Source: Bugula neritina (lineage: Eukaryota; Animalia; Bryozoa). From it: a stretch of DNA of 64,000 bases. The stretch is from positions 6,728,741-6,792,740 of the forward strand of contig OZ037768.1 of NCBI GenBank assembly GCA_964035545.1, written 5' to 3'. The position numbers and the translations under genes were made by a program. Below the pieces are notes generated by a model, which saw only the letters and a list, made by a program, of their open reading frames with translations, was not told where the DNA came from and made no database searches. Below, piece after piece: positions 1 to 64,000 of this stretch (within the stretch, counting starts at the first letter, position 1; the number at the start of each line of letters is the position of its first letter).

Positions 1-603
1 GGCATCGATTATTCCAATTCCCTTAAAGCTAAATCAAAAAATCAATTAAGCATTAAAAATACAGCTTCCAATTATTTTATTTTGTTCTATATTTGTATCA
101 AAACCAATACCATGATTGCATTACAAATCTTAGTACAAGCTTACAACTAGAGAAGATGGTTGAAAATAAACATATTGATGGTGATTTGGTAATATACTCT
201 GATTAAAAGCTTTATCCTGCATAACAAAATCTTTTCAACGAAAACCTCGTGATTTGAAACTATAATGAAAAACCTAGTTTCTAAAATTTTACATTTTAGG
301 AACTAGAGTAAAAACTAACTATTTTTAGAAACATATAAATTAGGGAGAGGACAATAACAGCTTCTAAAGTCTAAACTCTACTGGTGGTTACGTGGAATAA
401 GGTAACAATCCCCACGGACAACTTCCCTATGGGTAACTCACCCTAATAAGCTTTAAATAATTATATAGCAACTAGTAGCTTGTATATTTTGCCTACTAAT
501 GAATTAAAATAAGACTAAGCACACATTCTTGAAGGGCTCATGAGTAACCAGCAGCTTGCTTGCACCTACTAACTCCATTTTATAGAATATTTTTTATACT
601 TAC

Positions 604-3600
604 ACATGACCAGTGAATTCTTCTGAATGTTTGTACCAAACGTTTACGCTGTTCTAAAAAAACAAACAGTAATCATCAAGTACTTGTTGTTGTTGCGATA
701 AATAAGGGATAAAATACAGTTGTTCATAAAGATAAGCTCATAGCCAAAAGTCTGACTAATACACGACAGGCTACAATGCAAGAAGTACTATAAGCTTTGA
801 TGCAGCAAGCATAAAGGTGCGGTTTAAGAAAATGTTATTTGGTTTTGACTTGGGTTAAGTCAGCTGTCCATATCCAGAAAATTTTAGTGGTGTTGATTAT
901 TTACAGAACTTCATCCTTGGGTGGGATAAGATATTCACTGGTAAAAAGGGGTTAACAGTAATTTAAAACAATGACTATTCTTCATGCAAGCCAAAGATAC
1001 CAAAACAAGCCCCAAATTCGGCTGGTAAGATCTCTAGGGTAAGACCTCTAGCTGGTGGACATGGTTTAAGAAGGGTGAAGTAGGGATTGTGAAACAGGTG
1101 CAGCTAGCTGAATGTGTATTATACAAGTATCAGCTTTACAAACAGACGTAAACCCAGTCAATGGCAGTACTTGAACAGGGGATTAGGTACTATAAATTGG
1201 TACTGAGTAAAAGAATAAGTAAATGGATATTGCAGAGATAGCAATGTTGGTATTGCCATCGGTAGTGGTTTGTACTGGGAGAAATTGCACTTTCAAACCA
1301 CAGACTAGCTGAAAGTAATTTCTGTCAACAGGCTGGCTTCCAGTCTGTCAACTTGGTAAAAAACACACATTTGCTATAAATATGAATGATTCGATACATA
1401 ATGTACTAACTGTAATAATTAATAGGTTTTGTGGTCAATAATAATGCAGAAATGTGGTTAACACCAATGGTAAGCCCAGACATGCTATTTCTACTAGACT
1501 CTAATGTCTTGAAAACCCTAAGTTCAGCAACAGCCTACTCCATGCTTTCAACTAAACTGGCTGTATAAGCAACATGCAGGCATTCACTACCTTCACCGAT
1601 CACTTACCTCGCTATCATCCTACAAGAAATCAGCAGAAAATATATGAAATGATCAGCTAATAAATCATATATAATAACTCAAGTTTAGCACATTTCATAG
1701 AAATTTAGTAATTATAATCATGATTTGGTTGGCTGAGAATTCTTGAAGTTGTTATAATGATCACCTTCAGTAAATCATATTGCTCAAAAAATCATTATAG
1801 CCATTGGTGTGATTCAACATCACAGGTTGTCTATGATTTTGACCACATCCTGTGCTAGTCATAAAGTACTAATAACTACCACTTGTTTTTGCCAAATTAC
1901 ATAAAATGATGCCAAGTTTTGCTTTTTACCAGAGGAATAATTGCATGTCCTTAATGGGCTGCTGTAGTCAACAACTATGACAATAACAGTGAGTATAAGC
2001 CAGTACAATTTCCTGCACATGAATGTAATTACATGTTTAGTGATTGCCGATGAATGTAGTGTATTTAATGCAAGAATTAACCCCCAAGGCATTATGAATG
2101 AAACAATAATGAATGACTAAGGGTTAGTCTAAAATATCAACAATGCATCAAGAACAAAGCTGAGCATTCAATACTATGAAAGTGAATGTGCAATGACTGG
2201 ATCAGTGTATAATTGGCGTTTCTATGCCTATTTATGAATATGAATATCATTCACAAAAAGTCAGTTGTTTAGCTACAACCTACAAAAATTTCTCTAGATA
2301 GAGTCCATTGTCTTCATTTCATTAGTGTGACATCAACCATGTAATACGCTCCCCAAAAAGACAACATTCAATTTGACTGATCTTCCATATTGAACAATTG
2401 ACCACATCAAGTCCAAAATAATTTTGCATTTTCAGAGCTGAATCAGTTTGTAACATGCTAGCCTTGTAATTTCGCAACAAATGACACATAAATTTTACTC
2501 TTTTAATGTGCATGTGGGTGGCACATTCCTTCAACAGAAACTATTCTGTTGTACTCAGTTATCAGTTACTTGTACTTACTACTTAAACAAATTTATCACA
2601 TTCTCTTGTATACCATTATGAGTCAAGCTCCTTTATACTATTTACCTATTGATGAAAGATTGCTATAAAAACCATGATCCAACTTAACCATCACATTTAA
2701 TCAGCTTATCAAAACATGTTTGGGCAGCAAAAGAAATTGCCCTTAAGTACAAAATGAGGAATTCTCACACAGATATGCTTCAAACACAAATTTAAATCAA
2801 ATAAATTTATCTCTTTTTTCAAGTAGTTTTTAAAAAGTAATCCGGAAGCTTATATTCTCTTGGTTCACTTAATTCTGCTCCGTGGCAACAATCAGCAAAT
2901 GTATACAATGACTACCCTTAATTTCCCTCACTGAAAATGCATTGCTACTTAGTTATTAGCTGCAGTACTAGTAGCACTAGTAGGCAAGTCATATTTTGTT
3001 GATGTTATAGACTTATAGCAGAAGTTATTTTTGTAAATGTCAAACAAGTTGAGTTTGTAAGACAATTATTTCATTAATTCATAATTTACAAAAGCTAAAA
3101 TTTGTTTAATGTCATAAGTCTAAGACCTAGGAGTAGGTACATTGGTAGTTTTTTTCTTATATACTAGAAGTGTAAGTAGAAGTACAAGTTTATAATTATA
3201 ATGTGTATCTATATATAATTATAATTATATAATACATTACTGATTACAACGAAATATCTATACTGCAATTAGAAATTAGCAATAGACATAAATGTAGTTG
3301 TCTTTAGGGTAGAGTTAGAGTAATTAGATTTACATTTTGATTTAGTCTCTAGAGTTTAGAGGTAAATAAATAAATTTATAATGATAAATATTATTATGGT
3401 GCATGAACTGATGAAGGTTTTTTTGTTTATTGCACTACATATTGAATTTGATGGTAGTGGAACAAGGCAACTTGGAATGTATAGTAGGAGCTTTTAAAAT
3501 GATTTGCAATTACTGTAACACTAAAAGTTTGTAATTACGTTTAGATTAAAATTGACTATAACTATTACTATTAGATTTATTTACTGTTGGTAAATAATTA

Positions 3601-3719
3601 TAATGATATCTTTATTAGCTTACACTCTTTTTAGCGAGCTTCCACCCCTCTTCGTCAGCTACATAGCCTTTTACTTTGCTAACCAGTTCTTCTATTCTGT
3701 CGTTTGTGCTGATCTTCAT
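604..3719 (-). CDS. START-domain lipid/sterol transfer protein, STARD4/5/6 subfamily; 5' part only (coding exons 3624-3719 and 604-653), continues beyond the left edge
   Basis: Exon 1 MKISTNDRIEELVSKVKGYVADEEGWKLAKKS|gtaagc; exon 2 tttttag|NSVNVWYKHSEEFTGHV|gtaagt (50 nt); intron 1 is phase 0. GWKLAKK...VWYKHSEEFTG matches the N-terminus of STARD4/5/6 as I recall it (WRVAKK...VWRKPSEEFNG). Paralog not resolvable. Confidence 0.8.
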
Positions 3720-3808
3720 TCTGATAGAGTACGTGCCGGTCAGATGCCAGTGACTTTGAAACAAGCTTTTACAAATCTCTTCTAAGGCATCCGTATACTA
3801 AAGGGCTT

Positions 3809-3909
3809 CTTTTATATCTGCAGTTTCAACACGCGAATACGGCTTCATTATGCCGATCAGCCAATCAGACTAGTTTTCCAGTGAGGAAAACCCTAATTTA
3901 AGCCAATCA
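3809..3909 (-). promoter_or_regulatory. Putative promoter of the START gene: TATA box plus two CCAAT boxes
   Basis: TATAAAAG on - strand at 3809-3816, about 90 bp upstream of the ATG; AGCCAATCA at about 3859-3867 and 3901-3909. Confidence 0.5.
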
Positions 3910-4803
3910 AATTTTTGTAACTTTGCAAAGCACCTGCTTATCCTACAAGTTTTATGGTAAGGGTGGGCAACCTGCAGCCAGCAATCCATATCCGGCTCTT
4001 TGCTGTTTTCCATTTGACTCCTTCTCTATTGCTAGCAATCTTGCTAATATAACTTCCTGCATGCTCTCATTATAAAGTGACAGAATACACAGTCAGCTAT
4101 GCAAGGTTGACCTGGTAGTCTAGTTGTGTGCTGCAAGGGTTCAAACCCCATGATTGCTACACACTTTTCTTCATCGTAATGTAACAAACAGCTAAAATTA
4201 TTAAATAATTACATTTATTCAAAATTAACTGACTATTACATAATGATGAAACATATGCTACATACACATCACTAGATCAATATCTTTTAATTCTTAATAA
4301 ACACAACAAAAACTGTAAATTAGTTTCATTTATTGATATAATGTGCCTGTTTACAAAACTTGATTAAATTTTTTAAATAAATTTTATGTTAAAAAGTTGT
4401 ACGCTCTTGAATATATTATATATATTTGGTTTCTATAGTTATTAATATGCTATGACTGTGTAATAATATAAATATTTTGCATTTAAATTTTATTCCTCTA
4501 TTTCAGACATTGGCTGGAAATGTTGTTATAAGCATGGAATTTTTCCACCTCCAAACTTCCTTGATGAATTTACACACATACTTATAAGTGGGTATACAGC
4601 ATTGTACTGCACCTACCACTAGAGTCTAGACTTATAATAACTCGTGGAATGTGTAAAAGCATGTAAGCTTCTTCATGATTCTCCTGGGAGACTTCATGAT
4701 TGTTGATGTTTTTGTGATTTTAGTTATGACCCACAAACTTGGTAACAAGGTATAAAAAATTGATTTCTTTTTGTGATTCATAAATTTCAGTTAGTAAATT
4801 GCT

Positions 4804-4972
4804 TCAGGTAGGTGCAGTACTGGAGAAATTTAGAAAAGCCTGTGCTCTACATTAGAAATTTAGCAAAATTTATGGCTTCAGAGAGAATTTCAACCCAATC
4901 CCCAAGCCAGAACTTATTAAGAAAAAAAAAAGAATTTAGGTTATTAAAACTTCTCCACTACTGTGCCTAAAT
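4804..4972. mobile_element. Short MITE-like element, copy A
   Basis: Imperfect terminal inverted repeats taggtgcagtactggagaa / ttctccactactgtgccta; internal sequence homologous to 6575-6725; a reversed terminus fragment near 4604-4617. Confidence 0.55.
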
Positions 4973-6574
4973 AAATGGTTTGTTCTTGGAATAAACAATC
5001 ACCACCTAAATCACTCTAACTGAACTTGAAACTGATAAAATATAATAATATATCATAATGCTAATAGCCTAATAATAATATCTACATGTATATATGAAAG
5101 GAAGCTTTTTATGAATAAATGTTGAAAAAATACAACGCGTTAAATTAGATGCAATATATTTATATTCTAGAAATTTAAATAATTTGGCTTCTAAGCAAAA
5201 CCCCTGTATTTATTAAAGTCTTCTTACAAAGCATACAAGAAAGCCAAAATTAAAATTTCTGAAATCTGTTGCTTGGGGTTTGGTTTGAAACTTGAGGTAC
5301 CTAGCCACTATCTATTGTAGCATCAGAGTTTATGAGCCATTTCAAATTTTACGTCATAAATGTTGCAGTTGGTAAATGAAAATATCAATAGCTTTGTGAG
5401 AATATGTTGCCAAGGATAGCAAGTGGAGTTATTGTAATATTATTTCATCTATTACGTAGCTATATTGGCCAATTTTAGTTTATTACTATATGGTTATGTT
5501 CTATAATCTATATAGTGCCTAAACACTATTGGATATAGAATAGGGATTTAAATTCATCATAGACTTTGAAAACAAATAAGTAGTTCAAGCTTTATATTCT
5601 TTAGCTGATTATCTAGCAACAGAAAAGATGTACACAAAGAGAAACAATGTTTCACTGCAGTTTTTAGAATGAGATTAACATTCTACATTCACTAAATATA
5701 AGCAAATCTAACGTGATATTAACGAGTAGTTTTTATTCATAAATGAATTGCAGGAATTATTTTACAAGAGAACTTGGCAATGAGACTAAGAAAACAATGA
5801 TACAGATATAATGTAACAGTGTGAACTGTAAACAGAACCAAAATAATTAATTGATATTCAAAAAGGAGAAGTTAGGTTGTAAGTCTGACAGTATTTCAAC
5901 ACCTCTTGTAACAAATGAAATTTTGATAAATATATAAATCAGACTGCTGGCTAACTGAAATAGCTAAACAGTGATTGAATTTCAAGTTGAATATTATATT
6001 TCTTTCAAAATTATCTACATGGCTTCATATGGATAAAAAGAAAGGTTTCCATTGTAAAAATAAGTTTGATGTTAGATGATAGAACATTTTTGTAACTGTA
6101 TGTTTATTAGTTGTTTATCCCAAGCAACTGCAGGTCACTTGAGGCACCCAAAGTATTATAATAAAAATTAGCTAACCACATTTGGTAAACCAATAGTTCC
6201 TTTTGCACTATGAATATACTGTTTTGCTTTCCAAATAAATGAGTAATGCACTTTTTATTGGCAACAGATATGGATGATTATATTGCTTTGGAGTTTAACC
6301 TAACAGATTGGACAGCACAAAGTGTGGCAATTTACATAAGGCTGGGTGATAAATGCCACCCAGTATTATGGCAAGCAAGTGTTAATAACCATCTGTTTAC
6401 TCTAAATGTATTTCACTGCCAACAAAACTTATGGATTTGGTCTTTAGCAGCAAAAACCTTGTGAATAAATTAAACTCTTAGGTAGACCTCAACTAGTACA
6501 CTTTTCTATCGGAAGCCCTAAAACTTGATGGATATGATGACACTGTTGGTTCAACCAACTGAGGGATGTACTCG

Positions 6575-6725
6575 TCAGGTAGGTGCAGTAATGGAAAAAT
6601 TAAGAAAAGCCTGTGTTTGAAATTAGAAATTTAGCCTAAGAAGTTATGCTCTCACGAGAATTTCAACCCATTCCCAAACCAGAATGGTTTGGGAATGGGT
6701 TTTCTCCGCTACTGCTCCTAAACGA
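6575..6725. mobile_element. Short MITE-like element, copy B
   Basis: Colinear with 4804-4972 (tcaggtaggtgcagta...gaaaagcctgtg...attagaaatttagc...aatttcaacccattcccaaaccagaa...ttctccgctactgctccta). Confidence 0.55.
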
Positions 6726-7617
6726 CCATCGACAGTGAATATTAGTAAGTATATGCACAGTCAATAGCCTTTGCTATTGTAAACTGCTGCCTTCATCCAG
6801 TTATCGGCAGCTGAGCTTGGATAGCCAAAAACAGCTTTGCTAAACAACATGAAACCTCTTGTATGCTTTTCATAAAATTAGGTCATTTGGCATTACGTAG
6901 TGTACTGGTGTCTTTCATGTTTAAATTAGGTTGTTATGCTGTATTAGGTAATTGCTTACTTCTTAAATGGCATTTCATTAGATTCACACTTGAATACACA
7001 TCTGCATGTTACAAAAAATATAATAGCTGCTAGTGAGTAAGCATACATGTTTATATGATTATACACATGTGCTGTACTCAGTTATTGCACTTTACCGCTA
7101 ATTTGATGTAAGAAAATTCAACAGTATCTGCTTTGCATGCAACTAATAATTATTAGACTAATTTGTTAACAGCTTTCTAGTATCAAAATAAATTCATATC
7201 AGGAATGTACCTGGTATCCCTACTTCCCTAGCCTAGATGCTACAGCTAGGGGATAGCTTGTGATTCAACAGCTTGCTAACACAGTGAAGGTGAATATTAA
7301 TACCAGAGAACAAACAGGCTATGAAATATTATAATTCTGAGTCTAGAACTTAAAACAAGCTGGTATTTTTTATAATAATTAGTTATTAGAACTTTTAGGC
7401 TGACCTTTTGCTGCATTGTGTGGTAGTATTTAGAATAACTACCCTGGGCAGAATTATTTAAAACAAGGCTGAGTAAGCAATATTAACAATAATTTCTATA
7501 GGTCTAACTTGACAACACTGTATCAATAATGAACAATTAGTTTGCGCAAGGTGAAGGACTATTATAATAATAGATAAATTAAAGTTCTAATAATAATACA
7601 GATGTGACAGGGTCGTG

Positions 7618-10600
7618 TTAGAGTTTTTGCATAATGGCTGCGTTAAGAAGATCAGCTTCTTTTAGAGTAACGGTATCATCAGTTAATTGTCTACTTGGTA
7701 ATGTGGTAATAAGTGAGAAGGCAACTCCTGCATACTGAGGTCTGGAAGCAGCTATATGTCTCCTCACATCTCCTACAGTGTGTGTGTGGTTAAACTTACA
7801 GACCAACCTACAAATACATGGAGTTGTATAACAATACGATTGATGTTTGATGCATCGTCTGTATATTCTACCCTCCATACTTATGCAATATCAGAGGAGC
7901 TAGGGAACAGGCTTGGATCTATATAGTCAATGAAGACATGAAGCTGAGCTTGTTGTAACTATAATTTTGAAAAGCAATTAATTTCTAATCTCACATGATT
8001 ATTACACTTGAGGGTTTCAAAATGGTTCTCTCACAGCAAGCTAAGACACTTTGTAAATTGAGGCTTATAATTCCATTCATATTTGGCCAGCTTATTACAG
8101 TACAAAAGTGTAATAGATGCAATAATTAACCACATCTGCACTAAATATGCTAAGCCACTACTTAACCACTAATACTGTCCACCATTTGAAAAATTCTCAC
8201 CCATTCAGCAGTTACTGGTAAATGTTGAACAATTACAATGCAGTGGTGTTTCTTATAACATTGCCATGAAATTTCCAAGTATACAAGTACATTCTGTATA
8301 TTTACAGCTTTGACAGTGAGAATTACATGACCTATGCAATCTTTCTTAATGCTAGCAACATGGAGTTGTAAGCATTTAACAAAATTCTTTTTTACAAGAT
8401 ATAAATAAATATGATGCAATGTCTGCAGTTTTGAGGTGTAAATCATATCCTTGACTGGTGGATGAGTTTTATCAGGTAAAACTCCTACTCATGCTAGGTC
8501 AGGTTTCTATTGCAACTCATAAAACCCTACATTAAATTCGAACTATAATTATAGACTACGTAAGCAAGGACCAGGATATCACTTTACACAACTTTCTGAC
8601 TCAACTCTTCCCTAAACTTTTATTAATCTTTATTCAACAGATTTAACGCTGTTTTATTCAATAGCTGTCTATTTAATAAGTAATTATGAGTAACTGTTGG
8701 TTTCAATTTTAAAATACTGCAAGTTTCATAGTTAATTGTTTTAAAGTGAACTTGAAAAGCAATTTTAGGTTTTTTACATCATTAAAAATTTAGGGCAAAT
8801 TTTATTATTTCCACAGAGGCAGACAGCCAAGTTGTATATAACCAATACAGCTAGTCAATCTGTAGGATAACCAAGATGCACCAAGGACACAGTATGTTGG
8901 TTTTAGTCGTTATAGATTATCCTTGAAATTAGATTAGTCTGGTTAGTGCTTCCAGATCTAACAACAATTATGTAAGCAAATGTGAAATATCCAACACTTT
9001 AAATATTGATTGAGTGTTCACAGAAGAAATGCAAAAGTATTTCCATTAGACTCAATATGTATCACGTTATTATATGTAAAGCTTAAATCAGAAATATATT
9101 GTTACAGATTCTAGTGAAGTATGATTTGTGAACAGACCACTCGCACTATCTGCAGTTTATATAATTATGTTATAATTGTGTATAAAATAGAAATTTCTAC
9201 ACACCTGCTACCATCTGCCAGTCTGATCTGAATATTAGTGACTGGCTGTGAACTGTCAACGGTAACTGCCTGGGCAATGGCTGATGACACAATGGAGCTG
9301 GTGCTAGGCTAAAAACCACAATAAAATATATTTACCAACAGCTAACAGTACTAAGTAAACAGTAATGATACAGTCAACATTACTCTGTACAGAGTACTCG
9401 AAGTTTGTACAGAGTACTCAAAGTCTGTACAGAGTACTCAAAGTTTGTACAGAGTACTCGAAGTCTGTACAGAATACTCGAAGTCTGTACAGAGTACTCC
9501 AAGTCTGTACAGAGTACTCGAAGTCTTAAAGCAGTTGATATACTACATACACGTATAATATGTGGAAATTAGAAATGCATCAAACCTGGGTGGCTTCACT
9601 GCCTAATGTTTGTCCAGCTCCTGAAAATGACTTCACTTTATGCTGTTTAGGAGGCTCATAGTCTTCAGAACTGTGATCTTCCATGTCTAGGGCGACTTCA
9701 CCACCCTGGGCTAGTTGCAGAAGTTCATCTGGGATCTCCCTAAAACAAGGATCCATGTCTTGCAAACAGAACCCCCACCCCCATAGAAGAAATTTTGTAA
9801 AATTTTACATTAATATGGCTGAAAGCTTTCTTCTCTGTCATACCTTACAAACTTATGGTTGAAAATAAAATATGCCAACTCGTCAAACTAAACTCAATGA
9901 TCATCCTTTCGAAAGATATATTATAGCTTACACACAACCATACAACAGGCAATCCTCACTATGCCTCTTCCAGCTGAGAGATAATAACTCCCACACACTA
10001 AAATACTTAAAATAAATATAACCGAGAGTTGTTTTAGAGAAGAGTCTTACCCTCGACGAATAGAGTCTAGAAATTGCCGATTCTGTGGTTCGTGGAAGGA
10101 ACGGAGAGGTTCATCATTCACAGTGAATCCAGTTTTCCACAGTCGAAGTATGACCGCCATCTGATGACCAAATCAAAAGATAGTTTTAGCCAAAAGTAAA
10201 ACTTAGTTTTAACAACAGAAAGGGATGCAAGTTGATAAACCTCATTAGTACCAGTAGAAACAGGGTGGAACTTATCAGTTATAAGATAATGCAATGTAGA
10301 TATCTTAAATGACAAACACAAATTGAGTGGTTTTATGCAGGTAAAAAATTAGATTTAACAATATGTTTTGCCTTAAGTAGGATTTGGGCTATAGTGGTAT
10401 CAACCCTGAAAGCCGGAAATAGTGTCCAGTTATTTGCTGCATGACTGAATCAGCTAAGCTGGTAAGGTGTGGGTTCAAACCCTGTTGTGATCAATAGTTT
10501 TTTTCAGCAATTCAAGTAATTTATAAGTGGGACTAAATACCTACTAGAATTGTAATTGAGAGAAACAGCAAATGTGGCTCCATTTTTACAAACAGATAGC

Positions 10601-13600
10601 AGTACATCCTATGATAGATCTAAGACTTGATGCAGCAAAACAAAATCTGTTTATCAAAACTCAAACATGACTTTAAACTAGTTACCATGAGCTAATAAGA
10701 ATAGATTTTTGTCTACTGTCTACCAGAACTAACACTCTGCAGTTTACGCTATTATAGCTAATCTACAGTATTCTAGAGTTACTCTACAGTTAATCTACTG
10801 TATTTTACAGTTAGATAACAGTTATTCTACAACTACTCTACAGTTTATACCAAACAACTCACAGGTTGCTTCTTAGGTGCAGCACCTCGCACTGATTGGC
10901 TAGCTTCCGACTCGGATTCACCCAGTCTGTATCCTGTACCAGCAAAGTGTGCCCTCTGGGGCGCTGCTGATCCTCCTGACTCAGACCTCTCTTCTGCACC
11001 ACGTCTATCAGGTGTATTAAAGACAGTGTAGAGCTCAGTGTTTTCTCATTGAAATTTAATACAGTAAACAGGGTTGCTTTCTTGGACGGAAAAAATAGAA
11101 ATGAGAAGTTAATAAAACTAAAACAACCCAATATAGTTCATCGCTTTCAATTTTAGCATATATAGGGGTTTGAAAAATGACCAAAATGTTTTATAATAAA
11201 TAAAATGCAGCAAATGCAAAGAAATTACATTAGCAGCCATGGCCCATTCTCACAATGAAGATACACATTAACTGCATTTTTTGGCAAACTAGTAAAGCAT
11301 ACTTACCACAGTAAGCATTAACAGGTTTAGATATTGAAAAACTGTAATGACTGCATTGATATCCAATTATGAGCATATCTAACTTATCACACTACAAATC
11401 TATCTGTATATTATCACTACAAAACTGACTTTTTATAGTTAACTTATATATGTAGTTGAATATAACACTGTTTACAACAGGATGCTAGTGCTGATGGCAT
11501 GGTAACATAATCAAAAAGCCTTGTTAGTGATATTGTCATTAAATTTAAATAATGATCTATTTTATTTGACCATGACTGTCAGACAAGTTATGTCTACTAC
11601 AGCTGCTACTAGCAGTACAGATGATAGCACAAATTTGAAATACAATGCCTCTAGATGTGCGTGTATCTCTGTTAGTACCAAATCGAGGTTGAAATACCAC
11701 CAGCTTTCTATGCAACACTCATCAAATTTAATTTCATTAAAGTAATAAAATATTTTTGTTGTTATTTGTAATAGTAAACCATTAGTATAAACAGCTCATT
11801 TGGTATATTAGAACTTCCTACTAATTTAAGCAATTATGAGAAGATAATCCTTGCCATTAAAATTAGAAAATATGAAATTATCTGTTTTAATTTCATTTTT
11901 GAGTGCATTTTAACTTGGCAATGAGAACATCAACTCACCATTGTGACAATATCACCATATTTATTACCTTATACATTCCTACAAGGATTATGTTCGTTAG
12001 TATAACACTTGATAGAGTATTAACAATAAATGTTCAATGATTAATAACTTAGTTGATGTATAAACCATAGTTCAGATTTTAAGTAGTTTCAAAATAAAAT
12101 TCCCACCTATTTCTTGTTGTTGTTCCGGTTTTACTATTTTTAGAATCTTTAAGGATATCACATTAAAGGTCTAGTCATAAACTATCAATAATACTCTACT
12201 GATAATGTTATTAATCAGCATAAATGATAACTTATAGTATACTAAAACAATAACGTATTGTGGTCACATATGAGAAGACAACTACACAATATTAAAATAT
12301 TGAAGTAATGCACTCTAACAATCGCACTGAACACACTTTCTGACCAGACTGGCCACAGTCAAACTGAAATTAATATGTTATAACTCAGTGAGTATATTCT
12401 TTTATGTCTTAGTAATATACAATTAGACACTTCAAATAACTAAATCCAATTAGTTCTTTGCCAACATAAGTAGTTTGGCATGTTACCAACTTGTATCAAT
12501 TATTTACATTATATAACTTACTCCCTGGCTGCTTTAAACAAATCAGATACAACTTTTCCACCACTTTTATTGTTCTTTCTTGGCGGTCCTAAAATTTGCT
12601 GTCCACTGAAAAAAAAAGTTAACAAAGTTAGTTGATAAGAAACAATTAATCAGTTTATAGCATTCATTAGTTGCAATTTTATGTAAAGAACAGCTAAAAG
12701 CTGTTAGTGGATGTTGACAATGATGACCTCATATTACATTAGAAGCCTCAATTTATATTCCAATTTAAAAACCGGATTCTAACATTTCAACAAACTGACT
12801 TTAACTGCATTGACTACACCTTCGACCAAATATGTCAGTTATTTCACGAAAATTAGTAGCCATTTCTCAAAGAAAGTTTACACCTCGCTTTACTGAAACA
12901 ATTTGATTATATCTGTAAATGATTAGCATCTAATTTTATTTTTAAAAAATAAGAAACTGTTGAGTTGATGCAAGAGAAACACTTTTATAACATACCAAAA
13001 GTCTAACATTTTTGAACCAAGGGTAATGATGCAATATTGAACACCACATTTCAAACCCTTGACATTTCAATAAATATGCTGTGGGTGCTAGACAATACCA
13101 TTAGACCCAAGGAGCAAAAGATTCATAGACATGAGAGTCACCTGGTATCAGAGCCGCCAGCATAATATGCCTGGCCTTGGTCATCATCATCACTGTCTTC
13201 ATTCTGACTTTTATCCATTTTTGCTGAAGCGCCCCAGTTAGCAAATGTCTGTATTCGACTAGTTTTGAGAATAAAAGGGAAAACAGCTGATGGTATTTTT
13301 ATTTCAAATTTTTGTCTTAAAATAATAATGTAGCAAACTTGGGAAAACTGCACATTTTAATACATCATACCAAACTTTTTCCATGTATTATTACTTTTAT
13401 TTCAAATATTCGATTATAAGCATCACAGATAGGGGGCAGCCATGGTGTAGTGGTTAAAGTGCTGGCCTAGTAAACACCGAGATCAGTGGTTTAGAAGAGC
13501 CATGTTAGGAAGAGCCTCCAGGAATAATTGCTCCTGTGTCACTTATTTACTTATGGATAAGTCCTTGGCCCGTTTTGAAAAAAAAACCTTTTCATCAGCG

Positions 13601-15138
13601 CTTCTCATAGGGATAGTGACTATAAACTCAGACAAGTGAGTTCTTTTAAGCATCACAACTGTTAGCTCGCCACGGCATTTATTTGGTGGCCAAAAAATTT
13701 CTTTTAAGGAATTGGTCTAGATATATATTCAACTGAATGCATTATCACCTTGACCTAGACTGTGCTGTTGGAGCTGCCGAACTGGAATAAGACTCTGGAA
13801 CTGGAACAACGTCATCTTCATCTGAGTCCGATTTCCTACGTGCAGCCGGTGCCCGGCTTACAGAAGCAGGACTAGCTGCTGGTTCAGCTGCAGGCACTTC
13901 GACTGCAGCTGAACCATCATTCTCAAAGTAAGTGGATAAAGCAACCTGCCAGAAGAACAATACATAATAATTTTCGCTCAGTTGCAAGACATTTTAAATG
14001 ACATTCTACATTTTGAGGAAATATAATAGAAAATGCCACAAATTACTGTATATTCGTTTTCAACTTTTAACAATACATATAAATATTGACAAAGCAATAT
14101 GAATACTATACTACCAAGATAATGGAAACTGAATTGATAAATTATATATTTATTAAATTTTGAAGTAGCTGCTTTTCAATAATGAAAATTAATAAACATA
14201 ACTACAAGTATAACTGTTAGTATTATATTTCTATTACCATTTTTGAATTATCTGAATTATTTATATTAGAAAATTCAATAAATACTTAAAGTTGATCTTA
14301 TATTAGTTTATTCCCTTTCAATTATCAAGAAACTTCCAAATACATGTCATTTCATAATAATAAAGTAGCTTTTTCATATTAAAATAATTTATTTTTAATA
14401 ACAATTATAATGATACTATTACTAATTACAATTAATGCATTATTATTATAATTATAAAAGTAAGAAAAAAATATTAAGCACTAGTAATAAACTTAAGTAT
14501 TAGTAATAAAGTTTTACTATTAGTACTAGTACAACTAGGTATTACTATAACTATAAGTATTACTATTAATAAATGTGTAATATTACTATAACTATTAGTA
14601 TTACTATAAATATAAAATTAATTATAATTTTACATACAACATGAATATTACTAATACTTTGTCTATTCACTATTGTCTATTGGTATAGCTATAACTTGAT
14701 TATAGTTATAAGTATTGCTATTAGTATTAATATTAGTATAACTAATACTATGAGTATAAGTAGAACATAAACATTTAGTTAAACAATAGTCAAATTCAAA
14801 CTGAAACTCAAAGTCAATGAATTACAATTACTATTAGAAATAATTATAAGATTAACTTTAAGTATCCTTACTAGTTACTAGTAGTAGTACCAGTATAACT
14901 TGACTATAATAATTTGAATGATAACAGCTTTATATTTACAAACTCTAAGCCTAAAAGTTATCGAGTAACATAAATACTCGCACATACTATAAATTCAACG
15001 TACTAGTACAGATTATTACTCAGTTAAACTTACTCCTACATCCCATTCAGCTGCTCTTAAAAAGAATTCTGCCCTTTCAGGATCTGCACCCGATATTGAG
15101 CAAAATTCAATTACTTTTTGGTTGTTTTCCTCGTTCAT
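7618..15138 (-). CDS. NSFL1C: NSFL1 cofactor p47 (UBA-SEP-UBX adaptor of p97/VCP), 400 aa
   Basis: Exons 15034-15138, 13749-13945, 13142-13258, 12522-12605, 10863-11004, 10051-10160, 9586-9739, 9205-9308, 7618-7807 (1203 nt, all GT-AG, phases consistent). UBA-like FCSISGADPERAEFFLRAAEWDV; YYAGGSDTSGQQILGPP; SEP domain LRLWKTGFTVND...RRGEIPDEL; SHP box FSGAGQTLGS; UBX domain [25 protein letters not shown]...LLNAAIMQKL. Confidence 0.95.
9381..9525. repeat. 20-bp minisatellite, 7 copies, in NSFL1C intron 7
   Basis: Unit tctgtacagagtactcgaag with few substitutions. Confidence 0.9.
13428..13646 (+). mobile_element. tRNA-derived SINE in NSFL1C intron 2
   Basis: A-box-like head gcagccatggtgtagtggttaa; body gttaggaagagcctccaggaataattgctcctgtg...ccttttcatcag...gactataaact shared with 45149-45349; 11-bp direct repeat taagcatcaca at 13417-13427 and 13647-13657. 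Confidence 0.7.
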
Positions 15139-15364
15139 ATTATAAATCTGAGTTGTCTACTGCTTGCAATTTAGTTTAGAGTTACAGGAGTTTGCTGTAG
15201 GAATGTATTTAATGTTTTAACCAATTTCAACAACAAAAATTCAAGTAGAGTTGTTCTTATTCCGTACTCTTTCAACTTTTTCCTAATCACTGGAGCGAAT
15301 TCTCTTCTGTGCTTTTTCAACTGAGAGTTTTGTTGATTTTGTCAAAGGGTTAAAGTTCAATAGG

Positions 15365-16133
15365 TCACCGGCTTTCCATGTACCGATCTCATATCGATCT
15401 CAGCGAGATCGATCCATGGAAAGACGCCAAAGATCGATCTCCGTCGATCTGAGCTGGTCGGTCTGTGGAGCTCGAACTCAGATCGATCTCATGTCAATAA
15501 GACCATGGAAAGACGCCAGATCGATCTGAGAAGTAGAAAAAGACTGCGCGCTACAATGTTGTCTGCTAATAAAAATGATAACTTATTGATAATTATTAAG
15601 CAAAGTATTAAATAATTATGATAGCCACCTTTTCAGATGCCAAAACTTTGACTTTCAGTACAATGATTAAGAAAACTCAATTATATGCAGTAGAAGATGA
15701 AAAAATGGGAGAATTTAAATTGAATTTAAATGACTATTAAAACTTAGTTTCATTAGCTATTTTCTTTGTAATTTTAAGCCTAACAGTCCTGTAAGTTTAT
15801 TAATAATCTGCAAGACAGCCATTAATTTTATATAAGCTGTCAAGCTAAAAAATTATCCTTAATTATTTTAAATTGGCCAAATTACTATACACTGAAAGCT
15901 TTGCTGCGTATAGTTTATAGCTGGAATTAAATTTTAGACTACAACCATCTTGTTTTCAACAGTAGAAGCTCAAATAGGTGAACAAATTATACTTTTAAAG
16001 TATCCTTCACTTAAGAGGGGGCAACTTCGCGAGATCGATCTGACACTCTCATGGAAAAACGATCGATCTGAGCACATTTTTCAGATCGATCTCAGCAAGA
16101 TCGATCTGAGATCGGTACATGGAAAGCCCGTGA
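15365..16133. mobile_element. Non-autonomous DNA transposon (MITE, possibly PIF/Harbinger-like), about 770 bp
   Basis: About 50-bp terminal inverted repeats (tcaccggctttccatgtaccgatctcatatcgatct... / ...agatcgatctgagatcggtacatggaaagcccgtga), subterminal GATCGATC and ccatggaaagacgcca repeats, AT-rich non-coding core. No exact target-site duplication found; superfamily is tentative. Confidence 0.8.
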
Positions 16134-19100
16134 TTCTGTAACTTCGTTGTATTATAATAATTGTCTAATTACTGTAAATCCCTGAAGTATGCGCGCAATA
16201 TACTGGCGGGCTTTGCACAAATACCTTATTGTACCTCGCTGCTCACAAGTTCCTATCATATTTTTAATTATTATTTGCTTCCAACTCCAAGTGTTATACT
16301 CTTATTCAACCTTTTCCTACTTCCTAAAAAAAAAGAAAAGTCCAATTATGACTACTAGCTGTGGATATCTTGTTACATTTACTAAGTTATGTTCTTATAT
16401 TTTTCCATATATACTTAAGTCTCATATTTATTTGACTAAAAATATTTCTACGTGCTATTTATACCTGAGTACACAATATTTTACTAATGATATGCAATTG
16501 ATTGAGATGAAAGTTGTGCTCTCTTTAGTCTCCTGTAGTTGTTTACAGATGTTATAAAATGCACTGGCTGACCCATAATAAGTAACAGCCAGGGTGAAGT
16601 AACTGTAGATGGTTTTTCATTTGCTGTTTCATTATAGTAACCTGAGAAGTTGAATGCAAATTTACAATGAGTGAGATGTAGCAAATCACTCTAAACATTG
16701 AGCAAGAAATTACAAGCCCTGGCTAACTGCAAACATCTACTTGTCTGCATCTAACAGATCTTAAAGAGGCTGAGAAAGGAAAAAGTAAAACTGTTTAATC
16801 ATTAACAAACAACTATGCATTGATGAATTTCTTGTCACTTGTCACTCTGAGTTGATGATTCTATGTTATGTAGAAGAGTTTGTCAAACTAAGTTTCAAAC
16901 AAGACAAAATAAACCACATGTTTATACTTCTTCAATGCCTTGTTTGAATTTAGACTGCTATAAATATTATATTTCCTTTTCTTTTCTTGAAAGGTTGTGC
17001 CAAGTATATTGCTAAGATGTGACAAAAAAGGATGCAGGTATGCTGCCCAAAGTTACAAATAGCAAAAATTCTTAATTGATATTATTGAGTCTACTTTATT
17101 TTCTACTATTGAAATATTGCACAATTAGGTAATAACTGATACACATAGAAAAATTTGGTGATTCATTATATATGTTTTGGTTTCAAACTTTCACAGAAAT
17201 ACTGTAGTATGTGATTTATATTTTTCAATACCCCCGGAGCAGCCATGGCTACATCTTCTGTGTGTAGATGATGAATTACATTCTGGTAATTCTAGCACTA
17301 TATGCCTTGCAATGACAGCATAAATGTATTAAAATGCAAAGATTTTAGATTTGTTTGATGGCAATTTTTGGTGAAATAAAGTAGGAAATAGTGTATGACG
17401 TATCACAGACGTCTTAACTATGTCAAAGGGGTTGCAGAATTACAATTGCATCAACTTTAAAATAGCTTTGTCTGCCAATGTGAAAAAAGTAGCTTGAACA
17501 GACTTCAAATTTACAATATAAAATATTCATGAAATCTAAAAATTGTACATTTTACATTGATACAGCTTAGCTTTATTTATAAAATTCCAACCGCCATTAA
17601 TATGTTGAATGCATTATGCACACGCAGCTAAATAATCCAGCTTATAAAACTGCATTCCAAAACTTGAATGTAACTTGTTTGATGGTAAATTTATTAAAGT
17701 GATATTCTATGCTAGTGACATAATATATTATATATGAAAACATTTACAGTGAAGTATCGCGGCAATTGTATAATTTTTACTGTATTAGTGGTGATGTACA
17801 TATATTCATATGTTTATATGTCAGTTTTATATGTGAATAGACTCTTGTTTATAATAATATATTAATATATACACATATATTAATGTCATTTACTTGCATA
17901 AATTATGTAAAAGTGATCATTATTGATGCTTAATTTTTATTTAATATACAATAGATGTTACATGTCTCAAAACGCTTTGGCACATTACAATAACAAAGAA
18001 ATCTATCATTTCTTGTAGTTTATGTGAGACATATTGCAATCATTGCATGAAATAAAAATATCTTATTATGAAAGAGAAACATATAATAATATTTTTTATA
18101 AACTCTGTGGACAGCTTATGGATATCCAATAAAACGCTATACATGCTTTAAAAAAATTGATTTTCTTGTTCATAGTGTAAGTTTAAAATTAAGCAGCCAG
18201 TGTCACTTGGCATCTGTTTTAAAGGTTATTTGTTATTTTTTTCTAAACAAAAATTGAAAACATTATTTTTTTAAATATAAAACATATAATATCATATTAA
18301 GACTGCTTTTTATGGAATTGGTTACATTCATGAGTAGTAAAGAATTTTGATAGTCAACATAAGTTTATATGGTAATTTTTATCAATGAAACACTTTAAGC
18401 TGCAAAATATATTTTCATTTGATTTATGTACAATGATAAGGTAGCAGCACAGCAATAGTATATTGAAAATTCCTGAATTTGTGAACTATATACATGACGC
18501 GTTATGCGTTGCCATGACAAACATGCAAGAGCGAGAGTCTATAGCATAAGTTCTTGAAATTTAAAGGAGAATTTTAAGCATCGCCGCGTCAAAGGTTAGT
18601 TAAGTAAGTATTCAAAGATCAATAGCATTATGGGCGTGAATGACCCAGATTCTCCTATTGCTATTAGTACCACATAACAACTGGGTTTTTAGTCTTCAAA
18701 TTAAATATCATTAAAGTTGAGGGACTTGTTGGCAGATTGCTTTTAGTTTTTGCACCCACTTACAATTTACCAGTTTAACTGAATCTATTATAATAGATGC
18801 TTCATAATCAGTCTATATACGGCAATAATATTAGATGAGTTAGTGTGACACACTGACCATCTGAATCTCAAAGTCAAAGTCAATCTCAATCTGCACCAGT
18901 AACTAAAACTAAAAGTAGTTTATTATTTAAATTAGAAATATGAATCAATTTAAAACGTTGAAAATCACGATGAAGATAATCATAATCATAATCATAATGA
19001 TTAGTGACAATTAGTAACAAAGTCAAAATTTTAAACTCAAACTGCATGTTTATTATTAATTATATTTTAAGTTGACAACTAAATAAAATCTAAAAGTAAA

Positions 19101-19488
19101 TAAATCAGTTATACATATTCATATTGTTAAATATAAATTAAATATGAATCGTTAGCATTGTGATTATGCATAATCATTATGATTATAACACTAATATTTA
19201 ATATTTTGTTATATGACTAATTAGGCTTGTTTTAATAAATGTTTTTTGCAGCATGTTGTATTATTTTATTCGAATACTTATTAGTTATTAGGAAACATTG
19301 AATTAGATGATACCTCTTTTGTGTAATTCAATTGCTATGATATTAAATATTTCAAGTTATATTTGGCAGCCGAGATTAGTTTTAAAAAGACAGCATCTAA
19401 TGATATGTAACTCAAGTTGTGCTATATGATAGCCTACAACTGGTAAATAATTTCAGTTACATTTTTGAGTAATTTTCCTATATAGAAA

Positions 19489-22400
19489 ATGCCGAAGTTC
19501 AGCAAGACTGCTCCATCAGACAGCCATGTTGTTACTGAAGATCGATTCAAAATTCTTCCAGTTACAAGCAGAATCTCTATTAGAGACTTTGTGGCTAAAC
19601 ATGGAATCACTTTTGCTCCTGGCAGAGGTAAGCCTCACAGATTTTTTCCCCACACATGTGTACAAGCTCACAGTATAAGCAACAAGATATATAAGTTTTT
19701 GTTAAAATACAATAGTAATAGTAAATACTGCAAATGACAGTTGTTTAGCTGCTATATTACTAAAAAATTGTGGTTATAATTAGCTGATACAAAAAGATTA
19801 TTTATTATGTAAAAAAGATATATTGTGAAACAGGATTGCTGATAAAGTTCGATAAAGTAGTAGCAATCTATATTTTGTTTTTTACAAGTTTCAGCAATAA
19901 ATGTCTTCAAACTTCTAAAGCACAGTGATTTCTTGATCTCTGACAACAACAGTAATATAAGCGAAGCTTACTTATTGATTATTGACAAACACGAACTTCT
20001 TCTATAATAATACTTATTGTATTGTGTTATATAATATTGATTCAACGATGTATTTATTTTGTAATGCCAAATTAGAATGGAATTCATTAGAAAAGGAACA
20101 AGAATTTGTAATATTAATAAAACCAGCTTTTAGGGATGAGCAAGAAAGTTAAGCCGTTTCTCAATTTTGCAAACATTTTTGAAAATATTTACTAATCGAA
20201 GTATATATCCTAATTTTATTATGAAAATGTATTGCTTTAAACCAACACTACTTTTTGAAACAATTATTTTTTACTAATTATTGATTTTTAGAAGTTATTA
20301 AAGTATGGTTGTCAATGAAACTGTCATGCTAGCCTCATGCTATGCAATTCAAAAACTGTTAATTACAGATTTCTTCAGTTGCCAGTTTTAAGATATATGA
20401 AGGCTGTTGCACTGATGATACTATTTTTTAACTACCTGCTTTTTTTCTGCAGGCTTTTACCAACTTACTAAACCTGAGACCATCCAAGCTTACAAGGAGA
20501 TAGTTGCTGTGAGAGTGAGTGATGGAGCAAAGGTATGTATGCCATGCTGGCAATACTCTTTCACTTGTTTCACGGTACTACAACTATTTATAATAATAAA
20601 CTAAAGAATTTTGGTGCAGAAAGTAGTGTTTTTAAATTATTTGCAGGTAACTGGAGATGCTGTGAGAGATCTGTTGAAGATTCCTGATGGAGCTGCTAAG
20701 TTTAAGTACACTCAGGTGGATGACTTTGAAGTGTATGTGCAGAGTACATCATATAACAGAGTTCTAATGCCCGACACCAAGTTTCTATATGAAGTCACAC
20801 CTGGCGCTAGAGGTAGTAAATGTTGAATTTACATGGTTTGCTGTTATTGTGGCCATAAAACTTGCAATTAATCTCAAGCAGGTGTTTTATTCATTGTATT
20901 CTAAAGTATTACCTACTTTTTAGTAGATAAAAGCACTACTAGGATAAAAATTATGCTATTGTCTTAAGAGTGCACTGTTGTAATTTTAATTTATTGCTTC
21001 TGCACTTTTTTTGAACAAAAGACCTCTACAAAAACAGGCTTGTAGCTATGCAATGTTAATGCAACACCCTAAATGGTTTTTATGTAGGAGTATTTTCTCC
21101 TAAGAAAAGGAAAGTTGTCCTCAATGAGAAAAGAGGCACGGCACCTCCTCCTACCGTACCAGGCTCACCGATTGATCTCGTTTTCTCATTTGATACCACT
21201 GGCTCAATGTATTCTTGTCTGGATGAAGTGAGAAAGAATCTAACAACAATGATTGAGCGTATTCTCAAAGATATTCCTAACATACGTATTGCTGTATGTG
21301 TTTTTTTATTTGAATGAGACACTTCTATTTTGCAGATATGGTAGCAGAATGTTTTTTTTCTTTATAAAAAGTTTTTTTTTTGGAAAATTTTCGAAGTTTA
21401 TGAGACTGTTATTGTAAAGAGCCATTATGGTAGGGTATGTTAATGATATTTTTTAAAAAAATGTTTACTGAGTATTTGTGCCATTTATGTTTAGGTGTTT
21501 GCGCATGGGGATTATTGTGATAAAGACTCATCATATGTGACGAAGTTCATTGATTTTACGCAAGATACGAAGAAATTGGTTAGTTTTGTAAAGAATGTTA
21601 AAGGTACTGGAGGTGGTGATTTTGAAGAATGCTATGAGCTCGTCCTTCAGCAAGCCCGAACAGACCTCTCCTGGACTCCAGGTTTACTTATATCTTTTGT
21701 TGAACTATTATAATAAGCCAAACTTACTGTTGTTTCAGTTTTCTATTGTTTTTTTTTATTTACTTACAAGTGCTGTACTTTCTCACAGGAAGTCAAAGGG
21801 CAATGGTTATGATTGGTGACGCCATCCCGCATACAGTTTCTGACTACAAGCATATTATGTCTAACTACAAGTTTGTCAAGTCAGTTGTAGATTGGAGGAA
21901 AGAGTCGGATGAGCTCATTGGCATTGTAAGATTTTATTATAAAAATGTTGTGTCACTCATGTATTCATGTTCTCTTATTGTTAGCTCTGCAATGGGATTT
22001 TGCAGCTGATTTTCTGTTTACATGTTTCAGGGTTGTCGTGTTTATGCGGTCCAATGTAGTCCTGGTGGGTACCAGGAAAATGAATGTGCGAAGTTTTGGC
22101 AAGGTTTAGCTTTCAAAACTTATGGGCACCACCTGGAACTCAGTAACTTTAGCAATGTGTTTGATTTCATAATGGCCATTGCGTATAAGGAGCAAGGTGC
22201 TGAACAGTTTGAGGTTTGTGAACTGATAAACATTTATTATAACATTATAATATTTAATTTAAGAATGTTTTTATTTTCCTTGTCATGTTTCTACCCAAAT
22301 CATAAGATATATTAAAATAATAATGAATTGAAAATATTAACACAGTATAAGTAATAATTTAAAGAAAACTTATTTTAAGGATTAATGATTAGTAAAATAA

Positions 22401-23414
22401 GCTGAGAATTTCTAGTTTTAAAGATTATTTTTATAGATATTAGTAAGCAGTAAGAATTCTACCATTTTGCTTCTCTCACTAACAGCATTTAGTTACTAGT
22501 GGTTGTTTTATTCTTGTATAACATAGTGTCGTTTTAGTGACATGTAACTCTACGTAGGACTAGATTAAAATATAACCTAAAGCATTGTAATATATGGCGG
22601 TATATAATGTATATGAAGGCTTATCGCCAAGAGGTCATCAAAAGAACTCCAGGTGGTGAAGGAATGAATGCAGATCTGCATGCCTTATTCAATAGCCTTG
22701 CTGGTGATGACGACGATGATGACGGCCCTGCTGGTGCGGTGGCTGGGCCTTCTACTGCTACTGATCTATTTGCTGCAGCAGGTTGGAGTTCATAAATTAA
22801 TAAATAATTCTAATTTGTAACTAGTTGGTGTTTATATTAGTACATTTACATTAGACCCTTTAGTTACATTCATGAATTTAAACTGTAGTAATATTCACAA
22901 TCTAGTGTTTAGGATTAATGTTTTAATAATCCAATACAACTTAAAGCCTGTTGATCTCTGTTTATAATTTTATTTTTCAGTTCCTGTTACACCAGCTGGA
23001 AGTAAACGGAAAGCTGCTCCTGCTATTAGTACTGCATCTAAGAAAGTGAAACTTGCAGCAAAGAAAGCACCTGCTAAAAAAACGCCTGCTAAGAAGGCAC
23101 CTGCTAAGAAGGCACCTGCTAAGAAAGCACCTGCTAAAAAAGCACCTGCTAAGAAGGTACCTGCTAAAAAAGCACCTGCTAAGAAGGCACCAGCTAAGAG
23201 GGCACCAGCTAAGAAGACACCTGCTAAGAAAACACCTGTCAAGAAAGCACCTGCCAAAAAAGCACCTGCCAAGAAGGCACTTGCCAAGAAGGCACCCGCT
23301 AAGAAGACACCTGTTAAGAAGGCACCTGCAAAAAAGGCACCTGCCAAGAGGGTGCCTGTTAAGAAGACACCTGTCAAGAAGGCATCAGCTAAAAAAGTAG
23401 CTAGCAAAAAGTAA
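19489..23414 (+). CDS. Uncharacterised vWA-domain protein with NLSs and a histone H1-like (PAKK)n tail, 564 aa
   Basis: Coding exons 19489-19627, 20453-20532, 20647-20812, 21088-21293, 21495-21681, 21789-21925, 22031-22213, 22619-22781, 22981-23414 (1695 nt, open frame, GT-AG). vWA motifs [50 protein letters not shown] overlaps the stop codon (23413-23418). Confidence 0.88.
23058..23411 (+). repeat. Coding 15-bp tandem repeat, about 23 units of (A/T/V)P(A/V)KK
   Basis: Unit aagaaggcacctgct, varying mostly at synonymous positions, within the last exon of the vWA gene. Confidence 0.9.
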
Positions 23415-24553
23415 TAAAAGTACAATATTTATATCTTGGAGCATGTAGCAATTTTGATGTGTACTTCAATATGCTTAGATTCTATTTATGCTTTAAGCTT
23501 TGATAATATTATTCTATTTTGGGGTGATTCAAAGCAACTACTGCTATACAACACCAGTAATTTATTAACTATTTGGATCTAGATTTTACAATATTTATTC
23601 TAATCAAACAATGTTGTGGTATATTTAGATACACTTTATTTTTACCTACAATTGTTTTCAATGTGATGAAAAATAAGTTTTATAAAAATCAAACTTTTTG
23701 TTTATTGATTTGCTATAATTCTGTACTTTATATTTTTACTTGTAGTTTATTTTCCAAGAACTGTGAAATATGTTAAATTTGCACCTTTTTCTATGACTGT
23801 AGCGCTACAGATTTTTTTTCATAGCAATTTGTTCTATGTGAATATTTACATCTGTTAGCCTTGCCTTATTGAGTTTGTACTGTAGTGATAGTAAATAAAA
23901 TATGAGGTTAATTCAATACCATCAACTTTTTATTGCTTTTTATTGTACATCCAGCTAGCATCTATCTCAATACTGCTGGGCTGTATTTACTATTTAGAAT
24001 GTAATACAGGACAGTTTAAGGGTCATCTCCATAATTAAACCCCAAAATAATCATCTAGTCATGGAAAAGTGGGAATTTAAGTGCAAAATCTGTCAAAGAT
24101 GAGAAGTCAAAATTTAGTAAAAATGGTCATGTTGTGTGTTCTTAGTACTACAACTTTTGAAACATTGCTGGTGAAAAACTTGTTAACATTATTTTTCATT
24201 CAATTATTTCCAGTCAGCACAAATATGAATAATATAATATATATACCAGGACTGTTTTATGATGAAAGCTTTATTAATATTTTATTAAAAAAATAAACGT
24301 ATACTTGTAGATTATTTATGATTCTTCCAAGTACCATCAAAGTGAAAATAAATAAAAAATATCAAAATTTACATGTATATAATGGAATAAGCTGAATACA
24401 ACAGATATAACCAGCAGAGACACATCTACATATTATAATGACACAACTGAATTCCATTATAGAGTAGGCATAGCAAATAATAGGTACGGCGAAAAATTGT
24501 CTGCCATAAATAAACTAAAACAATACTTTATAATTAGGAGTCGGCCTGTAATA

Positions 24554-25933
24554 TTAACAATAAGGTTCGGTGTCTATGAATTGCATTGTCTTTGTCAATT
24601 CTTTCTGAGCAGTTAATGAGACGGTTTGTGCAGTCTTTGCCAATTCTTCCATTTCAGACTTGATATTAGAGATTGCCCATTCCATTGCTTGTCGGCCCTA
24701 CAAGGTGTTAAAAGTTGACACTAATTTTCGAAACTGAGATTTTACTCCAGTGAGCAACAACTATTGGCAAAAAACACAGCCAATGTATACAATGTAATAG
24801 ACTAAGTACCTTGCCGGCATTGTTGTCTATATTTCCCACAACTACTCCCTCAAGGTATCCACTCAGAGGAAGTCCTTTCACGTTTATTGAAGCTTCCTGT
24901 TTCAACAGTGTGCTGAAATGTAAATCTAAGTAGTTTCAGCAAAACCCAATAAACTGATACGGGCATAAATTATGTAAAGTGCAATACATTGGGTATTGGT
25001 CATATCATGAAATAAACAACTAAATATAAAACTTTTCCTTTGTAGAGTTAGGCCAAATTGACAATTCAGTTAAAAATTCGATAAAGTCAAGATACAATGT
25101 GACATCACATATACTCACTGGTTTTTGTTTGAGGGATGTGGACTGTAAACTAACGTTTCATCTATAGATAAGTAATCGTGAAGCGTAAGCTAAAAAGACA
25201 TTTATATAATATAATTCTCAATAAAAGAGTATGAAAAATTACCAAAGAGTGGATAAATCTATAGGTCATTACACGGGGTTTAATGCTACATGAAATTTGT
25301 TGAAATAGATAAGTAATAAAGAACCCCATTCAAAATGATACAATATTCGTTTAGTTTATTCATATTCTAGAAAAGATATTGCACTTACATTAGTTGTTCT
25401 GAGCTCTAACGTTTTACTTTTTGGATCTACCAAAGAAACTTCACTGCCAAAACACGTAGCATCTGTGCCCAGCATCTGCACATATTAACAAAAACATTTA
25501 AAATTGGTGCATTCAATAAAATAAATTTGGCTTACAACTTCCTAAACATGGTGGTAGGACTAAACCAAACTTCAATATTGCCAACAGTATCCAAATGTAT
25601 GTTAAGGGCACTTGCCGAGCATTGCTTACAGTGTGCACCCAAGATGGCAAAGACCATTTGGTAATCAGAAGTCTGTGTGACTCCAATCTTCCACGGCTGT
25701 CTATAGATCGGTTTAGCACATCTATACCAGTCACACCTGGGTTCATAGGATTAGGATATTTTCTCCATGCTGCTTTAGCCACAGTCTCCCATGGATGTCT
25801 AAACATTATCAAAACTACTAATATACAACTTGCTACGCTACTTTAAATGATTAAAAATAAGAAGTTACATTTTAAAATACTGAGAGGTACAATGAACATA
25901 CTCAAACGTGTGTTCTGATGTCCAAAGCTTCAT
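24554..25933 (-). CDS. PRELID3B: PRELI domain-containing protein 3 (slowmo/SLMO2 homolog, mitochondrial lipid transfer), 201 aa
   Basis: Exons 25902-25933, 25630-25798, 25389-25475, 25119-25189, 24810-24912, 24554-24697 (606 nt). [38 protein letters not shown]...[21 protein letters not shown]...[13 protein letters not shown] is the PRELID3/slowmo signature. The vertebrate A/B paralog distinction probably does not apply here. Confidence 0.93.
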
Positions 25934-27361
25934 GTCTTTGTTATTTTCCTGTCAGCTCTGGTGAAAAAAATTCAGTTGTTTGATGATACAAGAAACTTAG
26001 TAAACAGAAACCTAAAAGTAAAATGTTAACATACTAATGTAAACACTTTGGCAAACAAGTACTAGAGAATCCCTGACACACTTCACTTATGCAGTACTAA
26101 AATATTCTTATATTCCTATGTTAGTTTTCATTTGCATATTGTTTTAAGGTTGGATGCCTAAACAATTTTGTTTTATAATGAATTTTGTGCGAGTATGTAC
26201 TGAAATGATTTGGAATTTTTAATCGCATGGAAATGAAATTTTCGGTCGGCTTTGACTCTAATGCTACTATAAAACTTATACTAATTATAGCTAACTTTCA
26301 GCACCAATAATTATAACTATAACAATAAGAATAGCTATAAAAACTTGGTATTCTGTAGTACTAGTTGTTGGGATAAAGGAGCAAAAAGTCTTTTACAAAA
26401 AACATTTACAGCTGTATTACTAAAGTGTAAAACTAAAAGTAAATATAACTATAAGACAAAAAAGCTAAGCAACCGAGTACTGACCAATAGCCAATAAGCT
26501 AGACCTACTCCTAGACAACATCAACATGATCATGATGTTGCCTTAGTTTATCAGAGTCAGACTATTGCATTCAGCATTAGTCAGGATCTTAGCTGTTTAA
26601 GTCATAATATTAATATCATTATGATTACCGCATTACGTTTGACTAAAAGTAAAATTTAAATTTAGTATAATTAAAATCTAACTCAATATGAATATAAATA
26701 TGTAATCATATTGATATTCATAATGATAATGATTCAATTTAATACAGTATTTTCAATCTCGTTACACTTAAAATTTAAATTATAATCAAAATCATCCTAA
26801 TAATATTAATAACCATATTAATATTAATATGCTAACTATGATTAACAATCACATGTCGCGAGAGAAATTATTATTGCGATTATCATTATCAGCCGTGAAG
26901 CTACCACCTTGCTCAAACGCGATCTGATAGTTCGCTGTGCGTAAGGTAATTCTATAATCGGAATGATTATTGCATCAGAGATGAGAATAATTATTATTTC
27001 CGAATTATTTGTTATTTTATGATTAAATGACTCATTGGATCGTATCAGTCAACGGAGATGAAATAATATTTTGTGGAGAGCGATTTACTTTAGACTCATT
27101 GTCGCAGTTATCCCATTTCTTAGTAGTATAACTCCATAATATTATTGACACTCGATACTTTTGAAAAAAGTGCTGCAGAGTTGTCTTTTAATTTTTGTTG
27201 TAAAAATGCTACTACAATGTTACTACGACTACAAAAAAAGCCATCAAAATATTTACGTACAACGTGAAAGTGTTGAAAATTAAAAATAAATAAAATAAAA
27301 TATGTTAAAAAATATACTGTTTTGCAAATCCAATTATTGCATTTGAGATATTCATGCGCTG

Positions 27362-27374
27362 GTTCCCTAACAAC
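27362..27374 (+). promoter_or_regulatory. Putative RFX X-box upstream of HYDIN
   Basis: GTTCCCTAACAAC, 2 mismatches from GTTGCCTAGCAAC, upstream of a candidate 5'UTR exon (27519-27538, ttttag|...|gtaagt) of a motile-cilia gene. Confidence 0.4.
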
Positions 27375-28300
27375 AGCTTCAACATGGCGACTCAACGAGT
27401 TGTTAACCAGAAGCTGTAAAACTGAATTAGAATAGAAAACCAGTATCAATTTGGAAATGTTGAGTTCATAAGTTAATTAATGTCATACATATTACAGTTA
27501 CTTGATATTTTCTTTTAGTGTTTTGCAGTTGCCTTCTGGTAAGTGTTCGTTGTATTCAATTACTATTACTATTAGTCTTAGTATTCGACTTTTGCTCTCA
27601 GAGTCAGACTGGCATTAGCCGTAGGATTATCATTTACATTATGATAGTGATAGTCATGATTATCACCATGACTATCACTATGAATCATACAAATTTTCAT
27701 ACTTTGCCTGATTATCTTGGCCGTTTTGTATTAATTAAAAATGTTTTTACTTGAATAGAAAAAAGTTAGTATAAAAATTTGCTAGTGTTGTCTTGCTTCT
27801 AATCATATGTTATCTTACTAACACTTTATTAAACACAAAATCAGTTTTCTGATGCAGCCTGGGCTTTAGTTAACATGAGAAGTTGCTTGTCTTCAAATAA
27901 AATCTTTATCTTTGTGTTTGAAACAATTATTGATTAATTCTATTTTTTGTTGTTCAGTTAGTAGACTAGATTCAAAAGCTCTAAAATTTTCTGTTTGTTG
28001 GAACATTTTAATTGTATTATACTAGCTCTGATTAAGGTTTTTGCTGTAACAATTCCATAAAATAACTTATATTGCTAGTTTAGTAATAGGGTCTTAGAGT
28101 TTAAACAGTTTAATAGTCATTTCTAAAATTTGTTGTTTTTATTTTGTTCAAGAGAATTGTTTGCACTACTACTTTTATAATTTTATACAATTTTATTATA
28201 TTTAGTTTGAAAATATTAATTAAAGTGTAGTAAAAGCGTGTTTATAGTTATTTAGCTCTAATATTATTTGTTTTGAAGGCAGCAGCTGACAGTTTTGGAA

Positions 28301-31300
28301 ATGCCTATTGGTCCATACGGTGAGATTATAGGCACTACCAACTGCTTGGATGGGGTATCTGATGCTGTACTAAAGACCTACAGAACTAAAGTCAATGTCC
28401 CTAAAAACCCAAAAGTTGTCAGTGACGATGAACCCAAGCATAAACTCACTCCATCAGTATTTATGTTTCAAATGTCTATGGACACTGAAAAGAAGTTGTC
28501 CAATACACGAGACATGCGTCGACCTCAAAAGGTTGAACTCTTAGACATGGCAGAAACAACTCATCAAAGGGTATTAATTATACCACCAACTAAACATATT
28601 GACCTGATGAATTATTTTTTGTAATCACACATTTTCTTTGTCCTAAAATTTGATAGACCTACAATGTAATAATTTGACTTTACAATTACAACTTCAAAAT
28701 TTAAATAATTTGTTTTAAACTATATAATTTCTCTAAATTTTGAAGTTGTAATTATAAAATCAAAATATTATATTGTTTGTAAGTCTATCAAATTTTAAGA
28801 CAAAGTTCAATCAAGCAGTGTATTGTAATATCTAATCATAATTTATTGCAGTTCTCTCATGTATCAATTGATGAGCCACTCTTCCAGCCATTTCCCTCAG
28901 AAATATTCTTTCAGCGGTGTGAACCTTTCAAGACTCATGAGGTTCCTTTGATTTTGAGAAACAATGACAAAGTTAGTATTGATTTCTGTTATGTGAGATA
29001 TTTAAAATCATGTACTTTGAATATATATTTGCACATTTTGCTACTATGCCAAGGTTACTAAGCTTTATGTAGCTGTTTATATGATTTGATAATTATTTAG
29101 GTTCCTAGGCTGGTTAAGGTTGTCCAAGCAGACTCCCCATACTTTAAAATAGTGGCTCCTCTAAACTGTGGTGACAAAGTTGGTCCTGGTCTTCCAACAG
29201 TCTACAAAATACAGTTCACTCCTGAAGATAAAAGAGTAAGTATTAATTAAAATATTTTCTAATTACTAATGTGTGGCTAATGCAAAAGACTCAATGCATT
29301 TGCATACTGAAAAATTGAAGGATATTTTAAATTATTAGATGCATTAGAAAATCTATGACTAACAGTTTTTTTTAAATTAGTGTTAAAAATTGATTTATAC
29401 TGCAAAAGATTAGCACAGTGTGAGTTTACTAGCTTCAATCATACATGAATTTAGTTTAAAGCTATCACAAAGCTTTTCTGCTGTGTTTTACAAAAAGCTG
29501 TGATATCATAGTTTCATTTGATTCAATCATAGCAGACCCATGATTCTACTGTTGATTCTGTTGGTATGTTTAACTAATTAGGTTGGAATTTAGAAAATAA
29601 CAGTGTCTAACTAAAATATTGTAGTATATAAATTTAAAATTCGACTATGCTTGTATGAAATTAAGGAATAATAGCTATTGTTTAAACTTTATTTCAGGAT
29701 TACATTCATGAATTGGTGTGCATCACAGAAAGAGAAAAGTTTATTGTACCAGTCACAGCTATAGGATCTCGTGCTATGCTAGATTTTCCAGACAATGTCA
29801 ACTTTGAAGTTTGCCCTGTAAAGCACACATCTACAAAAACTTTGTTGGTTCGTAATGTTGGGGAAAGAGAAGCCAAGTTTACACTATCAGCTGAAAAGTA
29901 AGCATTTTGATTTATGCTGTGCAAATAGTTTTATTATTCTAGCCTGTTTTATGCATTTTAATATCCGAAACTTTACCTTCTTACTCAATTCATTTCTATC
30001 TTATGCGTGTTTTAGACCATTTTCTGTAAAGCCATCAAATGGAATTCTACCAGTAAACGAGAGCTTACAGATATCTATTGACTTCACACCCATCAAAACT
30101 GGTGACCATTACTCCGACTTAGAGTTGTGCTATGACACTGGGGAGACAATTCTGATAGAACTACATGGTGCTTCACAAGATGCAAATGTACGGTTAGATA
30201 AATCTTCAGTAAGAATAGAGAACACATATATCGGCATGGCTAAACAGAGAACTGTGACCTTGACTAACAGAACCAATGTCATCGCTCACTTCAGATGGAG
30301 CGAGTTTGCTACTCAAAGCTCTGAGGATATGCAGCGCTCAAGGTAATGATTCCCAAACATACATTCAATGTTTATCATTCAAAGGGTTGCAATCTAAGCA
30401 TCAGATACCTTATTAGGAAAACGCTTATGTTATCAGTTCTTTGTAAAATACAGTATCAGTTTTGATTCAAATATACAAGTAAACTGTTTTTGAAAGAGTA
30501 ATACTATTTTGTAAGATTTTGGCCATCATAAAAGTTTTTCTATTTTTATTGGTAAAAACAGCATGACAAAAACAAATGTTTGTCAGCAGTATTATAAAAT
30601 ATTTATTTATTGTTGGTGTGCATCAAGCTGTCACGTTTTACATTGCTGTCAATTTAACAAAATATTGGTAATCATGTTGTCATTTACTCAAAATATATTT
30701 ATACAAAGCAACTTGTATTTAAGTTATTTAAAAGAATATATGTTTCACTGGTTGCAGGTTTATCGGAGATCTAACAGATTCTGAAAAAATGGAAACGGAT
30801 CGGTTTCTGGAGGAGTGTATAACAGATCCGTCCTTGAGAGACAAAATGTCGATTATTAACCGAACATTTCAGAATAGGAAAAGAGTATGTAAATTGTCTA
30901 CTGTTTTTAGAATATTGGAATTCTGTAGTCATGTAAATTTGTTACGCTTTTTGTTTTTGGTAATCTAAGGATTTGCCTGTTTTGTGTGTATTTTTATCTT
31001 TGTCTCTTAGAAGTTAGAACACACTTACAGTATGCGAAATGCTATGTCAATCGAAAACCGTGGATTTCAAGTGTTTTAATAATGCAATTAAGATTGCTGC
31101 GACATTTGTAGCATTTTTCAATTTAAGATAATTCAATTGTAATATTTTTATTGGGAAGTTTGATAATTCAAAGTAAATACATAGTAGAACCGTATCTTAT
31201 TACTCTTATGTATTACCCTAATTCAAGTGTCTTGTGTTCTTATTGTACAGTAATACAATAATAATAAACAGTTTTATTTTAAATAACAAACACAAACTAT

Positions 31301-34300
31301 AAATAGTGTTTAAATGCCACGGTTTTTTACAGAATGTTGCAGACAACAAAATGCTTTTCACCGATGATGTGGTGAAGATTGACCCTGCAGAGGGCGATAT
31401 ATGGCCAAACTCTTCAGCGGAAATCACTGTCATATTCAAGCCTGATAAAGCGGAGGTTTATAACAGGACAGCTTTTTGTGATGTCACTGGCAGAGAGTCT
31501 AGACTGCCACTCAAGGTCACCGGGTTGGGTATTGGACCAAAGGTAATTGTGTTGCAGTACAATACTCTGATCAAACTATTGCATTATGTGTTATTGGATT
31601 AATGATTACGTAGATTTTCTGATAAGTGGCAAATAGAGTAGTCACTGTTTAGATCATCAGTTGTACCGCATGATTACACCATTAATTGCTGCTTGCCATT
31701 TAACTTAAATTATTTTGCTGAACAGGATTTATACCACGGACATTATTTTAAAAGCCATTAGAACAGCATGTTATAGTTGTGTTGTTCACTCAAAGAAATA
31801 TAGTTTTTTTAAAACCAATGTTTTTTTAGGTTCAATTTTCTTGTGATGTGCTGGACATGGGTAATATATTTGTGGGCTCGACGCATGTCTATGAGATTGT
31901 GATGGCAAACAAAGGAGACATTGATGCCATCTACACCCTCATCCCGTCCAAGACAATGTTTGGCAAATGCTTTTCCTTTAACCCTGCTGAGAGTATCCTA
32001 ATGCCTGAGGCCCACCAAGCTATTCAAGTCATGTTCTCCAGTCAAACACTGGGCAACTTTGAAGAGGAGTTTGAGTTCCAAGTTGATGGAGCTCCTGAGA
32101 AAGTCAAAGTGAAGTTTATGTACGTATTCACCATCTGTCAGTGTTTGTAGCTTGTTGGTTAGAAACTTTATTTATAAGTAAAGATTTTATATATGATCCT
32201 CATGCAGATATTTCTAGGCATTATTATAAGAATTATTTTATTAATTTATAATTTTTTTGACAAAGTAAAAATTACTTTATGGTAGAATGGCTTATTAAAG
32301 TCAATAATTTGTTTAAATTACAGGCTTTTAAGACTTAAAAATGTTTTGTGTTATAAGAGAGCTTCAAACCTATGATCCAGCCTTTTTGTATATTGTGGTG
32401 GCTCGTGGAGCTACCAGCAACACAATACGCAAGGTTGCGTATTGACCCGGAACAATGTATTAGCCAATTAACTAAGCTGTTGGATAAGTAATAGTAGCCG
32501 CTTCGCGCTACTAGCTCAGTTGAGGATAGTGCTGTAAACTAAATAGACGTGCGTATCATTACTGTTGTACATTGGATTTTATTATGTATTCTTGTATTAA
32601 ATATAACGATATCTACTCGACTTAACTGGTGAAGTTTCTCTAGTGTTAAATAGACTCTCTTGGTGGCACATCAACCCTAAATCTGAAAATTATAACAGTG
32701 GTGGCAGCGGTGGGATAGTGTATATCAAAGATGGAGACTGAAAACGCTGGAATGCAACCACCCCCAGTAGAAGGTGAGCGTAGAAATGCTGTTAACCCTG
32801 TAAACTATGAAGGAGAAGAAGCTTATAGACATTACTTGAAAGCTCCCACCTTTACTGGGTCGGAAGATGTCGAACAATTCATACAAGAATTTAGAGAAGT
32901 AATGGAAGTTGCTCAATGGCCGCATAGAGTGGCCCTCATTCAGTTGCGGAGAGCAGTGACGGAGCAAGCCAAGCCGTACGGAGTGGGAACGGACGTAAAC
33001 GGCATACTGGCTGCGCTGCGGGCCCGTTTTGGCACCTCCGTCATAGACGCTAGGACCAAGCTGGAGAGATTGTGCCGCACCCCGCGGACCTCGCTGCAAG
33101 AACATGCCGCGACGGTGAAGAAGCTGGCGCAGATTGCATATAGCGATCTGCCAGCACAACACCAAGAGCGTTACACCTATGACGCCTTTGTCCAGTCCCT
33201 AAACGACCTGGGCCTAGACCATCACCTACGAGCTAAAGGGATAACCAGAATGGAGGATGCCCTGAAGGCTGGAGAAGCTTACCTGTTGGCTACCCAAATG
33301 CATCGAGCACAGCGGAACCCACCAGTAGTTGGAGTCAGCGCTGCTCGGGCTACGACAGGCTCCGAAGCCCTCCCGCTGGAAGCCGAAGTGGACCGTATGG
33401 TAGAGATGCTGGGACAATTGGTAACCATTCTGGCTGGTGCTGGCCCCGGTCAGGCCTTGCGGATGCCCCCAACACCTGTGGGGCAAGGCTGGAGTAGCGC
33501 TGATCAGGACCAGAGACAGGAAGGACGACCCCAATACCAGGGGGCGTTAAACTGTCACGGCCCGCGGACATTCTCCCTCCCCGCGGGCCGCAACTAAAGG
33601 AGTATGGTGGAACACGCCGTCGGCTGTCCGTACGGACGCGGCGGAACATTCTACCCGAGTGGCAGGTACCACGCAGGACTAGTAGGCCCGCACAACGGGC
33701 CAGTACCTTTTCCCTGCCACTCGCTAACCGGTTTCACCGGTTACCTCGGGAGGAGGAGCCCGCCACTGAAATGGAGCCAGAAGGCCCAGTGGAGAGGCCC
33801 AAACCCCGCCGGCACCAACCTCGCCGCCGGAAGCCCCGTAAACCACGGGTGAAACCCCCGCCGTCCTGTCAAACCAGGACAGCACATGCGGGGGGGGGTG
33901 AAAGTACAACCACATGGAGAGAGCTATTTCCTACCCGGAAAGGTGGCCGGCAACGCCGTCACTTTCCTGCTCGACTCCGGTTGTACTACCAACCTTCTCA
34001 GCCGTAGAGTCTTTGAGGCACTGCCCCGCCGGGACAGGGATAGAGTACGACCGTATACTGGAGAACATGGCACCCTGGCAGACGGGTCATGTATCCCCTT
34101 TTATGGTATTATCGAGCTCCCTGGGCGTGTCCGAGATCAGGCTGTACAGGAGACCTTTATCATAGGTCAACTGGAAGAAGATGCTATCCTCGGAATGCCC
34201 TTCTTGAAGCAGCACCAGTGCCGAATAGATTTCAGTAAGTCGGTGGTGCTGATGGGCGGGCGAGAACTCGCCTGTGTGGATAAGTTTGGGCGTCCCCTGG

Positions 34301-37300
34301 TGGGCGGTGTTCAGGTAGTTCGAAACTGCACCGTACCCGGACGCTCCAGAGCTACTATCCACTGCCGAGTGAACAGCAACCGGATAGCCAGGCTCGGGGT
34401 CGTTGAAAGCGCGCACGAAAAGATCCAACTCGCCAGTAGTTTAAACCGACTAACTGAGCGAGGGGAGGTCTTAGTGCAGTGCGTCAACCCCTTTACCGAG
34501 CCCATTGAGCTCCCAGCTGGGTCAATGCTGGGCCGGTTCCATTCCGTCCAGGAAGAGGACGTGGGCCCGTCGCTGGGTGACGCGACGGAGGCACCCCCTC
34601 GACACCCTATTCAGGGACGAGGGGCAGTCCCAACACATCTCCGGGAGTTATACGAAACAGCCAGTGGCGGCTGCGCGAGTAACAGAGAACGCCAAGCTAT
34701 GGCCAAGTTACTACGCGACTACGGTGATGTGTTCAGTAGCGGAGAGCATGACGTGGGACTGACTGGAATTGTCAGACACGAAATACCGCTGACTGCAGGG
34801 ACAGTCCCTGTCCGGCAACCCACGCGCAGGCTGGGGCCGGAGAAAGAGAAGGAGGTTAGCCGACAAGTACGGGATCTTCTGGACCGGGGACTGATAGAGC
34901 CCGCCCATAGTGCGTGGAGCTCGCCAGTCGTACTGGTCCGGAAGAAAGACGGCAGTTGGCGGTTCTGTGTGGACTACCGCAAACTCAATAGCGTAACCAT
35001 ACAGGACGCCTACCCTCTACCTCGTATTGACGAGTCATTGGACGCCCTAGCCGGCAGCAAGTACTTCAGTACGTTAGACTTGCTAAGCGGCTATTGGCAG
35101 GTTCCTCTGAGTCCCGACGCCCAAGAGAAAGCGGCGTTTATCACACGGGACGGTTTGTGGAAGTGGAAGGTGCTGCCCTTCGGGTTAACCTCCGCCCCAG
35201 CCACCTTCCAGAGGCTGATGGAACAAGTCCTTAGCGGACTCCATTGGAAGACACTGCTGGTCTACCTCGATGATGTCATCGTAATCTCTCCAGACTTCGA
35301 GACACATGTCAGTCGTCTGCAGGAGGTTTTCGAGAGACTCCGAGGTGCCGGTCTTAAGCTCAAACCTTCCAAGTGCGCTCTGTTGCAGCCGGAGGTCAAG
35401 TACCTGGGGCACGTTGTCGGTCGAAACGGCGTGGCAACGGATCCCGAAAAGGTACGGGCAGTAGAAGACTGGGTCACCCCCCAAGACTTGACCGGACTCC
35501 GGGCTTTCTTGGGGCTGGTAGGGTATTACAGGCAATACATGCCAGACTTTGCGGGCATAGCCCAGCCGTTAAACCGGCTTACCGCAAAGGGAGTGACGTG
35601 GCAGTGGACTCCAGTCGAACAAGAAGCGTTCGACCGCCTCAAGGGCTGCCTCCTAACGGCGCCCATCTTGGCCTACCCAGACCCCACTCTGGAGTACATC
35701 CTAGACACGGACGCCAGTGACCAGAATGTTGGCGCTGTGCTGTCACAAGTGCAGGAAGGCCGAGAAGTAGTAGTAGCCTACTACAGCAAATCTCTCTCTC
35801 CCGCTGAACGAAATTACTGCACTACCCGCAAGGAGCTGCTGGCAGTAATCAAGTCAGTGAAGCACTTCAGACCATACCTATATGGCAGGAAGTTCCGGCT
35901 GCGTACGGATCATGCCTCGCTGATCTGGTTGTGCAGGAGAGCAGAGCCCTCCAGTCAGGTCGCCCGGTGGCTCGAAATCCTAGCTGAATTCTCGTACCGG
36001 ATCGAACACCGACCGGGCAAGAGACACAGCAATGCGGATGGGTTGAGTCGCCGACCTGACGGAGGTTGCAAACAGTGTCTCAACATCGAGAGGAGGGATG
36101 GAGGTCCCCCACGATGCGAGTTGGAGACGCTGGCTCATCACGGAGCACCGTTTGACTGGGATCAAGGTCAACTCAGGCAAAGAGTTGATGAGTCCCCGGA
36201 GGATGTACAAAACCTCCGCGCCAACCCTGTACTGGCCGGTAATGTTCGAGAGCTGAAGAAGCTCTAAGAGGAGCTGCCTGGAGTCGTGGCAGACATCTAC
36301 CGGGCCAAAAGGGAAGGGCGACGACCCAGCGAGGAACGCATACGACAGGGATGCGCCGAGTTCCGGCTATACTGTCAGCGTTGGGACTCGCTGCGGATCG
36401 GGCAGGATGGGTTGCTAACCATCTCTCTAGCTGCCAGCGGCAGACACCCGGAAAGGAAGAGGGTAGTCTGCCCCACAGCCATCCGCCGTGAGTTGATTTG
36501 GGATACTCACAAGCAGGCCCACGCAGGGGTCAAGCGAGTGATATCCAAATTACGACTCCGGTGGTATTGGCCGCAGATGGAGCGTGACGTCCGGCTCAGA
36601 GTCAAACAGTGTGAGATCTGCCAGGCCAGTAAGCATAGCCGCCCCCCTGGTGAAGCAGGACGGCGGAGGCTATATGCTGGTAGGCCCTGGCAAGTAGTCG
36701 CTGTAGACCTGGTCGGACCCATGCCCCTGACCCCCAGAGGCAATAATTGGATCCTAGTACTAACCGACCACTTTACTAGGTGGGCGGATGCTCTGGCTAT
36801 CCCAGATGCATCAGCCCCAACAGTGGCCAGGGCACTAGACCAACATGTATTCTGTTATTTTGGGCTTCCCGAACAGATACACTCTGATCAAGGCGCTCAA
36901 TTCCAGTCTCAACTGATGAGCGACCTTTGCCACCTCTGGGGAGTAAATCAGAGCAGGACCACCCCCTACCACCCTCAAGGTAACGGGGTGGTGGAGCGCA
37001 ACAACCGGATGCTAGGTGATGCGCTCCGGAGTCTCCTCCTTGGACGAGGTCAAGAGGAATGGGATACGGTGTTGCCGCAAGTCATGCGTGCATACCGTAG
37101 CACCCCACACACCAGTACTGGTGAGACCCCAAACCTCTTGATGCTCGGGAGAGAGACTCGTGTCCCTGACCATCTCACCTATCACGTTCCAGAGCAGGAT
37201 AACTCAGTCCACGAGTATGCCAGTGAACTAGTGGAACGGATGAAGGCCGCACACGAGATACTGCGTCAACAGCAGTGGAAGGTGCGGCACGAAGATTCCG

Positions 37301-40300
37301 ATGAACCACCCCTCTATCAAAGAGGAGATAAGGTGTGGATGGTCAATTACCGTAGGCGCCGCGGACAGGCTGATAAGCTGAAGCCTAAGTTCGTAGGCCC
37401 CTACGTGGTCGTCGAGGCTATGCCCAATCATACGTACAAGATTGAGCGCTCAGGACAGGTGTCTATCCAGAATGAGTCTCGCTTGAAACCGTATTGGGCT
37501 AGCCCTGACGGAGTGGGAGAAGCCCCCCCGTTGTTAGAGCCCAGGAGGCAGACAACGACGCGCGGGCGACGGCGGCATGGACCTGAATACGAAGTGGTCA
37601 TACCGCGGGAGGAAAACTTGGTGAGAGAGGAGCGGCAGCTTTTGTCAACAGAAGCGTGTCCGCCACCGCCAAGTCTAATTCCATCACTTCCAGAAACCGA
37701 GCCGGCTCCGGAAGTGCAAACCCCCACGGAGGGAGGGGCTCCATCCGGAGAACAAGAAGAGGTGACCACTAACGGTGAAGTAGAGACGCCATTTGAGGCC
37801 CCTACTAACGAACCGGCAAGCGTGTCACCCCCCTTAGAAAGGGGACAGCGTACGAGGAAACCCCCACCGTATTTGAAAGACTTCATATGTGACTGCATCA
37901 GAAGCGGCGCATATGAAAGTCTAGGGGAAAACCGTACGATAAAATGTTGGAGTTGTGAACCCCACGCAAATATCAACTTTTGCGAGGGCGGAATAGTGGG
38001 AGGAATTAATGCGCGCAAAGCAAATAGTTCCGACCTCGTGCCTCAGAAACGATGCTCAGCCTTTTCTTATGCTGACATCGCCAAAGGCAGACGTATCCCA
38101 CAACCAGCTCCAACCTTACCAAGAACGTTGAGTATGGACATTAATACCGAGTTCCCAGGTAAGCCAGTATAAGTCTTGTATTCCTATTCATGGAAACGGG
38201 CTCGATGCCAGTAAATTCTGAACTAATTCAGCAGATTGAATCAGAATTACTGGGAACCACGTTTCATGTGAATGACGATGAAGACACTGTAATGGCCGAC
38301 GGTCTATTAGACCTGGAGCTAGACACTGTTCTTGGTCAGTCCACACATGATGCATCAGTTCCTCGAGTGCATTCCAAAAGCTGTGACTCTCAGGCTAGCA
38401 ACGGTCGACAGTCACTAGAATTATGTTGTAAAGATCCACCGCGATCTAACAATAATTCTACTTTTGTAGACACACTCGCACCCGTCTCTACGGACATGCC
38501 TTCTCTAGAGATGGCATGGGACCCAGAGCCGGCCCCAACAACTCCTACCACCAGGCAACTACCACCCCAGTTGGAAGCAACCTCCAACTGGATTACCCCT
38601 GCCACAGAGAGGGAAATCAGGACCCATCAAGGAGGTGAGAGTAATCGTGAATGCAACCTCTGCCAGCAGCGATTCACAACCCACCGCAGACTAAAGGTGC
38701 ACTTGCCGCAGCACTACATCACCACTTTCTGCCCTTGCGGAGAATATAGCTATAACCGTGATTACCTACTGCGGCACCAACGTACTATGCAGTGCTATCA
38801 AGGACATGTCTATGAAGTAGACGAATCATCATATCCTGCCTTTCTCAACGCCATTAAACCACTCATCACTGACTCAGCTCGGCTATCTCGCCTGGAGCAA
38901 GGCTTCCCTTCCCCGCGACCCATCATCTCTGGAGCCACAGATAAACCTACACAGTCTGCTAACTCTCCACCTCACAGTCCTATACGCATGCCGCATACCT
39001 TTCCTCGTGTTGTACTACAGAGAGTAGACACAAATGCGTATACACTCCCTCCTCCTCTTCCATCCTCAGAGCGGAAACGACACAGGCAACCAACTTCCTC
39101 TCGCTCGTCCCCCTGGGCCCGTAACCTACGTGAGGTAGAAGCTAGGGCGCATGACTTGGAGCAAGAAGTCTACAGGCTGGCCCCACGAATACAGGCAGCC
39201 TCCAGTGAACTCAAATACTTACAGGAGTCGATTAAACGCATGAAGCGTGCGGCCCGCAATCAACTCGAGTCTACCTACCACTCCCTACTACTCATTCCCC
39301 TACCTCTCTGTGGCATTCCCTACCGTAATGGTGGCACGTACTCTACATGTAGATAGGACCTTCTCTTGCTTATTACTTAGTGCACGATATATATATCTGT
39401 ATATTTTTTACCAGTTGTTGTTTTTTTTATATACTTTTATGCTGTTCTCTTACCCCCCAACGAAGTATACGTTTTTTTATGTGAATCTTATTTTATCAGA
39501 AAGTGGGCTTTCTGCTGGAGGGGGCAGTGTGGTGGCTCGTGGAGCTACCAGCAACACAATACGCAAGGTTGCGTATTGACCCGGAACAATGTATTAGCCA
39601 ATTAACTAAGCTGTTGGATAAGTAATAGTAGCCGCTTCGCGCTACTAGCTCAGTTGAGGATAGTGCTGTAAACTAAATAGACGTGCGTATCATTACTGTT
39701 GTACATTGGATTTTATTATGTATTCTTGTATTAAATATAACGATATCTACTCGACTTAACTGGTGAAGTTTCTCTAGTGTTAAATAGACTCTCTTGGTGG
39801 CACATCAACCCTAAATCTGAAAATTATAACAATATTCTTACATTGAGTAAAACATCAAAGTTTTTATTCTAATTACTTGTTCGTGTTTATATTTGATTTT
39901 GGCTGTCACCAACAGTCCATGCGAGTTAACTTTCCTTACTTCATCATAAATCATTTACATGGTTTCATTGTTATTTTTCTAGTGGCTGCGTGATAGGTCC
40001 AACCTTTCACTTCAATGTGAACAAAATAAAGTTTGGTACCGTTTCATATGGCTTCCTCAACTCACTGCAATGCACACTCTCCAACACAGCCTTGGTTCCA
40101 ATGACATTCAATCTGCGTGTTCCGGGTGATGGACTTGCTGAAAGTTCTTCCGCCAGTGAAATGGAAAGCACTTTCAGTGAAGCTGGCTCTTTGATTCCCA
40201 AAGAATTTGAAATCACACCTTCAAGAGGTAGGCATCCATTAAAACATCTTTGTAAAATATTATTTATTATTTGCATTATAATCAATTGTTCATCAACACA

Positions 40301-43300
40301 TTTCTGTGTGTTAATAACATTATCATGATTGAGACCATCTGCAGGTTTACTATTTAACCTAAAGTGTTCTGTTTTTTAAAATTATATGATCTGATTGCTG
40401 CCTTTGAATTTTCACTCCAATCACTGAAACCATAGTTTTTATACTAAAATACTTATTTTCTATGCAATGTTCTTCATTTTTATACAGTTGGTGTTTGACA
40501 AATGTTAAGTAACTCATTTTAAAACAAATTATTAAATGGTCAATTTTTAATTTTTTAGCTTTGAATTTCACTATTTTTTTGTATATTTTTCTCCTTTAAA
40601 CGTTTGTTCAAATATGGTTTCCTAACAATATTTAGTTTTCATTTTGTCATTTTAGGCACCCTGATGCCACAGAGTGATATCAAAATTGAGATTGATTTTT
40701 GCTCAACTTCGTTGAAGAAGTACGACTCTTCTCTTGTGGTGGATGTGGAAGGTGTGGGAGAGGAGTGGCTTAGCATACCCATAGAAGCAAAGTATATAAA
40801 TTAACATTTTAAAAGTCAATATTCTCAAATTTGTTATTGCTGTGGTAAATTAAGAAAGCGAAGCAAATTGCACAACATAAATAAACAATAAGTATACTTA
40901 TAATAGTTTATTTTTCGTAATGATATTTCATTTGTATGTAGTTCTTTTAGGAAAACATTTTGTCTTCAAAATGGTTACTAGTTTATTCCTCAACTATAAC
41001 AGTTTCATGCATATAATAGCGGTTTTTTTATGCAGATGCATTGTGCCTTCTATCACTGTGATAAGCCCACTGCTAGACTATGGCAGATGCTTCCTTCGCT
41101 ATCCGTATGAAAGAAAGGTAGAGCTGAGGAATGAGTCATCACTTCCTGCTAGATACGAACTGCTGACTCAACAGGTGACACAACTCCCACTATGATAATG
41201 ACTCAACATGCTAGTAGTTCGGAATCTTATTATATAGAATTGAAGTAGTTCATACAAGCTAGTTGTTCATTAGGTTTTAGCTTAAAGTCTCTACAAGAAT
41301 TATGTTTAGAAATTTTATCACATGTCTATAAGTCTAAATGTGTGCCTGTATTTTATTAAAAATAATTATTGTAGATTCACTTTGGAAATTTTCTAATTTT
41401 TTGTAAGCTTGTTGAGTAACTATATTGTTTGAATGCTGAACAGGTTGATGACTGCTGCCCTATACTGTACTCAAGCAGCCAGAGAAAAGGAGTGATTGAG
41501 CCTCACTCTGTTAAAGAAGTGCCACTGTACATTGAGGCCCAAGGACTAGAGGAGCTGACAGTAACTGCTTACTTCATGATTGTTGGCAGTCAAGAATCTC
41601 CACTGGTATGTAACACACATGTACAAATAATCAATTCATTAATAATCATCAACTATAATGTTGATCCTTGATAAGTATTGCCGAGACGGAGTTGATGCTC
41701 TCACTTTTTGTTCTGCTCCTATCAGTATTTATTGTTACTTCACATTGCAGTCAACTTATTCAAAATTTAACTTTGATGAATTTAGAAATTGTAAAAAATA
41801 TTTTGACAACGGGACAAAAAACATATAACATTTTTATTATCCCTGTTTATGTAAGTTATAAAAAAATTTAAGGAAATAAGCTGTTAACGTTCATTTTCCA
41901 CATTTTTACACCAGCAATATATCTATTATTTCAGCCGGTACAGATCATGTGTAATGGCGAGGGTCCTGTAGTGCATGTGACACCTCTCAGCCTAGACTGG
42001 GGTCAGATACCCGTCCTTACTGATGTTGTGAGGGTCATCACTCTCTCCAATGAATCCCTAGTTCCTTCCAGGTTCACCGCACACATGGTAATTTATCATA
42101 TTGTTTTTAACAATCTAAAACAGTTGTTCATTTATGTACTTGTAATTTAGTTGTGGATTTAAATTGTCTATTTTTTGTGTGTATACTGCATATATTTCTA
42201 ATTTAAATCAACAAGTTATGTTTCAATGTGAATCTTCATTCACCACTCGCGGTGCTTGTTTTCTGTTAGGTTCGACCGAGTAGTGTTTGGAAGATTGAGC
42301 CTCAGCAAGGAGAAATACCTCCTGAAGAGTCATTTGAAATCTCGGTAACTGCCAATATAGATGACGTGGTTAGATTTCAAGACAAACTGCAAATTAACTT
42401 TCTTGAAAGTCAGTCGAGGACAATCCCTGTTGAGACATACGGATTTGGGACTACCATTGTCACATCTCCAAAGGTAATTTTGCTATCTGCAGTTCAGATT
42501 TTTATAAAGCAACTTGTAAGTTTGATATTTAATATATGTTAAATCTTTTTAAATTATTTGCCACCTCTTTGTGTTTGCAGTGCTTTATTTAAAATTTTCC
42601 CACATCAACAGTGATTCATATGTATGACATATGTACATAAATTCATTTTTAAACTAGTCAGATACTTTAATTACTTATATTTTGAAGGCTGCTTCAGCTT
42701 GCTAAATTGTAAAGGAGTGCTAAAACTTCACATTTGAATAATACATAATAAGCATAACAACGAATGAAAAAGTGAGAAAGGCTATTTTTTATTTTCCACT
42801 ATAACTTCTAAAGCTCAACTTAGAGCTTATAAAGTTGGTATCCTTTAACCACACCAGATTTCTTAGTTATAATTTAATGCTGAAAATATGTTTCAATATT
42901 TTAGATGGAGAGTTACATGAATCTTGGACCACACTTTAGCAACATTGAGTGTCAAAAGCAGTTTAAGATTACTAACTGTGGCCGGCGCATACAGCAGCTG
43001 GTTTGGAGCACCGATGGGTTTCCTCTGGTGAAGCCAAGAAGAGACCCACTCTATGACTCTAGAGATGTGAGATTCAAGGTAAAATATATTGTCAAAATTT
43101 TAGCAATTTGTATGTCAAGCTAATTCTTTTCTTACATAGTCAACGAAAATGTTCAATTCTTATAATGATTATTACAAACTTTTTTTATAGAATACTCCTT
43201 CAATGCCAGAATTTCGTCAGCCCGTGTTTAAATTGAGTCCCTCTCGTATGGAGCTGAAGCCCGGAGAGTCCATGTGGTTGACTCTGAAAGGAATCGTAAG

Positions 43301-46300
43301 AGAGCCACAAGAGGTGAAGGAGAGAATTCTCTGTCACTCTATCATAGGCAGACAGGGTGGGAAAGAACTCATCATGAAGTGTGACGTGTTTGTAGAATTC
43401 ATCTGTCCACTTCTGGAATTCTCCAACAAAGCTATGTTCTTCAGGTTTGACAAGGTGAGACGACTCAGCTGCGTCATAGTTCAGTTTTATATTTACTTAT
43501 GCAATATATTTTGTAAACTATTCATATTATAATTTTTATATATACAAGTCATAAGTTGCATGCATTTTACAAATAAATCACTAATGTCTTTGAATTTTAA
43601 ATTTTTATTCCAGCCCATCGAGTACCCCTCTCCCATGCTGACTCAGTTAAACCCTAAGGTTAAGGCAGCCACTATTTCTTGCACCCTTTCAATGTGTAGT
43701 GCTTTACTCCTTATAGCTATAGAATAGAATCAAAGCAAAAACTTTTAAAAACTTTTGACTTCTTGCTAGTTGCCTGAAAATATCTTTTCTCTTCTGGTTG
43801 TTGTCAGTGTTATTTCACTCTAAACTAAGATACTTTGTAATAGTGCAAATTGCTTACTTCTTCTAAATGGTAAAACACTCTATTATGATATGATTTTGCT
43901 TTCACCTCTCTTTAGTAACAGCTCATTGCCAGGTTAATAAGTTATTTAAAAGAGCTAGTAAACGTGACAGTTTACCATGACTGCAGATGCTAAATGAGTT
44001 TTAGTTTGCTGAAAGCAAAATCTATCAGCCTACTAATTACTAGATATGTAATACTTAGTTGTTAGAAACCTTGCTAAATACTTATGGCTATGTTTTATTA
44101 TTTTTCGCTTTGAATGTAAATATGGGTTTTTTAGTTGATGGTCTTGTTTATATTACATTTAATAAACTAACCAGCCAAATTTTACGATAATTTTTTTTCC
44201 TAAAATATTTAAGTAGTATGAATGTGTTGTAGCGTGAAAAGGTGATGCACGTTATAAAATGCAATCAGATGAACGAGTAAGCATTTTATTGAATTATTCA
44301 CCAACAACCAATATACTGAATGAAATGCTTAATTTGTTTCACAGATGCCTAAAGATACTCTAGACCTTCTAGTGCAGGATTTGTCTTTGAAAAATGTCTC
44401 AAGTCTGCCTTTGAACGTCAACTTGAGTCTCAAGTATCCCTTTGCTATGGTGTTTGGTTCAAATGATGGCAAAGTGGAAGCTGGAGAAGAGACAAAGGTC
44501 ACAGACGTCACGATAACTCTTGCTGTCAATGAGTCATACACTCTCAAAGTTGAGTTTGACCCGTCATTTAAAAATGACTGTCACATACGAACCGCTGATG
44601 AGGTGCTCAGCATATCTTACCAGGAACATCCTCATATTGTGAGTGTAAATTATCAGTTAACATGAATTCTGTAACAGGTTTTGTGTGTGCTGTGTCATGA
44701 TTCCATCGCAGCCCCTGTAGTGTAATGGGTAGCGCACTGGCTTGCAGGTTGGAGAAATGCAGTTTGATTCCTGATAGGGCAGTTTATTTTGCAGCAGGAT
44801 ACTTCATCATTTGGGTTTTTTTATTGTAAGCATGTCAACTATATTGGTCAATAATCTACAGCAGTTACAGTCTTTATTCTAAAGTAATTGCTGTTTGAAG
44901 AACTTTGTGTTTCGAGCAGTAATTAATACAAACTAATGCCGTTGAAAGAATGTTACAACTTACAATATTCAATGTATTTCGTAGGATTACATTGCTTTAA
45001 GAGGAGAAGTTTATTTTCCAAATTTATCTTTTGAGAAGACAACTGTTGACTTTGGATGTGTTCTCAACGACACTGAAGTCACGCGATATGTCAACATCAC
45101 CAACAACAGGTAATCTTGGTTCACCATTTTTTATGCTCTTTAAAACTCACGCAAGTTTATAGTCGCCATCCCTGTGAGAAACCCCTGATGAAAAGGGTTT
45201 TTGTTAGAACGGGCTAAGGACTTGTTCAAATGAGGCACAGGAGCAATTATGACTGGATGCTCTTCCTAACATCACCAATGGCCTTTGTCGGGGTTTGAAC
45301 CCACAACTTCGTGTTCACAAAGCGAACGCTCTAACCCCTAGACCACGGCTGCTCTTTAAACTCTATTTATAATTTGTTTTATATCTTATATGCACTTTAA
45401 TTTACTCTAATAGGAAGTACATATGCGTCACGTCTTTATATGTTGTAGCCCTATGGATGTAAACTACCGCTGGTCTTTTCTTGTTGACGATGAATTACAT
45501 GTTGAGCGAAGACAGAGGTATGTTCCCGCGCAGACGTACACTGTACTAGATGAACAAGACAAGGAGCAAGAAACTCTTCCAAAAGAAGAAATAGAACTGA
45601 CTAAAGTTGTATGTTTAACATCTTCTATATGTCTTCTCTCTTATTTTACATGGCTCACTGCTTTTAAACTTGGGTGACCAGACTCAATTTTTTTATTACA
45701 AAGTCAAATTTTTCGTAAAAGCTTATTTCTAATGCATGACCTAATGTTAGGCTTTAAAATTCAATTTTGTTTCATTTAAAAGGTGAAAATCTTTAGTTAA
45801 AGTTAGTCACCAGAATTCAGGGCGTTACAGTAAAGAATTTTTCCTCTCTTACCTTTTTATGTTTGTTGTTAAACCAAATGAAAATAGATTAAATGCTTGA
45901 GAATAAGACACTTTCATGTTAATGGTTTAAGCACGCTTACGTAGAATTTTACACATGCAATGACTAAAGGATCTACGAAATAATTTTTCATAGGAAGCGT
46001 ATTTAACATGATGTGATTAAATCTTCCATTAGGAATTCAGATTTTAATAGCTTGTTTCAATTTTATTTCCATTTTATTGATTTTGAAGTAACATATTTAT
46101 AGAAAGTACAGACAATAGTATCAGCAGATCATTGTTAAACTTTTTATATACTCATAATGTTTTTTAGCACTCAAAAGACACATCATGTGGAGTAGATAAC
46201 ATTGATATTGCATCTGGTCATATTCAGCCTGAAGTAATATGTGTAATTTATATAGTTCTACCATATAATATTTATTTTATACTTCTTTTCTAGGTTTTGT

Positions 46301-49300
46301 TTTCTGTTAAAGTTTAAACCTATTTTATAGCCTTTCAGCAAAAAGTTTTTTAAAAGTTTTATTTGAATTACAGTCTGTGGTTATTGTTGTTATCAAATCC
46401 TAGAGTATGTATAATTCAACGTTGGTGACAGAGTTTCAAAACCGGGTGTCCAATTATGTTGTTGTGTGGATGTAAGAATTATAAAACCTGTTTATTAAAT
46501 GATACTATTATTACCAATTTTCTTGAATGTTTCGTTTTGCAATATCTAAATTATTGTGTAAGCTTGAACTAATGTTATGTTTTAGGATCATGTTGATGAT
46601 GAGAATGCCAAGGACTTAGAGCAGGAGAAAGAAACTCCTCAACTTCCTGTAAACAATGTCTTGAGTGGAAAGGAAGCTGACCCTGTAGATGCTGACATCA
46701 CTGAGCTCTCTCCTGCTAGACCTGATGCTGAAGCTGTACCAGAACCAGATGCCGGTGATTCTAAGGTATTAGCTGCTGTACAGTGTTATTCCTGTCAACT
46801 CCGGATTATAAAAACATATTTTATATGTTTTTGCATAAGTTTTCTTACAGCAATGCTGCGTCAATAAATAAAACTTGTTGTAGCCTTTCTGGAGTGCTAA
46901 TAATTTTGTGTCACATAAATAAAAACCGCAATATTTGAGCAGTTGGGATGTTGTGATCCGCTTGAATAAGCTTCAAGTTAGATTAAAAATGTTGAGCAGC
47001 TTTTGGTAAAGCATATTTTCCTTTTTCCTAGCATGTGTACTTTAGCCCCCTTGAATTGCAATTAATTAAATATATATAGATACTGACTTTATTTGAGTTG
47101 TGTGCAATACAGTTGTTTTCACCATCAGCGATTTCTTACAACCGTCAATGCTGATTTTTGCAGTTAGTTTTATGGTACTTTATGTATATCTCATTATGAT
47201 AACTTCTTAACATCATCATTTGATCTTCCTTATAAAAACAGTCTCGCTTGCATTTTAGCTCTCTTCCAAGAAAATAGGTGGTAGAACTTTATTCACAGCA
47301 GTTTCTCGTGCTGTCATGCGTCTACATCTACCAAAAGTTGTGAGAACAAGAAATGTGTCTGATTTAGTTTTACCTGAAACTCAAAAATCTTTAGCTCAGA
47401 TAACTCCAACTTCAACTCGGGAGGTATTCTCTTTCACCCGCCTTTTCACATAGTACTATCTTCTCCACCTCAGTCTCTTTGTTCATCTCATCACACACTG
47501 CTGATCTGTAACATTCTTCTATAAAGTTTTTACTAAACAAATTTTTAAAAAATTCAATGTTTTGCAAATATATGTTTGTAGGAAGAAGTTGAAGAAGATT
47601 TTCAACAAGCTACCACATCAGAGCTGTTGGCCGAGACCAACACCGAAGCTCTGGTCCCGACTACTCTAGCCGAGGTTGAGGACATCAAGAAGGAAAATTC
47701 TGAGCTGATTGTTGCACAGCCAGGCCTTCATTCTACTGATGACCAGGTCTGTCTGTCATAAATTCATCAACATTCAAGGGAGGAAGTTCCAGGACAATCC
47801 CATATTTCCTACTTTAAAAAGACCTGTTGATTTAGGAGGAATGTCCCAATTTTTTTATTTGGTATAATTTGAACATAGTTTAGTGTCAAAAGAGTTACAT
47901 TTTTATTTTTGAGAATCAATAATATTTTAGGGAATTTAATCAAATTTAGGAGTCTTATTCTGTAATACTGTGCGATATATTACTACAATTTATATTACTT
48001 CTTACTTATACATTAACTTACAGGAGGGTGGGATAAATGAAGAAATAATTGAAGTTACTGAGCTGCATCCGATGCGTCCACAAACAAGGATGGGGCCTAT
48101 GAGGGCGCCTGCTGCTATAAATTCTACCATTAAAGCTTTACTTGAGGGAAGTCATGAGATGGAGGCTGCTCTTGGAGTCGAAGAGGTAGTAGCAAATTCA
48201 CGTGATGCATAATTTCTTTCCCTAAAAACTACTAATTACCATTTTGGTGATCATATTGTTTATATATAAGCTATCAATGTATCTCTGTGCATCTGTATAT
48301 ACCGTATATGCTGGTATATCTGCATATACTGATATATCTGCATATACTGTGTTTGTTGTATATGCTGTATATATGTATTTACTATATATTTCTATATGCT
48401 GTATATATTGTATATACTGCATATATTCTATATGCTTTATATACAGTATATGTTATATATATGCTGTATATGTGGTATATGCTGAATCTATTGGTGCAGG
48501 TGTTTGATATCCTCCCATTGTATGGTACACTGAAACCTGGTGAGACAGAGCAGATAACTCTTACATTTTACGGCCATGCTAACATTGGCAGTAAAGCAAA
48601 AGCGCTTTGTGAGGTAGAAGGTGGACCTACCTATGAACTAGCTCTTCTAGGTAATCTATTAATTACTTTTGGCAAATGATTTTTGCATTCTAATTTAGCT
48701 TTGCCAAATGAGTTTGTTTCAGAAGTTTAAAAGAGTATTTTTATATTGACTAATGTTTATTTGAAATAGATCATTTTTTAGAATTAAGGTTTCGTGTAAA
48801 ACTTTATGCAACATTATTTCGATTTTACGTTTTTGCTAATTTGTCAGCATATTGAAAATTATGCAATAAGGTAAACTACAGGTGAGTCATCGCTGGTGGA
48901 GTACCGGTTTGATGCTAGTGAGATCGACTATGGCAAGCAGATGTATGACCAGGTGGCAACCTCCGAGATCACCCTCGTCAACAAAGGAAGGGTTGGTTTT
49001 GATTTTGAAGCTCTTGATATGGAGCCTTCTGCCACTGGCAAGCCACATCCTGGCCTACCTTTGCTGATTCCTCACAAGGTGAGTTTTTGTTGCAGTTAGT
49101 TTCAGAATTTTCAGCCGAAGCAGTTCTTTAAATAGTTAGTAAAATAATTTACTCTTCAATTTAATTTCCTTCTATTCTATATTTAGTATGTTGTATCTAG
49201 ACACCAACATGTTATATAATATCATACTTATTATTTCTGCCAATATGTAATACATTAAATGGATATGTGTGAAGCAATACTAAAGTAAAATATTCCATTT

Positions 49301-52300
49301 TTACATGAAAAACCTAAACTCATGGTTTAATTGCCTTTGAAAAGCACACCCTAACCTTGAATTGTAAACTGGTTTTCTGTACCAGGGATACATTGAGCCT
49401 CTCAGTGAAATGGTTCTTCAAGTTAAGTTCTTCCCTGGAGTACCTGACAAGTTTGAAAAGTCATTTAAGATTCAAGTGGCTCACTTTGAACCAGAGACCA
49501 TAACAATATTCTGTGAAGGAATATTCCCACGGATTTGTCTGGACCTGCCCAGATATTCAGATCCTGAAGGTTTGTCAGATTAATTATTTCTGTTCATTTT
49601 TTGTTTGGTGAAACTCGGTTTTTCATCTCAAAACCTTTAGTGAGCTTATAGTCGCCATCTCCTTGAAAACTCCTGATGGAAATTTTTTTATACAGGCTAA
49701 GGAATTTTTCACTATTGTGGTTTTCTTATTCGTGAAAAGTTTAGTTGAAATTAACTTTGTTTCGACAAACATATCCAACATTTCTAAATTCCATGTTGCT
49801 AGTAACTGCTAGAAAGTTTTGACATTTTTTCAACTCTTTCTTTTATTGGCTTGCTGTTTATTTACAAACTGTAGGTCACTACAAAAACTTGAGCGAAATT
49901 GCAAGAGATAACTTAACTAGTTTGCCTTCCTCAAGCAAAGCAAACATCCTGGTGCTGCACCAGGATGAGCTGAACTACGCTGACCCACTGAGTGAGTTGT
50001 CCCCTCGTGGAGTTGCCGAGGTTCCAGCCCACCAGCCCTCTGAAAGTGAGTTACAGTCGGAGATTGAGAGACTGACTGTCACTGAATACACCAAATCTCA
50101 CTCTATTCCTTCTGCAGAAGACACGCTCGCTTCTCCACAGAGGTCAAAAAATGCAACATCAAAAACGAAATCCAGAAAACGTAAAAACAAGTATGTAATA
50201 AACAGATCAAGAGCAACATTTTTTTCTTATCATGTTATTTTAAACTTTCTTGTCAAATTATTTCTTATCACCTATTCTAAGTGCAACATTCTTTTTCTTA
50301 TAAAATACTCCTTTAATGATTTAGCATGCATTTATAAGTCCATATAATTTATAAGTCCATATACAACAGATTGTATACTTTATCTAACATATTTTTTAAT
50401 TTATTTTTAATTTAAATTTTTTATAATCGTAATATTTTAGGCCGACTTTGCCTGACTATTTACTGGATTTTGGGCACGTCATACTCGGCACTGTGCGCAC
50501 TCATATCGTCAGAGTAACCAACCCGGGAATAGCTCCGGTATCCTTCTCAGTAGATCACAATACTATTGCTGAGAATGGCTTTAACGTTGAGTTAGACAGA
50601 GTAAAGCTGTTGCCCGGAGCTCCAGATCATGAACCTATTGATTTTGTGGTCAGTTTTGATCCTCGGGGAGCCAACCTTGCTCTGGGACCAATAGAGAGTG
50701 TGGTGCCCATCAATGTAAGCCTGTTTTATATATTTGAAAACTTTTTACACAATTGATTAGTTTTTATTGTCGAATTTTTCTACAAATATTACTGAGATAG
50801 CTTGTAACACTGTAAGTTAAAGTATTATATGCACTATTATTATCTATCATGTCACTTGCATTTGTGAACATAAGGAATGCATAATTGCTTTCTTCATTAA
50901 CATGCTTCTTTTTAGTAATTTGCCTTTAATTTGCATACAGTTATGTTATGATATTTTCAAATTAATAATTCAAACATTCGTTCTATTGCCTTTCTTAAAA
51001 GAACTGAGCAACAGCTCATTGCAGCTGGCATGAAATTATATCTGATGACTACCACTAGATTACAGCATTTGTGTATCTTATAAAATATGTGCTAGTGACA
51101 GTGTCAGTGCAGGTTTGTAAGATGTTTGAGAAATGAGCTTAAGATGTTATTTCAACATATAGGCATTTACAATAGCTGCAATGCAACAATTTCAGTCAAT
51201 AGTGTATATAACTGGTAGTAAGCTATGTGATTGGTCCATCTTTGAAAACTTGTGTAACCATTTTTTGCACTCTAATAGTAAAAATTTCAAAAGTTTTATT
51301 CATCAGCTGGAGCCTTTTCTTGTGGTAAATATAATTCAGGAAATGCCTAGTTATATGATGTCTGTATGATTATCAGATCTTGTATGGTCCACAAGTTAAC
51401 CTGAGGCTAAAGGCAAGTATTACAATGCCCGACATGGAGATATCCTCTGATGTATTAGAGTTTGGAGAAGTGAAATGTGGAAACTGTGAAATAATAACTG
51501 TTCAGATACACAACCACAAACAAGTCAGGTGCGAGTGGTCCGCTCTGCCCACTGAAAAAGAGCTTCGAGAGGTAAGTTTAGTAAAGAGCATCAAAGCGCC
51601 AACTATGTTATTCTGAAAGACAATTCAGCAGCAATAGTTTAGTGATGGCAATGAAGCAGGACAAAGCTTATTAGGCAATATTTTTACCACAGTATGGATT
51701 TTCTATTACATATAAAATTTTCAAATTACAGTCACTGTTTAGTATTTATATACTGTATAATTGCTTTATTATTTTAATTGTCGCTGATAATTTAAAAGTA
51801 TAAAAGATCTTGGTTATGTTGTACTTAGAATCTTGGCTCCAGTCATCATCACTTGCATGGTGAAGATTCACTCCAAAATAGAGTCGGTCAAAGTGTTAAA
51901 CCAATCCATTTCAGCCTCTCAAACAAACTACCATATCAAACTATCAAACACATGCGGTCAACCTTTCATCATCTTCATTCTGCTCTTTCTCAGGTTTCTT
52001 ATTTCTCACATGCATTCAGCTGTCACTTTATATCCATCTTCTTTATACTTTGACACCACATGCCTCTTTCACATTAGTGGAAAATTATTTTTGTGTACAT
52101 ATATAATATAAGTTTGTGTCTGTCCAAGTTATCCTAAGAGTAGTTTGTTAGTGAAAATATTGCTTTATGTTATGTGTAGACATTGTAGTTGTTATGGTTC
52201 ATCAAACACAGGCATTTTTATGGTTAATTTTAGCAATCCAGTAGCATAGATAAGCATATGCCAATGCATTTGCGGAGAAAAATGAAACCAGAAAAGCCGA

Positions 52301-55300
52301 AACCCAAGACGTTTGAGTTAATGCCCTCTACTGGTGTGCTCATGCCTGGCCAGAGAGTCAATGTACAAGTCAAGTTTATGCCTACTGAGGAGGTGTGCTA
52401 AAACTATTTAGACATTTGTGCATTTCTCATATTCATTCTGCATATTAAGTAAAACAATGCTTTGGTTATATACTTTTTCTAAAATGCATATATATTTTTG
52501 TTATCTAAAGTATTCATAACTTAAACGTAATACATTTTTATGGTAGTTGCTACCCCTACCGAAATATTTTCTACTGTCTGCTTACAGCGTAATTATGAAC
52601 ACCGACTCATAGTGAGGCTTGCTCAAAGTAGCCAAAGACTTATGGTGTTGTGCAAAGGCAAAGGGCAGGAGCCCCGCCTGGAGTTTAACAGAAACTTGGT
52701 AGAATTTGGACCTGTTCTGCCACACAGTCTTGGCGATGAACAAGATGTCGTTGTGAAAAACCCCTGTGGCTTTCCCATTGAGTTCTACAGCCTTGAGTTA
52801 GACCGACAGTACTTGGAGGAGGAAAAGATTCTCAGGCTAATGAAAGGCTGGGATGAGTACAACACAATTTTGCTTCCACCTCGACCTGTAAACGAAAAGC
52901 TGCCGGAAGAGCTGACTAGCTTCTATGAAGGTATTTCAATTGAAAACATGATGTAACCATGAAGTTTTCAAGTCTTAACTTCAAATACATTTTTATACAT
53001 TTTTTTGGGAAAAAAGTGCAAAGAGGTAATATTTACAATGATGATGTGAAAGTGATTGTATGATTGTATATAAATACTTGCTGCACATGTGCAGAACAAG
53101 TAAAGAAAGTGGAAGAAGCTGAGCAGTTGAAAAAGGAGCAAGCAGAGCTGGCAGAACAGGCTGCTGGTGAGACTAAAGAAGACGAGACAGTCACTGTACA
53201 AGTTCCAACCACTTCTGTCGCAGCACCAGGGCTACAAAGTGGAACTCAGGCCAAATCTGGTGAACAACTTGAAGAGGACGAGGATGACGAAGGTGAGAGA
53301 GCGGCTGTTGATTATACGCATTAGATTTGACATTCTGTATTCTGAAGATGACACAACGAATTTAGTCAGAAATTTCCATCTGCTTTAATAAAAGTTTTAA
53401 TCTATTTTTGTAAGCTATGAATTTTTTTATCTCAATTGAATATTTTTAATTCTGTGAATAATGTGTTTAATAATTAAATCATTTAGAGAAAATCAGAGAG
53501 TCACTAAGTAGTCTAGCTCTGGGAGATCTGGAAGTAACGCCTGTATCGGCAGCTATTGCTAGACACCTTGGTATTGACCTCACACCTGATGGCAAAGCTG
53601 CTAGAAACAGAAGAGGTGTGGCCATCATCGTGCACGGTGCTCCTGTATCAGGTAATATGTAGTGAAAGTAGTTTTTTTAAATTATATGTTTTGCGCATTT
53701 TATTCAGTATATGCATGTATGTAGTTGTGCTTGATGAATTTTACTGCAAAAATATTTGCACCTAAACATAGTGCATACTCTTTTTGTAACTTTCTGATAT
53801 TTGGGGTCTTAAATCAAACCACTTTTTTTCTTTCAGGTAAAACATCAACAGCTGTACAATTGGCTAAAAAGTATTCAACCGCATTGCTGACTATCGATGG
53901 AGTTGTGATTGAGGCTATCTCTAATGGAAACACACCAGCCGGCATGCGTGCCAGAGAGCTGTGTGCAGAGACGGCCAGGAAGAAAGCAGAGGAAATGAAA
54001 GCTGTTGAGACCGAGGAGGATAAGAAACTGGGTGGAGGATTAAGTATGGAGCAAGTACAAGCCCACACAGCTGGCCAGGCGGCTGTTGCTAGCAACCACT
54101 CTAACACCCAAAGTATTATATCCAACAGGAAAACCAGCAGCATGGCCGGTGCTCCTGGTAAAGACAAACATGCTAAGATGATACCTCCAGCTGTCCAGCA
54201 CGCTGGTGGAGCAGCTGTACCTGACGCATCCTCAAACAGTCAGGTATGAATCATTAGATATTATAGTAAAACTACAGTACTGTAGCAGCAACTACAGCAC
54301 TGTAGCAACAATTACGGCACTGTAACATCTACAGCTACAGTACAGTACTTATTGCTACAGTACTTCAGTTGCTGCTACAGCATTGTAGTTTCTAATACTG
54401 TACTGTAGCGGTTCTTATTGTATGTAGTTGCTGCTACAGTACAAAAACTCTAGTTTTTTGCATCTCTACATCAATAATGTAACGTAGACAGTAACTCATT
54501 TGTGTTCTTAAATGTAGATCATGACAGTGCTAGTCTTTTATTAAACTATTCAAGTTTGAAGCTATTTTGTGTACCAATATACAGGAGCATCTGTTACTAA
54601 GAGCTGTAACATCAGCCAATTCTCGGAGACGTTCTACTCTGGACATAAGTAGACATTTTGTATTTAAGAGAACGTCGATTTTTGCAGTAAGATTCACCCC
54701 CGTGTCGTCCATGTTGCACACTTAGCCCTATCTTTGGTTGATCTATCAATGTGTTGTCATAGTGACAAGTTATGTATAGATAAAAATGTGTTCACAACCT
54801 CTTTACTCTATTGCAAAATCTATTTACTGTAGTTTAGCATCTACAATATTAGTTTGTATTAATAGTATATTTGTCTGCTGTTACGTAATCCAATGCAAAA
54901 AGTATGGGATATAGAATTTATATTAGTTACTGTATGCTAACCGTTGTTATCTTTTATCTCTTCTGATACACTCAGTCATATATAACCTTTTTCACTTTCT
55001 GCTTACATCAGAATCACCGGTTCTTGCATGCTCACTAGATTTGACTTGTCGCACTCATAATCTTCTCGGCGTTAATTACTTTTAGAATTCTACCGTTAAT
55101 ACTCACAAAGAAACATTTAAGTCATTTGCCCCCAAACAGCGTGTAGGTGGTGGCAATATCAAATTTGGTGTTCAAAAAGTTAACAGTGCCGCACTCATCA
55201 ACGCTCAGGTTTCTCTGCTCTATATTTACTATTTCCTCTTTCTTTGTTCTTTTCTCTCATTCAGTCTGTTCTCTATCTATCTATTCATAGGTTTTTAACT

Positions 55301-58300
55301 GCAAAGTCATATATTTTTGACCGAATATATTTTTGATGCAATCACTTTGAGCCAGTTTTACAAAAAAGTTTATACAGGTTAAAAGGTTTACTGTAAACAA
55401 ATAGCTAACTTTTTTATGATTTATATTTCCAATACTTTATAGCAGTTTGTAGTATTTGAAATAAAAGAAATATGTCAATTTCTGTCAATAGCATAAATCA
55501 GTTTGAAGCTACAAGTAACTTATAGTTGCTTTGAAGCGAAGTATGTTTTCACATAAAAGCTAGTTGGGCGTTTGAGCTCAGCTTCAACTGTTAGTAATTA
55601 TTTTTAGGCTGCAATGAGCCCACCACCACTAGCAGCTCCTATAGCCAGGAGACTTAGCATTAGTGCCAGTGCAGTTGGAGAAGAGGGCCTCTACTCATGT
55701 GTCCTTCCTGAAGAATTGGTAGTTGAGATTATTGCTGACAGAGTGCAGGTAGGCAATCAGTTTGTTTTTGTTACATCAGAGTTTAATTTATTATTTTGTA
55801 TTGTAACTTCTTTTTGAGAAGTTTTGTATAACATTTTGGTTTCTATTGCTTCACAGTAGAAAAGTTAGGCTTTAATTTATATCAGAAAGATAATAAAAGA
55901 GTTAAATGAAGCCTCCATTTTATAAGATTTGTAACATTCAATTTGTTTAAAGTTTTAGAACTTTTAGCTAATCTAAAATGTAATTGACAAGAAGTCTTGT
56001 ATTCTGAAAAAGTAAGATTTAAAAAGTAAAGCAAAAGTAGATATGTATATTTTGAAGTAATTTTCTTCATTTCGATTATAACTTCCATTTTTATTGCAAA
56101 AAAATTGACATTTGATAGGCCTAGAAAATACCAGAGTCAAACTGCAGATGCAACATCGTCGTAAATATACTGTTATTTGCAATTTAGATTTCATGGTAGT
56201 AAAAAACTTGCCAAGCTGTACATTTGCTCTTTCAGCTCAACGACTGCCACAGTGGAGTGGTGTTTGACGGTTTGGAGAGTCTTTTCTGTCAGAATATGTT
56301 CAGCGCTGCTAACTGTATTCTCAAGGCGTTCAACAACAGGAAATACCTGTTCTTTGTTACTCTGAAGCTAGACTATGCCTCAATGAAAGAGCAGGAGAAA
56401 AAAGACCAAGAAGAGAAAGGTGAAAAGTTGATTTATACACAGAGGAACTTTAAAACCATAAAATCTTATGCTTAAGCAACAAAATATTACATTATTCAAT
56501 AACAAACTTGTAGCATAATAGAAAAATTTTTAAGACAGGGCCATTGTTTTATTTGCTTTTTGTTGAATAGTTTTGTTTTATTTTAGAAAGAAAATTGAAA
56601 GAGGAAGGAGAAGCTGAAAAACTGAGATTAGAAGAGATGGACGAAGACGAATACGATGCTTTGAGCGACGAACAAAAAGCTGAGATTGACAAGAAAAGAC
56701 TAGAGATACGAAGGGAAAGGCGTAAACGGTAAAGATTCTGTCTCTATTTCTCACCAAATTGCAGAATTATTATAGAATACTTGTATTCATGTGTGTCATT
56801 CAATGCATTTATTAAGGTGCTATTTTGTTGTGCCATTTAGTGAGCAAGAAGAAAAACTTGAGCGTGAAAGAATTGAAAGAGAAAAGCAAGAAGCTGAAGC
56901 ACGACGTCTTGAAGAAGAAAGGTACACCATGCTTATGCTTGTTTTTCCTCAGCAGCTGGTTATATGACTAAAAATCTCTTAATGATAGTATTGTTTACTA
57001 AACTTGACAAACAACTGTTATTAACTATAATGCTGCTTTCTGGGCAAAAGACCTTGTATAGTTTAATGTTTTAGCAATTTTTATGAAAGGTTTTATGTGC
57101 TGCTGGATTAAAAATTATTGTTTTTCTAGACACTTCCGTTCAACACTGAAGAGTAAAACGTAATTGTTAAGACTGTGTGGTGTCACAATTAATGTATATC
57201 CTGTAATGTCACCCACACTCCCTAGCTCAACACCGTCTTTTTTTCAATTGTTATATTGCATGATACTTCAGTTACATGTATGTGTTGCAGTTACAAACAG
57301 CAGGGAAATGGAAAATATGCTTCCCTTCTATAATCCTACCAATAAATTTAACTTAAGATAATATACTGATTCTTATGCTGTATTTGTATATTATTGTGTT
57401 ATTCACAAGTTGTTTTGATAGCAATTAGTATAATACAATCACTGAAGCTATTAACCTTCAGCAGTTTTTAGCTTGTGGGTTGCGTACTTATAGGGCTGCA
57501 AAGAAAAAGAAGAAAACAGATAAAGATGACAAAGCTAAAGACACAAAAGATGCTAAAGATGCAAAGGCGCCGGCCGGAGCCAAGGCTAAGGCTGCACCAG
57601 CTGCCAGCAATGACAGAGTAGGAAACACCAAGTCTCAGGGTGGAAGCAAACCACATGAAGATGGCCGACCAGAAAGTCACATGACTCATGGCAGTGGAGA
57701 AGACATGGACAAGTAAGATTTGCTTCATTGGTTATACGTGTTAACAACTCCCAACGACTTATTAGATTGACCTTGACACTTGTTTTGGCTTGTTATTCTT
57801 ATGTTTATGTCTCAGCTAGTATTGTATAAACAAGTTTGCAAAGAGCTGAGACTTTGTTACACAGGAAAAAGAAGGGTAAGATGGACAAGAACAGACCGGT
57901 CTCTAATGAAGTACCAGCAGGTCCTGATGATCCAAATCAAGCTAAAGAACCCGTCACTGAAGCGGAACGACTGCTTATGCAAAGGTACTTGTTTTATGAT
58001 ATTTTTCTGTAGTCACGCTTTGATAAAGCAACGGAATAATTGGTTAATAAACTGTTCTACTGGTGCTAGTCAGGGTCACAAAAATGCGATACTACTTTTC
58101 ATAATATTTAAAGTAATTGCAATTTTCAACTGTTTTAGATTTAAAACATTTGAGGTTAGCCTGAGAGATATAACTGAGCTGGTAGAACGTTGGGATAGAA
58201 CTATCGGAGCCCCAAGACCTACAACTAGCCCCCATCATGAAGGAGACGATCACCATACACACCCTCATTCTGGCCGTAAAGGAAAAAAAGAAAAAGGTGA

Positions 58301-61300
58301 TAAGCATGTTAAGCATGAAGTACAAGAAGTGGCCAAGGTAGAGAAAGAGGTAAGTTTATTACCATCTTTATAAGTTTTCTCAAATTTGATTATTTGTGAT
58401 TTGTATATGCGTGAACATTAAGAAAAAATTACCACCTGCACTTTGCTAAATGTCATAAATGTATCTGAAAATAACGCTTGTTTTAAATGGCAATGCATTT
58501 GCCACATATTTATTAGGTTGAATTGTATTGTACTTTGAAATACTCGCAACCCAACTCATTACATTTTCTATTAGCATGTGACATTACAGGAACGAGTAGC
58601 CATGAATTTAAGTCGCCATAGGCGGGCTCTCACTGCCTCCAGGCACAGTACAACTATTCTTAAAGCAAAACTATTGACGGTAGCCATATTGAATGTTTTA
58701 ATGTTTAATTTACTGTTTATATTTCTTTATTGTATTGGTGTGTTCTCATGTGTATGGAATATATGTGCTGCGGGCATGTCTATGTAATAACCCTTGGTAG
58801 ATTTCTTCCAATATGGACTGCATCTGTTCACATTGATCAACTCTGGCATGTTGTGTACTTTGCACTCACCGAGTTTCCAACTAGTATTAAAATACACCAA
58901 CACTCTGATATAATTTAAGGCTGCAGAAGCTGACCAAGTTGACGGAGAAGAGCCAACTGCGACTGACATGGAGGGAGATGGGCTTGGAGTGACTAATATT
59001 GTATTGGATGTAGCTGATAAGTCTGCCCAGCCATCACAGGTGGCTTTCCTTGTTATATTATCAAACTTACATGCTTTTAATCAATATAGTATTGTTATTA
59101 CAATAAACAAGTATAATACATAATGTAATAGAGATATAAATTAAATATAATATAACTGCTAAAATTACAAGAAAACAATGTAAGTAAGAGTTGATAGTAA
59201 AGTTATATGTTTCTGTATGTAGTATACGTGCTGTTAGAAACTTAGCAGTAATTAATATAAATTAACTTTGGTGATATTACTAGTTTTTGCCCCTAAACAA
59301 ACCTTCATTATGTTTGGATCATAAGCTAATGTTCTGCAGGCTGTGTTACAATCACCAAAGTTACCAGCTATGGAAGAGGTTCTGGATGGGCTTGGTTTGG
59401 GATTCAATGGACCTCCCATCCCTCCGCCTGCCTCCTTCTCAGTTATTCCATATCCTGTCAAACGCAAGGCTCCTGTCAGCGAAGCTGCCAGTCACTACGT
59501 CTTTGTAGCTTCTGGCCCTGAAGACCCGTAAGTTTAGCAGCCTGTGCTGTAGAACTGTGGTATACACAGTGCAGACAATCGTTATATACAAGTCAGTTTC
59601 CAGTGTGTAGCAATACATGGTATATTAGATTTGGTTTTATCTAATTTTCACAACATTTTTTATCTACTTAAACATTTTAAAGTTAATTTGTGAAACTATA
59701 AATTTTGCCAATTTCTTGAGTTGCTTATTGTTGAAAGTTCTATTTTTATTAGCGATCATGGTATATATCAACTAATATTTATTAGCGATCATGGGATATA
59801 TCAACTAATATTTATTAATGATCATGGTATATATCAACTAACATTTTGCAGTTCAATAGCATTTATGTGTGGTTTGCTTGTAGCAATGTAATTAGCGATG
59901 ATAAATCTAAAGAAGATGAAGAAGAAAAGGCCGGTACGCCGGAGGGAAAAGTGGATGCCAGCACTCCGACTGGTAAAAAGAAAGATAAAAAGGAAAAGCA
60001 GAAAGATGACAAGGAAAAGAGAAAAACTAGTGCTGGTAAAGGGAAGTCGTCCACAATTGGTAGGCGTGGCTCTAATGTAATGACCACACCTCCACCTGGC
60101 GGTGCTCAAACACCTGGCTCAGAAGCTGATGGCCAGAGGTGAGCTTTTCTCCATTTCTCTGTTCCCCGTGACTTGGCACATGATATTATGTACTCACCAT
60201 TACTCTGTATTGAGTTGATGTATTTGACAATCTCTTTGCAGCTCATTTGGTGAAGGAGTTGTTGATGGTCGAAATCCTAAGTAAGCTTTTGTCAACTCAA
60301 TTGAGCTTGCCTTAACTAGTTTTGCATTACTTCTTGTGGCAAACCATCACTAACTATATAACTAACAAACTATAAACTGCACAAGCTTGATGCTCATCAC
60401 TTAAATCATTTGATTAATATTCTAATTCTTATCCTTTCTTACAGCTGAAATAATTGTACATGTGTGTAAATATACAAATATGATTGAAAAATTAATCTAA
60501 TACTCTGGTCCTTCGCTTTTAATTTTGAATAATTCAATAACTTTGGATGGTTCCTGGAAGAATTGTGTTTATATATGTTGTTTTTTGTGATTCAAGAAAA
60601 TTAATTTTTTTTCTAAATATTGTGTTTTTGTGAATGGTTTTTTGACAGAATTAAATTTTAAATTAACATATGTTCCATCACAATTTCGGCTAGGATGCCT
60701 ACTTATTACACTGTATTCAGTCATCTATGAAAGCAAATAACATCACATTAAATCTTGCTTAGTGTTTTTCTACGAACTCTCTGTAAATGAGTAAAACTTA
60801 TATATCTGCAATGACTGTGACATTAACCGTAGTCTGGTGGTGATGCACTACATGTAAACTTGCATATTAAATTAAATTTGTGTATTATTGTCTGCTCAAA
60901 TTACACGCATCTATCTTTCATACAGCAAGCAAGTCACTTTTCTCTCCTGTCTTTGCAAATTGTGCTAAGCTAGTGGTTGTTGCATTCACTTTGCAATTGC
61001 TTTTCCTTAACTCGAGTGTGCTATCTGCATCTTTCCACATGTTTTGTGTAAAACAGTGTGTTGCACATATCCGCATGTTTTAGACTAAACTGGTTCCGCT
61101 GGACGGTTCCAGCCAATGGTCAGGTGACAATGAGGTTGAGATTCTTCAGCGAAGACCTTGGCCAATATGACCAGACAATGAACTTTGAAATAGTTGGTAC
61201 GCGTCGCAGGTACCAGCTGTACTGCCGAGGGGTTTGTTCATTTCCCACTATTAGCCGAGAGCCAAGAATTGTCTTCCCCAGTAGGGTCAAATCTAAGAAG

Positions 61301-64000
61301 AGTGAAGACATTCTACACAAGCAATTTGTTCTCAGCTCTGATATGTTTGAGTTTGGGCCACTTCTTGCCGGTCAAAACAGGGAAACGTGAGTGTAATTCA
61401 TGTGTATGCATAAACTAGAATGAACACAAAGCCAATTTTATTACGTCACGTTATTTAGTTTTTTTCATATTATGATTATAAAATTTGCAAACTTCAATTA
61501 TTTGTATAGAATGTTTATTTTGTATTATTATTTAATACATTTATATACTGAACCAAAGCCAGGCTTGTACAGTTCTGGTTTATTTTAAAGCAACGTAAAC
61601 TTTTGAATTAAAATGTTTAATAAAGGACTGTATTATTCTTAGAATGAAGGCTAACCGATACCCAGAACACAATGAGAAGTTAACTATTACCAACACATCC
61701 CAGCTTGACGCTGAGCTGAGTTTCTGCTATCTTGAAGACAACAAAGGGGACTGCTTCATGCTTGACCCACCAAACATGTCCTTGAAGCCGGGAGAGCAGC
61801 AGGTCAATAACTGTTCTAACTTCATCAATTTTATTAGCATTATATAATATTATCTTGTGATACATAATATTATCTTGTGATACATGTTCCGTAGCATCTT
61901 AAGTAGTGTAGCAGCATTATTTTTCTCATGCAATATTTTCATGCATTTATCACATTTTACTGACCATGAAAATATGCTGTGAAAGCAAGCATTCACTTAG
62001 TCTGTCTGAAAAGTAATTTAGGCATTCAGGCATTATTGTTTGCAATAATATGCACTACTTTTGAGCTTTGTGCAATACATCATTATTTTAATACTCTTAC
62101 AAGTTTAACAAACTACTATCTATTATATGTCACATATTTTCTACAACCAATATTTACCTATGCATTATTGTTATATAGATAATTTGTTATAAGTGCTTAT
62201 GCAGTGTTTTTGTTGTTATAACAATTAATTGCATATGAAGTATAGGAAAATGCCAACTTTATTACACTTGTAAATATATATGCACGCATATGCTGCAATG
62301 TATGGTGTACTAGATATTAATGTAGTATATGTGTTACATAGAGGTATAATATGTTACAGAGTGTGTGATAGGTTTATTCATAAAAATAAACTTGTATGTA
62401 TACTTGTAGGCCCTCAACATTTATGCCTTCCCAAGATCGAGAGATTATTATGAAGATTCTCTTATCTGCTGCATCAAAGAGAACCCAGAGCCAGTCATAT
62501 TCAAGGTCAGCTGTCATGGCTGCCGGCCGGAACTTGAAGTGGACAAGAAAACACTGCAATTTGATAAAGTTCTCCTTCACAGGTACAATAAGCTTTCTGC
62601 ATTTATGGATCACTATTGTGAAACATGTCATTAGCCCTCAATTTTATTTGCTTTTTTTAATACTCATGTTTGTAATGTGAAAATTAATTTTTGTACATAG
62701 GTACAATAGATGCAGACTATTTCTTGAGCGGTTATAGGTTAAGTCTAACATGTTTAGTTAATAACACTCAGTAATAAAAACTGCATTATAATTATGATGC
62801 AATCACTGTCTTGTGCCAGTTTGAACTATTTGACTTAATTTTATAGAAAAGATACAAAAACGTTGTTTTTGCGAAACCGAACTCTCATACCAGTGGGTTG
62901 GCGTCTCTCAGGTCTAGAGAACTTGGGAGATGATTTTTCTGTATCACAGGACAACGGAGTTGTCGCACCTAACACCGAGTTTGCTCTGCAGGCCCACTTC
63001 AGAGCTACCAAACCTGTCATCACTAACAGGAAATCTATTAGACTTGAGGTACAGTCCAGTGATTTGTCACCATTTCACTCTTTTATTGAAAAGTCATTTC
63101 AAGTTATAGTTAAAATCCTAAATTAAAGCAGAATTAAGCAAAATACATAGTAAATCGATTTCATTTGATTGAGGATAAAATTATATCATTGCAAAGCTCT
63201 ATAACTTGTTGTATTATATTATAATAATCTTATATTTTATTCCAATTATAAATACAAATACTAATTCTTGCACATAATTATTTGTTATACAGTCGATATT
63301 GGCAGGGAATGTTTTGTTGTATTTTAGATCCTGGATAGTGACGATAATTATGGTATAGTTGAAGTAATCACTATTCATGTGCATGCTGAAGGATATGATG
63401 TGGCGTTAGATATGAGTTTTCCTAAAGGCACTGACGGTGGCATTGATTTTGGTACTGTCAGAGTTGGCGAGGAAGGAAAAAATCAACTGACAGTCAAGAA
63501 CAAAGGAAAATATGAGATCGCTTACAGGTAAAAAATATTTAACAGTTTTTAAATCAAGCATTTTATGGCTATATAGATGTCTCAACTGTTTTTGAAAGGT
63601 TTTTTTGTAATTTTTCATCTGGTAATCATCTCAATTAAATACTTTTTCACTAATACTATTCTTATTTGACTTAATTCTTTACAATATAATTATTGTTACC
63701 ATTTGGGGAGCTTCGCATGTGCCATTGATCATTTTGCTACTCTATCGAGTTAGGTTATATTGAATTTAGTTTAGTTGTATAAAAACTTTTATCAGAAAAT
63801 GCTGGTTTTCTATTAGCTTCACCTTGGAAAATGTAAGCGGAACCTCTCTACCTGACGTAGCCTCACTCTTTGTGGTCACTCCCCAGAAAGGCACTCTCAC
63901 CTCTACAGATCGACCTAGCACTGTGCAGATTTCTTTCAAATCCAACACTGAAATCACCATAAGAGATCTGCCTATACTTCGCTGTCAAGTGATTGAGCCT
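28301..64000 (+). CDS. HYDIN: Hydrocephalus-inducing protein homolog (axonemal central-pair protein); 5' part, continues beyond the right edge
   Basis: 50 phase-consistent coding exons: 28301-28570, 28852-28971, 29101-29235, 29698-29897, 30016-30342, 30758-30884, 31333-31542, 31830-32119, 39983-40227, 40656-40791, 41036-41174, 41444-41605, 41935-42087, 42270-42473, 42905-43078, 43191-43454, 44345-44638, 44985-45109, 45449-45608, 46586-46765, 47582-47746, 48024-48185, 48500-48650, 48882-49078, 49386-49569, 49875-50190, 50441-50714, 51377-51571, 52234-52392, 52588-52930, 53095-53292, 53487-53651, 53837-54243, 55608-55748, 56236-56419, 56587-56728, 56841-56921, 57494-57712, 57865-57984, 58139-58349, 58920-59039, 59340-59527, 59884-60138, 60242-60280, 61084-61386, 61643-61802, 62410-62582, 62847-63048, 63328-63527, 63817->64000. 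Motifs LFQPFPSEIFFQ, LVCITEREKFIVPV, repeated ASH/Ig-like (D/E)FG..N modules, and the ADK-like P-loop AIIVHGAPVSGKTS. Confidence 0.95.
32394..32697 (+). repeat. 5' LTR (304 bp)
   Basis: tgtggtggctc...aattataaca; identical by eye to the 3' LTR; ATTAAA at 32596-32601. Confidence 0.96.
32699..32716 (+). other. Primer-binding site complementary to the tRNA-Leu 3' end
   Basis: TGGTGGCAGCGGTGGGAT one base after the 5' LTR; reverse complement of ...ATCCCACCGCTGCCA-CCA, the 3' end of eukaryotic tRNA-Leu(AAG/TAG). Confidence 0.85.
32731..33597 (+). CDS. gag: Retrotransposon Gag (capsid), 288 aa
   Basis: First ORF after the primer site; KAPTFTGSEDVEQFIQEF...W...LRARFG...SLQEHA capsid-like pattern; no intact CCHC knuckle. 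Confidence 0.85.
   Translation: METENAGMQPPPVEGERRNAVNPVNYEGEEAYRHYLKAPTFTGSEDVEQFIQEFREVMEVAQWPHRVALIQLRRAVTEQAKPYGVGTDVNGILAALRARFGTSVIDARTKLERLCRTPRTSLQEHAATVKKLAQIAYSDLPAQHQERYTYDAFVQSLNDLGLDHHLRAKGITRMEDALKAGEAYLLATQMHRAQRNPPVVGVSAARATTGSEALPLEAEVDRMVEMLGQLVTILAGAGPGQALRMPPTPVGQGWSSADQDQRQEGRPQYQGALNCHGPRTFSLPAGRN
33546..33606 (+). promoter_or_regulatory. Putative -1 programmed ribosomal frameshift signal (gag-pol)
   Basis: G_TTA_AAC in the gag frame (33546-33552), 5-nt spacer, perfect 10-bp stem cggcccgcgg/ccgcgggccg (33558-33567/33581-33590); the -1 frame stays open through 33898. Confidence 0.75.
33546..38172 (+). pseudogene. pol: Pol polyprotein (protease, RT, RNase H, integrase), disrupted in this copy by a 1-nt frameshift in a G9 run (33890-33898) and an in-frame TAA (36265-36267)
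   Basis: Protease FLLDSG; RT RFCVDYRKLN, PFGL, YLDD; RNase H LDTDAS, ELLAV, TDH, NADGLSR; integrase HHCC (HKQAH...CEIC), D-D-E (VAVD, HSDQG, VVER) and GPY motif. The ORFs at 33886 and 36286 are in the same frame. Confidence 0.9.
38190..39356 (+). CDS. Retrotransposon ORF3, 388 aa: acidic/disordered N-terminus, tandem zinc fingers (C2H2 + C2HC), C-terminal coiled coil; not env-like
   Basis: Intact ORF 17 nt after the pol stop and before the polypurine tract; CNLCQQRFTTHRRLKVHLPQH and CPCGEYSYNRDYLLRHQRTMQC; heptad-like LREVEARAHDLEQEVYRLAPRIQAASSELKYLQESIKRMK. Confidence 0.8.
   Translation: METGSMPVNSELIQQIESELLGTTFHVNDDEDTVMADGLLDLELDTVLGQSTHDASVPRVHSKSCDSQASNGRQSLELCCKDPPRSNNNSTFVDTLAPVSTDMPSLEMAWDPEPAPTTPTTRQLPPQLEATSNWITPATEREIRTHQGGESNRECNLCQQRFTTHRRLKVHLPQHYITTFCPCGEYSYNRDYLLRHQRTMQCYQGHVYEVDESSYPAFLNAIKPLITDSARLSRLEQGFPSPRPIISGATDKPTQSANSPPHSPIRMPHTFPRVVLQRVDTNAYTLPPPLPSSERKRHRQPTSSRSSPWARNLREVEARAHDLEQEVYRLAPRIQAASSELKYLQESIKRMKRAARNQLESTYHSLLLIPLPLCGIPYRNGGTYSTCR
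39517..39527 (+). other. Polypurine tract
   Basis: GGAGGGGGCAG immediately before the 3' LTR. Confidence 0.8.
39528..39831 (+). repeat. 3' LTR (304 bp)
   Basis: Direct repeat of 32394-32697, followed by the ATAT duplication. Confidence 0.96.
44711..44781 (+). pseudogene. Degenerate tRNA-like sequence (tRNA pseudogene or SINE head)
   Basis: gcccctgtagtgtaatgggtagcgcac...ttgcagg...gtttgattcc...agggca: A-box and decayed B-box, but the stems pair poorly. Confidence 0.45.
45149..45349 (-). mobile_element. tRNA-derived SINE in a HYDIN intron, same family as 13428-13646
   Basis: On the - strand: A box (gtggtctaggggttag), B box (ggttcaaaccc), shared body and 3' end; flanking direct repeat tgctctttaaa(a)ctc at 45134-45148 and 45350-45363. 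Confidence 0.75.
48285..48482. repeat. Low-complexity (tgtatatac/tgcatat-like) repeat in a HYDIN intron
   Basis: Degenerate 9-bp-like units; they generate the spurious Tyr/Ile-rich ORFs in the track. Confidence 0.7.
49645..49703 (-). mobile_element. 3' fragment of the same SINE family
   Basis: ttatagtcgccatctcc...gaaaactcctgatggaaa...ggctaagga aligns to 45157-45219. Confidence 0.45.
59745..59843. repeat. 33-bp tandem repeat, 3 copies
   Basis: tttattagcgatcatggtatatatcaactaata x3 with 1-3 substitutions per copy. Confidence 0.85.

Follow-up and report, generated by a model that had tools for sequence, protein, structure and literature searches.

A single-copy Bugula neritina gene of the uncharacterised X/vWA protein family with a lysine-rich PAKK-repeat tail

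Results

A nine-exon X-vWA-PAKK gene in Bugula

The window, that is, the whole stretch of 64,000 nt of Bugula neritina DNA that was analysed (contig OZ037768.1), carries at 19489-23414 on the forward strand a real and conserved nine-exon gene that is single-copy in Bugula. It belongs to a widespread, old and uncharacterised X/vWA protein family, named here after its two core domains. Our preferred explanation, to which we give somewhat better than an even chance, is that this family member lost a PF19239 end, amplified a linker into a PAKK tail, and would work as a nuclear, ligand-binding protein held on nucleic acid.

All nine exons have GT-AG borders and the joined frame is open over 564 codons, so the 564-residue spliced product proposed in an initial annotation of this DNA was recovered, with each of its listed motifs (SPKKRKV, DTTGS, GGGD, GDA, GDDDDDDG and a bipartite NLS-like patch) where it had been placed; all features below lie on the forward strand. 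Exon 1 (19489..19627) supplies the ATG start, opens the X domain and ends at the donor GTAAGC, with 98.6% identity to draft B. neritina contigs; its product shares an MPPK... start with the cnidarian orthologues. Exons 2 (20453..20532) and 3 (20647..20812; one copy in the genome) continue the X domain with the motifs GFYQLTKPE and FVQSTSYNR...FLYE, respectively. Exon 4 (21088..21293) encodes a basic linker and the first strand and helix of the vWA domain, which runs on through exon 5 (21495..21681; AHGDY, GTGGGD and ECYEL), exon 6 (21789..21925; IGDAIPH, carrying the MIDAS aspartate), exon 7 (22031..22213; the C-terminal half of the domain, with 85% identity in a more distant bugulid-like metagenome contig) and exon 8 (22619..22781). 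The last of these holds the final vWA helices and the acidic run GDDDDDDG (22703..22726), and has a weak acceptor, ATGAAG, which is kept in the second assembly. Exon 9 (22981..23414) encodes a 16-residue basic patch (KRK...KKVK, 23004..23051), the PAKK tail with its tandem array (23061..23397) and the stop TAA (23412-23414), overlapped by an AATAAA at 23413..23418.

Sequence searches were run per exon and via the public orthologues P0203 and P0283. Searches of the genome with exons 3, 4, 5 and 7 singly each matched this locus alone, and UBX/SEP and PRELI genes adjoin it in both Bugula assemblies. A transposon origin was rejected on account of the single copy, the introns and these same neighbours.

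Conservation between assemblies and the 3′ end of the gene

Compared with the second B. neritina assembly, exons 1-8 were aligned without gaps at 97.1% identity, versus 90.7% with gaps for the introns, and the splice sites of all nine exons were kept. The differences in exons 1-8 fell 6/3/28 on codon positions 1/2/3, and the codon differences between the two assemblies comprised 26 synonymous versus 8 non-synonymous ones. For the repeat array, the inter-assembly differences by codon position were 4/10/26 and those from unit to unit 10/12/33.

These data bear on whether exon 8 might instead be the last coding exon, with the PAKK array a non-coding minisatellite or part of the 3′-UTR. Reading on past the exon 8 donor yields ...AAAGWSS, with a stop codon at 22793-22795. 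Two of the three forward frames, as well as the reverse strand, are free of stops across the repeat, so that an open frame by itself is weak evidence for coding, and the draft assemblies have frame-breaking indels within the array. Nevertheless, we regard this reading as very unlikely, because exon 9 has an acceptor with a long pyrimidine tract, in the correct phase and kept between assemblies, the variation of the array has its third-position bias in exactly the PAKK frame, and the 23 unique codons ahead of the repeat differ between assemblies at a single base. Further against it stand the overlap of the exon 9 stop with AATAAA, the extension of all relatives by 70-240 residues past the point matching the end of exon 8, and the same predicted 22781>22981 junction, together with the tail, in the independent GenBank models KAF6019781.1 and KAF6031341.1. 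Both draft B. neritina contigs have one-base insertions or deletions within A-runs of the tail exon, which we read as homopolymer errors, real frameshifts being the alternative.

The X domain

Residues 14-127, encoded across exons 1-3 (19528..20808), constitute X, a beta-rich module of ~115 residues that is absent from Pfam and was matched by a local HMM at E 2e-53. The "N-terminal globular domain" of the initial annotation is a conserved module, and, beyond that description, an unnamed one that normally flanks the vWA domain on both sides. The X HMM matched 151 fetched relatives, 57 of them twice, and X corresponds to phrog_26613, whose function label is "unknown". In Bugula a second copy was not found: queries with the C-terminal X of relatives matched only exons 1-3 in the window, as did the X profile in the whole 216-Mb genome. 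A Pfam DUF7632 match to exon 3 (E 0.2) was rejected as chance, the X domain of no orthologue showing DUF7632.

The AF2 model of X from a 97%-identical orthologue had a pLDDT of 88 and a pTM of 0.81, and its structure search against the PDB gave no clear or convincing match. Part of X weakly resembles S4-type RNA-binding modules (Z 3.3-3.6, also among the Atlas matches), where Z <5 is in the noise range.

The vWA domain carries a putative metal site

In the AF2 model of the 97%-identical orthologue P0203, residues 163-400 alternate strands and helices at pLDDT >90, and a Foldseek search of the vWA model against the PDB returned at least 500 vWA matches, the best being integrin beta I-like domains (E 7e-10, probability 1.0). 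Sequence searches of the PDB with exon 4, the exon-5 profile, the X profile, the whole-family profile and a PF19239-like profile gave no match. Single Bugula exons scored 18.8 bits (exon 4, profile positions 2-31) and 13.4 bits against VWA_4, for which the cut-off is 27; the Branchiostoma orthologue P0022 reached 30.9 bits with the same model, the distant relatives P0028 and P0037 reached 36.7 and 31.4 bits with PF00092 (cut-off 23.8), and P0203 and P0283 carry a precomputed PF25106 annotation.

The MIDAS-type site is complete, comprising D-T-T-G-S (21192..21206, with Thr for the first Ser), a T before GGGD, and the D of IGDA. In the 61-sequence family alignment the D, T, T, S and D of this site are invariant and the remaining T nearly so, and the family signature (FDTTGSM, AHGDY, ECYEL, IGDxxPH and W...E), likewise invariant there, is complete in the Bugula product. 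Together, fold, structural matches and conservation support the earlier assignment of an intracellular-looking vWA domain with a family-invariant, MIDAS-type putative metal site.

An old and widespread family

The exon-5 vWA profile matched 934 cluster representatives, and X together with this vWA clade was found in bacteria, phages, giant viruses, fungi and many invertebrates, usually in the order X-vWA-X. No standard model animal is among the relatives listed, and literature searches found no paper on the X-vWA family. Across X and vWA, identity to the orthologues of Lingula, Branchiostoma, corals, Nematostella and Owenia was 45-51%. The eukaryotic X-vWA-X proteins (Nematostella LOC5507494, Montipora, Porites, Acropora, Branchiostoma Hypp4268 and Owenia), all uncharacterised, share with Bugula the N-terminal X, an NLS-like basic linker and the vWA signature, with 44-48% identity over ~380-450 aligned positions, but they end in a second X where Bugula ends in the PAKK array.

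An IQ-TREE of the vWA domain grouped Bugula with Lingula, a partial Owenia sequence, Patella and Lottia (support 100/96). The lophotrochozoan proteins (Lingula LOC106169974, Lottia LOTGIDRAFT_168082/174892, Patella, Haliotis and Capitella) combine the vWA domain, a lysine-rich linker and PF19239 (GIY_YIG_domain), and the Lingula protein retains the N-terminal X, as Bugula does. In these relatives, KKRK and TPKK motifs lie in a lysine-rich segment directly behind the vWA domain, and Bugula is lysine-rich there as well; in Bugula, unlike in the relatives, this stretch consists of regular tandem copies of a 15-nt unit. The C-terminal PF19239-type domain of ~160 residues, present in nine of the 15 lophotrochozoan relatives (best E 5e-7), is lacking in Bugula: the Lingula C-terminus as a query had no match in the window, and no such domain appeared in the Bugula genome at E <= 0.01, a search that might miss a domain divided among short exons. 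Altogether, the C-termini differ greatly across the family, and Haliotis has a second lysine-rich segment at the protein end.

The bacterial and phage vWA-X proteins (phrog_26613; QIG70700.1 of Rhizobium phage RHph_I1_18; "VWA domain-containing protein" entries of Patescibacteria and Thioploca) share their vWA clade and X domain (X HMM E 1e-30 or better) with the Bugula protein, to which they are ~37-41% identical, but the vWA domain precedes X, the N-terminal X, basic linker and tail are missing, and some add a C-terminal WGR. Elsewhere this vWA domain is fused to WGR, GIY-YIG-like, RING, UBC, SAM and WD40 domains, a mixture that makes a nucleic-acid theme suggestive rather than established. 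The bacterial and phage gene neighbourhoods revealed no recurrent partner, the bacterial ones were inconsistent and pointed to no function, and a PADLOC search for membership of a defence system gave no match.

Two of these neighbourhoods would fit an RNA-directed, nucleolar or ribosomal protein instead of a chromatin protein, with the tail and X binding RNA and the vWA domain recruiting an RNA-processing or repair partner: one bacterial vWA-X gene directly follows RtcA, the RNA 3′-phosphate cyclase, and in the Rhizobium phage the homologue is encoded close to RNA ligase 2. The S4-like part of X points the same way, and lysine-rich tails also direct proteins to nucleoli. Such a role appears unlikely to us, as neither neighbourhood recurs, the S4 likeness is within noise, and fusion to WGR and GIY-YIG-like domains speaks at least as much for DNA.

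The PAKK tail

Tandem Repeats Finder resolved the array into 22.5 copies of a 15-nt unit coding for (A/T/V)P(A/V)K(K/R). In register, it reads as 24 pentapeptides, 14 of them exact PAKK and 20 P[AV]K[KR], with exactly five TP[AV]K, in line with the roughly 23 PAKK pentapeptides and five TP(A/V)K sites counted originally. The tail is 143 residues long with a net charge of +54, consists of K (36%), A (29%) and P (16%) to 81%, and is predicted to be disordered (AF2 pLDDT ~32). Between units and between assemblies, K is replaced by R alone and never otherwise lost.

Pfam HC2 matched the tail at 49 bits (cut-off 40), covering only the low-complexity array; the Rv3852-family and H1-like matches from NCBIfam were all below their cut-offs, and an Extensin match was likewise compositional. 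A metagenome scan with the tail exon retrieved unrelated low-complexity proteins only, and a Linker_histone winged-helix domain (Pfam) was detected in none of the Bugula exons or the orthologues. Derivation of the tail from H1 or from a shared genomic repeat was rejected: other K/A/P-like loci of the genome have repeats of another kind, such as GPLKK, and none looked H1-like.

The tail is best read, from these comparisons, as an amplified version of the lysine-rich linker that its closest relatives already possess. It may, with a lesser though appreciable probability, be a tolerated low-complexity slippage expansion that has no chromatin role, the X-vWA core acting as in other organisms. The tail is indeed lineage-specific and predicted to be disordered, the repeat number varies by about one unit among Bugula sequences, the C-termini of the family vary greatly, and the Hc2, H1-like and Extensin matches are compositional. 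Against mere tolerance speak the third-position bias between units and assemblies and the loss of K only to R. All close relatives have a lysine-rich segment at this position, and Haliotis a second one at the protein end, which suggests that the basic character is selected.

Possible nuclear targeting

SPKKRKV (21096..21116, exon 4) is an NLS-like basic patch that includes an SPxK site. Basic clusters of the K[KR]x[KR] type were found in the matching linker of 55 of the 70 relatives having an N-terminal X. Because NLS-like patches recur in the eukaryotic relatives, nuclear targeting of the Bugula protein is plausible. By reading, the N-terminus is hydrophilic and no signal peptide is evident, in agreement with the earlier view.

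Discussion

A proposed route from a basic linker to a polycationic tail

The preferred explanation, a family member that lost its PF19239 end and amplified its linker, can be set out in steps. The usual eukaryotic layout is X, basic linker, vWA and X, and that of Bugula's lophotrochozoan branch (X), vWA, lysine-rich linker and PF19239. In Bugula the terminal PF19239 domain would have gone, and the linker would have been amplified by tandem 15-nt duplication, kept in frame, into the PAKK tail of 143 residues. The SPKKRKV and KRK...KKVK patches may carry the protein into the nucleus. H1-type tails hold onto nucleic acid by charge, and the polycationic tail could by analogy do the same, leaving the MIDAS face of the vWA domain and the X domain to bind some partner. 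Phospho-regulation is possible at six S/TPxK sites, namely the five TP[AV]K and SPKK.

A bolder version, which we think rather improbable, takes vWA-X to be an ancient nucleic-acid-associated ligand-binding unit that was joined time and again to modules directed at DNA or RNA (bacterial WGR; GIY-YIG-like domains in molluscs and brachiopods). The Bugula linker would then have turned independently into a true H1-like DNA-condensing tail, making the protein a chromatin-tethered, metal-dependent adaptor switched by CDK at TPxK sites, and X would be a new fold for a nucleic-acid-related ligand.

The gene offers an entry to a large unstudied family that pairs a vWA domain with a full MIDAS-type site and an unnamed domain without a solved structural relative. 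If the preferred explanation holds, Bugula would represent a natural experiment in which a terminal domain was exchanged for a histone-like polycation via 15-nt tandem amplification, and would illustrate a route from a short basic linker to a tail of the DNA-binding type. Should the tail tether the protein to chromatin, that would be a hint at nucleic acids as the target of the entire family.

Comparison with known proteins

The initial annotation knew of no described protein with this architecture, a claim that does not hold as worded, since the X-vWA-PAKK architecture is already public, yet uncharacterised, in KAF6019781.1 (UniProt A0A7J7J272_BUGNE, EB796_021906, "VWFA domain-containing protein"); the X-vWA core, moreover, is that of a large family. 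This hypothetical protein of 564 residues, from another genome of the B. neritina complex, is the product of the same gene, with 95.7% identity and with X, linker, vWA, acidic run, PAKK tail and exon 8-9 junction all shared. Its tail is about one repeat unit shorter and shows several exchanges among A, T and V. The model, which starts in a mini-exon further upstream that the window does not conserve, extends six residues beyond ours at the N-terminus, and it skips a 1-nt indel present in the draft sequence.

The H1-like character of the tail, proposed earlier, is supported at the level of composition. With the H1 C-terminal domain, Hc2 and the HupB/Rv3852-type tails, the Bugula tail has in common the K/A/P composition, S/TPxK sites and predicted disorder, but the protein has neither the winged-helix globular domain of H1 nor the HU fold of HupB. 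As the Hc2, H1 and HupB matches are compositional, the resemblance is one of possible working and not of family membership.

The gene and its conservation

The gene at 19489–23414 (forward strand) was rebuilt from nine exons joined across GT–AG introns: 19489–19627, 20453–20532, 20647–20812, 21088–21293, 21495–21681, 21789–21925, 22031–22213, 22619–22781 and 22981–23414. Joining them reproduced the spliced 564-aa product of the initial annotation, with a frame of 564 codons open throughout and a TAA stop (23412–23414) overlapped by AATAAA (23413–23418). All motifs named in that annotation were found at their positions on the forward strand, namely SPKKRKV (21096–21116), DTTGS (21192–21206), GGGD (exon 5), IGDA (exon 6), GDDDDDDG (22703–22726) and a 16-residue basic patch (23004–23051). 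Database searches were run exon by exon, and questions on the full-length protein were answered via public orthologues, among them the GenBank proteins KAF6031341.1 (P0203) and KAF6019781.1 (P0283) of Bugula neritina; the joined product was built locally for coordinates and for comparison with fetched proteins and loci. The GenBank models place the start six residues further upstream (MCEVPK), in an additional mini-exon. Window positions 18168–18229 were compared with 2900–3016 of L046, one of two contigs (L045 and L046) of the draft B. neritina assembly GCA_010799875.2; the match in the window does not cover the mini-exon, and the ATG at 19489 was therefore taken as the better start in the window.

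The window product is 96.8% identical to KAF6031341.1 and 95.7% to KAF6019781.1, which places the source animal in the neritina complex of Bugula. Exons 1–8 align with L045 and L046 at 97.1% identity without gaps, whereas the introns align at 90.7% with many gaps, and every splice site is kept, among them the weak exon 8 acceptor and the exon 9 acceptor. Differences in exons 1–8 between window and draft fall 6/3/28 over the three codon positions, with 26 synonymous and 8 non-synonymous codon changes. Higher identity in exons than in introns, retained splice sites and the synonymous and third-position excess make purifying selection on these exons clear.

Exons 3, 4, 5 and 7, each searched singly against the 216-Mb genome, matched this locus only, and the two assemblies share the flanking genes: a UBX/SEP gene on the upstream side and, downstream, a PRELI/MSF1-like gene (25513–25812, reverse strand) followed by a HYDIN/CFAP65-type Ig-repeat ciliary gene (29855–32150, forward strand), in the same order on both draft contigs. 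Thus, this is a host gene, and a mobile element was ruled out on the same two observations. Homologues on metagenome contigs, 74–82% identical at the exon level, retain the exon 5–7 boundaries. The HYDIN/CFAP-like gene region is broken up by a G+C-rich block at 32000–39500 (50–57% against ~33% around it).

The vWA domain and domain X

Exon by exon, Pfam VWA_4 matches were collinear but below threshold; orthologues exceed the Pfam vWA thresholds. In the AF2 model of P0203, residues 163–400 form a confidently predicted alpha/beta domain, for which integrin beta I-like domains are the top PDB matches (E 7e-10). Across 61 relatives, the MIDAS positions (D, T, T, S, T, D) are invariant or almost so, as are the clade-particular residues AHGDY, ECYEL, DxxPH and W...E. 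By fold and metal-site motifs, the Bugula protein is a vWA protein; judged from sequence, it is a conserved protein of intracellular type with an intact-looking MIDAS vWA domain.

Elsewhere in the genome, at least 22 exon-level Pfam VWA_4 matches, far stronger than those of this gene, lie in tandem clusters (G000:C3:13.457–13.509 Mb; C8:9.557, 12.949–12.966 and 13.153 Mb; C37:26491), which are a separate, expanded gene family.

The N-terminal globular domain of the initial annotation gained a confident folded model and is now defined as a distinct module of ~115 residues, here called X. X has no Pfam model in exon and orthologue scans, and its AF2 model is beta-rich (pLDDT 88, pTM 0.81). Foldseek gave no PDB match at E ≤ 0.001, and the best Z in an exhaustive structural scan was 4.7. 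In the ESM Atlas the matches of X (TM 0.72–0.78) are confined to segments of vWA proteins belonging to tailed phages, Actinomycetota and giant viruses, the last with RING fingers; X also matches phrog_26613, a family without assigned function.

A widespread X-vWA family

The exon 5 profile found 934 cluster representatives. Full-length orthologues, 45–51% identical over X and vWA, occur in Lingula, Branchiostoma, corals, sea anemones, an octocoral, Owenia, a copepod, a mite and a mucoromycote fungus. The usual eukaryotic order is X, low-complexity linker, vWA and second X, with two X copies in 57 fetched proteins. The amphioxus paralogue P0167/P0022 carries an Arg/Ser/Pro-rich tail in place of the C-terminal X, which its neighbour paralogue Hypp4268 retains; this loss is independent.

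Bacterial and phage members (~355 aa) have vWA followed by X, some with a WGR domain. Four metagenomic proteins (P0245, P0279, P0280, P0282) bear a C-terminal WGR (PF05406, 68 bits), and JGI annotates such proteins as 'predicted DNA-binding WGR domain protein'. Other fusions of this vWA clade are to a ubiquitin-conjugating domain with WD40 repeats, to SAM domains and, in giant viruses, to RING fingers, as seen in P0094 (1520 aa), P0274 and the second ESM Atlas row.

Bacterial and phage gene neighbourhoods are inconsistent and indicate no function. One bacterial vWA-X gene (metagenome contigs L035, L036, L037) is located immediately downstream of RtcA (RNA 3′-phosphate cyclase) and is followed by a 474-aa protein without family match and a DUF1822 protein; the homologue in Rhizobium phage RHph_I1_18 is surrounded by genes for RNA ligase 2, thymidylate synthase and DHFR; other neighbours are an integrase, a ParA-like gene and an efflux pump. 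Defence-system models gave no match, sequence search returned no solved structure of any family member, and no paper on the family was found.

The PAKK tail exon

Tandem Repeats Finder identified 22.5 copies of a 15-nt repeat at 23061–23397. The five TP(A/V)K sites claimed initially were borne out exactly. Read in register, the array gives 24 pentapeptides, with exact PAKK in 14 and P[AV]K[KR] in 20. The tail is 143 aa long (K 36%, A 29%, P 16%), with a net charge of +54 against −5 for the remaining protein.

Two forward frames are open across the array, so an open frame by itself is little evidence. The exon is read as coding because its acceptor, conserved and in the right phase, follows a long pyrimidine tract; the 23 unique codons ahead of the repeat differ by one base between assemblies; differences are biased to the third position, both among the 24 units (10/12/33 by codon position, with Lys replaced by Arg only) and between window and L046 (4/10/26; 22 synonymous, 14 non-synonymous); and KAF6019781.1 has the entire tail, about one unit shorter.

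In both draft contigs (L045 ~8250–8630, L046 ~8190–8490) single-base indels in A-runs shift PAKK into different frames along the exon, which accounts for the truncated model KAF6031341.1 and forced the mini-intron in KAF6019781.1. These indels are probably homopolymer errors, since PAKK remains readable in one frame or another along the whole array and reaches the same stop.

The tail query also drew low-complexity open frames at G000:C3:16885857, a 251-aa ORF of GPLKK repeats, and at G000:C1:33878372, where a long microsatellite of 15-nt type can be read in several frames; both are unrelated to this gene.

Placement and proposed origin of the tail

A maximum-likelihood tree of vWA domains places Bugula in a clade (support 100/96) that also holds Lingula, Lottia, Patella and a partial Owenia protein and that is distinct from the canonical X-vWA-X proteins found in cnidarians, amphioxus and Owenia. 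Its nearest relatives have a lysine-rich linker of 50–100 residues after the vWA domain, with KKRK-type patches and TPKK/APKK motifs, and then a domain of ~160 residues, for which 9 of 15 gave a match to PF19239 (GIY_YIG_domain; best E 5e-7); Haliotis has another lysine-rich stretch at the extreme C-terminus. Neither a PF19239-type sequence, at the sensitivity used, nor a second X copy was found in the window or the Bugula genome. In the simplest history suggested by these sequences, Bugula would have lost the terminal domain and amplified an existing basic linker via tandem duplication.

Proposed working

Besides vWA and the conserved domain X, the protein combines a basic linker with an acidic run and a polycationic tail that is long and disordered. 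Of the 70 relatives with an N-terminal X, 55 carry basic K[KR]x[KR] clusters in the X-vWA linker; mollusc-type proteins have such clusters directly after the vWA domain. The basic clusters would mediate nuclear import, the tail may bind nucleic acid through its charge, by analogy with the H1, Hc2 and HupB tails, and a partner could be bound through the MIDAS face together with X. The WGR and GIY-YIG-like fusion partners hint at nucleic acids, a theme that we treat as a lead and not a result because RING, UBC, SAM and WD40 fusions also occur. Release of a putative chromatin tether under CDK control, as first proposed, is possible.

Comparison with known systems

The tail resembles those of H1, Hc2 and HupB in composition. 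A linker histone was ruled out since the Bugula protein has no winged-helix domain, and Hc2 or HU identity was ruled out because the likeness is confined to the tail and to its composition. Unlike the X-vWA-X proteins, the Bugula protein lacks the defining second X at the C-terminus, and unlike the vWA-linker-PF19239 proteins it lacks their defining C-terminal domain. The exact architecture, initially thought undescribed, has been deposited as a hypothetical protein, so the initial claim stands only insofar as nobody has studied it. The unnamed domain X and the breadth of its family are more valuable leads than the Bugula variant.
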